Source: Candidatus Latescibacterota bacterium
Lineage (GTDB): Bacteria; Latescibacterota; UBA2968; GCA-2709665
DNA length: 64,000 nt
NCBI GenBank assembly: GCA_965226795.1
Contig: CBDDDZ010000005.1
Span: 704,001 to 768,000, forward strand
Reading direction: 5' to 3'
Below, piece by piece: positions 1 through 64,000 of this stretch; within the stretch, counting starts at the first letter, position 1, and each line of letters starts with the position of its first letter. Below the pieces are notes generated by a model, which was given only the letters and a program-made list of their open reading frames with translations, was not told the origin of the DNA and ran no database searches. Both the position numbers and the translations under genes were made by a program.

Positions 1-116
1 CCCTCTTCAAAAAGGCGTAGCGCTTCTGCCAAGGGCAGGTTTCCGGCCTCCAGGGTTTCAACCGCGGCTTCCAGCTGCTTGAGCGCCTCTTCGAATGTGG
101 GTTCTACTTCTTCCAT
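1..116 (-). CDS. xseB: Exodeoxyribonuclease VII small subunit (5' part, runs off window)
   Basis: Manual translation from ATG at 116: MEEVEPTFEEALKQLEAAVETLEAGNLPLAEALRLFEEG; GAGGAG RBS; lies downstream of xseA. Confidence 0.93.
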   Translation of the reverse strand, partial: MEEVEPTFEEALKQLEAAVETLEAGNLPLAEALRLFEE

Positions 117-367
117 TGGACTCCTCATAGAGTTGAAGGGCTCATTTTTTACCCAATTTCGACTGGATCCGGGAAAGATCCGCACCGTGGCGAACCCGCG
201 GTGCGCGCAGCGGTCGGCACACCGCGTGCCCTATGGCATCTAAAGACAGGTTTGGACCGACGGGCATCTGCATCCAGGAATACCCTGCGTCCGGGGGATT
301 TTGAGTGCGTCTTTCAAGCAATGTCCGGTAACGCGGTCTGCGGATGGTCGCGAAATTCCGTTTCCAC

Positions 368-1579
<1,212 letters not shown>

Positions 1580-1581
1580 AC

Positions 1582-2370
1582 TCAAGACTCCTGCCAGTCG
1601 ATTCGCAACCGTTCGATGCGGGTAGCTTTTCCGGATTCGTTTTCGACTTCCACGACGACACCGCAAAGCTTGATGTCGTTTTCAGCCGGTTCAAAACGGA
1701 CCGGAGTACGCTCCAGAAACCGATGGATCACGGCCTCCTTCCGGGCGCCGATGACGGAGTCGTGAGGGCCGGTCATGCCGGCATCCGACATAAAGGCTGT
1801 GCCGCCCGGCAGAATGCGCTCATCGGCGGTCTGTACGTGCGTGTGCGTGCCGAGGACGGCGCTGGCGCGGCCGTCCATAAACCATCCGTATGCGATCTTT
1901 TCGGAACTTGCTTCCGCGTGAAAGTCGATGGCGATCACCGGGGTCTGCCGGCGGAGGCGGTCCACAATATCTCTCCCGACGCGGAATGGACAGTCCAGGT
2001 CGAGCATATGCACGCGGCCCTGTATGCAGACAACACCGATCCGGACGCCGTTTGAGGCGGTGAAAATACCGTAGCCGGCGCCGCCGACGCTCTCCGGGAA
2101 ATTCGCGGGACGCAGAACGCGATCGGAACCCTGTATGAACGGGATGGCGTCTTTGCGATCCCAGACGTGGTTTCCCGTGGTGATTACATCGACACCGTAC
2201 GCGAAGAGCTTCTTTGCGATATTCCCGGTGATGCCGAATCCCCCGGCGGCATTTTCTCCATTGGCTATACAGAAATCGATCCGGTGGCTCTCCTTGAGCC
2301 GTGGAATCAGATCCGCGGCCGCCTTTCTGCCCGGCCTACCGTAGATATCGCCGACAAACAGAATATTCAA
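1582..2370 (-). CDS. ymdB: YmdB/TIGR00282-family metallophosphoesterase
   Basis: GDIYG, NGENAAGG, TGNH, DFHAEASSEK, GTHTHVQTAD motifs; downstream of rny. Confidence 0.92.
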   Translation of the reverse strand: MNILFVGDIYGRPGRKAAADLIPRLKESHRIDFCIANGENAAGGFGITGNIAKKLFAYGVDVITTGNHVWDRKDAIPFIQGSDRVLRPANFPESVGGAGYGIFTASNGVRIGVVCIQGRVHMLDLDCPFRVGRDIVDRLRRQTPVIAIDFHAEASSEKIAYGWFMDGRASAVLGTHTHVQTADERILPGGTAFMSDAGMTGPHDSVIGARKEAVIHRFLERTPVRFEPAENDIKLCGVVVEVENESGKATRIERLRIDWQES

Positions 2371-2539
2371 ATGGACACCTGTGAAAAACAGTCAACGATT
2401 GACGTTGCGTAACCCTCGGGAAGGCGGATTGTTCGCCTCCGGAAGGAAAAAAACCGGTAACGGACAGCGGGGCAATACGGTCGTTTGGGATACGGATGCA
2501 GCGGCAAGCATGGAAGTGGCCGGATTTGAGCCGGGCGCG

Positions 2540-4126
2540 TTAACGTGCAAAATCCACCGATCGCGTTTCTCTAATGACGGTTACCTTTACGGGCCCCGGG
2601 CAGGTGGCGTCTTCGGTAAGCCGCGAGACGATTTGCGTGGCCAGCCGTTCCGTGTCTGCGTCGCTCATCATATCGGAGTCCGCTACCACGCGGACTTCCT
2701 GTCCGGCCTTGATGGCGAAGACCGATTCCACGCCGTGTACCATCTTGGCGATGGACTCCAAGCGTTCCAGCCGTCTTACGTAATTCTCAATCTGTTCACG
2801 CTGCGCGCCCGGTCGCGACCGGGATATGCAATCGGCTGCGTCGACAAGCACGGCAACGGGCGAAACGGGATCCGCGTCTCCGTGATGGGACTCGATCGCG
2901 TTTATAACGATCGCGTCTTCACCATATTTGCGCGCAAGGTCCGCGCCATTCTCTCCGTATGTGCCCTCGGCTTCGTGCGCCAGCCCTTTGCCAATGTCGT
3001 GAAGCAAACCCGCGCGTTTGGCCAGCTGGGCGTTGAGACCGAGCGATGTGGCTATCATGCCCGAAAGAAAGGCCACTTCCTTACTGTGATTCAGCACATT
3101 CTGACCGTAGCTCGTACGGTATTTGAGACGGCCCAGGCAGGCGATGAGACGATCGTGCAGGCCCGGCACGCCAACGTCGAACGCCGCTTGAACGCCGGCG
3201 TCGTACATGACCTCCTGAATAGACTCTCTCGACTTTTGTACTAGTTCTTCGATCCGGCCCGGGTGGATGCGTCCGTCCAGAATCAGTTGTTCCATGGCAA
3301 TCTGGGCAATGGCCCGGCGTATGGGGTCGAACCCCGACAGTATAACAGCTTCCGGCGTGTCGTCGATCGTGACATCCACACCCGTAGCCATCTCAAAGGC
3401 GCGAATGTTCCGCCCTTCACGCCCGATGATTCGCCCCTTCATCTCGTCGGAAGGCAGGCGCACTACCGCAACGGTGGATTCGATCGTATGGTCTGCGGCC
3501 AATCTCTGAATCGCTGCGGCTATGATTTCCCGGGCTTCATCGTCGGCGCGGACGAGGGCGTCGTCGCGGATTTCCTTTAGCCGCCATTCCGCATCGCGTT
3601 CAGCCTCTTCTTCCATGTTGGCCATCAGGACACGTTTTGCCTCTTCCTTTGTGAGTCCTGCGATTTGTTCCAGGCGCCTGTTCTGCCTCAGCCGGCTTTG
3701 TTCCAGTTCCCGTTCCTGGCCGGCGAGTTGCTCCTCCAGCAACCGGAGTTGCTCATTTTTATCGGTAGCCAGCTTTTCCTTGTCGTTCAACAGGTCCGCG
3801 CGTTTGTCAAGCTGCCGTCTCAGGCTGCTCAGCTTCATGTCTTCCCTGGCGGATCGTTCGCGCTTTTCCTCCAGTTCCTGTTCAAACCGGAGCCGCTCCT
3901 GCTGTATCCTGTCCTTGGCTTCCAGGACCGCCGTCCGCTTCATTGCATCCGCTTCGGTCTGGGCATCTTCAAGGATTTTTTCCGCGGAGAGTTCGGCGCG
4001 ATGGATCTTGCTCTGCGCAATCTTGCCGCTGATCAGCCATCCCAGGATATACCCCAAAATAAGCAGGCCGGCCGACAGCATCATAACTGTCACGACTTCC
4101 AGGGTCGTATCTATCGGCAGGTTCAT
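2540..4126 (-). CDS. rny: Ribonuclease Y
   Basis: N-terminal TM helix, coiled coil, KH domain (KGRIIGREGRNIR), HD domain (LLHDIGK). Confidence 0.96.
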   Translation of the reverse strand: MNLPIDTTLEVVTVMMLSAGLLILGYILGWLISGKIAQSKIHRAELSAEKILEDAQTEADAMKRTAVLEAKDRIQQERLRFEQELEEKRERSAREDMKLSSLRRQLDKRADLLNDKEKLATDKNEQLRLLEEQLAGQERELEQSRLRQNRRLEQIAGLTKEEAKRVLMANMEEEAERDAEWRLKEIRDDALVRADDEAREIIAAAIQRLAADHTIESTVAVVRLPSDEMKGRIIGREGRNIRAFEMATGVDVTIDDTPEAVILSGFDPIRRAIAQIAMEQLILDGRIHPGRIEELVQKSRESIQEVMYDAGVQAAFDVGVPGLHDRLIACLGRLKYRTSYGQNVLNHSKEVAFLSGMIATSLGLNAQLAKRAGLLHDIGKGLAHEAEGTYGENGADLARKYGEDAIVINAIESHHGDADPVSPVAVLVDAADCISRSRPGAQREQIENYVRRLERLESIAKMVHGVESVFAIKAGQEVRVVADSDMMSDADTERLATQIVSRLTEDATCPGPVKVTVIRETRSVDFAR

Positions 4127-4158
4127 TTTGGTTTCACCGTCCTATTAAATCCATGCAC

Positions 4159-4250
4159 AAAAAAACCCGCTTGCATTCATCCGGTTCCGTACATCCCGTC
4201 CGGTTTACAATGATCGCTCCGGATGGTTACAGATGAACGCAGCAGGCAAC
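4159..4250 (-). ncRNA. ssrS: Compact 6S RNA-like hairpin
   Basis: Between zapA and rny, the usual ssrS position; minus-strand arms CCTGCTGCGTTCATCTG / CGGATGAATGCAAGCGGG close a central bubble and an inner CCGG stem, followed by U7; ends approximate. Confidence 0.65.
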
Positions 4251-4317
4251 ACCGAAATCGTCGATCCGGCAGGCGTGCCGGGAATCGTTGGCACGCCCTT
4301 ACTGTTTGAGGTTGTCT

Positions 4318-4602
4318 CTACGCAATCCGGTTTGTGAAGGACGCCAGATTGTGGGTCTGTTCCGTCAGGGTCTTTCCCAACTTCCGACTGGCTTCTTCCT
4401 CTTTAAGCAGTTCGTGGGCGAGATTGACGGCCGCAACGACTGCAATTTTGGCAACCGAACGAAGCGAAATATAGTTCGCGACATCACGCATTTTCCGGTC
4501 GACGTTCCGGGCTACGGCCCGGGCATGGTCCGGGTCACCTTCCGTGTAGATGCTGTATTCGGTGCCGAAGATCTGGACGCGTATTACCGGTTGTTCAGAC
4601 AT
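4318..4602 (-). CDS. zapA: Cell division protein ZapA
   Basis: VQIFGTEYSI...VARNVDRKMRDV...KIAVVAAVNLAHEL. Confidence 0.9.
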   Translation of the reverse strand: MSEQPVIRVQIFGTEYSIYTEGDPDHARAVARNVDRKMRDVANYISLRSVAKIAVVAAVNLAHELLKEEEASRKLGKTLTEQTHNLASFTNRIA

Positions 4603-4668
4603 GAAACCTCGGGACATCCGGAGGCAATGTGAAACTCTGGGGTTCGGTGTTGATGTAGGCTGTGCCGT

Positions 4669-5130
4669 TTACGCTGTATTCACTGAATCCAGACGCGAGA
4701 TCATAGTTTCGATTTTGCGTTGGATTTCCTCCTTGTTCTCAATCAGGGAAGCGTTATCGTCGTAAATGGACCGGAGGCGTTCCCTTTCGGTCTGCAATTC
4801 GGAGATAGCCTGGTCCTGGTTTTCCAGCCGTTCCTGAAGCTCATGTTTGCTCTGCTGTAGTTCGGCGATTTCCCGTCGTAACTGTTGGATAATATCCACA
4901 GCGCGATCGATTTCACCAATAAGGAGATCAAGTTGTTCGGAAACGCGATTTTCCGACTCCAGCCGGTCCTCCTCCCGGTCGTCGGTTTCGGGCTGTCCGT
5001 CTGCCTTGACGGGCGTTTCTGCTGCATCATCCGACATCGACTGTACGTCCGTCTGTTCGACAGATTCGAACGGATTGTCGTTTCGAATGCCGGAATCCAG
5101 CTGTTCGTTTACCCGGTCTTGCGCTTCCAT
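4669..5130 (-). CDS. Coiled-coil protein, ZapB-like, with acidic N-terminal extension
   Basis: Heptad-rich C-terminal ~90 aa; directly upstream of zapA. Confidence 0.7.
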   Translation of the reverse strand: MEAQDRVNEQLDSGIRNDNPFESVEQTDVQSMSDDAAETPVKADGQPETDDREEDRLESENRVSEQLDLLIGEIDRAVDIIQQLRREIAELQQSKHELQERLENQDQAISELQTERERLRSIYDDNASLIENKEEIQRKIETMISRLDSVNTA

Positions 5131-5340
5131 GTATTCACCCTTTCATCGCTGTCGGTTTTTCCCGATCGGTTTTTTTCAGTGAGGGGAAAAATATACGTTT
5201 GCGTAACCCTACACTACGCAATGTAATGCCTCCATGGCCTAAAGTCAAGGGTGGGATACCATACTTGACGCACGGGGAGCGAAAACGGAATCGATGCGAG
5301 GGGACGCTTTTCTGATGGATTCCGCGACTTGGAGGGCAAT

Positions 5341-5694
5341 TTACAGGTGTTGTCGGGCCTGTTCAGCCAGCGCTGTGAATGCCGCTGCATCCGTGATTGC
5401 GAGGTTGGCCAGAACTTTCCGGTCGACGGAAATATCGGCTTTTTTCAGGCCGCTGATCAGGCTGCTGTAGGACAGCCCGTTAAGCCGGGCGGCGGCGTTG
5501 ACCCGAACGATCCACAGAGAGCGGAAATTTCTCTTTTTTTGACGACGGTCCCTATACGCATAGGAAAGCGCATGGTTGACGGCGTCGTCCGCGGTGCGGT
5601 ACAGCTTGCTTCGCCCGCCCCGGTATCCGCGCGCGGCTTTCAGTACTTTTTTCCGTCGGCGTCGCGAAGCGACGCTATTCGTTGATCTCGACAT
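5341..5694 (-). CDS. rplT: 50S ribosomal protein L20
   Basis: [41 protein letters not shown]. Confidence 0.97.
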
Positions 5695-5823
5695 GTCGAT
5701 GGTCTCCTTGTAGCGCCTGGCAGTGTCAAGGGCAGGTGTTGCCGCGCCCGCCATGGCCTTCTAATGATGAACCCCTGTCTGCTCGCGGGAAGGGAACTTC
5801 CGAAATAAAGGGGTAACAGCCCG

Positions 5824-6018
5824 TCAGTTCGGAAGCAGGCGCCTTACGCGGTTCTGGTCGGATTTGTGGACCGCGGTGGATTTGCGCAGATGCATCTTTC
5901 GTTTGCTGCTCTTGCTTGCCAGGTTATGGGTAACCGTTGATTTCCCGCGGCCGATCACGCCGGATTTCCGGCGTTTGAAGCGTTTCGCGGCCCCACGGTG
6001 TGTTTTCATTTTGGGCAC
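5824..6018 (-). CDS. rpmI: 50S ribosomal protein L35
   Basis: GTG start, PKMKTHRGAAKRFK. Confidence 0.96.
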   Translation of the reverse strand: MPKMKTHRGAAKRFKRRKSGVIGRGKSTVTHNLASKSSKRKMHLRKSTAVHKSDQNRVRRLLPN

Positions 6019-6152
6019 GTTTAACTCCTCGGAAAAACCCGTTTTCGCCATCCGCAATGGACACGGAAAATGGGCAACCTGGAGCGAGGGAAAAGGCGAG
6101 ATCCGAATTATACTGCCTCCTGTGTTCCCGCTCCGGGCGCTATCGGTGGATG

Positions 6153-6689
6153 TTATTTCGGCGCGATGATGATAAGGATGTTTCGGCCTTCGTCTTTGAT
6201 GGGCAATTCGGCCACGCCGGTTTCCCGAAGGTCGTCCACCGCGCGTTCGAGAAGCACCCTGCCCTGTGGGCGGTACATATTCTGACGACCTCGAAATTCC
6301 ACGGAAATCCTGACTTTGTGGCGGTGCTTCAAAAAATTCTCGGCATGGCGGATCTTGAATTCGTAATCGTGATCGCTGATTCTGGGACCCAGTCGAATCT
6401 CTTTCAGTTGCGACCCGCTTTTTTTGCCCTTTTTCTGTTTTTTGCTCTGTTCATATCGGTACTTGCCGTAATTCATGATTCGGCACACCGGAGGTCGGGC
6501 GTTAGGAGCAACTTCGACCAGGTCGAGGTCGGCCTCCAATGCCATTTCGATTGCCTTCCGGGTTTCAACGATCCCGACCTGTTCGCCCTCGTTGTCGACC
6601 AGGCGAATCTGCGGAATGCGGATCTGCTCGTTGACACGAGGTGCTTTTTCCTGCTTTCGATCTCGAAAACCTCTTGGACCTCTGTTGAT
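6153..6689 (-). CDS. infC: Translation initiation factor IF-3 (ATC start)
   Basis: Frame stays open upstream of the track ORF (RVNEQIRIPQIRLVD); GGAGGT RBS lies 7 nt before ATC at 6689; PPVCRIMNYGKYRY motif. Confidence 0.93.
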   Translation of the reverse strand: MNRGPRGFRDRKQEKAPRVNEQIRIPQIRLVDNEGEQVGIVETRKAIEMALEADLDLVEVAPNARPPVCRIMNYGKYRYEQSKKQKKGKKSGSQLKEIRLGPRISDHDYEFKIRHAENFLKHRHKVRISVEFRGRQNMYRPQGRVLLERAVDDLRETGVAELPIKDEGRNILIIIAPK

Positions 6690-6747
6690 ACCGATTACCT
6701 CCGAATTTGATCCGGCCCGTTGTCGGCCAAATTGGATAATAGAGGGG

Positions 6748-8697
6748 CTACGCGGCGCTTTTCGTCTCTACTTCCTTCTGCATCCTGGCAATCAGGTCGA
6801 TTGTGGACATGCTTCCCAGGTCACCGGCGCCATGCCTGCGAACCGAGATGGATTGCGCGTCGAGTTCCTGTTTGCCTACGATGATCATGTATGGAATCTT
6901 CTGAACTTCCGCCTCGCGAATCTTGAAACCGAGTTTGGCGTCCTGGGGGTCGATTTCGGCGCGGAGCCCCGCGCTGGTGAGATGGCAGGCAACCTGTCTG
7001 GCATAGTCGGCGAAGGGATCGGAAACCGGAAGCACGACAACCTGCACCGGCGCCAGCCAGAGCGGGAAGTTTCCCGCGTAGTGTTCGATCAGGAGGCCGA
7101 AGAACCGCTCCACGGCGCCCAGGAGGGCGCGATGCACCATGTAGGGCCGATGGAATTTTCCGTCGGGACCGACAAAGCTCAGGTCGAAGCGTTCCGGCAG
7201 ATTGAAATCGAACTGAATGGTGGTGCACTGCCATTCCCTGTTTAAGGCATCGTTGATGGTCACGTCGATCTTGGGCCCGTAAAAAGCGCCGGCGCCCTCG
7301 TCGATCCGGTAGGGCAACTTCTGCCTGTCGACTGCCCGTTTGAGAGCGTCGGTGGCTCTTTCCCAGTCGGCCGGATCTCCAACCGACTTCCCGGGCCGGG
7401 TTGAGATGTAAACGTTGAAGTCTTCAAACCCGAAAGACTTGAGGATGAACAGCGTGAAGTCGATAACCCGGGCGACTTCGTCCTCCACCTGTTCGGGACG
7501 ACAGAAGATATGGGCGTCGTCCTGGGTGAATCCGCGCACCCGCAACAACCCGTGCAGCGTGCCGACCATTTCGTAGCGATAGACGGTACCCAGTTCGGCC
7601 CAGCGAAAGGGGAGCTCCCGATAGCTTCGCCTCCGGGATTTGTAAATGAGGCTGTGGAAGGGGCAATTCATCGGTTTGGCGAAATACGCCTGGCCGTCGA
7701 TATCCATTGGTGGGTACATGTTCTCGTGAAAGAAATCCAGGTGTCCACTGGTTTCCCAGAGTTGGGACCGGCCAATATGGGGCGAACCGACCAGTTCGTA
7801 CCCGCCGCCGTAATGCGCTTCGCGCCAGAAATCTTCAATTTGATTCCTGATTCGCGCGCCCTTGGGGTGCCAGAGGACGAGACCCGGGCCGGCGGTATCG
7901 TTGATCGAGAAGAGATCGAGACGCCCACCCAGGGTGCGGTGGTCCCGATTCCTGGCTTCTTCAAGGTACTCGAGATAGGCGTTGAGGTCTTTCTGGCCCG
8001 GAAAGGAGATGCCGTAGATGCGCTGGAGCATCACGTTGTTTTCGTCTCCCCGCCAGTATGCGCCCGAAGAACTCAGCAACTTGACCGCCTTGATGCGGCC
8101 GGTGTCCGGAACATGCGGCCCCCGGCACAGGTCCAGCCATTTTTCAGTATTTTTATAGATGCTGATGGTTTCGCCGGGTTCTATTTCCTCCAGGATTTCC
8201 AGTTTGTAGGTTTCACCGCGCTCTTCGAAGTGATCGATCGCGGCTTCCCTGGTGATTTCCTGGCGCTCAAAGGGCTGGGCCTCCGCAATGAGTTCCCGCA
8301 TGCGAATTTCGATCCGGTGCAATTCGTCCGGCGTGAACGGCTTTTTCCGGTCGAAGTCGTAGTAGAAGCCATTCTCGATGGGCGGGCCCAGCGTGACTTT
8401 GACGTCTGGAAACAGATCCTGCACCGCCTGCGCCATAATGTGAGCGGTGCTGTGCCAGTACACTTCTTTGCCGGCATCGCTGGAGAAGGTGAGGATTTCC
8501 AGCTCGACGCTGTCGTCCAGCGCACATGTGAGATCCATAGCGCGGCCGTTGACCTTTCCGGCCAGTGCCGCGCGGGCAAGTCCCGAGCCGATGGATTCGG
8601 CCACCTGCAGGATTGTGACACCCGCGCGAAAGTTTTTTCGGGAGCCATCGGGCAGGTTGACCGTTATATTGCCGGTTTCAGGCATCGTATTTGACAC
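6748..8697 (-). CDS. thrS: Threonine--tRNA ligase
   Basis: TGS domain, HSTAH and DLCRGPH editing motifs, KPMNCPFH, RVRGFTQDDAHIF, GAFYGPKID. Confidence 0.98.
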   Translation of the reverse strand: MSNTMPETGNITVNLPDGSRKNFRAGVTILQVAESIGSGLARAALAGKVNGRAMDLTCALDDSVELEILTFSSDAGKEVYWHSTAHIMAQAVQDLFPDVKVTLGPPIENGFYYDFDRKKPFTPDELHRIEIRMRELIAEAQPFERQEITREAAIDHFEERGETYKLEILEEIEPGETISIYKNTEKWLDLCRGPHVPDTGRIKAVKLLSSSGAYWRGDENNVMLQRIYGISFPGQKDLNAYLEYLEEARNRDHRTLGGRLDLFSINDTAGPGLVLWHPKGARIRNQIEDFWREAHYGGGYELVGSPHIGRSQLWETSGHLDFFHENMYPPMDIDGQAYFAKPMNCPFHSLIYKSRRRSYRELPFRWAELGTVYRYEMVGTLHGLLRVRGFTQDDAHIFCRPEQVEDEVARVIDFTLFILKSFGFEDFNVYISTRPGKSVGDPADWERATDALKRAVDRQKLPYRIDEGAGAFYGPKIDVTINDALNREWQCTTIQFDFNLPERFDLSFVGPDGKFHRPYMVHRALLGAVERFFGLLIEHYAGNFPLWLAPVQVVVLPVSDPFADYARQVACHLTSAGLRAEIDPQDAKLGFKIREAEVQKIPYMIIVGKQELDAQSISVRRHGAGDLGSMSTIDLIARMQKEVETKSAA

Positions 8698-8957
8698 GTT
8701 CAGGATTAACGGGACGAATCGGCTGAAACGTCATTAACTATCAATCTAATGAATATTCTTTAGAATAACGAGTGGGACCACCGCTCTGACAGAACCGGCG
8801 CGACCTTCGGCGTCCGGCCTCTCTTTCGCATAATAAAAAAACGCGCGAACTGTCTACTTGCGCGTCGTATTCAGCAAAGCACCAGGTGACAAACGATCCT
8901 TTCCGTTGACACTCCTCCGCAAGTAGGTTGGTGGGCATATACTTATGCCATTCAATA

Positions 8958-8986
8958 AATTTAAATTATCAGGATCGGGTTGTCAA
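8958..8986 (-). promoter_or_regulatory. Sigma70-type promoter upstream of the thrS leader
   Basis: Minus strand TTGACA-17 nt-TAAATT. Confidence 0.6.
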
Positions 8987-9117
8987 GGGAAAACTCCGGT
9001 TCCGGCAGTGTAATTCAACGCAGATTCGTCCCGCGAGGAAGGCCTGCGGCGACCGACGTTTCGAGTCCCGCGTTGTGTATCCGGACAACGCTCTTTTCAG
9101 GAATGCTCACCATGTCG

Positions 9118-9771
9118 TTACGGGAGGTCGAGCATCTTGTGGACCCGACAGGATAGCCGCCATGCGGGGTGGCGTTTGAGGATTTCGAGGGTTTTGCCGA
9201 GGTATTCCGGTTTGCTTGACTCGGGTTGGAGGTAGACATACTCGGCGCGGTCCTCTTCGACGATGTCCTCGTGAAAGTTTTTTCCGACCACGTACTTGAG
9301 TTCGTTGATGAACCTGAGACCGCCCGCGATGGTTTTTCTCTTGGGGGAGACGGTCCAGTGCTCGATAAGGTCGTAGAGGTCGGGATCCGGATCGATGGCG
9401 CCGTTGGTTTCGATGTGGATGAAGTAATTCCCCGCTCGGAGTTCCCGGCAGAGCGGGCCGATGTTCTGGCCGAGGGGTTCGCCGCCGGTAAGGCAGACCC
9501 ATGAGGCGGTGTGGCGGCCGACTTCGGCCAGGATTTCGCCGATATCGAGTTCGGTGTACGTATCGAATTCGGTGTCGCAGAAGAAGCAGCGCAGGTTGCA
9601 TCTGGCGAGGCGTACGAAAGTGGTGGGCTGGCCGACGCGCAGACCCTCGCCTTCAATGGAGTAGAAGATCTCGTTAATCTGCAGCGTCCGGCCATCTTTG
9701 CGCCAGAGCGGCATCCGGTCGGCTGGCGCGTGAGGGATGCCTTCCAGCATGTCGGGGTCTCTAGGGGACAA
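9118..9771 (-). CDS. queE: 7-carboxy-7-deazaguanine synthase (radical SAM)
   Basis: EIFYSIEGEG, CNLRCFFCDT, LTGGEPL, IETNG, VSPK, YLQP; start uncertain. Confidence 0.88.
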   Translation of the reverse strand: MSPRDPDMLEGIPHAPADRMPLWRKDGRTLQINEIFYSIEGEGLRVGQPTTFVRLARCNLRCFFCDTEFDTYTELDIGEILAEVGRHTASWVCLTGGEPLGQNIGPLCRELRAGNYFIHIETNGAIDPDPDLYDLIEHWTVSPKRKTIAGGLRFINELKYVVGKNFHEDIVEEDRAEYVYLQPESSKPEYLGKTLEILKRHPAWRLSCRVHKMLDLP

Positions 9772-10024
9772 GACAGGCTCCGGTCGGTCGGCGTTATGTG
9801 GTTGTGTGCCGCAGAAGAGAAATAATGGAAAACCGGGACCTTAAACAAGGAAAATCCTTGACATCGTCCACCGCGATTTTAATATTCCTGACCGTTCTGG
9901 GCATCCACAGGGGAACACTCCTTTTTTTGTGACGATATCGTCGGGTGACCGGCGTTCCCGCAGGCGCGTCGATAGGATTCTTTCAAGCGGGTTGCGGTCC
10001 GCGGCGTTATTGAAGGGCGATCGT

Positions 10025-10705
10025 GTGGCAGACCGGACGTATGAAGCGGTGATATTCGATGTGGACGGTGTGATCGTGGATTCCGAAACGGTGTATTGCG
10101 AGACGTTCAACAGGACATTGGCGGATTACGGTGCAGGGATAAGCCCGGACGATTATGCGGTTTGCGTGGGGCATCCGGTGGAAGAAAACAGCGCGTACGC
10201 CGTCGAACGATACGGATTGGATGTGACGCCCGCCCTGTTCCGCGAGATCTGGATGGTTCGATTCGAGGAAGCGATCTCAGATCCCGAGCGGGTGTTGTTG
10301 ATGCCGGGAATCCAGGAACTGCTGGCGCATGTCCGGTCCCGTGGCTACCTGCTCGCCCTGGCTTCGTCTACGCAACGTTGCCGGATGATGAAGACGCTGG
10401 GCAGCGGTCTGCTATCCAGAATGGATGCCGTACATGACCTGGCCGATGTGTTTGACGTCATGCTGTCCGGCAGCGACGTCGAACGGCTGAAACCGGCGCC
10501 GGATATCTATTTGATGGCGGCCGAGAAACTGGCGGTCGAACCGGAGCGATGCGCGGTAATCGAAGATAGCGAGGCGGGCGTCAAAGCCGGCAGGGCCGCC
10601 GGGATGACCGTGTTCGCGGTGCCGAATTTCTTCACAACGCGTCAGTACCACGGCGACGCCGATTTCGTCCTTGGCGGACTGACGGACGCGTTACGGTATT
10701 TTTGA
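10025..10705 (+). CDS. HAD-family phosphatase (beta-PGM/CbbY-like)
   Basis: FDVDGVIVDS, KPAPDIY, IEDSEAG. Confidence 0.9.
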   Translation: MADRTYEAVIFDVDGVIVDSETVYCETFNRTLADYGAGISPDDYAVCVGHPVEENSAYAVERYGLDVTPALFREIWMVRFEEAISDPERVLLMPGIQELLAHVRSRGYLLALASSTQRCRMMKTLGSGLLSRMDAVHDLADVFDVMLSGSDVERLKPAPDIYLMAAEKLAVEPERCAVIEDSEAGVKAGRAAGMTVFAVPNFFTTRQYHGDADFVLGGLTDALRYF

Positions 10706-10752
10706 AATCGGCAGCGACCCGGTGCTGGAAACGGCCGCTTCCCCGCCGGGCG

Positions 10753-11475
10753 TCAGGCGTACGTCTCGGCGTCGTCTTCGGGGGCGTAGCCGAGTTCCTC
10801 GCGGGCGTTTCGGAGGTCCCAGTATGCGCGGGTATTGTTCGATATGCCGTAGTAAATGCCGAAGTGAACTTCGGTTTCGATGCTGCATCTCACGAGTTGA
10901 ACGGTATCGCGGTGGCTGAGCCAGGACGCGAGGATCCGGTCGCTCGCGCGATTGATGACGGATTCAGCGGGCTGGAAGGAACCGATGCGCAGGCAGATAA
11001 CCGATAGTCCGAAGGCGTCCGCGTAGTAACGGCCCAGGTCTTCTCCGTAGGCTTTGCTGGCGCCGTAGAAACTGTCCGGCCGCGCGTTCACCTCGGTCGT
11101 CGTTCCGATGCCGTTTTTTTCGTAGTATCCGGTCACGTGGTTGCTGCTGGCGAACACGACGCGTTCGACGCCCGTCCGCCGGGTCGCTTCGTAGACGGTG
11201 TACGTGCCGCGGATGTTAGCCTCGAGGATGTCTTCGAAGGAGGCGTTCCCGTTCGGATTCCCGGCCATGTGTACAACGGCGTCCACGCCGTCCACCGCTT
11301 CCACCACTTTGTCCATATCCGTAATACTAGAAATATGCACCTCTTCATCGGGTCGGGCCGGCAGGATGGCGTTGTGGTAAAGCAGCCTGAGGCGGTAGTC
11401 GTCCCTTAATCCTTCTCGCAGAACGCGGCTGATCCTGCCGGCAGCGCCTGTGATGAGGATTTTCTTTTTTTCCAC
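10753..11475 (-). CDS. NAD-dependent epimerase/dehydrogenase (uronate dehydrogenase-like)
   Basis: ILITGAAGRI, FASSNH, YGASK, LRIGS; GTG start at 11475 inside a longer ORF. Confidence 0.85.
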   Translation of the reverse strand: MEKKKILITGAAGRISRVLREGLRDDYRLRLLYHNAILPARPDEEVHISSITDMDKVVEAVDGVDAVVHMAGNPNGNASFEDILEANIRGTYTVYEATRRTGVERVVFASSNHVTGYYEKNGIGTTTEVNARPDSFYGASKAYGEDLGRYYADAFGLSVICLRIGSFQPAESVINRASDRILASWLSHRDTVQLVRCSIETEVHFGIYYGISNNTRAYWDLRNAREELGYAPEDDAETYA

Positions 11476-11753
11476 GCGTAGCCTCTCAAATAGGCCGTGA
11501 GTGCAGATCGGCTGGCCCCGCGACCCGGATCGATAATACGTAGATATGACGCTCTGCCGGCGGGGAACGTGTGTCGTCTTCCGGACATTGTCCTGCACAA
11601 TATGTACTCCGGACGGCTCTCGGTCAAATCTGCCGTAAAGCGAAGGGTCGTCCGGGACCCGGTTCCGCCGCGGCATTCCCGGAAGGGCACACTGGGGCGT
11701 CCATGCCTGCAGGATGTTGTCGGTGAGGGATGGTCTGCTCGTCCGGTCGGGCC

Positions 11754-12590
11754 TTACAATGGCTTGACATCGGCCCATTCGGGAAGGAGCCTGGCGGCAT
11801 TGTTCCAGAGAATGTCTCTCATGGTCTTTTCGGAAAGATCGGCGCCCAGGGTCTTTCCAAGGCATTGGCCGAACAGGCGGACCGGCAGGTCCGACGCGAA
11901 GACGACGCGTCCGCCTCCCAGGGCGTCCACGGCGGTTTCTACAATGCCGGTCTCGGGATCCCCGCCGCCGGTGTCCACCACCAGGTTGGGGCAGTCCACG
12001 ACGTGCTCGATGCCCCTGAGCCCGCATCCATTGAGGTGGGCCATGATGATTTTCGCGCAGGGGTGTCGGCGAGCCAGGTCGGCCACGTCCTGAGGAAAGG
12101 ATTCGCCTGGCAGGTTGCCGGTGGTTTTGTCCCACGCATGCTGCAGAACGGGGACGCCGAGTTCGGCGGCGCGTTGCATAATCGGATCCAGGCCGGGGTC
12201 GGTGGCTCGGCGTGCCACCCAGAGCTTGATGCCGCACATGCGCTCTTTTATGATACAGCGGTCTATTTCGTCGACGGAATGGTCGGGATAGGCCGGATTC
12301 ACGTAGCAGAAGGGCAGGAAGGCCTCGGGCGCGAGATCGCGCATCCGCAGGTTGTAGTCGTTGCCGTCGCGGCAGTGTTGCATTGCGGGTTCATGGAGGC
12401 GGCTGCCTGCCCCCGATGCGGGATGCAGCAGAAAGATGCACATTTTCGTAATCCCGGCGCGTCTGGCGGCTTCCAGGATTTTGTGAGCGTCGGTTTGCAC
12501 GGAGGGCGCGCCGGGTCCGAGAGGGTGAACGTGCACGTCCAGGACGTCACAGGGCGGCTTCAGTTTGTCTCTCAACGTCGAAAGGTTCAC
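11754..12590 (-). CDS. Amidohydrolase-family protein
   Basis: DVHVH, LQH, MAH, FASD motifs. Confidence 0.88.
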   Translation of the reverse strand: MNLSTLRDKLKPPCDVLDVHVHPLGPGAPSVQTDAHKILEAARRAGITKMCIFLLHPASGAGSRLHEPAMQHCRDGNDYNLRMRDLAPEAFLPFCYVNPAYPDHSVDEIDRCIIKERMCGIKLWVARRATDPGLDPIMQRAAELGVPVLQHAWDKTTGNLPGESFPQDVADLARRHPCAKIIMAHLNGCGLRGIEHVVDCPNLVVDTGGGDPETGIVETAVDALGGGRVVFASDLPVRLFGQCLGKTLGADLSEKTMRDILWNNAARLLPEWADVKPL

Positions 12591-12603
12591 GCCTACCCCC
12601 TTT

Positions 12604-13356
12604 TTACCAGTTGACGATTCGCTCGGCATTCCCGCCGAGGATGGCTGCGGCATCGACGTCGGAGAGGTCGGTGACCACACGCGAAAGGGCTGAGTAGGGG
12701 ATGAAAAGGGGAGCGTGTGAGCCGAACAGCAATCTGTCTCTCAGGCCGTCTTCGACCAGAACTTTTACCGCATCCATGCCGTCCGACTGGGAAACGTCGG
12801 CGTAGAGGTTGGGCAGGTCAAGAAGTCTGTCTTTAAGCGCCCTGATCTCACCCGTGCGAGGGCCGCCGATGATGACGAGAAGATCGGAGTGGCGTTCCGC
12901 GGCGTCCGCGATTTCGGCGGCTGGGACGTCGGGTACCTGGGCGAGCGGATGCTGCCGCCGGGGATCCTCGAGACGGGTCTGGACGATGACACCCAGCCCG
13001 GCGCCGGCGAGGGACGCGAACAGGTCGGACGCGAAGTCCATATCGTACCCGGAATAGGCGGGCAGGAGTTTGACCAGCCTGACCCGGGGCTGCGCTTTCG
13101 CCCGTTCGAGTTCGTCGCGCCACGTGGCGATGGTCGGATCCAGGACGGGTACGGGAAAGACGTCGTTGGTGGCGCCCGACGCGGCGTAGAGGTCGTCGTT
13201 GTACCGATGGGGGTTGCGGCACCACGCGGCGTCGAGGGGTGACACGCAGATGCGTTCCACGCCGTAGTCCGTGAGGGACGCGCGCACGCGGTCCAGGGCG
13301 CCGACAACGGGATGGGAGGGCCAGTGTCCGGTGTAGGCGTTGATGTCGATGATCAT
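12604..13356 (-). CDS. Amidohydrolase-fold protein with degenerate metal ligands
   Basis: DINAY in place of DxHxH; LFGSHAP; sits between two amidohydrolases. Confidence 0.75.
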   Translation of the reverse strand: MIIDINAYTGHWPSHPVVGALDRVRASLTDYGVERICVSPLDAAWCRNPHRYNDDLYAASGATNDVFPVPVLDPTIATWRDELERAKAQPRVRLVKLLPAYSGYDMDFASDLFASLAGAGLGVIVQTRLEDPRRQHPLAQVPDVPAAEIADAAERHSDLLVIIGGPRTGEIRALKDRLLDLPNLYADVSQSDGMDAVKVLVEDGLRDRLLFGSHAPLFIPYSALSRVVTDLSDVDAAAILGGNAERIVNW

Positions 13357-13428
13357 AGAGTTCTCCGTACGTAAATTGTATTCATTTCAGGCGAGAAGGA
13401 CCCGCCGCTCCGGGGCCGCAACGATCGG

Positions 13429-14262
13429 TCAGAGGGTTTCGACGCCGACCCACGCCGGCAGAAGGCGGGCGGTGTTATTCCACAGGATCTCTTTTTTCAC
13501 GGTGTCCGGGAGATCGGTGCCGAGCGTCTTGCCGAGTTGTACCCCGAAGTGGCGGATCGGGGCGTCGGAGCCGTAGACGATGCGCTCAGGCCCGATGGTT
13601 GATGCGGCCGCTTCGACGATTCCGCTGTCCGGGTCACCTCCCGAGGTGTCTACGTAAATGTTGGGACAGCCCGCCACGTCTTCCATGCCGGCAAGCCCGC
13701 AGCCATTCATGTGAGCCATGATGATGTTCGCCTTCGGGTGGCGCCGCGCCAGGTGAACCACGTCGGCGGGAAAGGACTCGCCCACAAGATTGCCGTCTGT
13801 TTTGATCCACGCGTGTTGCAGCACCGGAACACCGAATTGTACGGCGCGTTCCAGGATGGGATCCAGGCCCGGATCGGTGGCGCGGCGGGCGACCCACAAC
13901 TTGATGCCCCCCATGCGCTCGCTTTCGATACAGCGGTCGATTTCGGCAACGGATTCTGCGGGGTACATCGGATTGACATAACAGAAGGGGATGAAGGTAT
14001 CCGGTGCGAGATCACGCATGGCGAGGGCGTAGTCGTTGGCCCGCCTGCACTGCTCAACCGTCGGTTCTCTAGGGCAGGTGGTGTACAGCGAAAAAAGGCA
14101 CATCTTTTCCACCCCGGCGCGCGTGGCGGATTCGATAATGTGCCGCGCGTCTTCTCTGGCGTCGGCTATCCTGTAAAGACCGAAGCAATCCAGAGGATGA
14201 ACGTGGACGTCGAATGCCGGACATGGCGGTTTCAGGCGGTTCGTCAGTTGGGACGGCGTCAT
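13429..14262 (-). CDS. Amidohydrolase-family protein (paralogue of 11754-12590)
   Basis: DVHVH, LQH, MAH, YGSD; shares GIKLWVARRATDPGLDPI with the paralogue. Confidence 0.88.
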   Translation of the reverse strand: MTPSQLTNRLKPPCPAFDVHVHPLDCFGLYRIADAREDARHIIESATRAGVEKMCLFSLYTTCPREPTVEQCRRANDYALAMRDLAPDTFIPFCYVNPMYPAESVAEIDRCIESERMGGIKLWVARRATDPGLDPILERAVQFGVPVLQHAWIKTDGNLVGESFPADVVHLARRHPKANIIMAHMNGCGLAGMEDVAGCPNIYVDTSGGDPDSGIVEAAASTIGPERIVYGSDAPIRHFGVQLGKTLGTDLPDTVKKEILWNNTARLLPAWVGVETL

Positions 14263-14561
14263 CGCTTTTTCTCCGGGATAAAGCGTTCTTTACGTACTGA
14301 CACGGTTGCCGCGGTTGTTTTTTCCTATATTTCCCTTGCCCCTGCAATTGGTCCCATATATAATTAACCTACGGTGAATTGTCAGCAGATTTCGACCCTG
14401 CCAGCGCAGATACGGGATGTCGATCCCGTGTTATCACCGAACCCGAACTGCCTCGCTATTCGGAAGGCAAAAATGGATTCCTTCAACAAGCGGTCCTGAA
14501 GCGATACCGCACAGTCAGGGGCCCGTGCGCCGAGTGGTCGGACTCGGGCCCGTGGAAGAAG

Positions 14562-15371
14562 ATGAAAGCAATCGTTATCGCGGCGGGATACGCCACCCGA
14601 CTGTACCCGCTGACGGAAAATTTCCCGAAGGGGCTCCTCAAGGTAGGCGGGCGCGCGATCGTGGATTATCTGATGGATCAGATCGAGTCCGTTCCCGGTC
14701 TGGATGGGATCTATCTGATAACCAACAGGCGGTTCGCCGGCCATTTCGAGCGGTGGTCGGCCGCGCGGAACGGCCGCCTCGGCATTGACGTGATCGACGA
14801 CGGTACCACGTCCAACGAGAATCGGATGGGCGCGGTTGGGGACATCCGGTTCGCCATTCGGGCGCGGGCCATTTCGGATGACGTACTCGTATGCGGTTCG
14901 GACAATCTGTTCCGGTTTCGTCTGAAGGATCTGGTGGCGGACTTCCGTGCGAATCCGGTGGCGCACATCTGCGTGTGTCACGTGGACGATCCGGAGGACC
15001 GCAGGAGGCATGGGATAGCAATACTGGATGCCGGGAACCGGGTGGTGAAGTTTGCCGAAAAACCCGATGAACCGGAGTCGTCCTGGGGCTCCGCGGCCTT
15101 TTACGTATATCCGGCATCGACGCTGAAGCGGTTCGACGAGTATATCGACAGCGGGCGGACGCCGGATGCGCCGGGGCACTTCGTCGAGTGGCTTTGTCAG
15201 GTGGAGCCCGTGTATGCGCACAGGATACAGGGCTCGGCGATCGATATCGGGAGTCCCGAGGCGCTGGATCGTGCCCGGCGTGAATATGGCAGTACGGGCG
15301 GCTCGTGTTCTGACCCGGAAATAGATCCCCGAAATTCGGCCGACGTGTCGCCCGGCTCGAAAGGCGCCTGA
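14562..15371 (+). CDS. Sugar-phosphate nucleotidyltransferase family protein
   Basis: MKAIVIAAGYATRLYPLT..PKGLL, FAEKP, DIG. Confidence 0.88.
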   Translation: MKAIVIAAGYATRLYPLTENFPKGLLKVGGRAIVDYLMDQIESVPGLDGIYLITNRRFAGHFERWSAARNGRLGIDVIDDGTTSNENRMGAVGDIRFAIRARAISDDVLVCGSDNLFRFRLKDLVADFRANPVAHICVCHVDDPEDRRRHGIAILDAGNRVVKFAEKPDEPESSWGSAAFYVYPASTLKRFDEYIDSGRTPDAPGHFVEWLCQVEPVYAHRIQGSAIDIGSPEALDRARREYGSTGGSCSDPEIDPRNSADVSPGSKGA

Positions 15372-15404
15372 GCGAGGCGACCCGCGGAAGGCCGGCGGGC
15401 GCGT

Positions 15405-15577
15405 TTCGATAGGCTCAACGCACGCAACTCCCGCAACGCCCACAGTTAACGACATTGGGCCAGCACCTTGAGCCGCTCCTTGAGCCTGTCGAAGGTTAGC
15501 GAAACGTGGGCATTTCGACAAGCTCAATGCCCACGTTTCGACAAGCCGTTTCGACACGCTTGCTTCGACAGGCTAAG
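15405..15577. repeat. Cluster of REP-like TTCGAC(A)RGCTCA motifs in both orientations
   Basis: Copies at about 15405, 15480 (inverted), 15514, 15537, 15550, 15564. Confidence 0.7.
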
Positions 15578-15617
15578 TACCGGCAACGCACGCAACGCAC
15601 ACGATTGGGGTGGGTAT

Positions 15618-17075
15618 ATGGGCCGCCGCGTTTTCAAAGGCGCGATATTTCTCCTGCTGATTCCAGTTGCGGTGTCTGCACATAGTCTGGGCGCGGATTT
15701 CGACGGAGACCGAGAGGTGGGGTTTTCCGATTTCCTGCTGTTTGCCAAATCGTACGGATCAACAAATGCCCGATTCGACCTGAATGACGACGGCCGGGTG
15801 GACTTCGACGATTTTCTATTGTTCTCCAAGGATTACGGTAAGGTCGCGCACGAGGAGGGAGAGACGGAGGTGGGGGGTGTCCGCTCGACGTTCGAGGCGA
15901 TACAGGACCACATATTCAACGAAAGTTGCATCAGCAGTTCCTGCCACAGTTCGGCATGGGCAGCCGCCGGGCTATCGCTCGAACCGGACGTGGCATACGA
16001 TCAACTGGTGGGGCGGATACCACAGAACGCGGCGGCGCGGGAAGACGGAATGCTGCTGATCAAGGCGGGGGATCCCAAACAGAGTTTTCTAATGACAAAG
16101 CTGACCGGGTCCGGGGTAGGCTACGGCGATCCGATGCCCAGGTCGTATTCCAGTCTGAGCGGTGTCGCGATCGACGCGATTCGGGCCTGGATCGCGGCGG
16201 GGGCTCACCGGGATAGCGTGGTGGCGAATGCGCCGGACCTGGACCGGGTGCTGCACAGGACGGAGTTTTATTTTGAACCGCCAGCGCCGCCCCCGCGGGG
16301 TGTACAGCTACACCTGAGGCCATTTGCGATCGCGCCACGGTCGGAGCGGGAGATTTTTTCGACGATACGGCTGGGTGCGGCCGAAGACCTGATGGTGAAC
16401 AAGATCGAAGTGGTGCAGCCGCAGGGCAGCCATCATTTCATCATCTATCGGGCAACGGACGAGAACCCGCCGCCGCCTGGCATTCGAGACCTGGATCCGA
16501 TCGATCCCTTGCAGGCTCTCGGGATCTTCAACAAACGGTTTATCGTGGGCAGCCAGTCGTCGAAGGCCGTGTTCGAGTTTCCACGCGGCATTGCCATTCC
16601 GATGCCCGCGGATGCAGTCTACGAACTGAACTCCCATTTCGTGAATACGTCGGGTGAGAGTACCCTCATCGGCGAGGTGTACGTCAATCTGCATACGATA
16701 CCCGCCGACAGCGTCAAAACGGTGACAAGACCCATCTTTGTCAGTAATTTCGGCATTCGGGTTCCGTCGGGTCAAACGGTGACCACCGGTAACGACTGGA
16801 CGCTGCAGCAAGACGTCAACGTGATCATGCTGTCCTCGCACATGCATCGCCATGGCCGGCGGTTCGATATTTTCCTGGGTGACGAACGGATCTACCGGAG
16901 CGAGGAATGGGACGAGCCAGTGACACTCGTGTTCAATCCTGCACTTGAGGTTAAAGCGGGAGAAAGGGTGAGATTCGAGTGTACCCACGAAAATGACGAC
17001 AAGGATTTCACCATTCGATTCGGATTTACGGCTGAAAACGACGAAATGTGCATCATGCTGGGGTATTACTATTGA
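15618..17075 (+). CDS. Secreted protein: EF-hand/dockerin-like pair, cytochrome c-like domain, copper type II monooxygenase-like domain
   Basis: Signal peptide; DFDGDREVGFSDF and DLNDDGRVDFDDF; CISSSCH...PMP; HH, H, HMH and EMC copper ligands. Confidence 0.75.
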   Translation: MGRRVFKGAIFLLLIPVAVSAHSLGADFDGDREVGFSDFLLFAKSYGSTNARFDLNDDGRVDFDDFLLFSKDYGKVAHEEGETEVGGVRSTFEAIQDHIFNESCISSSCHSSAWAAAGLSLEPDVAYDQLVGRIPQNAAAREDGMLLIKAGDPKQSFLMTKLTGSGVGYGDPMPRSYSSLSGVAIDAIRAWIAAGAHRDSVVANAPDLDRVLHRTEFYFEPPAPPPRGVQLHLRPFAIAPRSEREIFSTIRLGAAEDLMVNKIEVVQPQGSHHFIIYRATDENPPPPGIRDLDPIDPLQALGIFNKRFIVGSQSSKAVFEFPRGIAIPMPADAVYELNSHFVNTSGESTLIGEVYVNLHTIPADSVKTVTRPIFVSNFGIRVPSGQTVTTGNDWTLQQDVNVIMLSSHMHRHGRRFDIFLGDERIYRSEEWDEPVTLVFNPALEVKAGERVRFECTHENDDKDFTIRFGFTAENDEMCIMLGYYY

Positions 17076-17146
17076 GAAACCCGGGATCGGGTTACCACGA
17101 AGGGATGCGCTCCAGGCGCAATCTCGGACAGGTGGCGCGGGATCTC

Positions 17147-17917
17147 TCAGGCGACGTTCCGCAGGACCTCTTCAAGCAAGACCCCGTTGGTGGAAATGGC
17201 TTCTCCGCCCCGAATGGTCGCGTTTCCGCTCCAGTCCGTAAACGTGCCGCCCGCTTCCTCCAGAATGGGCTGCAATGCGGCGCAGTCCCACACCGCCATA
17301 ACGGGGTCCAGCATGATTTCCGCACGGCCGGTGGCGACCAGGATGTGACCGTAACAATCGCCCCATCCCCGGCAGTAGGCGACCTTTCCTGCGAGGTTTC
17401 GGTACGCGCCATCCTTGCCGTATTCGGCAAACGATTCGAAGTCGGTCGCACACAACAGGGCGTCTTCCAGACGTGAGACCCCGGATACGCTTGCCGGCCG
17501 GCCGTTCCACATGCAGCCCGAACCTCTGGCGGCGCAGACCATCTCGTTCATGGCAGGGAGATTGACCACGCCCACGGACGGGACGCCGCCGATTTCCACG
17601 CAGATCATCACGCCGTAGAGTGGAACGCCGTGCACGAAGGACCTGGTGCCGTCGATCGGGTCGATGATCCAGCGACGGCCGGTCCGGCCGGTCCGGTCGC
17701 CGAATTCCTCTCCGACGATGGCATCGTCCGGGAAGCTGTCCTTTATCAACTCGGCGATCCGTCTTTCCGCGGCGCGGTCGGCTTCTGTAACGGGGCTATT
17801 GTCGGACTTTCTGTCAACGTGCACACCTGTCTGGAAGTGCCGAAGGGTAATGCGGCCCGCCTGCCAGGCCGCATGGGTGCTGAAAGCCAGGAGATCCTGG
17901 AGAGAAGGCTCTGCCAT
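17147..17917 (-). CDS. hisN: Inositol monophosphatase family, histidinol-phosphatase-like
   Basis: GEE, WIIDPIDGT, WGDCYG, WDCAAL..ILEEAGG. Confidence 0.75.
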   Translation of the reverse strand: MAEPSLQDLLAFSTHAAWQAGRITLRHFQTGVHVDRKSDNSPVTEADRAAERRIAELIKDSFPDDAIVGEEFGDRTGRTGRRWIIDPIDGTRSFVHGVPLYGVMICVEIGGVPSVGVVNLPAMNEMVCAARGSGCMWNGRPASVSGVSRLEDALLCATDFESFAEYGKDGAYRNLAGKVAYCRGWGDCYGHILVATGRAEIMLDPVMAVWDCAALQPILEEAGGTFTDWSGNATIRGGEAISTNGVLLEEVLRNVA

Positions 17918-18107
17918 GGGCGTCCCTTTCGCTGTTTTTCGAGGTGCAATGCCTCTATCCGGCTGTCCGCCTCCGCACGGCGGAATTGAGCCGGGGTTGA
18001 TCCGTTCGTGGCTGGAATGTATGCAGGTGTCGGAAAGATGTCAAGTCCGCGCCGGCAATGCGCAGAGTTCTGCTTGCGTTTTCGGCACGGAATAGTTATA
18101 TTTTTCT

Positions 18108-18248
18108 GTGGTGGCTGAATCTTTAGGATTCAACCTCTAAAAGTGCCTTGAATCTACGTAAGGGTGACCCAACCGGAAGTTATTCCACAGGTTACTGTGG
18201 AACTTCGTCAATAATTTTCGGCGCCTGGTAGGTTAGGCGCTTTTTTAT
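18108..18248 (+). ncRNA. Candidate sRNA or terminator-containing leader
   Basis: TTGCGT-17-TATATT promoter at 18074-18102, two hairpins, then GCGCCT/AGGCGC + U6 terminator; no ORF on this strand. Confidence 0.4.
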
Positions 18249-18366
18249 TCCTAATAGCGTCGCCGTTCTGCGAGGGGAATGTGCCGTGCGTTTCGAGCTT
18301 GTCGAAGCCTGTGTAGAGGGTGTACAGCAGGCGCGCCCGCGCGTGCGGACTAAGCGGGAGGTCCCC

Positions 18367-19140
18367 ATGCTGGACGTCGAGATTGTAGAGCCTGTGCAAG
18401 TGGAGAAAGCGGCCCGGATCTTTCACCGGGACGGATTTGTCGTGATGCGAAATGCATTAACGGCTGAGCAACTGGCATATGCAAGGTCGGGTGCGGAGCG
18501 CGTGATCGCACAGCAGACGGCGGCCATTCCACTGGAGGATGCGAACCGCGGGTATGCACGCTACTCTTTCGGCCCTCAACTCCACCATCCGGAGTGGGTG
18601 CAACTGATCGATTTGAAAACGGTTTTGCCGGTTCTGGAAGCAATCTGGCAGAGCAGTGGCTTCTATTGCTGGGGCGGTGGGGGAGACTACTCGCTGCCGG
18701 GAGCGGAGATTCAGAAATTGCACGCGGATACCGGGGACATGCTCCGTGATCCGCAGGGACGTGTGACCGTTATGGATCTGCCCACGCCGATAATCGTGGT
18801 TAATTTCCCGATGGTGGATTTTTCAGAAGTCAATGGCGCCACCCGGTTTGTGCCCGGTACGCACCGTTGCCGGCATCCGGTGCCCCCCCTGGAAGAGGAA
18901 CCTGAATGGATGAAACGGTCTATCGTCTGTGGACCGGCCGGAGGGGCGGTGATTCGCGACATACGCTGCTGGCACGGAGGCACGGCCAACCGGTCGGATG
19001 AGATCCGCCCGATGACCAGCGTGGGTTATGCGGCGCCCTGGTTTCTGCGGTTCAGAAAGGACAATCTTCTGCCCCGGGCCGTGTACGATGCCCTGTCGGA
19101 GCGGGCCATGCAACTGACGCGATTCATCGTGGAAGTCTGA
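18367..19140 (+). CDS. PhyH-family Fe(II)/2-oxoglutarate dioxygenase
   Basis: LHAD, NGATRFVPGTH, WHGGTAN..R. Confidence 0.88.
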   Translation: MLDVEIVEPVQVEKAARIFHRDGFVVMRNALTAEQLAYARSGAERVIAQQTAAIPLEDANRGYARYSFGPQLHHPEWVQLIDLKTVLPVLEAIWQSSGFYCWGGGGDYSLPGAEIQKLHADTGDMLRDPQGRVTVMDLPTPIIVVNFPMVDFSEVNGATRFVPGTHRCRHPVPPLEEEPEWMKRSIVCGPAGGAVIRDIRCWHGGTANRSDEIRPMTSVGYAAPWFLRFRKDNLLPRAVYDALSERAMQLTRFIVEV

Positions 19141-19258
19141 GTAGGGACAATAGCGACATGGCATGGGGATGAATGGGGCGGCAGGGCGCTGAAAAACAGT
19201 TGTTTCCGGATTGCGGCTGGATCCGGATCAAGTCAATTCGGAGTGAGCCGTCGTAGTG

Positions 19259-19289
19259 GGGCGCAACCTGTGGTTGCGCCCTTTTTTTT
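19259..19289 (+). terminator. Intrinsic terminator
   Basis: GGGCGCAACC/GGTTGCGCCC stem followed by T8, between convergent genes. Confidence 0.7.
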
Positions 19290-19292
19290 GCA

Positions 19293-20312
19293 TCAGAGTT
19301 CAAATCCGATTTCTTGCAGTGTCACCTGTTCTCCGGCATTGTGCGCTTTGCAGGCTGCGGTGGAAACCGCGACGCTTTCCAGGATTTCAGGGTAGGGAAT
19401 CGGAGGCTGGCGGGTTTCCACCAGCTTCCTGATCAGTTTGATGTTCTCGTAGGCGCCGCAGGGAAAGACATAGTCGCCGAGCGGCGCCGAATGTATATCG
19501 CCCACGTTGCCAAAGGCGCTGGCGTAGAAGGCGCAGTGGTAGGTTTCTCCCGTGTCGCAGCTGAGCAATGCGCCGCATCGGGGAAAGCGGGGTCCGTCCG
19601 GGTAGATGAGGTGCATGAAGCCGCCCGTGTTTTTCCCCATGGATTCTACGGCCCGCACCCCGGGACCAAACAGGTTCTGAGCCAGGCAGATGGCGTGGAT
19701 CTGACCGGCCATGGAGGGACCTCCCCCACGGATGGAGACGAATTCCAGGTTGCCCACTTCCGGAAAGCGGGCGGCGAATTGCCTGGCCTGGGGGAGGGTG
19801 TTCAGGATGGACCGCGATAGCAACGGGGCGTTGTGTTTTTGCGCCAGGCTGACGATAGCGTTCGCATTTTCCAGGCTGTTCGCGAGCGGTTTGTCGATAA
19901 AGGTGGGTACGCCTTTTTCGAGGCCTGGCCTGGCCAGTTCGAGATGGTCGGCCCCATCGTAATTGCAGTCTGCCACAAGAACAAGGTCCACGTCGTCCGA
20001 GACTTCGTGAAAATGGTCGCATACCCGCGGCCTGGAGGTGAAGACCTGCGCGAAGATATCGCCGACACCGGGATGTTCGTCCCACACGCGAGCGATTTCG
20101 AATTCGTGCAGGCAGGGAACGGTCATGCGGGTGGGGTCGCTGTAGAACGTATAAAAATAGAAGTGGGCCCCGCCGCTCATCCATGTGTACGGTGCGCCAG
20201 CGCTGTTTACCATGGGTTTCTGCAGGCGCAGGGGTGCGTGTTCGGCCATCAGTGCGCCATAATACATACCGTGCATGTCACAGCGGATCAGACCGACTCG
20301 GATTTTCTTCAT
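19293..20312 (-). CDS. Gfo/Idh/MocA-like oxidoreductase (divergent)
   Basis: KIRVGLI, HLELARPGLEKGVPTFIDKPLA. Confidence 0.8.
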   Translation of the reverse strand: MKKIRVGLIRCDMHGMYYGALMAEHAPLRLQKPMVNSAGAPYTWMSGGAHFYFYTFYSDPTRMTVPCLHEFEIARVWDEHPGVGDIFAQVFTSRPRVCDHFHEVSDDVDLVLVADCNYDGADHLELARPGLEKGVPTFIDKPLANSLENANAIVSLAQKHNAPLLSRSILNTLPQARQFAARFPEVGNLEFVSIRGGGPSMAGQIHAICLAQNLFGPGVRAVESMGKNTGGFMHLIYPDGPRFPRCGALLSCDTGETYHCAFYASAFGNVGDIHSAPLGDYVFPCGAYENIKLIRKLVETRQPPIPYPEILESVAVSTAACKAHNAGEQVTLQEIGFEL

Positions 20313-20421
20313 GGTATGTCTCCTCAAAACATCTGCACGATTACGCTCGACGATGAATGCAGGCACCTTCCCGCGGCTGCGAAAAGTACGAAAAAAATAG
20401 ACCAAAACAAGAAGTTTCTTC

Positions 20422-20450
20422 TTGAATACTGAACAAATGTTCAGTATATT
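20422..20450 (+). promoter_or_regulatory. Promoter with overlapping 22-bp palindromic operator (LexA-box-like)
   Basis: TTGAAT-17-TATATT; ATACTGAACA-AA-TGTTCAGTAT at 20426-20447. Confidence 0.7.
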
Positions 20451-20537
20451 GTGGAGTACTGGAGAACACTACATTTTTCCATGGCGTGTCATTTTTTCGC
20501 AAAAGGTCGGGTTACTTCAGTTCACGGAGGTTAGTTC

Positions 20538-21392
20538 ATGTCTGCTGAAACGTCTGGAGGTCGTCCCACGGTTGAAGACAGGTCGCTGGAATATTATTAC
20601 AGAGAGGTCGATCGACACCCACGGATCGATTCGGACGAAGAAAGGGTTCTTGCAGCAAGAATTGAAGCGGGGGACGGCGAGGCGCTCGAGGCGCTTGTAA
20701 ATGCCAACCTTCGTTTTGTCATTCATATTGCCAGGGGGTTCCGAAATCAGGGTCTGCCGATGGGAGATCTCGTCAACGAGGGCAATTGCGGGTTGTTGAC
20801 CGCTGCTTGCAAGTTTGATCGGCGCAAGGGTTGCAGGTTCATTACGTACGCAGTCTGGTGGATCCGGCAGCACATACTCAAGGCGCTTGACGTTCAAACC
20901 CGTACTGTCCGCTTGCCCGCCAGTGTCATAAACGATCTCGGCCGCCTGCGCAAGACTGAAGACCGTCTTGTGCAACACCTGGCACGCAATCCCGTGCAGG
21001 AGGAAATCGTCGCGCAGTCCGGTTTGCCGGTGAAGAGGCTGAAACGGTGCCTGGATGCGGGCGCAAACGCCATTTCGCTGGACACGATCGGTGCCGAAGG
21101 CAGCCTCAGTCTTGCGGAAACACTGCCAGACCGGCACGCCCCACCGCCGGACGAGATTTTCGATGACCGGTGCAGAAACCGCGCCGTAAAGGAATCGCTG
21201 GACGGGCTTTCCGAACGGCACCGTAAGATCCTTGCGCTTTATTTCGGGATGCACGGAGACGAACCGGCGACGTACCAGGAGATTGGCCGCCGGCTGGGTA
21301 TCAGCCGGGAACGGGTGAGGCAGTTGAAAGAGGATGCATTCGGTAGGTTGCGGCAGCCTTCGGTACGGAAACGTCTGGAGGCGTATCTATAG
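20538..21392 (+). CDS. RNA polymerase sigma-70 factor, RpoD/RpoS-like, lacking region 1.1
   Basis: ANLRFV, DLVNEGN.GL, RFITYAVWWIRQ, ISRERVRQ. Confidence 0.92.
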   Translation: MSAETSGGRPTVEDRSLEYYYREVDRHPRIDSDEERVLAARIEAGDGEALEALVNANLRFVIHIARGFRNQGLPMGDLVNEGNCGLLTAACKFDRRKGCRFITYAVWWIRQHILKALDVQTRTVRLPASVINDLGRLRKTEDRLVQHLARNPVQEEIVAQSGLPVKRLKRCLDAGANAISLDTIGAEGSLSLAETLPDRHAPPPDEIFDDRCRNRAVKESLDGLSERHRKILALYFGMHGDEPATYQEIGRRLGISRERVRQLKEDAFGRLRQPSVRKRLEAYL

Positions 21393-21444
21393 AGCGGTAT
21401 CGAGGGTGGTCTCGGGTCAGGAATAGCGGATCGACGTCCATATG

Positions 21445-21483
21445 ACCGGGTCGCGGAAGCGTTGCGGCCCGGTCTTTTTTTTG
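21445..21483 (+). terminator. Intrinsic terminator
   Basis: GACCGGGTCGC/GCGGCCCGGTC stem plus T-run after the sigma gene. Confidence 0.75.
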
Positions 21484-21542
21484 ACGTATGAATTCACGGA
21501 AAAACCCACCGGTTCCGTACGTCAGCGCTGGTTTCCGGACGT

Positions 21543-22409
21543 TTGCTCTTGACGAATCTCGGGAAATGCTTCAACTTATATTCATTCGCACCGCTTTTCA
21601 CATTTTCACGAGGCCGTCTGCCTGTGTTGGTCATTGTTTTTGCGATTCTCGGCGCCCTGGTCTTGATATGGGGTGGGATTCTTGCGCTGATTCATTGGGT
21701 GAAACCATTGTCGCAAAAGCACCTGCTGGGCTTTGGCGGTTATGTGAGCGTCGTGTCATGCGTGATGGTTTTCCTGGTGATTCAGACGGCACTCCAGCAG
21801 CAGGACGTCGCGATGAAAGATACCCGCGAGCGTTTGGACAAGACGGTCGAGACGTTCCGTGAGAAGCTGAATGAGCAGGGCGCGAAGCTGCTGGACCGAA
21901 CCATGGAAAAGGTGGATCTGACCAAGTCGGAATGGGAAGTGCGGGCAGACTTGCAGGAGGAGCAGTCGCGCCATGCGCGCACAAAAGCGGACTTCCGGGA
22001 CATGCGGATTCGGCTTCGGGACACGCAGGCGGAACTCACAAGAGAAACGAATGCTCACAGCGCCTATGCGGACAGCTTGAATACGGAACGTGCACTGAGG
22101 CGGGATTCTCAGACGCGTCTGGCCCGGGAAGAGGCGGGCCATATGACGACCCTCAAGAATCTCTCCAGTGCGCGCGAAAGCCTCTCGGGCGCCGAGGCGC
22201 GCGCGGATCGGCAGAAAAACGAACTGGCCCTGCTACGCACATCCCTGCAACGCGCGGAGCAGCGGGTTCGGGAATCGCTGAGGAATGCATCTGCGGCACA
22301 GAATGAACTCAGCACGATGCTGGTCCGGCAGCTTGAGGATGTGAACACCCTGCAGGCTGCCGTGGACTCCATCTACGTTAAGGTGATGAAGCGCCCGCGG
22401 AATCCGTAA
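21543..22409 (+). CDS. Membrane-anchored coiled-coil protein (hypothetical)
   Basis: Two N-terminal hydrophobic segments then ~200 aa of heptad-rich sequence; true start probably ~80 nt further in. Confidence 0.7.
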   Translation: MLLTNLGKCFNLYSFAPLFTFSRGRLPVLVIVFAILGALVLIWGGILALIHWVKPLSQKHLLGFGGYVSVVSCVMVFLVIQTALQQQDVAMKDTRERLDKTVETFREKLNEQGAKLLDRTMEKVDLTKSEWEVRADLQEEQSRHARTKADFRDMRIRLRDTQAELTRETNAHSAYADSLNTERALRRDSQTRLAREEAGHMTTLKNLSSARESLSGAEARADRQKNELALLRTSLQRAEQRVRESLRNASAAQNELSTMLVRQLEDVNTLQAAVDSIYVKVMKRPRNP

Positions 22410-22505
22410 CCTGAAACGGGACGGAAAGTTACGCCGCTCCGGGTATCAGCCACACACACCATCGCGGTTCACCCGGCGTGAATCCGCGCACTTCGGAGGC
22501 TGCTC

Positions 22506-23372
22506 GTGAACAAAGAACCCGATTCATCCGGCGAAAAGAAGCGCATCGTTATTGTTGTCGGCTTTCTGGCGGCAATTCTGGTTGTTCTCCTGTTGACGAT
22601 CTGGAAGCCCGGGACGGTTCCGGAAGTCGATCCGCAGGTTGTGCAACTGGAAAGCGATATCGCGCTCTATACGGGCCAGATCGATTCGCTGAATGCGTTG
22701 GTGGATGAAATGGATTCCCGTATCAATGGGATGCGCGCCCATGTCGATAGCGCAAAAGTGTCCAACCGGAAGCTCCTGACTTCGCTTCACAGAGTCACGA
22801 GCGAAATGAGGGAGTATCAGGCGCTATACAGGAAACAAAGGGCGATGAACGAAAAGCTGGTTGCGGAGCTCGTACAGTTGAAGGGTGAGAAGGATGTGGC
22901 AACCGCTGCGGTCCGGGAGTTGAAGATGGAGGTCGACACGCTGAACAAATTGCTGCACGACAAGACGACCCGCCTGATCAGGCTGGAATCCAGTTTCAAG
23001 GAGGCTGTCGAGCAGGTGCAGACCATGCAGGAAGCCGCAACTTCCGTGCTGGTCTATATCGGTACGGAAGATGACCTGAAAAAGGCAGGGTTCCTGAAGA
23101 CGTCGCGGGGGCTTACAATCAGGAAGAATTACAAACTGGTCGGCTTTCCCGACGTTACCGACGAGCAGGGCCTGGATATGATCAAGAGGGTGCCTGTTGG
23201 AGAAACGATCTCGGTTCCGGGCGAACTGGCGGTTCTTTGCGACAGGCACGGCAAACTGAGCAAACGGAATGAATACCGCGCCAGTAAGGGGCCCGAGGGG
23301 CAGACCATGGTCACATTCTGGGATTCAACGTTGATGGGCCAGCGCGTGCTTGCGGTGATCAAGGAGAAATAA
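22506..23372 (+). CDS. Single-TM coiled-coil protein with C-terminal beta domain (hypothetical)
   Basis: GGAGG RBS, TM helix, coiled coil, VYIGTEDDLKKAG; terminator follows at 23398-23430. Confidence 0.75.
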   Translation: MNKEPDSSGEKKRIVIVVGFLAAILVVLLLTIWKPGTVPEVDPQVVQLESDIALYTGQIDSLNALVDEMDSRINGMRAHVDSAKVSNRKLLTSLHRVTSEMREYQALYRKQRAMNEKLVAELVQLKGEKDVATAAVRELKMEVDTLNKLLHDKTTRLIRLESSFKEAVEQVQTMQEAATSVLVYIGTEDDLKKAGFLKTSRGLTIRKNYKLVGFPDVTDEQGLDMIKRVPVGETISVPGELAVLCDRHGKLSKRNEYRASKGPEGQTMVTFWDSTLMGQRVLAVIKEK

Positions 23373-23465
23373 GCGAGGGATCCGCAGCATCTTCCAATCC
23401 GGCCGTCCAGTGCGATGGCCGGATTTTTTTGTGTGCGCCCGTGGTCACGTCTGCGAGGCAGCTGA

Positions 23466-23888
23466 CTACCACATATGTACGAACACCGCGGGCCGGATTT
23501 TTCTGCCCGTCGGGGACGTGGAGAGCAGCGAGTCGGCGTAGGCCGCGTGGCTGACCATATAGTCCCGGCTGCCGCCGCGGAGGAAGAGGTGGAGGTTACG
23601 TTCGGGGTGTGCGATTAGCCCGGCGGTGAGGCGCTCAAACTCCCCCGGCCGGAGCAGGCGTTCGACGGATTTTCCGTCGCTGGAGAGCCCGGGGCCCTTT
23701 GCCGTGTAGATAAGGACCAGGTCTGCGGACCTTGGGTCGTGGTGGTGTACCCGCCAGACCGGTTGCGCGACGTTGAGGATCATAATGCCCAGGGTAAGCA
23801 TGAGCATCATGATTCCCAGGAACAGTTCCTTGCTGACGTCGTGTTCTTCCGCCTGCGTGGCGGCGCGCTGTAAAAATCGGCCCCTCAC
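23466..23888 (-). CDS. ExbD/TolR-like single-TM protein (divergent)
   Basis: Overlaps the upstream stop (GTGA); one TM helix with an acidic residue at its start (SKELFLGIMML). Confidence 0.5.
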   Translation of the reverse strand: MRGRFLQRAATQAEEHDVSKELFLGIMMLMLTLGIMILNVAQPVWRVHHHDPRSADLVLIYTAKGPGLSSDGKSVERLLRPGEFERLTAGLIAHPERNLHLFLRGGSRDYMVSHAAYADSLLSTSPTGRKIRPAVFVHMW

Positions 23889-24679
23889 CGGATTTCACTC
23901 CCCTGGTCATCTCTCAGAGCCAGCCACGCCCGCTCCAACGCGCCGACCCTCCCGAGTAGAATGTCAATGCACTTTCTTAACGGCAGGTAGGCCAGCAACG
24001 CAACGAGCGTGGTCTTGAACGCAAGGGTCAACCCGTTGGCCATGTCGCGGAGGACCTTGAACGTCTCGGTGGCTTCGTCCAGCCGAGCGAGCTCCTGCGC
24101 CATAAGCAGGATACCGCAAACCGTGCCCAGATAGCCATAAAAGGGAATACGGCTCAGGGCGCGATGGCCGAGGAGCAGTCGTTCACCAATAACGCCGATC
24201 AGGTCTGCGATCAGTTCGTCGTCCCGAACTTTCAGATCCGTGTACGTGTCGGTCGTTTGCTTCAGGTCATTCAGGGCGGCATTGCGCCGTGAAAGCAGGG
24301 TGCCCTGCTGGTGGTGCGCGGGGGAACTCAGGGCTCTTTCTTCGGCCCGGATATGCACCCACATATGGGTGATAAGAGAAAGATGCGCCGCGGATGCCGC
24401 CACGATCAGCGCATACGAAGACCGCCCCACCCACTCAATCCAGCTCTGAGGCGGAGGGACGAAAATGTAGTAGTAAATTCCAAGTGCGGCGATACCGAGG
24501 CCGGCCAGGCCGCCCAGCACGCCGCTCTTCAGATTCGCGTTGTTTGAAGGTAGTCCGTATCGGTTTTCGTCCCGGCAAATTGAAACGATCTCCTGGATCA
24601 GTGTGAGCGCGCCTGCCATTGCGCATGCTGATACGAAAACAGCCGCTATCAGGATTTCAAACCAGGTTAAGTTCTCCAC
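23885..24679 (-). CDS. MotA/TolQ/ExbB proton-channel family protein
   Basis: PFYGYLGTVCGI ... GLTLAFKTTLVAL TM pair; extra N-terminal TMs; GTG start after AAGGGAG. Confidence 0.7.
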   Translation of the reverse strand: MENLTWFEILIAAVFVSACAMAGALTLIQEIVSICRDENRYGLPSNNANLKSGVLGGLAGLGIAALGIYYYIFVPPPQSWIEWVGRSSYALIVAASAAHLSLITHMWVHIRAEERALSSPAHHQQGTLLSRRNAALNDLKQTTDTYTDLKVRDDELIADLIGVIGERLLLGHRALSRIPFYGYLGTVCGILLMAQELARLDEATETFKVLRDMANGLTLAFKTTLVALLAYLPLRKCIDILLGRVGALERAWLALRDDQGSEIR

Positions 24680-24701
24680 GACCCGCGCTCCCTTCGATAC
24701 A

Positions 24702-25949
24702 TCAAAGACGTAAACCATCCGTACCTTTCGAAACAACGTACCCGATATATGCGGCAATAATGACGGTGGGAACCAGCAACCCCGCGCGCGACCCGCGTCC
24801 GCTGCTCCCCCCGCTTCCTCCTCGTCCACCAGATTCGGTTGCGGCGGATTCTCCTTCTCTGCCACTCTTTCCGGAAACCGATTGTTCACCGGGAGACCGT
24901 TCCTCGGGCGGGCGATAGGCGTCCAGACGGTCGCCGCTTTCCGCGCCGGACGCTGCCGTTCCCGCCGCCGCAATGGCGGCGCCTTCACCCTTCAGGGCGC
25001 GTTTTCTGGGGTAAAGGAGGCGTTTTTCAGTCTCGGCCAGTTTCTCCGCCCACAATTCGACTTCCTTGGCGAAGGTGAGTGACGTCTCTTCATTGAGTGG
25101 TCCCGCCTTGCCCAGCGTGAAGCTGATTTCCGGATTCCGATGTCCTTTGTAAGCGGACCGAAGGACCGGATCCGCGGACTCCCGAAGCTGACGTTCGAGT
25201 CCGGCGCGTGTTTCCTGGAGGGAAATCAGACTCTGCAGAAAGCTGTGGTAGTCCATTCGTTTCTGCCTGGTGCTCGGTGCGCGTGTCCGCGGCGCTTTTG
25301 ACAGGGCCCGCTCGATCTCCCGGCGACTGAAGCGTTTCACGAATTCCGCCTGCCCGTATAACCGGGTGTGCCAGATGACCCTGGCCGTGGGAATGTCCGG
25401 CACGGGATGCGCATAGGTGATCTCGTGGGCCGGACCGTCTGTTGTCTGCCAGGTATCGTCGGAGACCAGAATCGGGTGCATTGCGCCGTTTGCGTACTTC
25501 AGATAGAGACCGAAGAGAAATCCGCTTTCTACGTGGTCCGTGTCCCAGCATCGGGCGCGGATCCGATTTCTGCTTTTCAAATAGACGTGCGGGATTTCGA
25601 TCTCCACCGGTGTGAGGCGGGTTTCGCCGACGAGGAAGTCGTTGAGCCACACCCGGGCCTCGTCATCGGCCCAGAAGATGCAGACAACGGAGGTCCCTTT
25701 CGGAAGACGCAGGACGTCGGCGGATTCGGGAAGGCGTCTGTCGTCGACGGCGCCGGGGTCTGCTGCTCTCATCACGCGAACCAGGCTGTCGATCCGTGCC
25801 GAGACCGCGTTATATTCCTGGCGAATGGAAATCAGGCTGCGATCCGCCGAGGAGGACCCGGCTGCCTCGGCGCCGGGGACTTCGGATAACGCCCAAGGCA
25901 ATACGGCCAGCGCGAGCGCGGTCAGCCATCGGTTTCGCGACGGGTGCAT
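24702..25949 (-). CDS. Secreted, C-terminally anchored hypothetical protein with lectin-like beta domain
   Basis: Signal peptide, WADDEARVWLN...ILVSDDTW, Gly/Ser linker, C-terminal TM. Confidence 0.65.
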   Translation of the reverse strand: MHPSRNRWLTALALAVLPWALSEVPGAEAAGSSSADRSLISIRQEYNAVSARIDSLVRVMRAADPGAVDDRRLPESADVLRLPKGTSVVCIFWADDEARVWLNDFLVGETRLTPVEIEIPHVYLKSRNRIRARCWDTDHVESGFLFGLYLKYANGAMHPILVSDDTWQTTDGPAHEITYAHPVPDIPTARVIWHTRLYGQAEFVKRFSRREIERALSKAPRTRAPSTRQKRMDYHSFLQSLISLQETRAGLERQLRESADPVLRSAYKGHRNPEISFTLGKAGPLNEETSLTFAKEVELWAEKLAETEKRLLYPRKRALKGEGAAIAAAGTAASGAESGDRLDAYRPPEERSPGEQSVSGKSGREGESAATESGGRGGSGGSSGRGSRAGLLVPTVIIAAYIGYVVSKGTDGLRL

Positions 25950-26000
25950 GGGGGATGTCTCCAGCGTGTCGGGAGCCCAGTCACGAGCGGCCACCCGATC

Positions 26001-27125
26001 CTAGTAATCAACGAAAGATCCATCTTCTTCGGAGCGCCACATACCGCGGAAGCGAAAGCGTTCGTCTCGCATCGCATCGAGGGCGTCGTCGTCAATGTCG
26101 AATCCGAGGCCGGGCCCGGTAGGCAGGTCGATGAAGCCGTCTTTGAAGGTGAGAGGCGGCAGAAGAAGACCGTCGCCGCGGACAGTGCCGCCTTCGCAGA
26201 TCAGGAAATTCGGGACCGTGGCCATGGTATGGATCGACGCGACAACGCCAATGGGTCCGGCAGCGTTGTGCGGCGCCAGGGCAATATCCCGGATTTCAGC
26301 CAGTGTGGCGATTTTTTTCATTTCCGAGATGCCTCCCACGTGCCGGATATCCGGCTGCAGAATGGCGCAGGCCTGTTTTTCCACAATCGCCCAGAAACTC
26401 CAGCGGGTGAGGTGGCGTTCACCGGTTGCGATGGGCGTGGGGGTTGAACGGGAAAGGGTGAGCAGGGCGTCGTTGTTTTCGGGATGGCAGGGCTCTTCCG
26501 CAAAAAGCAGATTGTAGGGTTCAAGCGCTTTGACGGTAATGATGGCCATCCGGGGGCTGAGGCGGCGGTGCAGATCCACTGCAATGTCGACGCCGTCACC
26601 CACGGCTTCCCGGACAGCGGCCACACGGGAAACCATTTCGTCTACCGTTTTTGCCGTATCCACAAATCGGACGGGTTTGACGGATACGCCCATCTTGATG
26701 GCCGTGAACCCGTCGGCGACCCGCTCTCGGGCCTGTTCCGCACAGGATTCCGGCGTATTCCCTCCGGCGTGGGCGTAGACACGCACCCGGTCTCGAACCG
26801 AGCCCCCCAGAAGTCGCCAGACGGGCACGTTCAGAACTTTGCCCATGATGTCCCACATGGCCATGTCCACTCCGCTGAGCGCGCCAATAATGATGGGCAT
26901 GCTGCGACTGTAAGTGGAGCGGAAAAAGGTCTGCCAGTGGTCTTCGATCTGGAGCGGGTCCTTGCCGATGAGGTATTCGGCCAGGTCGTCTATGGCGCGC
27001 GCGACGATCCGCCAGTGCGTATAGTCCAGGGGCTCGCCATAGCCTACGATGCCCTCGTCGGTGTGCATTTTCAGCACGAGGAACCGCTGCCCGACGGGGA
27101 TGGTTTCGAGGCGGGTGATCTTCAT
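26001..27125 (-). CDS. Mandelate racemase/enolase-family dehydratase (galactonate dehydratase-like)
   Basis: SGVDMAMWDI, AVDLH, EEP, TGER, QPD, APHN. Confidence 0.88.
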   Translation of the reverse strand: MKITRLETIPVGQRFLVLKMHTDEGIVGYGEPLDYTHWRIVARAIDDLAEYLIGKDPLQIEDHWQTFFRSTYSRSMPIIIGALSGVDMAMWDIMGKVLNVPVWRLLGGSVRDRVRVYAHAGGNTPESCAEQARERVADGFTAIKMGVSVKPVRFVDTAKTVDEMVSRVAAVREAVGDGVDIAVDLHRRLSPRMAIITVKALEPYNLLFAEEPCHPENNDALLTLSRSTPTPIATGERHLTRWSFWAIVEKQACAILQPDIRHVGGISEMKKIATLAEIRDIALAPHNAAGPIGVVASIHTMATVPNFLICEGGTVRGDGLLLPPLTFKDGFIDLPTGPGLGFDIDDDALDAMRDERFRFRGMWRSEEDGSFVDY

Positions 27126-27252
27126 CGGGGTTGACCCTCAACGGAAAATCCGACGACCCGGTGTTCACGGATTGTCGGGCGTGTGCGTCCGTTATCGAGC
27201 CCTGGGCAAGCGATTCTCCCAACCGCGGGTGCCGCGCGGGGACCCGCGGTGG

Positions 27253-28122
27253 TCAGCGGCCGGCCCTTCCACCCTGGTAGTTTTCCCGGTTTGCGGCGGC
27301 GATAACGGGCGCAATTTTGTCCGCGAACCGGATCTGGCTGTTGTCTTCCGGATCGTAGCCGATGATCTTCCGGGCGTTGGCGATACTCCAGAAATTGTGG
27401 CTGTTTCCGCTGATGCCGTAGAAAATCTGAAACGGGATGCCGTTCTCGTCTTCGATATTCTCCGTTTCGATGCTCTTAATCAGGAGTTGGGTCTGGTCCC
27501 GCGCGCTCAGGTAGGCCCCCAGGCCGCGGTGCATGCCCTTCGGGTTTTCCGGTCTGAGGTTGTCGGCAACGCTGTCGCGCGGCGCGCCGATGCGCAGCTG
27601 GATATTCTGAAGCTTCCTTCCGTTGCCGATCCTGCCCGCGGCAAAGGCGAACCCCAGCAGTTCGTAAGCGGCCTTGGCCCAGCCGTAGAAGTTGTCGGAA
27701 AGCGGGCGCATGTCCGGCGTGACGAATTCCATTGCCCCGGACCAGATGAGCGTCTCATAGAAGTCGGCGGCGTGGTTGGAACTGATGACGACCATTCGGC
27801 GGACGTTTTCTTCCAGACAGGTCTGGTAAACGTTATACGCTATGGCGATGTTGTCGGATTCGGCCCAGTATTGATCCTCCGGTTCTTTCGCACGGGTGAA
27901 GCCGCAATGTATCACGGCGTCTGTGTCCCTGAAATGCTCCCTGTACCCATCTCTGTCCCGGTTGAGGAGATCGGCCTGGATGATGCCCTCCACTTTATTG
28001 CCGGATCTGTCGGTTTTTCGGACGTCCAGCAGACCGAGGTTATATCGCTCCCTGAGGACAGGCAGGCTCCGTCCCGCTATGTATCCGGCTGCGCCCGTAA
28101 CGACTACCCTGCGTTTCGCCAT
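27253..28122 (-). CDS. NAD-dependent epimerase/dehydrogenase
   Basis: VVTGAAGYIA, SSNH, YGWAK, LRIG. Confidence 0.85.
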   Translation of the reverse strand: MAKRRVVVTGAAGYIAGRSLPVLRERYNLGLLDVRKTDRSGNKVEGIIQADLLNRDRDGYREHFRDTDAVIHCGFTRAKEPEDQYWAESDNIAIAYNVYQTCLEENVRRMVVISSNHAADFYETLIWSGAMEFVTPDMRPLSDNFYGWAKAAYELLGFAFAAGRIGNGRKLQNIQLRIGAPRDSVADNLRPENPKGMHRGLGAYLSARDQTQLLIKSIETENIEDENGIPFQIFYGISGNSHNFWSIANARKIIGYDPEDNSQIRFADKIAPVIAAANRENYQGGRAGR

Positions 28123-28133
28123 CGGAGTTTCCT

Positions 28134-28895
28134 TTACGGTAGTGAAAAGGGCATGGGGATTCCGGGGTGGTGCGTGTACCGGTTCTCGCCCCTGAGCAGG
28201 ATGGGCCGCCAGTCCCGGCCGATCGAGTTGGATTCGATCTGTCTGGCTTCCGGCGGGATAAAACGGACGGTAAGGCCGCAACGCCGGCGGGTCGAGGTAT
28301 TGGGCATGCTGGCGTGGAAAAGTTGGCCGTGATGGACTGACATCTGGCCTGCGCTGAGTTCCAGGTCTATCGCACGGCTGGTGTCGACGAGTTCGTCCGG
28401 AATTTCCTGGTTGATGCTCAATAGATTCCCCTCTCGTTCCGAAGCGCCGTGGGTAACGATGCCGCTCCTGTGGGAACCCGGGATAACCCGCATGCAGCCG
28501 TTCTCCGCGTCGCTGTCGTCTATGGCGATCCAGGCCGTATGCGCCAGCGGCGGCTTCAGACCCCAGTAAGTGACATCCTGGTGCCACGCCACGAAATGTT
28601 TCTCCGCTCTGTCGGGGTACTTGCAAAAAAAGTGCGTGGCCAGAAGCAGGATATCTCCACCCATGGCCTGTTCCATAACGTCGAGGATACGGTCGTCGGT
28701 GGAGAGCCTCCAGATGAATTCTTCTTCGAAATGGCGGGACTGGAGGCCGATCTGACAGATTTCTCTGCCCTCTCTGGCTTCGAGTTCGTCGAACTGCGCC
28801 CTGAATGCGTTGATCTCGTTTTCGGAGAAGACGTCGATTCGAGGCAGCACGCCATTGGCTTCGTAGTATTCGCCCAGGTTCTCGACGGCGGGCAT
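28134..28895 (-). CDS. PhyH-family dioxygenase
   Basis: WHQD, ENGCMRVIPGSH, HASMPN..RR. Confidence 0.9.
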   Translation of the reverse strand: MPAVENLGEYYEANGVLPRIDVFSENEINAFRAQFDELEAREGREICQIGLQSRHFEEEFIWRLSTDDRILDVMEQAMGGDILLLATHFFCKYPDRAEKHFVAWHQDVTYWGLKPPLAHTAWIAIDDSDAENGCMRVIPGSHRSGIVTHGASEREGNLLSINQEIPDELVDTSRAIDLELSAGQMSVHHGQLFHASMPNTSTRRRCGLTVRFIPPEARQIESNSIGRDWRPILLRGENRYTHHPGIPMPFSLP

Positions 28896-29115
28896 AGCGG
28901 AATCCCCCGTTCAGTGATAAAACAGGTGGCGGATAATCTACGGTGAATGGCGCAAGGGTGCAACCCGTTTTTGGTGCCGGCGGCCGATCCCGCGCCTGAG
29001 GATTGACAGACCGGACGCGGGTGGGTATCATGCGAAACCGGGAACCACTGTCCTCGTGCGATTGCGCCCGGTCTCGATGCAGGAGCCAACTGTTTTCAAT
29101 GATCGGAGGCTGGAA

Positions 29116-30228
29116 ATGAAAATCACCCGTGTAACCGCAATGGTGTTGCGGCTGCCCCATGTCACTGATGCCTGCGACGGTACGCAGGATACCTGTCTGA
29201 TCAGGGTCGAAACCGACGCCGGTCTCACGGGTTGGGGCGAGGTGGATTCCTGTCCGATGGCCGTCAAGGCAATTGTGGACGCGCCGCTGTCACACCAGAT
29301 CTGCAACGGTCTGGCGAACGCGCTTCGCAACGAGAATCCGCTCGAGGTGGAAGTGTGTATGCATCGTATGATGGTCGCGACAAACTACTACGGCGGAGGG
29401 GGCGTGGCGCTGCACGCCATGGCAGGCGTCAATCTTGCGCTCTGGGATATTGCGGGCAAAGCATGTGAACGGCCGGTATACCGGCTTCTGGGGGGACCCT
29501 TCCGGAAGCGTTTTCGGGCGTATTGTTCGATTCTGTTCGGAGATACGCCGGCTCAGACCGGAGAACTGGGGCGGAGGTTTGCGGGTGAGGGTTTTACGGC
29601 GGTCAAGTTCGGCTGGGGGCCGATGGGAAGGGACGAGGAGACCGATATCGCCCTGGTAAAGGAAGCGCGGCGGGGCGTGGGAGACGGGGTGGATGTGCTG
29701 ATCGACGCGGGGCAGGTATGGGACTGGAAGACGGCACTGAAACGAGCGCGTCAGTTCGCGGAGTTTCGCCCGTTCTGGCTCGAGGAGCCCCTGCAACCGG
29801 ACGACCTGCGTGGTTACTCCCGGCTGGCGGCGGAGAGCCCCCTGCCCATTGCCGCGGGTGAAGCGGAAGCACGTCTCGACGCTTTCGAGCGCCTGGTGTC
29901 GGATGGCGGACTGGATTGGGTGCAGCCCGATCCGGGGCGGTGCGGCATTTCGACCATGGTGGAGGTGGGAAGGATGGCGCACCGCCACCATACAGGGGTG
30001 GTGAATCACAGCTTCAAGAGCGGGATAACGATCGCGGCGTCGCTTCACGCGCTCGCCGCGGTACCGGGCGGGGAGATGTTCGAGTATTGTATGTCGGATT
30101 CTCCACTGCGCCACGAACTGACCCACCAGCGCTTCGAACTTGTCGACGGGTACGTCACGGTGCCCGAAGGACCGGGGCTGGGCGTGACGATCAACGAGGA
30201 CACCGTGGCGAAGTACCGGGTGGCATAA
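29116..30228 (+). CDS. Mandelate racemase/muconate lactonizing enzyme family protein
   Basis: LALWDIAGK, VKFG, LIDAG, WLEEP, AAGE, QPD, GPGLG. Confidence 0.9.
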   Translation: MKITRVTAMVLRLPHVTDACDGTQDTCLIRVETDAGLTGWGEVDSCPMAVKAIVDAPLSHQICNGLANALRNENPLEVEVCMHRMMVATNYYGGGGVALHAMAGVNLALWDIAGKACERPVYRLLGGPFRKRFRAYCSILFGDTPAQTGELGRRFAGEGFTAVKFGWGPMGRDEETDIALVKEARRGVGDGVDVLIDAGQVWDWKTALKRARQFAEFRPFWLEEPLQPDDLRGYSRLAAESPLPIAAGEAEARLDAFERLVSDGGLDWVQPDPGRCGISTMVEVGRMAHRHHTGVVNHSFKSGITIAASLHALAAVPGGEMFEYCMSDSPLRHELTHQRFELVDGYVTVPEGPGLGVTINEDTVAKYRVA

Positions 30229-30239
30229 TAGACATCCGT

Positions 30240-31136
30240 TCACCCACCGGAAGAACCCCGGTTTTTGTCCTGAAGTTCACGGATGAACGCCGGGCTCAGG
30301 GCGCCCTGAGCGACCTCCGCGACGGGACCCTCCATGGTAAGGCGGAACTCGGAGTTAACGGCGACGTGGAGAGCGCCGCCCGGAGCGTTCACGGTTACCG
30401 GCGATTCCACCAGCCCCAGGCGAACGGCGGCGCAGGCCGCCGCGCAGGACGACGATCCGGATGCCTGTGTTTCTCCTGCCCCTCGCTCCCAGATGAGAAT
30501 GAAGATTTCCATCGGACCCGTGGGTACGGCCAATTGCACGTTGATGCGATTGGGGAAGAGTTCGTGATTCTCCAGGGCGGGACCCAGGCAGAGCAGTTCA
30601 TCGCGCGTCCAGGCATGGTTCGAGGGTTTGAAGATAACGCAGTGCGGGTTTCCCACGCTGACGCCTGTGAATCTCAGGTCGCGTCCTGCGGCGGTTATCG
30701 GACAATCGATGAGTTCACCGCCGGCCAGCGTGCATGGGAGCGCGTCGGGATTGAAGTTGGCACGTCCCATCTCCACGGTTGCCAGGCTCGCTTCTCCGTA
30801 ACGGTCGATGTGAATCTGGATCTCCACAAGTCCGCCCAGGGTGTCTACGGTAAAGTTACTCCTACGCGTCCGCCGGGTGGCGTGGAGAAACCGGGCAAAA
30901 ATGCGAAGGCCGTTCCCCGACTTTTCTGCTTCGCTGCCATCGGGGTTGAAAATGCGCAGGCTGAAGTCGGCTCCTGCTGCGGGTTCCAGGGTGAGGATGC
31001 CGTCACCGCCGATACCCCGGTTGCGATCGCAAATATAACGGATATTCCCGGGAGTGAGTTCAAAGTCGAGTTCGGACGGATCCATAACGATGTAGTCGTT
31101 ACCCAGACCGTGGCCTTTAAAAAAACCGTTTCTCAC
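30240..31136 (-). CDS. dapF: Diaminopimelate epimerase-family protein with both catalytic Cys replaced by Ser
   Basis: KGHGLGNDY, GIGGDG, NPDGSEAEKSGNG, VGNPH, ERGAGETQASGS. Confidence 0.8.
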   Translation of the reverse strand: MRNGFFKGHGLGNDYIVMDPSELDFELTPGNIRYICDRNRGIGGDGILTLEPAAGADFSLRIFNPDGSEAEKSGNGLRIFARFLHATRRTRRSNFTVDTLGGLVEIQIHIDRYGEASLATVEMGRANFNPDALPCTLAGGELIDCPITAAGRDLRFTGVSVGNPHCVIFKPSNHAWTRDELLCLGPALENHELFPNRINVQLAVPTGPMEIFILIWERGAGETQASGSSSCAAACAAVRLGLVESPVTVNAPGGALHVAVNSEFRLTMEGPVAEVAQGALSPAFIRELQDKNRGSSGG

Positions 31137-31217
31137 GAATCCTCCGTCAAACGTGATTCGGGCGTCGGCGTTTGGGGGCATGAATCCGGCAAACCCCAAT
31201 ACCGACGCCCGTATCCC

Positions 31218-32186
31218 TTACTTCCACACCAGTACCACACCCATCGTCTCACCCAGCCGCGTGTAAAGCAAGTCAAAAGCTTCAGCAGCTTCCTGGAAGG
31301 GAAAGCGGTGGGTAATCATCTCTTCGGCGCGAATCTCTTTGTGGGCAAGCAGCTGGAGCGCACGGTCCGACCCCAGGGAGCGTTTGCCGCCGTCCGAATA
31401 ACCGCCGACAATGCGCCGGCCCTGGATCTTCCCGGAGTCGAGGGGAAGCGGCTCTTCCTCATATAAGCCGATGACCTGGATAAGTCCCCGGCGTTTCACC
31501 ATATCCTGCGCCTGTGCGAAGGCGGCCGCGCCCGCGCGCCCGCCCACCGCCTCAACCACGACGTCGACGCCGGCGCCCTCCGTCAGCCGCCCGATCGCCC
31601 GCACCGGATCTTCCCGGGATGCGTCCACCACGTGGTCGGCGCCGAGGCGCCCTGCCAGGTCGCATCTGAGGGGCAGCGCATCCACCGCGATAACCCTGGC
31701 GTCCATGTCTGCCTTAAGCGCCTGCATGCAGATGGAGCCCACCAGACCCTGTCCGAGAATGGCGACCGTGTTTTCTTTGCGGGCGTCGATTTCCCACATC
31801 CACAGGACGGAACTCGTGCTCAGCGGCCAGAAGGTGGCGGCTTCGGAGGAGACCGCATCCGGAAGATGCACTACAGGATCTGTGTGGCGGGAACCCACGA
31901 TTTCGACGGCAACGTACTCCGCGTGTGGCGCAATCGCGGCCACACGGTCTCCCATAGAGAAGCCGTCAACGCGCGCACCGACCTCGACGATGTCCCCCAC
32001 GAATGAGTAGCCCATGCTCTGATGGTCGATGGACTCGGGACGGATGTAACGCCGCCAGATTTCGGAACCCCGGCTGATCAGGCTGCATTCTGCCCGGATC
32101 AGAACCTGGGTGGGCGCGATCTCGGGTATGGGTACGTCTTCGATTACGATATTGTATTCGCCTTCCGGCTTTGCAACGCGTTTCAT
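31218..32186 (-). CDS. MDR/zinc-type alcohol dehydrogenase-like protein
   Basis: SLISRGSE, GYSFVG, GQGLVG Rossmann motif, ITHRF. Confidence 0.85.
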   Translation of the reverse strand: MKRVAKPEGEYNIVIEDVPIPEIAPTQVLIRAECSLISRGSEIWRRYIRPESIDHQSMGYSFVGDIVEVGARVDGFSMGDRVAAIAPHAEYVAVEIVGSRHTDPVVHLPDAVSSEAATFWPLSTSSVLWMWEIDARKENTVAILGQGLVGSICMQALKADMDARVIAVDALPLRCDLAGRLGADHVVDASREDPVRAIGRLTEGAGVDVVVEAVGGRAGAAAFAQAQDMVKRRGLIQVIGLYEEEPLPLDSGKIQGRRIVGGYSDGGKRSLGSDRALQLLAHKEIRAEEMITHRFPFQEAAEAFDLLYTRLGETMGVVLVWK

Positions 32187-32298
32187 GATGGAGTTCCTGA
32201 ATTTGAAACATCGAACAGGGTGGACGAAAACGTCTTGATGAACGAGGGAGCGAAATGCTCGACGGAGCGACTCCGGTCGTGCGCTTCGGAGTTGTCGG

Positions 32299-33036
32299 TT
32301 ATGCCACCGGCGTGAGATCCTGGATGTCGCATCGAAAAACCCACGTGCCCTCTCTTACGTAGTGTATGGCGAACGCCAGGCGGGGCCTGCCGATGGACCG
32401 GTTTGCGTACGAGCCGTGGATGGTTCCGCCGGTAAAGTAGACCCCCGACCCACGCGGTACCGTAAGAAAGGTGAGTTCGTCCGGGCGCGCGCCGGTGACT
32501 TCGTGGGAGTGCATGGTTTCGGACCACTCTTTTCCGTCGGGTCCGCGCATGGCATAATCTTTCACCCACGAGGCGTGTTCACCGCTGTCTTCGGGGGGGC
32601 GGGTTTTCCGGAGCGGGGCCAGGTGGCTGCCGGCGGCGACGCAGAGACCGCCGTTGTTTCTGTCGGTGTCGCTCAGTGCGAGCCAGCAGGCCATGAGGGT
32701 ACCGGGTTCGTTCCGGATATAGTGGGCGTCCTGGTGCAGCGCGATGCCGGTGCCGCCTCTCGGCGCTTTCGCCATGTACATGGTTTGAACGATCATTGGC
32801 GGCCCACCCAGCAGTTGGGTCGCGATGCCCGTAACGCGAGGGTGCGACGCCAGATAGCGCCACTGCGGGTCCGCAGTGTGTCTGCGCAGGCCGAGTTCCA
32901 GGATTTTCGGAGGCTTCGGCTCTGCCTCCTCTTCCAGGAAGGTGTCGATTTCACGCCCGGTCAACTGGTTCGGAACCTGGATGAATCCGTTTGTTCGATA
33001 CGCTGCCATCTGTCCGGGTGTCAGTGCGAGTTCCAT
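32299..33036 (-). CDS. PhyH-family dioxygenase
   Basis: LHQD, NGGLCVAAGSH, IHGSYAN..R. Confidence 0.88.
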   Translation of the reverse strand: MELALTPGQMAAYRTNGFIQVPNQLTGREIDTFLEEEAEPKPPKILELGLRRHTADPQWRYLASHPRVTGIATQLLGGPPMIVQTMYMAKAPRGGTGIALHQDAHYIRNEPGTLMACWLALSDTDRNNGGLCVAAGSHLAPLRKTRPPEDSGEHASWVKDYAMRGPDGKEWSETMHSHEVTGARPDELTFLTVPRGSGVYFTGGTIHGSYANRSIGRPRLAFAIHYVREGTWVFRCDIQDLTPVA

Positions 33037-33049
33037 CTCGGCTTCCGCT

Positions 33050-34000
33050 TCAAGCGAGGTCGTATGGATTGGACCAGGCCTTGGTGCCGTCCGTTCCGAT
33101 GACTTCGAAACGTGCCCAGCGCGCGCCGGGACGCAGCTTGAAGGTGGCACTTGTAAATGGATTCCCGGATTCTCTGTATTCGGTACCGAAGGTATCGCAA
33201 ATGGCAAGGATACACCGGGATTCGGAACATTCCACAGTGGCCTCCACGGCCCCCGGCTCACCCATGGTCTTGCGCAGGCTGATGCTGCGAATTCTCGCGC
33301 CCGTGCTCGAATAGCTCGCACCCTTTGCGAGCGCTTCGACAATGTCCCGCGGGGAGCGGTCTTTCACGCACGCCATCGTCCAGCCCCCGTAGGTATCGCG
33401 ATTGTCGGATTCGAGGGCGTGGGAATCGTCGTTGGCCAGTGCGGGATACAGCCTGCTTTCCAGGTCCATCCAATCGTCCCAGTGAACGCCGGATTCGCCC
33501 CGTCCTGCGCATCGGCAGGTCGTGTTGAACACCTCCACGCCGGCCAGTCCCGTCAGGGGCAGGGTGTCGCGGAGTATGTTGACCGAGCTCCAGTAAGGGT
33601 GGGCCAGCCACGTGCTGCCGCCCTGGTCCTGCACGGCGTCGATAACGTGCTGGGGGGGCATGTTCTCCGAGTCCAAATCTTCGTGGATGTTCAGACAGAG
33701 AAAATGGTGTTTCTGACCTCCGAACGGGTTGTCCGGATGCAGTTCTGCGCCCTGAATGAGTACAAAATCCTCAGGACAGTCCACGGAATCGATCCGGGTG
33801 ATTCTGCGATGGTCCGAAAGGCAGAGATAGTCGTATCCCTGGTTGACATAACCATCCAGGCGCTCCTGGGGCGACGCCCTGCCGTCGGAGTTCGTCGTGT
33901 GGGAGTGTAGGTTGCCCTTCAGCCAGAAATATCCGTCTTCGGCCTTAAGGCTGAAGGGATCGACAAGGTTGTGACGCGGCGGGTATTGAGCCATGGACAT
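33050..34000 (-). CDS. PHP-domain metallohydrolase (CehA/McbA-like)
   Basis: GNLHSHTTNSDG, SDH, AHP, EVFN, NDDSH. Confidence 0.85.
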   Translation of the reverse strand: MSMAQYPPRHNLVDPFSLKAEDGYFWLKGNLHSHTTNSDGRASPQERLDGYVNQGYDYLCLSDHRRITRIDSVDCPEDFVLIQGAELHPDNPFGGQKHHFLCLNIHEDLDSENMPPQHVIDAVQDQGGSTWLAHPYWSSVNILRDTLPLTGLAGVEVFNTTCRCAGRGESGVHWDDWMDLESRLYPALANDDSHALESDNRDTYGGWTMACVKDRSPRDIVEALAKGASYSSTGARIRSISLRKTMGEPGAVEATVECSESRCILAICDTFGTEYRESGNPFTSATFKLRPGARWARFEVIGTDGTKAWSNPYDLA

Positions 34001-34072
34001 GCTCCGGTAGCAAACCGGATCGCGTCAATCAGGACCGGATCCGGGTATTGATTTGAGGGCGTGCGCACCGGG

Positions 34073-35245
34073 TCACCTTCGGCCGACAATTGACGGCAGA
34101 TTGGTTACCGGACATGCCCTGGCCCCCTTGACGTCGTATCCCATGTCTTTGAGGATACAACTGATCTGCGCTTCCAGCTTGAGCAGATAATCCTTCTCCT
34201 CGGCGCTCATGGCCTGGCGTGGCGGACCGACGTCGAAACCCCGCACCGCCACGCCCGTTTTAAAGCCTTCCGGGAAGTTCACTCCCAGCAGCATGAGGTT
34301 GATAAGGTCCAGTACGCGATATTGCATGTCGCGCGCGTTTTCGATTTCGCCGGCCAGGGTTTTTTCGTAGATGTCCACAATGACTTCGGGAATGATGCCG
34401 GATGTCGCGATCGTGCCTCCGCTCGCGCCCATCATGATTGAGGGACAGAGGATTTCTTCGCAGCCGACCAGGACCACGTACTCGGGGCGCTGCGCGCGCA
34501 GCCGGTGCATGGTGTTGATCAGGCGCGGCATGTCCCGGCTGGAGTCTTTGGTACCCATAATGCGTTCGAACGGCAGCAACCGTTCCATGATGTCCAATGT
34601 GAGTTCCTGCGTGAACTGGGGGATATTGTACACGAGAACGTCTAGAGGTGTCTGTCTGGCGATTTCGGCGAAGTATTCGAAAAGACTGGTATCGGATATC
34701 TTGTAATAGTAGGGGGGTACAAGCGATATGGCGTCGACGTCAATGCTGGCGTAGTATTCGCCCATCTTGAGCACGTCGCGGAGGTTTGCCTCGCTGGCGC
34801 CGGCCAGAACCGGCACCCGCCCCTGGTTGACGTTCGTGACAACCCGCACCACCTCTTTGCGTTCGTCGCTGGACAGGCGCACGAATTCGCCCGTGCTGCC
34901 ATTCGGATACAACCCGTGGATGCCGGCCTCGATGAGCCAGTTAACGTAGCGCTCCATCTCTCCGTAGTTGATGCGGTCGTTGCCGTCGAAGATGACGATG
35001 TTGGGGCAGAAGATGCCCTTGAATTCCCTTCTTGCACCTGCGTTTCGATGGCGGAACGGCACCGAGGTCCGCAGACCGGCGGGTGCGGCCTCGTTCCTCG
35101 TCACCTCCACGCGGTTGGCCGCCAGGTAATCCAGCGCCAACGGAGTCAGCTTTGCCCGCGGGCAGATTTCGACCTCGCGCTGCGTGCCCAGTTTATCCTT
35201 GAGCAGCTGTTCGGTAACGACCGGATCGTCAATGCGGATCATCAA
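34073..35245 (-). CDS. DHDPS/DapA-family aldolase or dehydratase with ~70-aa N-terminal extension
   Basis: GSTGE, PPYY, YNIP, GTKDSS; N-terminal VVTE...AKLTPLALDYL domain. Confidence 0.85.
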   Translation of the reverse strand: MMIRIDDPVVTEQLLKDKLGTQREVEICPRAKLTPLALDYLAANRVEVTRNEAAPAGLRTSVPFRHRNAGARREFKGIFCPNIVIFDGNDRINYGEMERYVNWLIEAGIHGLYPNGSTGEFVRLSSDERKEVVRVVTNVNQGRVPVLAGASEANLRDVLKMGEYYASIDVDAISLVPPYYYKISDTSLFEYFAEIARQTPLDVLVYNIPQFTQELTLDIMERLLPFERIMGTKDSSRDMPRLINTMHRLRAQRPEYVVLVGCEEILCPSIMMGASGGTIATSGIIPEVIVDIYEKTLAGEIENARDMQYRVLDLINLMLLGVNFPEGFKTGVAVRGFDVGPPRQAMSAEEKDYLLKLEAQISCILKDMGYDVKGARACPVTNLPSIVGRR

Positions 35246-35281
35246 TATCCTCGGGAATGGGACAGGGCGTTCAGCACGTGA

Positions 35282-36442
35282 TCAGTGAATCAGCCGCTCT
35301 TCCAGTGCCGGAATGGGGTTGGGTATGAGATGGGCGGATACCAGCTCCCCATATTTCTCTGCTTCCATCGCGCCGACTCTCAGCGCCGTGCCAACCGCGC
35401 CGACGTCTCCCCGGATTACGCTGGCCGTGAGAAAGTACCCCACCTTGTACCGTCCCTCGTATTCCACGTCGGCGGATTTCAACATCTGATCCATGGCTTT
35501 GACCAGGGCCACGGTGCTGCGGGTTTCGATCAGGCCCATCGCCAGGTTTCCGCTCGCGGGTCTCCCGGTGTCGCTGCCGCCAAAACAGGCCAGGATTTCG
35601 GAAGATGGACGGGAAACAACGCACGACGCATTCAGTTCCCCGGCTTCCTGAGCGCCGTCGACGCCGGCCTGGACGGCTGCCTGGACCGCGTCAAGGGTAC
35701 CCTTCACCAGCGCGTCTACCCGTCCTCCTCCGGCAATGGCGAGGCGCACGAGGCCAACGTCAGCCGCTTTGACCATCGCGTCGCAGCCGCCGACCGCACA
35801 CGCATAGCCGGTCGTCTCAAGAACACCCAGCGCGCCGACGTCGATCTCCGGCCCGTTCGATATCGGTGTATAGGGAAGCAGTGGCGCGATGCCCTCTTCG
35901 GGGCTCGGAATGTCCAGGGCGGCGTAGACCTCTCCGACCTCACCCGCGCACGCTTTACCGGCCTGGACGGCGGTCCGGACCGACGATATATCGCCCCTTA
36001 CCATAAGATGAACCAGTGCGCCGCCGATGGATGCCCAGCCGGCGACGTGGACGGGCGCGCTTTTGATCATGGCGTCCGCGCCCCGGATGAGGGGCGCCAT
36101 GCCGCGGGTTTCGAGGATACCCACCGCCAGGGGTCCGACCGGCCTCGCCGCGGTTGCACCCGTCCTGTGGGGCATGGATTCCAGGGCACGCGCGTCGGGA
36201 CCCGGGATGACGTTGGCAGTGATCAGGTCGCCGTGATTCGCGGCCTCGGTTCTGCCTATTCCGACGGCGGCTTCGACGTCCGAAACGGACCCTTCAATGA
36301 CAACGGTCACCCAACCGGAACCCACGCCGTGTCGTCCAAGAACCCTGACGTCAACGGTCTTCAGCATGGCGTCGAGGGCCGCAATGAGCGCGGTCATGCC
36401 GCGGGTTTCCAGAATCCCCAGGGCATGATTTCGTGCGTTCAC
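35282..36442 (-). CDS. BMC shell protein with four tandem BMC domains
   Basis: Four repeats of A(L/V/M)G(I/V/L)(L/I)ETxG...DxMxK...GxVxxVxxAV...(I/V)PxP. Confidence 0.9.
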   Translation of the reverse strand: MNARNHALGILETRGMTALIAALDAMLKTVDVRVLGRHGVGSGWVTVVIEGSVSDVEAAVGIGRTEAANHGDLITANVIPGPDARALESMPHRTGATAARPVGPLAVGILETRGMAPLIRGADAMIKSAPVHVAGWASIGGALVHLMVRGDISSVRTAVQAGKACAGEVGEVYAALDIPSPEEGIAPLLPYTPISNGPEIDVGALGVLETTGYACAVGGCDAMVKAADVGLVRLAIAGGGRVDALVKGTLDAVQAAVQAGVDGAQEAGELNASCVVSRPSSEILACFGGSDTGRPASGNLAMGLIETRSTVALVKAMDQMLKSADVEYEGRYKVGYFLTASVIRGDVGAVGTALRVGAMEAEKYGELVSAHLIPNPIPALEERLIH

Positions 36443-36451
36443 GGCAGCCCC

Positions 36452-37009
36452 TCAGGGGCCGAATGCCCGGAGGACTTCGGGCAAGGGTTGGGGAATCAGC
36501 GCGTCACAGAGGAAATTTTCCCCGGCTTCAACGCTCGCGCGTCCCACGGGCAGTGCTTCGCCCACGGAGGCTACATCGCCCAGAATAAGGGAGCAGACCA
36601 CCCGGTTGTGAACGGTGAGCACGTTATAGATCCGGACGTCGGCCGCTTTGACCATGTGGTCGTTGGCGGTGATGTGGGCGCCATATCCCCTGGTCTCGAT
36701 CAGACCCAGTGCACCGGACGCTGTCCGCCGTCCATGCGCTCCTGCATTAGAGACGTATTCCCGACAGATGGGTTCGGGTTGTGTCATTGGCGCCACCACC
36801 ACGTGGCTCACGACCTCTCTGGCCGCTTTTTCACCGCTCTTTAGCGCCGTATCGACCCTGCTTATGGATCCGCCCAGGAAAACGGTGGTGAATCCGCCGA
36901 TGGATTCCCAACCCAGGAGATCCACGCCGGCGGCTTTACAGGCGGCATCCGCCGCAAGAATAATGCCGGCGACGCCTTCGACTTCGATCATGCCGATTGC
37001 GGCTGACAT
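36452..37009 (-). CDS. BMC shell protein with two tandem BMC domains
   Basis: AIGMIEVEG..ADAACKAA and ALGLIETRG..NDHMVKAA. Confidence 0.9.
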   Translation of the reverse strand: MSAAIGMIEVEGVAGIILAADAACKAAGVDLLGWESIGGFTTVFLGGSISRVDTALKSGEKAAREVVSHVVVAPMTQPEPICREYVSNAGAHGRRTASGALGLIETRGYGAHITANDHMVKAADVRIYNVLTVHNRVVCSLILGDVASVGEALPVGRASVEAGENFLCDALIPQPLPEVLRAFGP

Positions 37010-37462
37010 GCTTCCGTCCAGGTGTCGTTATATCGAACGGTTAGGATCGAATATTACAAGGAGCGGCCAAAGCCAGACTTTTCCCCTGCTACCCGAGGGG
37101 CGGACGTAGACTATAGGGTGCTCCCGGAAATTATCCAATCGGACAAAATAGATGCCGGTCGAACCAAAGTCAAGGGCTATCGACCGAACGGGCCGGGGGT
37201 ACGACCTGAGAAGGGCGCACCACAAACGCTCCGGGCCGAGACCTCTGCGTTCATGCTCGAAATGCGTCGGAATCCCCCTCAAAAGCCGTCTGACAAATGC
37301 GGCGTGACGGGTGGCCTCATCCCGGTCGGGAGCATGGCAGTTCGTTCTGCCGGAATGCCTGGCGTGAGGAAATCGGAAGGCGGACGAAACGCGATTCGCC
37401 GGAGACGTCTGAAAGACCGGCGTGCCGGCAAACGACACTTCTTGTTTTCGCGACGCAGGGGC

Positions 37463-39883
37463 TCAGAACAACAGTACCGAAACGGCTTTCTGGATCATGG
37501 CAATGGAGACGGAGGCCATACCCACGAGGGACATTCCCACCGAAAATCCGACGTAGAGCACCGCGGCATAAAGGCGCCACTGCTGTCTGCCGAATCGCTT
37601 CCAGAAATAGTACCGCGCCAGGAGTGCACCGATGATCTCGGTGATGAGGAGGTGCGGAATGCTGGTCAGGCTCCGTATGTACCCGAAAATGAGCAGTATG
37701 GGCAGGCCGAAGACGGACAGAGCCACGAACGAGATCAGGCCGACGCCGAGTCCGATGAAGATAACCTTTTTCTTGAGGGCCTCGTACAGGATCGGCACGT
37801 CGTCCGAACTCTGAAGGTAAGAACCGTCGAAGGACGGTACCTGGTCCACTTCGAACTGGTATACCAATTCCCGATCCTGCGGGTCCCGGGCTTCGAGAAC
37901 GACCATGTTGGGATTGGGGTTGTCCGCGTGGCTTTCGTCTGAAGGACTTCGCAACACGGGCGCCGAAGGCAGCCCTTGCCGCAGAGCATCGGAAATGTCC
38001 GGTTCCGCCCGGTCCACCGGGAGCGGAGGCGTGAGAGGCCGGGTGGCGTCCTCGAAGTTCGTATAAAAGTACCCCACGCGGGACCAGGGCCCGTAGGCGC
38101 GTTGTTCGTGATCTTCGATGTCAACGTCGGCCGAGGTGCGTGCCCGCCAGTACCACCAGTTGCCGTCGGGCAGATTGCTGGGCTGGAAGGACACGGTTCC
38201 GGATGACGTGTCGGTCTCCACCTCGCCCTGCATGGTGGCGGTGTACCAGACACTGCTCTGCAGCGCCCGAAGCGGCCACATCAGCTGGACGTAGGGGTAG
38301 GAGGCCGAGGGAATAGGCGCCAGCTTCCAGATGTAGGACCAGTACATGAAACTGGTGAACAGCACGAGAGGCACCATGAAATATTCTGCTTTCAGGATCC
38401 CGGTGAATTTCGTTCCCGTGAGTTCGATCTGGCGGAACCGTTCCGCCTCGGCTCCCCAGTTGTGGAGGGGGAACGGCACAAACCAGATCTCGATGCCTTT
38501 AAAGCCGCTCAGGAAGATGGTGGCTTCCCTGATATACGGGATATTGACATTCTGTCCGACCAGGCCGTCCAGACGGGCGTTGACGAAGGAGATCAGCGGG
38601 GTGTAGACAAACGCGAAGATGAAAAAGAAGGCGAGAAGAACCTTTCCAACCAGGTCGGGAAAGAGAATCTTGGCCAGGATGATGGTGTACAGGCTGGCAA
38701 TACAGAAAAGGACGATGCAGATCCAGATACGGAAATCGCCCCGTCCGGGCGGCGGCGTCCAGCTTCCCTTTTCCTTCTTTTCCAGCCGGGCGGTCCGAAC
38801 CCCTGTCCAGACCTGGTAGAATCCGATAATTGCGATGGAGACGGTGATGCCGATGCCGAAGCTCATCCAGAAATCGATGCCCGTAACGAAGTGGGTCATG
38901 ATGGTATCCATTCCCATGAACCAGTGGGGCATGTATCCGTGCTGGTACAGGATGGGGCTGGCCACGGTGTGGATGACGACGCCGATGAATGCGCCCATGA
39001 CGGCCCAGAATGGCGCCAGAAGGCCGGCGAAGATGGGCGCCAGGTGGAGCGTGAATCCCAGCGGCGTGGCCTCCAGGAAATACCCCGTATACTGGGTGAA
39101 ATCCACCCATGGGATGGGGATGAGTTGAAGCGGGTTTTCCATGAACGCGCCGGTAATGGCGGGCACGGCCACGTAAATGGCCCCCCACACCACGCCGATC
39201 ACGGCGCCGATGCTGAAGACGCGCCAGCGCCATCCGTATTGGCCACTGCTTTCTTCCGCAAGCGCCATGGCGCCCTGTGCGTTGATGGGCGCGAACGGGA
39301 AAGGCAGGCGTTCGTAGTCCGAGGTGATGCGGAAGAGCACGTAACTGGCGGTGAACCACTGGATGCGTGCCATGATCATTCCCAGGACGAGCAGGGAGAT
39401 GGGCAGGAGCCAGTCCGCGTGCAGAAAGGTGCGGTCGATCAGGGCGGGAGAGTCGGGCGGGGGCGCCCACCAGCGGGGGATGAGGTGCGAGATGCCGAAC
39501 TGTTTGGCGGCGGGTGACTGAACGTAGTACTGGTGCCAGAGCAGGCCCTCGAATGCGCCGGTTTCTCGGGCAACCAGGGCGCTGGTGACATAAAAGAGAA
39601 GGTAAAGCTCCTGCTTTTTCAGCACGGTGAACGAGCGCTTGGCCAGTTCCAGAAACAGAATGATCGTTACCCACTGGGCAGCCGAGCCAACGGACTGACC
39701 CACCATCAGTTCCAGATAGATGTTGCCCGGAACCATAATTATGGAGACGAAGAGCGCGCCGAGAATGGTCTTGGAGTTGAAGCCCTCTTCGAATTCCTTG
39801 GGGACTTCAAGGAGATCCCGGTATTCTTCGATTTCCTGGAACGGATTGGTTTTGCGCTTGCGAAAGAGGTTCGATAACGCCAT
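37463..39883 (-). CDS. Multi-TM OPT-like (putative peptide) transporter with inserted soluble FN3-like domain
   Basis: Many TMs, ERLPFPFAPI, APIPSASYPY; hydrophilic insert with WYWRAR..YGPWS and YQFEVD. Confidence 0.7.
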   Translation of the reverse strand: MALSNLFRKRKTNPFQEIEEYRDLLEVPKEFEEGFNSKTILGALFVSIIMVPGNIYLELMVGQSVGSAAQWVTIILFLELAKRSFTVLKKQELYLLFYVTSALVARETGAFEGLLWHQYYVQSPAAKQFGISHLIPRWWAPPPDSPALIDRTFLHADWLLPISLLVLGMIMARIQWFTASYVLFRITSDYERLPFPFAPINAQGAMALAEESSGQYGWRWRVFSIGAVIGVVWGAIYVAVPAITGAFMENPLQLIPIPWVDFTQYTGYFLEATPLGFTLHLAPIFAGLLAPFWAVMGAFIGVVIHTVASPILYQHGYMPHWFMGMDTIMTHFVTGIDFWMSFGIGITVSIAIIGFYQVWTGVRTARLEKKEKGSWTPPPGRGDFRIWICIVLFCIASLYTIILAKILFPDLVGKVLLAFFFIFAFVYTPLISFVNARLDGLVGQNVNIPYIREATIFLSGFKGIEIWFVPFPLHNWGAEAERFRQIELTGTKFTGILKAEYFMVPLVLFTSFMYWSYIWKLAPIPSASYPYVQLMWPLRALQSSVWYTATMQGEVETDTSSGTVSFQPSNLPDGNWWYWRARTSADVDIEDHEQRAYGPWSRVGYFYTNFEDATRPLTPPLPVDRAEPDISDALRQGLPSAPVLRSPSDESHADNPNPNMVVLEARDPQDRELVYQFEVDQVPSFDGSYLQSSDDVPILYEALKKKVIFIGLGVGLISFVALSVFGLPILLIFGYIRSLTSIPHLLITEIIGALLARYYFWKRFGRQQWRLYAAVLYVGFSVGMSLVGMASVSIAMIQKAVSVLLF

Positions 39884-40010
39884 GGAATTCTATCGAGATG
39901 TGAGGGTTAGCGGGCTGGGAAAAATACAAATAAAGAGGGAATTTGCAAAGACAATTTCCGGATTGCGATATCTATATCCCAAACGCGTCCTGTCTATGCC
40001 GCATCTTTTT

Positions 40011-43000
40011 TCATGTGGTTTTCGCCCCCTGTTCGTCGGAGACGAGTATTCGCATGCCTTTTTCCCGGTAAGCCGCTTTCTCGGCAGGATCGACAGTCCG
40101 CCAGATGAGAAACTGTTTTCGCAGGGTATTCATGAACCCCTGGTTGACCCTTCGCCAGGAGGCGACTTCGCCGGAGCGGCGCCTGAGTGAGAGTGTCAGG
40201 GTGTAGATGTCGAAATTGCCGGTGGGTTCGGCCTCGAAACGAAGCTCCTGGCTCACGCCCAGATCGAATGGCGCCAGCCATAGGGTCGTGTGGATGACGT
40301 ACCCCTTTTTGTCCGCGCTACCCTTTCCGTAAAGATGGGCCCCGTCCGTATAAAAAGCCCCCATGGCTTCGCCACTGTGGGATTGGAAGTAATCGGCGAG
40401 AAAGACGCATAGCCCGAATACCTCATTGCCGCCGACCGTAAATGGGAATTCGAACCGCCAATCGTCGCCTTCCGGCTCTGGAAGTTTCCACCTGCGGGAC
40501 ACGTCCGGTACGGCCATCAGGGAGGCCTGCCGGGCCGGATAGATGGTGGACAGGATGACAACGGCCATTACCAGGACGGACGCGGCCACCGCGGAGCGGG
40601 CGGAGTAGTTTAACGTGACGCCCGAGAGCAGGTCCTGCCAGAGCAGCAGTTTGGCAACGCCCTGGCCCATCAGGTAGCCGCTCACCGTGCCGAGGACGGC
40701 GTAGACGCAAGCTTCGGCAATAAACAGAAAGGCGATATGGACGGGAGCCAGCCCCACCGCGGAATAGACGCCGATTTCCCGAAATCGCTCGTAAACCGAT
40801 CCCATCATGGTATTCAGTACGATGAGTGAGGCAATGAGGATTGGGATGAACAGATTACTCAGCCCCCGTACCGAGGTGTCGCCGAGCGAACTGAAGACGG
40901 AGACCCTGATACGCCCGTCCGCGTCCGGAAGGCCGGCAAACAGGACAACGGAGAGCCTGGACAGCAGTTCTTTGACGTACGCCCCCACGTTTGCGCCGGC
41001 TTCAAAGCGCAGAGCAACCGATTGGAGCGGGCTGCCCACCTGACGCAGGAACTTGTAGGGTACGATCATGATATCGTCCGGGTTGATGTGCTCAAAGGGC
41101 ATGATTTCAACTTCCGGTTGTTCGAGACCCTGTTTTTCTCGCGTTTCCTGGGTGGTCATCTGTTCGATGGCTTCCTCGTCCGTAAGTTTGAAATCCGCGG
41201 GACTGAGCGGTTCTTCGTCCAGGTCCTTCAGCCGATTGAACGCGCCGGCGTCGATCAGGCCGATAACCGGCAGCGATTCGCCGAAAATCCGGACTCGGGT
41301 CGCCTCCGGGCGGCCGGCGTCGACGCCGAGGAGGTCCGCTATCTTTTCGGGCAGGATGCAGGCGGTTTCGCCCGGACGGAACCAGCGCCCGGACTTGAGT
41401 GTGCGATGGACTCCGGTTACGTCCGCCTCCTGGGGCGTCATTCCCAGGACGCCAAGCACGTGCGTCGAGCGGGCTGCGGACTTTACGGGGATGATCTTCT
41501 TCTCCCGCGTGTAGTACCAACTCCGGGGGGCCGCTATGGCGGATTCCCCGAAGTGGGTGACGGCGTAATCGTAGACGACATCTTCCAGCGGGCCCCAGAA
41601 CTTGCTGCGGATGAGTATTCCTGGATACGGACCCTCGGTGTCTTTGGGAATCCGGTGGAATTCGAGAGCCGATTTGATGGACGTGAACGAGAGAACCGTG
41701 AACGTGAGCAGCAGGAGCGTCGTGAACGTAAGCGCCGTGCGCAGTTTACGGCGTTTCATGTTCGCAATGCCGAGTTGGAAAGCGGCCATGGATGCGGAGA
41801 TTCTACCGACGTCGGTTTCGTGCAGCAGCACTTCCGGGACCCGTATCCGGCGCATGGTTTCGTTGAAGCGCTTAAATACCAGGGAGATGACAAACGCGGC
41901 AAGCGCGAGAATGACAAAGGCGAGCAGCACAACCACAGGATTGGAGATCTCGAATGCCGGGTGGACATTCGATAAAAAAAGCCAGATGAGCAAAAAGATA
42001 CCAACGAATCCTGCGATCTGTCTTCGGATATCCACGGCGCTGAAGATGAGGCGTTCGGCGAAAAACGCGCATGGGATGACCAGGGCCATGAAGAAAACGA
42101 TGCCACGCACCACGTCGTTCTGGGTGTCTTTGACGTCCGGGTAGGCACGGGATTCGATGCCCAGCGCCGCGCGGGTGTGTTTCATGAAAACATCCCAGCG
42201 CTTTTCCGACATGGCGTCTTCGGCCATTTCCAGGTGGTGGCCGGCCTGGCTGTGCAGCAGGTTCAGACGCTGGTTTTCAATGGCGTATTTCTGCATTTCC
42301 TGTTTTCGGGCTTCGTTCAGGATCCACATGTCTCTGGCGGCCAGAAATGAGGTGCGCGCAAGGGCGCCGTGGGTGAGGGTGGGGTAGCCCCGGCCGCGGG
42401 CGATTTCCTCGCTCTGTGCGCTTTCGGCATTCAGCAACAGGTAGCGGATGCCTATGTCGCCTGAGCCCGCTGTGATATCGCCGCCGCGCATGGCGACTTT
42501 GACCCTCTCGCCCGGGCGCGTGAACAGGGTGCCGACGGGTTCCGTCGGCCCGAATCCGATGGCATACCCGTATTCCTGCGGCGTGATATTACCGCTTCCG
42601 TAAACGCTGATCTGAGAGAGTTTGGTAAGGTAACGCGGATCGACGGTATCGTAAAAATCCGTGGCGACGCAGGGAAACAGAATGATATTTCGTTTGGAAA
42701 TCCACCAGTTCATATCGAAATCGCCCCGGTAGATACGCGCTTGCTGTCCGAAGTTTGGTGCGTAGGTGATCTCGCCGGTCTCGGGATCCAGAAAGTAGGC
42801 GCTGACGGAAACGCGGCGTTCGGCAACGCCGGGCATGTAGAATTCGCCGTTCTCGTCGGTCAGGTCGTAATAGATGCGCCGAACGCCCTTGACTGATTTG
42901 TCGATACCCATTCGGAGCGCGGCGATGGCGCCCTTCTTGGGGCGGTCGGGTACGATGCTGCGCCTTGGAAAGGTCCGCACGAATCCCTTAAGGCCGCGCA

Positions 43001-44546
43001 TGCGGTCGTCCGGGTTGAGCCGATGGTCAGGGATGAGCGTGGGGTCGTTCAGGGCAATGTCGAGCACGCCGGTAATCAGTCTGATCTGTTTGGCGAGATT
43101 TTCAAAGTTGACCCCTTCGGGCCGGTCCAGCGGCGTATCGAAGCGAAAACGGGCATCGTTCAACGTAACCAGGGACAGCGCGAGCGTGCCTGCTTCGAGA
43201 ACCACTTCGCCATCGGTCTTCAGGTTAACGCCGGGAATATACATGTCCCAGGTCATTCCACCCGTGGGATTGATTCCGTCCATCAGTGCCTGATCGGGGT
43301 CCAGCCCGAACGCAGGTGCGATTGCATGCGAGATGCGGACGAATTTCTTGCCGAACGGTGTGAAGAACCGGTTGTAGTAGAAGTTGCGCGTGCTGTTCCA
43401 GACACCTATCTGGGCCGTCTGGCTCGAGAGGTCCAGTCCGATGAAGAGACGAATGTCGATGGGATCGGTCATCAGGGCCGCGAAATGCCTTTCTTTTCTG
43501 GCGTGGCGGCCCAGGAAATCGCAGATGCCGCGAAAGCCCAGGTGGTGAGCCGAGGTGGCCAGAAAGAGTAGCGTGCGCGCGGTGGGATATCGCTGGAAGT
43601 AATTGACCAGTTCAAGCAGTGCGACGGCGCCGCTGGCCATCTCGGCGCCGGGGGCCAGGGCGGGAACCACGGACATGGCGTCGTAGTACGCGTTGATCAC
43701 GACGATCTGGTCCCTGAGGCCCGGATCCGTGCCAGGCAGAAAGCCCAGAATATTGTGGGCGGTGTGTTTTTCCCACTCCATTCTCGCCTTCAGTTCAATT
43801 TCGAGTTCGCCGTGCAGGGCAAGCAGACGTTTGAGCGCCCGGCCGGACTGTCTGTCGATCCAGAATCGTTCCACGCTGTTAGGAACCTGCAGGAATTTCT
43901 GTTCGGCTTCGGTATAAAACGTGGAATCCGGTTCGATGAAAATAACCTGTTCCGCCCCCAGCGTGGCCGCGTTCAGCCAGTGGTTCCGTGTGTTGAATTC
44001 CATCAGGACGGCCGCGCCCTCGAGCGTGTGTCCGTTGAAGTCGGAAAATTCACCATTTGCCCCGTAGATCAGGCGAGTGCGAACCCCTTCACGCGGCAGT
44101 GTGGAGGTCTTGACCAGGTTCGGCCAGACGGCGTGGATGGGATACGAAGTGCCGTCGCGCACGAGGGTCAGGCTGCCGCCCTTGTCGATAGGTGCGGTCA
44201 CGTCGAATGGCTCGGAACGTACGTCCTTAAGGCCGGCGCGTTCGAAACTTCGCCGGATGTAATCGGCGGCAACTGCATGGCCGGTATATCCGGGAACGCG
44301 CGATCCGTGACCCGTAAAGCGGGCCATGTGGGCGCGTACGCCGTCAGACGAGACGGTATCCAGGACGCGGACCGATGTCTTTCCCGCTCCCGGGACGGGC
44401 CTGGGCGGCGAGGGTCGGGGTGCCTTCAGACCCAGTATGGCGGCAAGGTAGGGGTTGACGCGTTCCGGGCCCACAGCCATGCAGAAGAAAGCAGTAGCGG
44501 TGAGCAGGAGCGTAAGCACGAGTCCGATGCGTCGGCGGCTATTCAT
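40011..44546 (-). CDS. FtsX/MacB-like ABC permease fused to an M28 peptidase-like domain
   Basis: SRVPGY.G, NAYYD..APGA, GLDLS; C-terminal SVYERFREIGVYSAVGL permease motif. Confidence 0.8.
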   Translation of the reverse strand: MNSRRRIGLVLTLLLTATAFFCMAVGPERVNPYLAAILGLKAPRPSPPRPVPGAGKTSVRVLDTVSSDGVRAHMARFTGHGSRVPGYTGHAVAADYIRRSFERAGLKDVRSEPFDVTAPIDKGGSLTLVRDGTSYPIHAVWPNLVKTSTLPREGVRTRLIYGANGEFSDFNGHTLEGAAVLMEFNTRNHWLNAATLGAEQVIFIEPDSTFYTEAEQKFLQVPNSVERFWIDRQSGRALKRLLALHGELEIELKARMEWEKHTAHNILGFLPGTDPGLRDQIVVINAYYDAMSVVPALAPGAEMASGAVALLELVNYFQRYPTARTLLFLATSAHHLGFRGICDFLGRHARKERHFAALMTDPIDIRLFIGLDLSSQTAQIGVWNSTRNFYYNRFFTPFGKKFVRISHAIAPAFGLDPDQALMDGINPTGGMTWDMYIPGVNLKTDGEVVLEAGTLALSLVTLNDARFRFDTPLDRPEGVNFENLAKQIRLITGVLDIALNDPTLIPDHRLNPDDRMRGLKGFVRTFPRRSIVPDRPKKGAIAALRMGIDKSVKGVRRIYYDLTDENGEFYMPGVAERRVSVSAYFLDPETGEITYAPNFGQQARIYRGDFDMNWWISKRNIILFPCVATDFYDTVDPRYLTKLSQISVYGSGNITPQEYGYAIGFGPTEPVGTLFTRPGERVKVAMRGGDITAGSGDIGIRYLLLNAESAQSEEIARGRGYPTLTHGALARTSFLAARDMWILNEARKQEMQKYAIENQRLNLLHSQAGHHLEMAEDAMSEKRWDVFMKHTRAALGIESRAYPDVKDTQNDVVRGIVFFMALVIPCAFFAERLIFSAVDIRRQIAGFVGIFLLIWLFLSNVHPAFEISNPVVVLLAFVILALAAFVISLVFKRFNETMRRIRVPEVLLHETDVGRISASMAAFQLGIANMKRRKLRTALTFTTLLLLTFTVLSFTSIKSALEFHRIPKDTEGPYPGILIRSKFWGPLEDVVYDYAVTHFGESAIAAPRSWYYTREKKIIPVKSAARSTHVLGVLGMTPQEADVTGVHRTLKSGRWFRPGETACILPEKIADLLGVDAGRPEATRVRIFGESLPVIGLIDAGAFNRLKDLDEEPLSPADFKLTDEEAIEQMTTQETREKQGLEQPEVEIMPFEHINPDDIMIVPYKFLRQVGSPLQSVALRFEAGANVGAYVKELLSRLSVVLFAGLPDADGRIRVSVFSSLGDTSVRGLSNLFIPILIASLIVLNTMMGSVYERFREIGVYSAVGLAPVHIAFLFIAEACVYAVLGTVSGYLMGQGVAKLLLWQDLLSGVTLNYSARSAVAASVLVMAVVILSTIYPARQASLMAVPDVSRRWKLPEPEGDDWRFEFPFTVGGNEVFGLCVFLADYFQSHSGEAMGAFYTDGAHLYGKGSADKKGYVIHTTLWLAPFDLGVSQELRFEAEPTGNFDIYTLTLSLRRRSGEVASWRRVNQGFMNTLRKQFLIWRTVDPAEKAAYREKGMRILVSDEQGAKTT

Positions 44547-44651
44547 AAGGATTGCAGGTCGGGGTTCTGTTGAACGCCCGTCGATTGAAGGTGGTGGTTT
44601 TTCGTTCCATGCCACGGCCCGGACGCGGGAGAAAGCTCCTGCTGCTGCCGA

Positions 44652-46658
44652 TCAGAACCGATGAACGCTGTGGCCGCGTTCAGGGAACCAGAGGACGTCG
44701 ATGAAGGCGGAGAGTGCAACCCCCAGTATATAACCGACGAGCAGGCCGATGAAAAGCGGGCGGGATTTTCTGTATACGGAGGGTCCGCCCATCTTCAGCA
44801 TCACCAGTTTGACAAGCCAGGCGAGGAGTACGGTCAAGCTGGTTCGCCGCGCGAGGTACGAACCGGAGATGGCCATTCCCACCGGATGCAACGGCCACCA
44901 GACGAATCGATGCCGCAGGTAAATAAGCAGGAGCGTGACCAGGCCGCCCAGGCCGAAAAACACGACATGGTCGGGGTGTTCACGGTAAACCGGCGGTTCC
45001 GGTTTCTTAGTGAGGAAATTCTTGACGGAAGTCGCGGTACCTTCGAAATGTTTGGGTCCGGCACGCACGATTTCCCACGAGTTGAAGTTGTACGCGCCGT
45101 CGCGGTATCCCAGATGGATCGTGAGCAGCACGCTGGCGACGTAACTGAACATAAAGGCCAGTCCGACGGCAAGCATGAGGTTTCGGCGGTTGCCCCGGAC
45201 GCCCTCCGCCACGCGCCCGGCGTGTGCGAGGGCGGGCAGGAAGAGCCCTTTGAAGTGGGAGGTAATCCTCGATGCGAACCGAAGCGCTACCCGCGTCTTT
45301 TCGTTGACTGCCGATCCGGCAAGGAAGGGCGCCACCAGGCCCCAGGGGCCAGCTGGTACGTTGGTGTACGGCATGCCGGTTTCGGCGAGAATCTTAGCCA
45401 TGCCGACGTAGGTGAAGATCACTGCCGGAAGGAGCAGGGCGGCCAGGAGCGGATCAAATCCGATGCGCACAAGCCAGAGCCACATATACGCGAGGCCCCC
45501 GACCAGGCCGATCAGAGCCATCCGGCAGGAGAGCGGTTCGTCCCGGTCGTCCAGGGGTACGTCATTGCGCCATGCTTTGCGAACCACGTCCCTTATATGG
45601 CGTCGGGCAACCCAGAAAACCGAGGCGGCCAGCATGACAAATGCGCCTTTTGTTTGCCAATAGTAAACGCCCCGGTAATAGTAGGGCGATATGGCCGTAA
45701 GCCCCCGGCGATGCAGCCAGCCGCCTTCGAAGATAAACAGCAGGTCGAAGAACCAGATGCTGAATAGAACGTCCAGGCTGGCGAAATAGGAGAAAAAGAT
45801 GGTGAAGAGACCGAGGAAACCATAGGCAGGCGGATGCTGCCGGTCGATCCAGTACCACCTGCCGCGATAGACCGGAAACTGCGGAAAGCCGGGAAGAAAG
45901 TAGTTGATGCAGTTCCAGGCGATCATCCCGAAGGCCAGTCCGAAACCGATCCAGAACAGATAATTTTTCGTGAAATCCGGCAGGGCGGACCTGCCGCTGC
46001 CGGGTTCTTCCGCCATGTGAATCAGGGGCGCCATGGCCGGAAACGCCAGTCGTTCGTTCTGCACCCATTGTTTGCGAAAAACCACGGCGATACAGGCCAG
46101 AACCACAAATGCCGCCACGATGAACGTGGTCCACCAGAGCAGCGGCAGCAGCCAGGCATCCCAGGGGATCTGCGCACCCTTTGGGACACCCTCGAAAAAC
46201 CAGGTGACCGCATTGTTTTCGTCTGAGGGTATAAGCCACGGATTGATATACGGATGCAGGTAGGTATTCCATTCGTTGACTTCGGTAGCGAAATAGTATG
46301 GGGTCGCCATGTAACCGAGCAGATAGCCGCTGAGACCGAAGCCGGGTATGGCGGCTCCCACAACGCCCATCGCCAGAATGGTGTGCCATTCCGCCGGTGA
46401 GAGCTTCCATCGGGAAAAACGTGCGATCGCCGCGCCGATGACGATCATCAACGTAAACACGATGAGCATGGCCATCGGGACATGGCTGTAGGTCATTAAC
46501 GAGCCATGCACGACGTACCGGACGTGGATCGCCAGGACGTCCAGTCCGACGACCAGGACCAGGCCCGAAACGACGGATCGGACCGTGACGCCGTTGGCAG
46601 TTTTGGCGCAGTTTGCGTCCGTTTCAATGGGTTCGGCTGTTCGTTCGAGGCTGGGCAT
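44652..46658 (-). CDS. Multi-TM uncharacterised membrane protein (DUF6785/DUF6784-like)
   Basis: RKQWVQNERLAFP, WWPLHPVG, GG..Y...RPLFIGL. Confidence 0.7.
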   Translation of the reverse strand: MPSLERTAEPIETDANCAKTANGVTVRSVVSGLVLVVGLDVLAIHVRYVVHGSLMTYSHVPMAMLIVFTLMIVIGAAIARFSRWKLSPAEWHTILAMGVVGAAIPGFGLSGYLLGYMATPYYFATEVNEWNTYLHPYINPWLIPSDENNAVTWFFEGVPKGAQIPWDAWLLPLLWWTTFIVAAFVVLACIAVVFRKQWVQNERLAFPAMAPLIHMAEEPGSGRSALPDFTKNYLFWIGFGLAFGMIAWNCINYFLPGFPQFPVYRGRWYWIDRQHPPAYGFLGLFTIFFSYFASLDVLFSIWFFDLLFIFEGGWLHRRGLTAISPYYYRGVYYWQTKGAFVMLAASVFWVARRHIRDVVRKAWRNDVPLDDRDEPLSCRMALIGLVGGLAYMWLWLVRIGFDPLLAALLLPAVIFTYVGMAKILAETGMPYTNVPAGPWGLVAPFLAGSAVNEKTRVALRFASRITSHFKGLFLPALAHAGRVAEGVRGNRRNLMLAVGLAFMFSYVASVLLTIHLGYRDGAYNFNSWEIVRAGPKHFEGTATSVKNFLTKKPEPPVYREHPDHVVFFGLGGLVTLLLIYLRHRFVWWPLHPVGMAISGSYLARRTSLTVLLAWLVKLVMLKMGGPSVYRKSRPLFIGLLVGYILGVALSAFIDVLWFPERGHSVHRF

Positions 46659-46743
46659 CGTTCGGAGTTCGGAATCAGAGATTGGGCAGTTTTTTCCGGG
46701 GGTTGTCAGGCCGGCCGCCACGTCGAAAGCGGATGCAAGAGTC

Positions 46744-46772
46744 TTGACATCCGCGGGAGGTTTTGTTAGATT
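46744..46772 (+). promoter_or_regulatory. Promoter of tRNA-Phe
   Basis: TTGACA-17-TAGATT. Confidence 0.65.
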
Positions 46773-46820
46773 TGCGCGCTTGTCACATAACGGGAACGTT
46801 GCGTTCTCCCGCGGAATGGA

Positions 46821-46896
<76 letters not shown>

Positions 46897-47028
46897 CTTT
46901 TTTCCGTGCAAGAATATCCGGCCGACCTTCTATCTTCCCGGGCAACCAGATCCCTGGAAGGCTTCGATGATGCTGGGGGTCGCCAGTTTTATCCGACGGA
47001 CAAGACAGTTTTCCGGGCCCGGAGGGCA

Positions 47029-47211
47029 ATGATGGCTGTTCCCGAATACATCGTGAGTCGCGATCGCCTGATTGAACTGGTTCAAGAGGGCCGGACGCCC
47101 GCTCAGATCGCAGAGATGTTTCGCGTGGACCCCGCAATCATTCGGGATATGATCCGTCGACTGGAGCAAAACGGATATTACGACTTGCTTTATAGAAATG
47201 CAAAGCGTTAG
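47029..47211 (+). CDS. Small HTH-like protein
   Basis: GGAGG RBS; EGRTPAQIAEMFRVDPAIIRDMIRRL; bidirectional terminator at ~47287-47324. Confidence 0.65.
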   Translation: MMAVPEYIVSRDRLIELVQEGRTPAQIAEMFRVDPAIIRDMIRRLEQNGYYDLLYRNAKR

Positions 47212-47342
47212 CGACCGGGCGTCATTGTGGCAGCCGGATGACTCCCGAACCCGCGGCGGGAGCGCATCCGGAGCACCGGGTACAGGAAAAGGCGTTCGTC
47301 GTTCTGACGGACGCCTTTTTTTTTGGTGCGCGCTGTCGGGTA

Positions 47343-48131
<789 letters not shown>

Positions 48132-48245
48132 GACGACTTCTCCTGAACGTTTTTCTTGGATTTTGAAAATAGCCCGCTTATGTTAGAGAAAACAGGGACT
48201 CCTGTCAAGCATTTTGTCAGACCCGAGCTTAACCTGAATAATTCA

Positions 48246-50098
48246 GTGCGCCGTGAAAAGGCGCGGAACTCCAGTGGGTGAAAGTCCCACCCGACAAATG
48301 TTGCTGCAGTCGGTAGCAATCGGAGCGGGGACGTAGGTAACGACATCTCCGAAGCCTCCGGTGTAGAGGGTCGCAAGGCGACTCGGCGAGTATGCAGGCC
48401 GTAACGTGAGTGAACGCTGAGCAGGCCTCGAAAACGGTAATGCGGGAGCCGACCCGCCTGAATTACGGGGAAGGCCGCCGTCGTTGGGTAAGAAAGCAAC
48501 GGGTGCACCCAACGGTTAATGGCGACGGCATGTATACAAGGAGATCCGACGCAACACGGGAAGCCCCAACGGTGGTGGAGGGACACCAACCGGCAGCCCG
48601 CGAGGGACAGGCCGGGCGGTTTGGGGTGGCGGAGAGGCCCGTAGTACCTGCGATGCCGGGTAACGCCGGCGGAGGGAAGGGGCCTTGGTTCAAGGGCAAC
48701 GTCAAAGGAGCGAGAGCCGGGAGAGTGGCATGGGCCTAAGACCTCCGGAAAAGGTTTGGAAGCTGCAGAGGACGTTGCATGCCAAAGCGAAGGAATCGCC
48801 CGATTACCGATTCTATGCGCTGTATGACAAGGTGTATCGCGAGGACATCCTGCTTTATGCCTACCGCAGCTGCAAGGCCAACGGCGGTGCGGCGGTGGAC
48901 GGACAGACCTTTGAGGATATCGAGTCATACGGACGGGACCAGTGGTTAGGCGAACTGGCGGAAGCCGTGAGGAGCAAATCGTATCGAGCGGATCCGATTC
49001 GTCGGGTCTACATCCCCAAGGGTGACGGCAAGCAAAGACCGCTGGGGATACCGACGGTGAAGGACCGGGTGGTGCAAAGGGCAGCGATGTTGGCAATGGA
49101 GCCAATCTTTGAAGCGGACCTGCCAGCACAGCAGTATGCCTACCGCCCGAATCACGACGCCACCAGGGCGGTCCACGCCCTGGTTACGCAGGTCATCGAC
49201 GCCGACTTGAGCGGCTACTTCGACACGATTCACGCCGAGCCGGTGGCGCGGCGCATCTCAGACGGGAAGATGCTGAGTCTGATCAAGATGTGGCTGACCG
49301 CCCCGGTTGAAGAGACCGACGCGCGGGGACGGAAACGGCGAACAACGCCGAACAAGGATCAGGGAAGGGGGATACCACAAGGCGCCCCCCTCTCCCCGTT
49401 GCTGGCGAACCTGTATATGCGGCGGTTCATCCTGGGATGGCAGCTTCTGGGACATCAGCAGCGCCTGAACGCTCATATTGTCAACTACGCGGACGATTTT
49501 GTGATTTGCTGTCGCGGCACCGCACAAGAAGATGGCGTGATGCGATCCATCATGAAAGCGCTTAAGTTGACCGTCAATGAGCAGAAGACGACGCACGCTT
49601 CCAGAAGGACGATTTGACTTTCTGGGCTACACCATCGGTCGCTGTTACTCGCCAAAGACGGGCAAGGCCTATATCGGACGCGCCCGTTTGTCGGGCCATC
49701 AGCGAGGCCACAGCGCGACGGTGGTTGCTTCAAGAACGGATTGCTGAACCGAAAGCTGGTAGGCTGGGGCAACTATTTCCGTCTTGGACCGGTAAGCAAA
49801 GCCTACCGGAGTGTGGATGCCCACACCCGGCATCGGCTCCGCTGGTGGTTGTGTAACAAGCACAAGATACCGGGAAAGGGAACATCACGCTTCCCTGACG
49901 AGGTCCTCTACGATACCCTGGGCCTGACCCGGCTGGAAGTGCAGACACGCAACTTTGTCAAGAATCCTTGTCCGAGAGCCAGATCCGCAAGTCCGGTTCG
50001 ATGAGCTGGAAACAGAGCACCTATTGAGGCACCGCCAGACGAAAGGGGCGGAAACAGATAGGCCCCTCCTAAACCACCGCGCCACATCTCGACTCTAC
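48246..50098 (+). mobile_element. Group II intron (degenerate)
   Basis: 5' GTGCG; D5/D6 GAGAGCC..GTCCGGTTCGATGAG..CTCGACTCTAC 3'; RT ORF inside; EBS1 TGAATT at 48459-48464. Confidence 0.92.
48730..50004 (+). pseudogene. ltrA: Group II intron reverse transcriptase/maturase, frameshifted
   Basis: RPLGIPTVKDR, PQGAPLSPLLAN, YADD; frameshifts after ~49590; maturase GWGNYF lies in another frame. Confidence 0.88.
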
Positions 50099-50452
50099 TG
50101 AATTGTCACGGATTGCAGTTTCAGGAAGCAGAAACAGGTTCCGAGTGAATCGTGAAACGGAAGGAAAACCTGTCTGTGACGGATTTGGAGTTTTCAAGCC
50201 GCTTCAGTGGCACGTGCTGGTAACACGGTAGGGCGGGGGCGTCAGGTTGACCTTTATGCCCGTGTCAAGAGCACAGACATCTGTCTGGCCTTTGGTGGTG
50301 TCGATCAAGACGTGAAGGCGGATTCAACCGGACGATGCGTTATGGAACGGACGATGCCAGATTGTAGAGGATCTTGGCATAGAGGTGTTTGAGTGGAAAC
50401 GCGGTTGGCAGATGGAACGTGATTTTGGTTTTCATCTCACAGACGCGTCCGG

Positions 50453-50482
50453 CCTGCCTGCCGAGCATCCGGCGCAGGCAGG
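50453..50482. repeat. 30-bp palindromic micro-insertion
   Basis: CCTGCCTGCCGAGCATCCGGCGCAGGCAGG; removal restores KVAGRVCE. Confidence 0.85.
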
Positions 50483-50680
50483 CGACCTTCAAGAGGCGAT
50501 TTTGCAGCGTATTATACTGGGCGTTCGTCCACTTGGTGCCGCGCAATCCCATTTCAGCCAAGGTCTGCAACAGGACATAGGCGGCGCTGTGGAGAAAGAG
50601 CCGGAAGTGATTGGCCTCGAAGGTGTGACAAGAGGTGCGATCGGAATGGAGAAAGGTCTTGTGATTCTTGATAAAGCCTT

Positions 50681-50705
50681 CCTGCCTGCCTGGCCGGCAG
50701 ACAGG
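50681..50705. repeat. ~21-25-bp palindromic micro-insertion
   Basis: CCTGCCTGCCTGGCCGGCAGACAGG at the frameshift between YCGRG and EGFIKNHK; one boundary ambiguous. Confidence 0.75.
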
Positions 50706-51121
50706 CCGCGTCCACAATAGACGGTTTTGTAGATGAATGAAGGGTTGGCGCGTTGCAGGTTGGTGGCCACGAAACGGATATTGTCTCCTTGCGGTGTCAC
50801 TTCCGCCTTGCAGATGATGCGGCGTGGCGAAGCCCAGGTGCTGGCCTGATAGTCCCACGCGTTATATAGGCGCACGGTTTTGCCGGAAACGGCATACAGC
50901 GCTTTGGCCTGGTCCATCAAGGGCTGTGCCCTGGGCAGCAACTTGGCATTGCCGCTTTGTCCAAGGGCAAAATACACATTCTGTGTGTCACACAACGCGT
51001 GTACTTCCGGACACGAAAAATGTGAATCGCCACGCAACAGGATCGCCACGTCGGGCCAGGCTCGACGCAGGTAGGCGATCACCCGTTTGAGAATCGAAAC
51101 GATCTCTTTGCCCGAAGGCCG

Positions 51122-51140
51122 CCTGCCTGCAGCAGGCAGG
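51122..51140. repeat. 19-bp palindromic micro-insertion
   Basis: CCTGCCTGCAGCAGGCAGG; removal restores the frame RPGVRPSGKEI. Confidence 0.88.
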
Positions 51141-51657
51141 CACGCCAGGACGCAAAACCGTCGTGATCAACTTGCCGGTTTGCCCTTCATAGATATGCAA
51201 CGGCTGGTAGCAATGACTCTTAAAATACGCATTGAATAACGACAACTGCCCAGAACCATACACCTTATCTTCCGTATCGTCGATATCCAGCAGGATGGCT
51301 TTGGGCGGTTTCTTATACGAGGCGATAAACCCATCGGCAAAGGCCTTCGCGATCCGATATAAGTCGCCTCTGGTGATCCGGTTCTCGAACCGACTCATCG
51401 TGGGTTGACTGGCCAGATCCGCACCGGTCAGCGGCAACCGATCACAGGCCGCCTTGAAGCCGGGGTCCCCGCGTAACGCATTGCAGTCGTTCGCATCCTC
51501 ATACCCACACGCCATCTGAAAAACACGCTGTATGACCAGGTCCGCCAATGAGTGATCCACATAACTGGGATTCCAACTATCGGTTAAGGCCTCAATGATC
51601 CGACGCAAAATGCCGTTCTTGGCCTCCACCTCACGTATCAGCATTACTCCGCTGTCG

Positions 51658-51687
51658 CCTGTCTGCGTGCGTACACGCACAGGCAGG
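51658..51687. repeat. 30-bp palindromic micro-insertion
   Basis: CCTGTCTGCGTGCGTACACGCACAGGCAGG; removal restores LTSDSG. Confidence 0.88.
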
Positions 51688-52095
51688 CTGGTCAGAATGC
51701 CCCCGTCGAAGACGGCTTCCACCTGTTTGCCCAAAAGACTTGCGAAAGACATCCTGTGATGTTTATCTTGAACATACACGGTAGTTTCCCCCCAGTTCAT
51801 TGTTGTAAGGTTATTTGCGTAACCATAATATAATACAATGACTTGGGTAAGGAAACTACCTTTTTTGTGAATTATTCAGGCTAAGTGGCATCCGCCCGCA
51901 TTCCGGAGTCACTTTTATCATCTTCCATTTGCATGCTGGCACGGCTCGGTTGCCGGAATCCCCACTGACGGGAGTCGCGTTCGATTGTAAAAGCGTTTCG
52001 TCCCTGTACGGGGCTGGGTAGGTCCGATTGCAGCGTCACAACACGGCGGCCGAAAATCGGTTGAAATTCCGGTTGGACGCCAGGAGGTGTCGGCT

Positions 52096-52923
52096 ATGAA
52101 GCTTGCGGTGTGCAATGAGTTTTTCGAAGGCTGGGAGATCGAGCGGGTGTTCGACTACGCCGCGCGTATCGGATGCGACGGAGTGGAGATAGCGCCGTTC
52201 ACCCTGGCCGAGTCGGTCCACGACATTTCATCCGCCAGGAGGGCGAACATTCGCCGTGCCGCGAAAACGGCGGGTGTGGAGGTCGTGGGGCTGCACTGGC
52301 TGCTGGTAAAACCCGACGGGCTATACATCAACCATCCGGATCGGCAGGTCTGGCAACGCACCCAGGACTATGTGAAGGCGCTGATCGATTTCTGCGGCGA
52401 CCTCGGGGGAAGCGTAATGATCCACGGCTCGCCGCAACAGCGGAATATCCAGGAGGGATGGAATGCTGACGACTGCTTCGCCAGGGCGGCGGAACTGTTT
52501 TCCGGATGCGCGGACTTGATGGCCGACCGGGAGGTGACGTATTGCATCGAGCCGCTTACGGATGAGGAGACCAATTTCGTGACCAGTGTGGCCGAAGCCT
52601 TGACGCTGGTTGAGGCGGTGGGACATCCTAATTTCCAGACGATGGTCGACTGCCGGGCGGCGGCCACGGAGGCCAAATCCCATACCGAGGTAATCGCCCA
52701 GGCGGGACAGGCCATGCGGCATGTACATGTAAACGACCCCAATCGGCGTGGACCCGGATTCGGCGAGCTTCAGTTTGCGCCCATCCTGAAGGCGCTGCAG
52801 GATCTGCGTTACAACGGGTATGTATCGGTAGAAGTGTTCGATTTCGATCCGGATCCGGAAACGATCGCCGCACGCAGCATAGGCTACCTGGAGGGAATTC
52901 TAGAGGGCCTTGCCACCGGATGA
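52096..52923 (+). CDS. Sugar phosphate isomerase/epimerase (TIM barrel, D-tagatose 3-epimerase-like)
   Basis: GVEIAP, IEPL..ETNF, HVHVND, SVEVF. Confidence 0.88.
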   Translation: MKLAVCNEFFEGWEIERVFDYAARIGCDGVEIAPFTLAESVHDISSARRANIRRAAKTAGVEVVGLHWLLVKPDGLYINHPDRQVWQRTQDYVKALIDFCGDLGGSVMIHGSPQQRNIQEGWNADDCFARAAELFSGCADLMADREVTYCIEPLTDEETNFVTSVAEALTLVEAVGHPNFQTMVDCRAAATEAKSHTEVIAQAGQAMRHVHVNDPNRRGPGFGELQFAPILKALQDLRYNGYVSVEVFDFDPDPETIAARSIGYLEGILEGLATG

Positions 52924-53045
52924 GACCCCGGGGGTCAAGCCGGACGGCCGACGCCGTCTTGCATCCCGATCATGAGGTTACGGCCATACGCATAGAGGGG
53001 ACTTCCGGTAGTAATGAAGTTCCACCCCGGTAGATCCGGGCGGGA

Positions 53046-54482
53046 TCAGAATTCTCCCGTGTTTTCTTTCGCAATGGGTGTGAGGCGCAGTACCGTTCCG
53101 GGGTTGTTCAGTACGACGTAGATGGCGCCGTCCGGCCCGCTGGCCACGTCGCGCACGCGGCCGGCATTCTTGAGGATGGTTTCCTGGTAGATCACTCGGT
53201 CGGTTTCAACCGTGAGCAGACGGACCTCCTCATACGCGAGGGCGCCGACAAGCAAACGGTTCTTCCACCGCGGGAAAAGGTCGCCGCGATAGAAGTCGAT
53301 GCCGCACACGGCGATGGAGGGCCGCCAGAACAGGACGGGTTGTTCCAGGCCGGGTTTGCGCTCGAACTCCGAGACGAGGGTCCCGTTGTAGTTTCGGCCA
53401 TAGGTGATTGCCGGCCAGCCGTAGTTTATTCCTGCCCGGATGAGGTTGATTTCATCGCCACCCATGGGTCCGTGCTCGCTTTCCCATAAAGCGCCCGTAA
53501 CCGGATGCACCGAGAGTCCCTGCGGGTTACGCTGGCCAAAGCTGAATACCGTGGGGAGGGCGCCTTTCCGCTCCAGGAAGGGGTTGTCATCGGGAATCCG
53601 GCCGTCCCGGTGGATGCGGTGGATTTTGCCGCCGGGCCGGCTCAGGTCCTGCGCATGACGGGGAATCCCGCGGTCTCCGACCGGGAAGTAGAGATAGCCC
53701 GCCGGATCGAAAACGATGCGGCACCCGTAGTGGTGCCGGGTTCTGCCATAGGTCTCGTTCGGGGCTTCGTAGATGATCTGCTGATCGGTCCATGAGTTGT
53801 TTTTCAGACGACCCCGTACGAGGCGTGTCATGGCGGGCGGACGGTCGCTATTGGCGGTGTCCTTCAACGCATGGCTGTAGGACAGGTAGATCCAGCCGTT
53901 TTCCGAATAGGCGGGATCGACGGCCACATCCATCAGCCCGCCCTGCCCCTGGTGCAGAACCTGTGGTGTATCCGACACCGGTTCGGGCCGAAGCACGCCG
54001 TTCTTCACCACGCGAAGCCTCCCGGGTCGCTCGGTGATGAGTGCGGTGGCCGCATCCGGAAAGTCTATTGACCAGGGTATCCGCAGGCCTTCCACCCAGC
54101 GTTGAACGCGGATTCGGTAGTCGTAGGTTTCGAGGGTGTCCGGTATGGGCGGTCTTGTGGCGCCTGCGGATTTTTCGATCTCCCTGATATAGGCCGAGAT
54201 GGCGTTGATCTGGCCCCCGGTGAGCAGTTCTCCGAATGCTGGCATTCCCTGCTGGACGATGCCGAACCTGATGTTTCGAGCGATGTTCCCGCGTCCGCCG
54301 TATATCCAGACGCCGTCAATCAGACTGGGCGCGCTTCTGCCCTCCAGGTTCTGCCCGTGGCAGGCTGCACAAACCTGTTCATAGAGGGTCTGGCCGTCTG
54401 AAGACGAATCGCCGCCCGCAATTGGGGGGCTGCAGAGGACGCACAAGGCGCACAGCAGGAAGAAGCCTGACACTCGTAGCAT
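53046..54482 (-). CDS. Cytochrome c fused to PQQ-dependent glucose/sorbosone dehydrogenase
   Basis: Signal peptide, CAACH..MP, QGGLMDV, RNPQG, EHGPMGGDE, NYGWP, GRVRDV. Confidence 0.9.
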   Translation of the reverse strand: MLRVSGFFLLCALCVLCSPPIAGGDSSSDGQTLYEQVCAACHGQNLEGRSAPSLIDGVWIYGGRGNIARNIRFGIVQQGMPAFGELLTGGQINAISAYIREIEKSAGATRPPIPDTLETYDYRIRVQRWVEGLRIPWSIDFPDAATALITERPGRLRVVKNGVLRPEPVSDTPQVLHQGQGGLMDVAVDPAYSENGWIYLSYSHALKDTANSDRPPAMTRLVRGRLKNNSWTDQQIIYEAPNETYGRTRHHYGCRIVFDPAGYLYFPVGDRGIPRHAQDLSRPGGKIHRIHRDGRIPDDNPFLERKGALPTVFSFGQRNPQGLSVHPVTGALWESEHGPMGGDEINLIRAGINYGWPAITYGRNYNGTLVSEFERKPGLEQPVLFWRPSIAVCGIDFYRGDLFPRWKNRLLVGALAYEEVRLLTVETDRVIYQETILKNAGRVRDVASGPDGAIYVVLNNPGTVLRLTPIAKENTGEF

Positions 54483-54607
54483 GAATTCTCCTTTGAGACT
54501 GTCGAAATGTGGTCATTGCGTGCGTTGACGCTTGACGAAACGAGCTTGTCGAAGCGCCCGCGTTTCGTTACCCCCGTGTAACAGCCCGATAAAAATCCGA
54601 GGAATCC

Positions 54608-55636
54608 ATGGCAGAACCGCTACAACCGGTAGGCGTCGCCGTTATCGGCCCGGGCAGGATGGGCGGTCTTTACGCTCGAATCCTCCATCAGTCGGCGCTG
54701 ACGAGGCTGGTTGCCGTCTGCGGCCAGAGGGAGGTCACCGCCCGGAAGGTGGCGACTGAAATGGGGGTGCCGGTCTATACCGGGGCCCGCTACCGCGACA
54801 TGCTCTCAGACCATCCGCAGATTGAAGCGGTCGTTGTGGCCACCTCCGAATGGGCGCACGCGGACCCCGTTGCGGCCTGTCTGGAGTCCGGGAAGCACGT
54901 CCTTGTAGAAAAGCCGATGGCGACGTCTCCTTCAGACGCCGTCCGGATGGTGCGTGAAGCGGATCGGAACGGCGTGCAACTTATGGTATGCCACAGCCTG
55001 CGTTTCGACCCCCGGTTCGCCGCCATGCGTGAGGCGGTCGTCCGCGGCGAAATCGGCGAAGTTCTCCACCTGTACAGCCGCAGATCCTCGCAACCCGCCG
55101 CCGTGGACAGGGCGCTCGGCCGATTTCCGCTGGCCTATTGGCTGCTGCCGCACGATATCGATCTGGCGCTCTGGACGTCCCGAAGCACGGTTGTGCGGGT
55201 GATGGCCTTCGCGCGATCCGGCGGGCGGCGCCGGCAGGATCTGATCGTTGTCGTCCTAACCTTCGACTGCGGCGCGGTTGCCGTTCTGGAAAACGTATGG
55301 GGATCGCCCGTCCGTGGTGGACGGCCTCAGAACCAACTCTTCACCGTACGCGGCACGGCCGGGGCCGCGGAGGTCCTTCCGTACGAGAACGGTCTCGCGA
55401 TTTACGGCGCCGCCGGCGTCGAGTATCCCGATACGTCCGTCGCACCCGACGTTCAAGGTCAGACGGAGGGTATGTCTCGTTCCCTGATCCGGCACTTCGC
55501 GGGGGTGGTACGGAACTTGTGGAAGCCGCTGATTACATCCCGGGACGGACTGGCGGTCGTCCGGATCGCCTCTGCGGTCGATGCCTCGCTGAAGGAGGGC
55601 CGCGAAATTACCATTTCACCGATGGGGGATGCATGA
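54608..55636 (+). CDS. Gfo/Idh/MocA oxidoreductase
   Basis: GPGRMG, HVLVEKPMA, HDID. Confidence 0.9.
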   Translation: MAEPLQPVGVAVIGPGRMGGLYARILHQSALTRLVAVCGQREVTARKVATEMGVPVYTGARYRDMLSDHPQIEAVVVATSEWAHADPVAACLESGKHVLVEKPMATSPSDAVRMVREADRNGVQLMVCHSLRFDPRFAAMREAVVRGEIGEVLHLYSRRSSQPAAVDRALGRFPLAYWLLPHDIDLALWTSRSTVVRVMAFARSGGRRRQDLIVVVLTFDCGAVAVLENVWGSPVRGGRPQNQLFTVRGTAGAAEVLPYENGLAIYGAAGVEYPDTSVAPDVQGQTEGMSRSLIRHFAGVVRNLWKPLITSRDGLAVVRIASAVDASLKEGREITISPMGDA

Positions 55637-56016
55637 TCCGATCGATCGAGCATATCGCAATTGTTGCGGCCGATTCCAACACGCTCGCCCTGTGGTACTG
55701 CGACATCCTTGGCTTTGAGATGATCCTTGAAAACGACGAAAGCCAGACCTATTTCTTGCGCCTTCCAGGCGGAGGCATTCTGGAGTTCCTGCCGTCAAAC
55801 GACCTGCCGCCCGCGGAGAGCGCCGCCGACGACGCGGGCATCCGGCATATTGCGTTCTCCGTGGACGACTTCGATTCGGCGTGCCGGATGCTGGAGGACC
55901 GTGGCGCCGCATTTGTCGGGCCGTACCGCGAGACGTCTACAGGAACCCGGTTCAACTTCCTGGCGGATCCCGAAGGCAATCTGCTGCAGATTGTGTACCG
56001 GCCTGAGCCCTTGTGA
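55633..56016 (+). CDS. VOC/glyoxalase family protein
   Basis: IEHIAI, LEF, RHIAFSVDD, DPEGNLLQ. Confidence 0.88.
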   Translation: MIRSIEHIAIVAADSNTLALWYCDILGFEMILENDESQTYFLRLPGGGILEFLPSNDLPPAESAADDAGIRHIAFSVDDFDSACRMLEDRGAAFVGPYRETSTGTRFNFLADPEGNLLQIVYRPEPL

Positions 56017-56067
56017 CATCGGGGCCGACCGTATTGACGGGCGCGCCGGATCCGATACTCGACCGAT

Positions 56068-57150
56068 TCAATCCTTACGTTGATATTTCGGCTGCCGGGG
56101 CGTCCTGTTTCTTTGCAGTCGGTACCGGCTCCCAATCAGCGGCAATTCGACCCTTGCCCCGCCCCGGACATGCGATTCGACAAACGCGAAGATAAGTTCG
56201 GTATTGGCGCGCGCCGTTCTGACGCCGCCGCGCGGCGGTTCGCCGGTGTCCAGCGAGTGGACGAGGTCTTCGATCAACCGAACGGTTGAACTGGCAGGCT
56301 CGAAGGCCGGAAATTTTCGCGGTGCCAGCACAGACCGACCGCGATGGTCCTCGGCGCCATGTTCGCGCACGTGCCATTCCTTGCCGTTGCTCGTGCCCGT
56401 GACCACGCCGCTGTCGCCCACCGCCTCCACTTCCATGCCTCTTCCTGAATTCAGCGCGTATGCGGTAACGCCGTTTTCGAATTGCAGGATGCCGTGTCCG
56501 ACCGGGTCCTCAGTCAGGCGTTCGCCGTCGATCACCTGATCCCCGTTTGGCAGATGGGCCTGAACCCACAACACGGGATTGTCGCTGTTGAGCCTTGTGA
56601 GCGCGTCGAAGCTGTGACTGGCTCCATTAAAGAGTGGGCCGGTCTGATGGACGATCAGCGACCGCAACCGGCCTATCCGTCCGTTGTCGATCACGTCCTT
56701 CATCGCGTCGTATCCAGGATCCCAGCGCCGGTTGGTGCCCATGTTGAAAATCGCACCGTTACGCTCGAGTGCATCCACCATCGCGTCCGCTTCGTCGAGC
56801 GATGCGGCCATGGCCTTTTCTCCATAGATCGCGCGGACCCCCCGGTCGGCCGCATCGACGACGATTTCAGCGCGCTGCTCGGGCTGGGTTGCAACGCTGA
56901 CGATATCGGGGCGCTCGCGTTCGATCATCTCCTTGTAATCGAAGTACTGCTTGTCGTCAGGCACGCCGTAGCGGAGTCCGACCTGTTTCATCGCATCGCC
57001 GCGTAAATCCGAACAGGCGATCATTTCCGTACGGTCGCACGCCTCGTATCCCGCCGCATGCGAATAAGCGCCAAAGGAATCCGGTACTTCGTTGTCGATA
57101 AAGGCTCCCATTCGACTACACCCGATCAGCGCGGCCCTGTAGATTTTCAT
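56068..57150 (-). CDS. Gfo/Idh/MocA oxidoreductase
   Basis: ALIGCSRMG, PDIVSVAT, GEKAMA, HSFD. Confidence 0.88.
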   Translation of the reverse strand: MKIYRAALIGCSRMGAFIDNEVPDSFGAYSHAAGYEACDRTEMIACSDLRGDAMKQVGLRYGVPDDKQYFDYKEMIERERPDIVSVATQPEQRAEIVVDAADRGVRAIYGEKAMAASLDEADAMVDALERNGAIFNMGTNRRWDPGYDAMKDVIDNGRIGRLRSLIVHQTGPLFNGASHSFDALTRLNSDNPVLWVQAHLPNGDQVIDGERLTEDPVGHGILQFENGVTAYALNSGRGMEVEAVGDSGVVTGTSNGKEWHVREHGAEDHRGRSVLAPRKFPAFEPASSTVRLIEDLVHSLDTGEPPRGGVRTARANTELIFAFVESHVRGGARVELPLIGSRYRLQRNRTPRQPKYQRKD

Positions 57151-57540
57151 GGTTTTACTCTCCACCTTATTGACGGGTTTCTGTCCGAGCCCAGAGGGAA
57201 TTTTCAGGTTCGGCCAAGCCGAAACCCGCGCCGCATCGGAGTCCCCGAAAACTCGATCAGGCGTTTCCATGCGCGGGGTCGCCAATATTCGACCTTCGGG
57301 CGGGGATGTCAAGGGCAAACGACTGAAAGGGACCGGCAATGCCACCCGGAATCAGCCGCTCAAGAATGCGCCATATCTCCCGGAATGACCCTTCGCCCGC
57401 GTTGAACCTCGATCAGCCCGGCCTCAAAGCGGTCCTTGAGGCGGCCGCGTGCGCGCCGCTGGAAGGATGCCTGTTCCGCCTTGGGGGGCGCCCCCCCTGC
57501 TTTGCGGTGAGAAAAACCGGGAGAAGTCCCGTGGATCGTT

Positions 57541-58025
57541 TTGAGCGGCACCCAGGCGCTGGATGCCGTCGCGCATCAAGCGACCGCCGAGACCATTCGG
57601 GCATTCGAGGAGACGGGTTCGCCCGTCATCAGCGACGGCGAACAATGCAAGTTCGGCGGTTTCGACTTTTATTGCCTGCACGGAGCGGATAATATCGCTC
57701 CCGATGGCATAGAGGTTCGGTTTTCGGATGGTCACAGCCGGCAACTTCCGCGTCTGACATCCGGACGCTCATCCGACCCGCTCACCGCGTCTTCGTCGGC
57801 GTTATCGATGCGATCAATCCCCGCGTGGAGTCGCCCGAGGAAGTGAGAGACCGCGTTGTGGAGGCGGCCAGATACATACCGACAGCGCGTCTGGGCACAA
57901 CGGACGATTGCGGTTTTTCGCCCTTTGCGGATGACCTGTCCACCTCCCGCGAACTGACATTTGCCAAAATCCGCGCGCGGGTGGAGGGTACACGGCTCGC
58001 GGAGGATGCGCTCCGGGGAGCCTGA
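57541..58025 (+). pseudogene. Cobalamin-independent methionine synthase-like (core MetE) remnant
   Basis: N-part ISDGEQ..GHSRQLPRLT joined out of frame to C-part FVGVID..VESPEEVRDR..TDDCGFSPF..AKIRARVEG; middle and start missing. Confidence 0.75.
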
Positions 58026-58124
58026 AAACGACGGGTCGTCGCCTGTCAATATATGCGGCGCGTGAGCGGGAAGCCCGGGCGAATCGGCGGCCGCCGGAAG
58101 CAGCGGTACGATCCCACATTCCGC

Positions 58125-58153
58125 TTGACTTCGCCCCTGATTTCGTATAGATT
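58125..58153 (+). promoter_or_regulatory. Promoter upstream of tRNA-Val
   Basis: TTGACT-17-TAGATT. Confidence 0.55.
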
Positions 58154-58286
58154 TACGTTTTGGAAAAACAAATGGGATGGAGCCGTCGATACGAAATGAC
58201 GCCAGTCCCGCCTGTGGAATTCCAATGGACCTCGAATTGGTTGTGTCCGGTTTCCGGGTGCTTTACATGACCGGTTTGCAATGGAT

Positions 58287-58363
58287 GGGCGATTAGCTCA
58301 GGTGGTTAGAGTGCTTGCTTGACATGCAAGAGGTCACTGGTTCGAGTCCAGTATCGCCCACCA
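58287..58363 (+). tRNA. tRNA-Val(GAC)
   Basis: GGGCGAT/ATCGCCC acceptor stem, CTTGC-TTGACAT-GCAAG anticodon arm, GTTCGAGTC, CCA; hairpin at 58381-58410 follows. Confidence 0.97.
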
Positions 58364-58671
58364 TTTTTTACTGAAATTAAAAGGCTTGCGATAAGAATAT
58401 CGCAAGCCTTGTTTCGTTTTTATCAGTCGCGTTCCAATATCCCTTTCTGGATGAACCATGGCGGGAACGACCCGGCATGCATCCATCGTGAAAGGAATAA
58501 CGACCTGCGTGCGGATCGAGTCTCGGGGCAAACCACCTGTGATGCCCGAAACCGTTGAGTTCCCGGCAGCGGATGTTTTTCGTCGTTGTGCTTGCTTTGG
58601 CAGTCGCATTTCAGTACGATACCGCCAAGCCGTCGCCAGGTCGGGAACCATTGGCTTTAGCGAGAAAACCC

Positions 58672-59862
58672 ATGGTCACCTCGGCAGGAGGAACAGGGTC
58701 TGTGCAGGAAACAAGCCAGCAGGAAGCGCGGTGTTCCGAAGATCTGAACACGTCGCCGTTGGGCTACGGGAGCGCGATTTTCAACAGGAGGAAGTTCGTT
58801 CAGGTACTCAACGATATCCACGGTCAGACGGATGTGGATGCACTGCGCAAAAGAACGTTGAGTGTTCGTAACGTCGTCGAATCTCCTGAACGCAGTTCTG
58901 ACGGTTTCTCGGAACCGAGTCCGGGGCGCGATACCGTTTCGTTGCGAAGGGATGTGCTGGTTTCGGAACTGAATCAGATCCTGGAGGCACGGACGATTGA
59001 ACGCGCAAGGTATTACGTCAATCGGTTGCGTGACGGCGTCCAGAAGGTCAGGAAGATGGAGATAAACGACATCAATCTCCTGCGGTGGAAGGAGTATGAG
59101 AACGTCGTCACGGACAGCTTATGGGTTATTGACCGGCGGGATTCGTCCGGCGGACATCTCGGATGGTATTGGGGCAACTTTGTCCCCCAGATACCTCAAC
59201 AGATGATGCTCCGATACACCCGCCGGCAAGACTGGGTGATCGATGCATTCGCGGGCAGCGGTACGACGCTGATCGAGTGCAGGCGGCTCGGGCGGAACGG
59301 CATTGGGCTGGAACTCAATAAGGGAATCGCTGCGGAGGCTGAAAAGCTCGTTGACACAACACGCAATGACGACGAAGTGACAACGAAAATCGTGGTTGGC
59401 GACAGCCGAAAGATCGACATTCGCGGCGCACTGGAGAAGAATCGCGTCAAGCAGGTGCAGCTTCTGATCATGCACCCCCCCTACCACGACATCATTCGAT
59501 TTTCCGACGACAGCGGTGATCTTTCGAACGCCGGGAGCACGGAGCGATTTCTTCAAATGTTCGGTCAAACGGTGGATAACCTGACACCGTATCTGGAGAC
59601 CGATCGATACTTTGCTCTGGTCGTCGGAGACAAATATTCCAGGGGCGAGTGGATGCCGCTCGGGTTTTATTGTATGAATGAAGTGCTCAGGAGATCCTAC
59701 GCGTTGAAGAGCATCGTTGTCAAGAATTACGACGAAACCAGATCCAAACGACACCAGGCGGAACTCTGGCGATACCGTGCCCTTGCCGGCGGTTTCTACG
59801 TTTTCAAGCACGAATACATATTTATTTTCAGGAAAACCGGCGACGCGTCAACCCGTGTCTGA
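58672..59862 (+). CDS. N4/N6 DNA methyltransferase (orphan)
   Basis: DAFAGSGTT (motif I), HPPY (motif IV), HEYIFIFRK; start uncertain (58555 or 58672). Confidence 0.85.
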   Translation: MVTSAGGTGSVQETSQQEARCSEDLNTSPLGYGSAIFNRRKFVQVLNDIHGQTDVDALRKRTLSVRNVVESPERSSDGFSEPSPGRDTVSLRRDVLVSELNQILEARTIERARYYVNRLRDGVQKVRKMEINDINLLRWKEYENVVTDSLWVIDRRDSSGGHLGWYWGNFVPQIPQQMMLRYTRRQDWVIDAFAGSGTTLIECRRLGRNGIGLELNKGIAAEAEKLVDTTRNDDEVTTKIVVGDSRKIDIRGALEKNRVKQVQLLIMHPPYHDIIRFSDDSGDLSNAGSTERFLQMFGQTVDNLTPYLETDRYFALVVGDKYSRGEWMPLGFYCMNEVLRRSYALKSIVVKNYDETRSKRHQAELWRYRALAGGFYVFKHEYIFIFRKTGDASTRV

Positions 59863-60492
59863 TTCTTTCCTGCGTCGTCTCAAGGCATCGGGAGTCTGGT
59901 CGTCTCAGGAAGTAAGCCTGCGACACGTATGTTTGCAGAAAGTATACGAAATTACCTGACGACACCGTCCATGACATAATAAGTCTGCACTTGCGACAGG
60001 AAAAACAGTGATTCCGAACCCGACGGCTGCAACCGCGGGCGGCACGTCCGCACCTTCCCAATCGGGGCACGGATTTGGCACGGCGCCTGTCTTTCTCGCG
60101 TCGATCAGCACGATCCTCGGGGCCATCCTGTTCCTTCGATTCGGATACGCCGTTGGCTCATGCCGGTCTTTGGGGCAGTCTTATGATCGTCGTTCTGGGT
60201 CATCTGGTGACTATCCCCACGGTCCTGGCGGTGTCTGAGGTTGCGACCAACCGTCGCGTGGCCGGTGGGGGAGCATACTACATCATCAGCCGGTCGTTCG
60301 GCACAAGTATCGGCGGTTCGATCGGTATAGCACTGTACCTTTCCCAGGCGATATCGGTCGCGTTCTACCTGGTCGCGTTCGCAGAGGCGTTCCAGCCGGT
60401 CTACGAGTTGGCTTCCTCGACCTATCAGGTTAACGCCGATCCACGTTGGGTGAGTCTGTCCAGTGCAATCCTGCTCGTCGTACTGATGCTAG

Positions 60493-62375
60493 TCCTTTAA
60501 TAAGCGAGTTTCGTTTGCGGCACATCGATCTGTGTTTGTGGTGAGGCGTTGGTGTCGATTTATATGGAATTGGCGTTTTGGATGGTTTTTAGGGCGGTGT
60601 TTGTCGTGGTCGCTATCGTGAATTGAGTATCCGAAGTGTCGGTCAGGCGCGTGGTGGACACACCGGTGCGTTGAGGGGTGTGGGGATGGCGCGGCGTGTG
60701 TGTGTCATCGGTCGTGCTGCATGGGTGTTATCCAAATCCGGTGCGTTCAATGATACGCCAGGTGCTGAAGAGGCGATTGAGGGTGGGTTGATAGCCGATG
60801 AGGCGCAACGTGGTGGTGTGCGCGCGTTGGATGACGTGGCAGGGAATCAAGATGATGCTGTGGATGAAGCGCCGGAATTCCATGCGGACGTACTGCTGTC
60901 GGTCCAGGTGTCGGTGCATCATCATGGCAAACCAGGATTTGAGGTTCCAGGCCAGGGCGGCGATGACCATGTAGGCCCAGTTGCTGACCAGGTCATACAG
61001 GGGCACGCGCAAGGCGTTGACGCCGTTTTTGAGTTGCTCGATGACGTTCTCCTGATCGCAGCGTTGGTTGGCACAGGCGACGATCTCGGCGGGGCTTACG
61101 TCCGTGCGTGTCGTGATATAGAAGAAATAACGGCATTCGTCGAACAGGACAAGGTCGCCCTTCATTTTGCTGATGTTCTTGCGCAGAACCACGACGCGAT
61201 ACACACGTTTACAGCGCGTGGGTTGGTAGTTGAACTCGGCCACGTGTTCGTGGTTGAGGACCAGGTTGGCGTAGGCCCGTTTGCGGACGATGCGCTGTTT
61301 CTCGTGGGGCTGATTGCGCTTCCGCTTCTGGTCGGTCACGGTGTGATAACGGGGTTTGCGTTGCAGGGGCTGCCATTGTGCCTCGTCGAGGGCCTCAGCA
61401 CGGGAACGCATCGTCGCGTTGGCGTCCATCCCGAAGATGAAGTCGACGCTTTTGGCCCATCGATCAAAATGTCGGGTCAAGGAAAAGTCGGTGTCGCCAC
61501 GTACACAGAGGCGCTTGGCGTGGGGCTGCACCAGCGCCAAGGCCGCGTCGATCCAGGGTGCCGCACCGGTGTGGCTGGGCACATTCCCCGGTCGGTTGAC
61601 CAGGAAGAGCACTTCCTTCGTGTTGGCCAGTGAGATCACCAGCGGATGGTAGCCCCAGATGCCCTGGTAAGAGATGTCCATACCCCTCTTGCGCTTTCCA
61701 TACGTCGGCACGTTTGTGCCGTCCACGTCGATATAGGTGATGTCACAAAGCAATTTGCGGCCACGCGATGCCCACAAGGAGGATCGCACCGCGTTGATGC
61801 ACGCCATCAGTTCGACGATGTCCCGTTCCGAGAAGCGTCGGCAAAAGTCACCCGCCGTGGTCGGATCGGGAATCAACTGAGCACCCAGGGCATTCATGTA
61901 GGCCCCGTCATGTCGCAAACGCTCGATATCCTCCAGGCGCGTGCCGCCGCACAACACGTTGTAAGCGATGTTGAGCACGTGGTCCGACTCATGATAGGGC
62001 AGATGCACCTTCAACAGGGACAGCGACGCGTCGATGCGCTTGGGCAGTCCCAGCTTGGTGACCAGGCGATGCACGGCGCCGATGCCTCCGTAACTCATCG
62101 CGTCGGTGTAGGCGCCCACCTCGTAGTGCACTTTGCCAGGGCTGAACATGGGCCGGGGCTGCGCCTGCCAATGCCCCGCTCGACCGTGGCGGGCGGCCAC
62201 TTTGCGTTTGCGACGAGCACTGTTCCTGCGGCTGTCATCAACCGATATTCTTTTCACCGGAAAGGTCTCCTGCGTTGGAGTGATGATTTCTAGCGCAATC
62301 CATCTATCTCCAACAACGGTAGGCCTTTCCGGTCTCTTGGACCAGAAAAATCTCACCATCACGCTTGTTTAAGGG
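60493..62375 (-). mobile_element. IS1380-family insertion sequence
   Basis: Imperfect IRs TCCTTTAATAAGCG / CCCTTAAACAAGCG; CTAG(T) duplicated at 60489 and 62376; excision restores LMLVKGAG. Confidence 0.92.
60728..62257 (-). CDS. IS1380-family DDE transposase (intact ORF)
   Basis: PDPTTAGDF, IDVDGT, RGDTDF, RCDQENVIEQLK. Confidence 0.92.
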   Translation of the reverse strand: MKRISVDDSRRNSARRKRKVAARHGRAGHWQAQPRPMFSPGKVHYEVGAYTDAMSYGGIGAVHRLVTKLGLPKRIDASLSLLKVHLPYHESDHVLNIAYNVLCGGTRLEDIERLRHDGAYMNALGAQLIPDPTTAGDFCRRFSERDIVELMACINAVRSSLWASRGRKLLCDITYIDVDGTNVPTYGKRKRGMDISYQGIWGYHPLVISLANTKEVLFLVNRPGNVPSHTGAAPWIDAALALVQPHAKRLCVRGDTDFSLTRHFDRWAKSVDFIFGMDANATMRSRAEALDEAQWQPLQRKPRYHTVTDQKRKRNQPHEKQRIVRKRAYANLVLNHEHVAEFNYQPTRCKRVYRVVVLRKNISKMKGDLVLFDECRYFFYITTRTDVSPAEIVACANQRCDQENVIEQLKNGVNALRVPLYDLVSNWAYMVIAALAWNLKSWFAMMMHRHLDRQQYVRMEFRRFIHSIILIPCHVIQRAHTTTLRLIGYQPTLNRLFSTWRIIERTGFG

Positions 62376-64000
62376 CTAGTGAAGGGTGCCGGCGTCGGTG
62401 TCAGCGCGCTTTGGGTCGTCAGCGCGATTCTGGGGATGTCGGTTTTGTCGTTCCTGTTGGGGCAGGGTCCCGAATCGATCCGCCCCGACGCGCTTCATCT
62501 GACCGATACCGTTGAAGGTGGAGACGCCTTCGGCGTCGTCTTCGCAACGTGCTTTCCGGCTTTCACCGGCATGATCGCCGGTCTGGGACTTTCCGGCGAC
62601 CTGAAGAATCCCCAGCGGAGCATCCCGATCGGGACAATTGCCGCGACACTCACGGGCATGGTCGTTTACGCATTGGTCGCAATCAAGCTCGCACAGAGCG
62701 CGACGCCCCAGGCGTTGGATGCCGACCAGTTTATCATGGCGCAGATTGCAGTGTGGGGTCCTGCAATTCATATAGGTCTGGGCGCGGCAGCCATTTCATC
62801 GGCTCTTGGTTCGATCCTTGTAGCTCCGAGAACCCTTCAGGCGCTCGCCCGGGACAAAGTGCTTCCCATACCGAAATTGAATCGCCTGCTCGCAAAGGGC
62901 TGGGGCAGGGCGCAGGAGCCCGTATACGCAACCTGCGTTTCAGGTGCCGTAGCGGTGGTATTCGTCGTTCTGGGAGACATTGACTTTATCGCGCAGATTC
63001 TCAGCATGTTCTACATGGTAACCTACGGCGCCCTCTGTACGGTATCGTTCCTCGAATACTTCGCGGGGAATCCGTCGTACCGACCCACGTTTCATTCGCG
63101 CTGGTACGTTTCGCTTCTCGGCGCGATCATGTGTGCACTCATGATGATTCAAATGAGTTTTCAGTATTCCCTTTTAGCCATCACTCTCATGGCCGCAATA
63201 TACTTCGGGCTGCGTCGCACGCGAAAAGGTGAACGGGACCTCACGGCGATCTTCCAGGGGACGATGTTCCAGTTGACCCGCCGACTCCAGATCACGCTGC
63301 AGAAGAACCAGGTGGAGAAATACGATGGCGGCTGGCGGCCCTCAATTGTCGCCGTGACCCGCTTCGGCGACCGGCGTTTGGGACACTTCGACCTGCTGCG
63401 CTGGATCAGCCACCGGCACGGATTCGGACACTTCATCCAGTACTTTCAAGGTGAATACTCGTTCGACGACGAGGCGAAAGCCCGTACTCACGTGGAAAAA
63501 CTCATTGACAGGGCGGACGTCAGCAGGGCCGGTATTTTTGTCGATTCACTGATCTGCCCGTCTTTCAGGCAGGCACTGGCACAGACGCTTCAGATGCACG
63601 GCATCTCGGGTTTGCCCAACAACTGTGTTCTGCTCGAGTTCGACAAAGCGCAGTCGGAGGAAATTAACGAAACAGCAGAGGGCGTGCGCCTCGCGGCCGA
63701 GTCGATGTTCAACGTCCTGGTCTTGCGGTCGACAAACTACCGATTCGGTTACCGGTCCTCGATTCACCTGTGGGTAACGGAGGAGAATCTTACGAATGCG
63801 CCGCTGATGCTGCTCCTGGCGTACATCGTCGTGGGCCATCGCGAGTGGCGACGCGCCGAGATCCGGCTCTTCGCGTGCCACGAATCCGAGGGCGCGGAAC
63901 TCGAGACGCACCGGCTTTCCAGTCTGATGACGGAAGGCAGGCTGCCGATTTCCATGCAAAATGTGACGTCCGTTGCATGCACAACCAGTGAATCCGTCGA

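Follow-up and report, generated by a model that had tools for sequence, protein, structure and literature searches.

Results

Two adjacent genes encode four and two BMC domains

The window analysed here is a stretch of 64,000 nucleotides from a Candidatus Latescibacterota genome (contig CBDDDZ010000005.1, positions 704,001 to 768,000), and all coordinates below count from its first nucleotide. On the minus strand lie gene B (36452..37009, start ATG), encoding a two-domain, non-permuted BMC shell protein of 185 aa, and gene A (35282..36442, start GTG), encoding a four-domain BMC shell protein of 386 aa of the 'quadruple linear fusion' type. They are separated by a spacer of 9 nt (36443..36451), with a GAGG Shine-Dalgarno-like run overlapping the TGA stop codon of B. 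The gene that starts 39 nt downstream of A, also on the minus strand (34073..35242), encodes a PF00701 class I aldolase of the DHDPS/NAL family with GSTGE, YNIP and KDSS motifs and an N-terminal domain of ~50 aa. Two sigma70-like consensus matches 5' of B (37110..37173, minus strand) do not rise above chance: the promoter scan near B returned 4 sigma70-like matches where 2.0 +/- 1.6 were expected, and neither promoter nor terminator signals around the pair exceeded those in shuffled sequences.

With Pfam (cut-off 24.5), four full-length PF00936 stretches were found in A (E 2e-76, 252 bits) and two in B (E 2e-33, 114 bits). These are the counts for which an earlier note on this DNA had proposed a PF00936 scan, and open reading frames, Pfam and structure models agree on the arrangement that it had described, namely neighbouring genes with four and two non-permuted BMC domains and 9 nt between them. 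The AF2 single-chain models score well for both A (pLDDT 92.1, pTM 0.90) and B (pLDDT 93.8, pTM 0.91), and the strand-helix order is identical across the repeats of the two models, so that all six domains are predicted to be non-permuted. In the predicted model, the domains of A superimpose on the canonical BMC-H proteins PduA and EutM with Z ~17 and rmsd ~1 Å (VIA-align). Pairwise identity among the six domains is just 23-40%, so they are neither recent duplicates nor repeats made by the assembly, and in a tree of 10 sampled loci each of the six forms its own supported clade.

Scoring of 8000 candidates gave 261 homologues of A with E<=0.001. Among the best 120 of these 261, lengths range from 366 to 402 aa, and where an organism is named it is a MAG of Latescibacterota or 'Gemmatimonadota'. 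With 87 of these sequences aligned as the query, 77 genome loci were retrieved. Judged by its sequences, the A family is not a chance product.

Each domain has its own pore loop, while the edge lysine is shared

The six loops, which we take to be pore loops from their alignment to the canonical K-I-G-S-G loop, all differ. On the minus strand and in gene order, domain B1 (36758..37006) has S-I-G-G-F, B2 (36461..36718) has V-H-(N/D)-R together with a donor motif RGY, A1 (36173..36430) has H-G-(I/V)-G-S-G-W, A2 (35879..36133) has I-G-G-A, A3 (35582..35839) has (G/A)-S-G-G-R, represented by IAGGGR in the window's copy, and A4 (35291..35548) has K-V-G-Y-(F/Y) with a donor motif RST replacing RGL. 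Six differing pore loops and six D-x-x-x-K edge motifs had been noticed previously, and all twelve were located in the two proteins: the loops SIGGF at B36, TVHNR at B132, GVGSG at A39, SIGGA at A138, IAGGG at A236 and KVGYF at A333, and the edge motifs DAACK at B21, DHMVK at B117, DAMLK at A24, DAMIK at A123, DAMVK at A221 and DQMLK at A318.

That each domain has a distinct loop is true of the family as well, as seen from position-specific conservation across 91 non-redundant pairs. The A1 loop reads Gly (100%), Ser (93%), Gly (93%), Trp (100%); A2 reads Gly (100%), Gly (98%), Ala (95%); A3 reads Ser (92%), Gly (100%), Gly (100%), Arg (100%); A4 reads Gly (100%), Tyr (95%), Phe (65%) or Tyr (34%); and B2 reads His (89%), Asn (60%) or Asp (39%), Arg (100%). 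The B1 loop is 1 residue shorter than the canonical loop. A1 Trp44, A3 Arg241, B2 Arg136 and B2 Tyr109, the last within the donor motif RGY, are invariant, and the faces that would close a ring between the two proteins carry non-canonical, near-invariant residues (R-S-T in A4, His38 and Trp44 in A1, Tyr109 and Arg136 in B2).

Five of the domains have the edge lysine in 108 of 108 pairs, and A2 has it in 107 of 108. The edge arginine of the (P/A)RPH motif, on the other hand, is common only in A1 (83/108 pairs) and A3 (89/108) and is mostly replaced by Gln elsewhere, and the case for insertion into a shell therefore leans mainly on the lysine. Section 11 of PMC8217296 leads one to expect a degenerate edge arginine of a tile that is specialised and not basal.

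B and A are strictly linked

The earlier note had asked whether four-domain homologues always sit next to a two-domain gene. Indeed, a B orthologue (B1-B2) lies directly upstream of A in all 73 genome loci that have upstream DNA, the other four of the 77 being cut at the contig start, and a B query against metagenomes returned 79 loci, 12 of them cut, with A1 directly downstream of B in all 67 that could be assessed. The A chain is complete (A1-A2-A3-A4) in 69 of the 77 genome loci, contig-cut in 7 and split 3+1 in one. Of 168 genomes of the phylum that were surveyed, 84 have B and 83 have A; the sole genome with B but not A (G095) is one in which B runs off the end of a 2-kb contig, and another (G096) has two copies of B with A after each. 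No intact A without B was seen among the assessable loci or the 168 genomes. These counts are not independent of one another, since the genomes are kin, a single origin is probable and the sets have some records in common. The B-A pair is a conserved module of Latescibacterota.

In every one of the 65 loci for which a start was called (8 had no call), the start of A lies between -13 and +14 nt from the stop of B, with overlap in 42, a spacing compatible with translational coupling of the two genes. Three studies yielded RNA-library contigs that span both B and A, and the aldolase is included too in three of four runs examined; such contigs give no start, strand or level and may contain DNA, so they leave a single transcript unproven. 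Interrupted A genes are single cases that may be errors, namely an in-frame stop codon separating A2 from A3 (L162) and a 14-nt deletion causing the 3+1 split (L074 and L117, the same contig seen twice).

Among the best 150 representatives and 62 longer matches to B there was no six-domain B-A fusion, an absence that is weak given that the best 120-150 were listed. Two candidates were rejected: P0293 (569 aa) consists of two domains plus a low-complexity tail, and P0244 (411 aa) contains B1, a partial B2 and A1 followed by out-of-frame sequence and resembles a frameshifted read-through. The mirror-tree correlation between A and B distances is 0.97, a value without weight for pairing because shared ancestry predicts it. 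Covariation (MI-APC on 91 of 108 pairs after removal of near-duplicates, Neff 39.7) did not rank ring neighbours above non-neighbours; as neighbours within a chain were not recovered either, the analysis has no power and speaks neither for nor against pairing.

A 1:1 model closes into a ring

Modelled as a 1:1 complex, A and B form a closed ring in gene order, B1-B2-A1-A2-A3-A4, with A4 back to B1; a 1:1 multimer model had been among the checks suggested earlier. The score is 0.74 against 0.00 for the best control; the mark by which such scores are read is reached by 116 of 157 solved pairs and 2 of 215 mismatched pairs, and is roughly applicable here, where we used our own alignments. The runs share at least 96% of contacts with a partner pLDDT of at least 88. 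Contacts are predicted between B2 (107-138) and A1 (8-48, 74-92) and between A4 (308-339) and B1 (7-42, 71-85). The controls were unrelated proteins rather than BMC paralogues, and BMC hexamers and tandem trimers have been solved repeatedly, so the pass may mirror this likeness; what the predicted complex shows is a fitting geometry, not B as the specific partner.

The linkers A1-A2, A2-A3, A3-A4 and B1-B2 are mostly 23-26 residues long, as compared with 23-25 in the generic tandem protein, and the shortest is A2-A3, with 23 aa in 55 of 70; these lengths suit neighbouring ring positions. The A3-A4 part of the model matches PDB 6NER, which we take to be a designed BMC-H fusion that trimerises, with Z 27.6 and rmsd 1.3 Å over 177 residues, and the B model matches the 6NER tandem chains with TM 0.84-0.86. 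Against PduT and HO BMC-T1, by comparison, the A and B models have an rmsd of 15-17 Å, and B reaches a TM of only ~0.43 with 3n79 and 5dih. Since both models match 6NER and neither matches PduT or HO BMC-T1, A and B should run with the same handedness round a ring.

The same geometry can be read differently. B could be an ordinary homotrimeric BMC-T tile and A an oligomer of its own or a bridge between tiles, the genes being linked by shared function; A might, for example, form a trimer of 117.5 kDa whose two rings (A1A2 x3 and A3A4 x3) are stacked or lie side by side. The geometry of B is that of the 6NER tandem chains, taken to trimerise; three chains of four domains give 12, again whole rings; operon linkage by itself does not prove binding; and covariation had no preference for B2-A1 or A4-B1 over B2-B1. 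We nevertheless consider this arrangement improbable. The A2-A3 linker is the shortest and suits a neighbouring ring position; A alone is predicted as one rigid unit (pTM 0.90), even if a single-chain model cannot reveal inter-chain rings; and B was never seen without A, an association that an independent trimer would not need. Calculated masses are 58.2 kDa for A:B, 57.2 kDa for a B trimer and 117.5 kDa for an A trimer. With A:B and B3 only 1 kDa apart, SEC-MALS was discarded as the decisive test.

The pair is a probable add-on to a metabolosome shell

Most relatives carry the pair within a complete shell locus, together with BMC-P, AldDH, PduL, generic BMC-T, BMC-H, a Cys-rich protein of ~160 aa, the aldolase, a FAD oxidoreductase and a second PF00701-like protein. 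Just B, A and the aldolase are still clustered in the window's genome and its closest relatives; in that genome, contig C4 (locus L001) carries PduL, BMC-H, three BMC-P, AldDH, a class II aldolase, acetate kinase and an extended BMC-H. Vertex (BMC-P) genes are present in 146 of the 168 genomes of the phylum. Of the 84 pair-bearing genomes 83 have them, as do 63 that lack the pair, and the one pair-bearing genome that lacks them (G148) is 78% complete. As BMC-P occurs in nearly every genome with the pair and also in many without it, the pair is most probably a dispensable addition to a metabolosome shell and not a stand-alone unit.

One suggestion of the earlier note, a sensor independent of any shell, fits poorly with these counts. 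It is true that the pair and the main shell locus are on different contigs in the window's genome and that four of the domains have a degenerate edge arginine, as might be found if A:B acted outside the shell as a soluble sensor or an enzyme scaffold. However, satellite shell loci are described as common in the available text of PMC4207490, the pair lies within the main shell locus in most relatives, the edge lysine is essentially invariant and all but one of the carriers, the incomplete G148, have vertex genes. We regard a role away from the shell as very improbable.

The gene set also bears on what else might complete a ring with A. Rather than pairing with B, A could be a four-domain arc that is completed promiscuously by two BMC-H, by generic BMC-T or by B, giving mixed tiles. 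BMC-H paralogues, including CcmK3/CcmK4, cross-associate widely according to the part of PMC12058022 available, and generic BMC-T, which has the same linker length, is found near the pair in most relatives. It is absent from the window's clade, though, and this clade retains B: three genomes (G000, G056 and G043) have 8 BMC domains in all (2 BMC-H, B and A), so A could there be completed only by B or by two BMC-H. Together with the near-invariant, non-canonical residues on the closing faces, which suggest fixed partners, this makes promiscuous completion unlikely, to much the same degree as a homotrimer of B.

The content of the window's genome corresponds largely to the MUF2 type of locus. 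At C4 there are AldDH and PTAC within the main locus, an aldolase of pfam00596, a BMC-P triplet and a C-terminally extended BMC-H, and the genome further contains linear fusions of both sizes, double and quadruple, as well as the pfam00701 aldolase that carries the shared N-terminal domain. It departs from that type in its BMC-H set, which in this 95.9% complete genome consists of one protein of 93 aa and one extended protein of 160 aa. A related, SPU-like Latescibacteria locus with an RpiB-like protein, AldDH, PduL, class II aldolase and acetate kinase appears in the portion of Axen 2014 (PMC4207490) available to us; assignment to that type was rejected, as the genome has AldDH, PduL, class II aldolase and AckA but a search of it did not find RpiB (PF02502).

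An aldolase with a shared N-terminal domain flanks the pair

The aldolase is the next gene after A in 70 of the 74 loci with room for it. Among 84 genome matches to the aldolase, 6 are distant and do not have the N-terminal domain; of the 78 matches that do, 76 have B and the other 2 are contig-cut just upstream. Eight B-bearing genomes have no aldolase, three of them assembled in one or two contigs (G101, G106, G107), so the enzyme is not obligatory. It is probably a cargo or docking partner of the pair.

Its N-terminal domain of ~50 aa (35090..35242, minus strand), which is present in a single copy in the window's genome, is common to the Cys-rich MUF2 protein. At L047, L072, L085 and L174 (G101) the Cys-rich protein is kept and the aldolase is absent, and in the window's clade the reverse holds; overall, 75 of 77 loci have a protein bearing this domain at the flank of the pair, and both misses are contig-cut. 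The domain may thus be what docks on an A:B tile. An atlas search with it gave best scores of at most 0.83, and PF15953 occurs in 12% of the members of a match at 0.77, a weak PduM-like lead and no more. The Cys-rich protein (165 aa) matched no family in Pfam or NCBIfam.

The aldolase itself is above the cut-off of no NCBIfam family, and its nearest solved relatives are the putative DHDPS 3eb2 (E 4e-37) and the keto-deoxy-sugar-acid aldolase YagE (E 3e-35). Cleavage of a 2-keto-3-deoxy sugar acid yields pyruvate and an aldehyde, and the resulting aldehyde could be processed by AldDH, PduL and the kinase.

Discussion

Our data are best explained if B and A form a 1:1, six-domain pseudo-hexamer that is a minor tile in a MUF2-type metabolosome and acts as an asymmetric gate, a single docking site or both, and we consider this reading probable. 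B and A would be co-translated and then joined one-to-one in the order B1-B2-A1-A2-A3-A4, closing from A4 to B1, to give a tile without internal symmetry that would take a minor, specialised place in the shell of an aldehyde metabolosome. Of the asymmetric tile with six different pore residues that the earlier note envisaged, the linkage, the modelled ring and the separate pore loops all held up, and the physical pairing remains a prediction.

With the positions of the domains fixed, the pore could be lopsided: glycine-rich loops from A1, A2, A3 and the shortened B1 would stand opposite the bulky or polar G-Y-F of A4 and H-N-R of B2. The order in the model puts the shortened loop of B1 between the bulky loops of A4 and B2, an alternation of short and bulky loops that a B trimer would likewise produce. 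Such a tile would most likely serve as a gate that selects an anionic sugar acid, be it a substrate or a product of the linked class I aldolase, and it is plausible that an anionic substrate would meet the His and Arg of B2. Alternatively, or in addition, the tile could offer one oriented docking site for the N-terminal domain of the proteins encoded by the flanking genes. A more far-reaching version, in which A:B is an obligate 2+4 heterodimer and thereby a third natural type of BMC facet, with a pore free of rotational symmetry that reads a chiral sugar-acid and a unique surface that docks an adaptor of ~50 residues, is possible, but we put it forward only tentatively.

Natural three-domain BMC chains were also seen. 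If the 2+4 tile is real, then together with such chains the tiles could be partitioned as 1x6, 2x3, 3x2 and 2+4. Engineers and modellers want tiles with six separately settable positions, and hetero-hexamers remain an open question given their variable arrangement. A fixed A:B heterodimer would be a natural, sequence-defined asymmetric pore with a single-site attachment point, and a ready scaffold for position-by-position pore design. The pair is also a handle on the uncharacterised MUF2 metabolosome, which is common in marine and sponge-associated Latescibacterota; no cultured strain and no experiment on the pair was encountered in the material examined.

The earlier note had wondered about an undescribed class of shell protein. 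This is only partly right, because Supplementary Data 2 of Sutter et al. 2021 (PMC8217296) lists 'very unusual quadruple linear fusions' and a Ts_hazel double fusion in MUF2 loci, and there too mentions a Cys-rich protein sharing an N-terminal domain with a pfam00701 aldolase. One homologue of A, CME28_01110 (P0121), has a locus tag adjoining that of CME28_01115, which is listed as Ts_hazel, and from this neighbouring tag B would belong to the Ts_hazel clade. Both proteins are thus on record, the four-domain protein by a mention of one sentence; it is the pairing that we did not find in print. A 4+2 tile or pairing was absent from the literature covered, with most subscription journals and bioRxiv supplements outside that coverage. 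Two apparent precedents were dismissed: 'quadruple' refers to a mutant strain in the available text of PMC10853475, and what is accessible of PMC11585597 is irrelevant. The new parts would be the predicted fixed, asymmetric 2+4 tile and the docking idea.

The closest comparison is with the MUF2 loci themselves. Their 'large H_blurple' (quadruple fusion) and Ts_hazel come from the same organisms, whose MAGs bear the label Gemmatimonadetes or Handelsmanbacteria, and the content of these loci is the same: AldDH, PTAC, class II aldolase, a BMC-P triplet, an extended BMC-H, the Cys-rich protein and the pfam00701 aldolase. The Sutter et al. supplement covers 13 loci, whereas here 84 of the 168 genomes surveyed from the phylum have the pair. 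In that file, pairing, stoichiometry, pore asymmetry and strict linkage are not mentioned and 'hetero' and 'heterodimer' have 0 occurrences, although its locus diagrams may show the adjacency.

Shell tiles are presented in the reviews consulted as homohexamers or homotrimers, in which pore residues are consequently repeated six or three times. Neither protein has the one PF00936 domain per chain that defines BMC-H, A having four and B two. B has the two non-permuted PF00936 domains of BMC-T(s), but in its predicted model they are not placed as in PduT and HO-T1. The BMC-T(s) homotrimers (PduT, 3n79/3pac; HO BMC-T1, 5dih/6n06) resemble A:B in their tandem PF00936 domains and hexagonal pseudo-hexamer, and differ from the predicted A:B ring in their three-fold symmetry, two kinds of pore loop, different domain placement and want of a four-domain chain. 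CcmO and the 6NER chain are, like A and B, linear fusions of non-permuted BMC-H domains, with 6NER as the best fold match; unlike A, they have two domains per chain, and they form homotrimers. CcmO (NF053792) is also the best NCBIfam match of the pair, with 243.5 and 88.3 bits where the cut-off is 270; with scores below that cut-off and metabolosome genes as neighbours, A and B do not belong to this beta-carboxysome family. The BMC-H hetero-hexamers CcmK3/CcmK4 and PduA/PduJ, lastly, also break the six-fold symmetry of the pore, through mixed paralogues. Hetero-hexamers of single-domain BMC proteins are established and hetero-association of BMC-H is promiscuous, as stated in the accessible part of PMC12058022, with two kinds of monomer in a variable arrangement, whereas A:B would fix six distinct domains by covalent linkers.

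Apparent splits of the four-domain gene and three-domain homologues

Two of the retrieved loci carry an apparently divided version of A, the four-domain BMC gene. In L074 (positions 4080-4200; L117 is the same contig), the linker between domains A3 and A4 is shortened by a 14-nt deletion relative to L084, and the deletion leads to a stop, with an ATG 4 nt further on where A4 begins. This could be a natural 2+3+1 split, or else an assembly error. In a single metagenome contig (L162:244-1452), an in-frame TAG lies between A2 and A3 and gives an apparent 2+2+2 arrangement, which is probably due to an error or a pseudogene.

The homologues from our search also include 14 naturally occurring BMC proteins with three domains and lengths of 283-330 aa (P0261, P0264, P0268, P0270-P0275, P0281, P0301, P0302, P0305 and P0314), one cluster of which has Candidatus Calescamantes as its named source. 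All 14 candidates tested contain three PF00936 stretches, and dimers of such chains could close a ring. A literature search for three-domain BMC proteins found none.

Genomic surroundings of the pair

Upstream of the pair formed by A and the two-domain gene B lies a large membrane-protein cluster (window 37463-46721, minus strand), encoding a 689-aa DUF6785/DUF6784 protein and a 1534-aa protein with a C-terminal FtsX domain (both by Pfam), as well as an 806-aa membrane protein without a match in the Pfam scan. The cluster adjoins the pair in only about 15 close relatives. Downstream, a catabolic gene run (window 26001-34000), kept beside the pair in close relatives only, comprises a PHP-like metallohydrolase, two PhyH dioxygenases, a Zn-dependent dehydrogenase, a DAP epimerase-like protein, two enolase-superfamily dehydratases and an NAD epimerase. 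The window also holds plus-strand genes for tRNA-Phe (GAA; 46821-46896) and tRNA-Val (GAC; 58287-58363).

The main metabolosome locus of this genome lies on another contig (G000:C4:39500-49100, equal to L001:6540-16065), and contains PduL, an inserted gene for a membrane protein, BMC-H, BMC-P, AldDH, two further BMC-P, a class II aldolase, acetate kinase and an extended BMC-H. In L064, L065, L067 and L087 the cassette of the generic tandem BMC-T is duplicated inside the locus, including BMC-H in three of the four, while B and A remain single-copy.

The entire locus is also present in a record labelled Planctomycetota (L027). The domain tree places this copy among those from Latescibacterota, and its occurrence under that label may reflect transfer or mis-binning.

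In most relatives, the gene immediately 5' of B encodes a Cys-rich protein of ~160 aa with 6-8 Cys (L027:5499-5993 and orthologues), which is absent from the window's clade. It matched no family in Pfam or NCBIfam, and has been on record since Sutter 2021 (PMC8217296).
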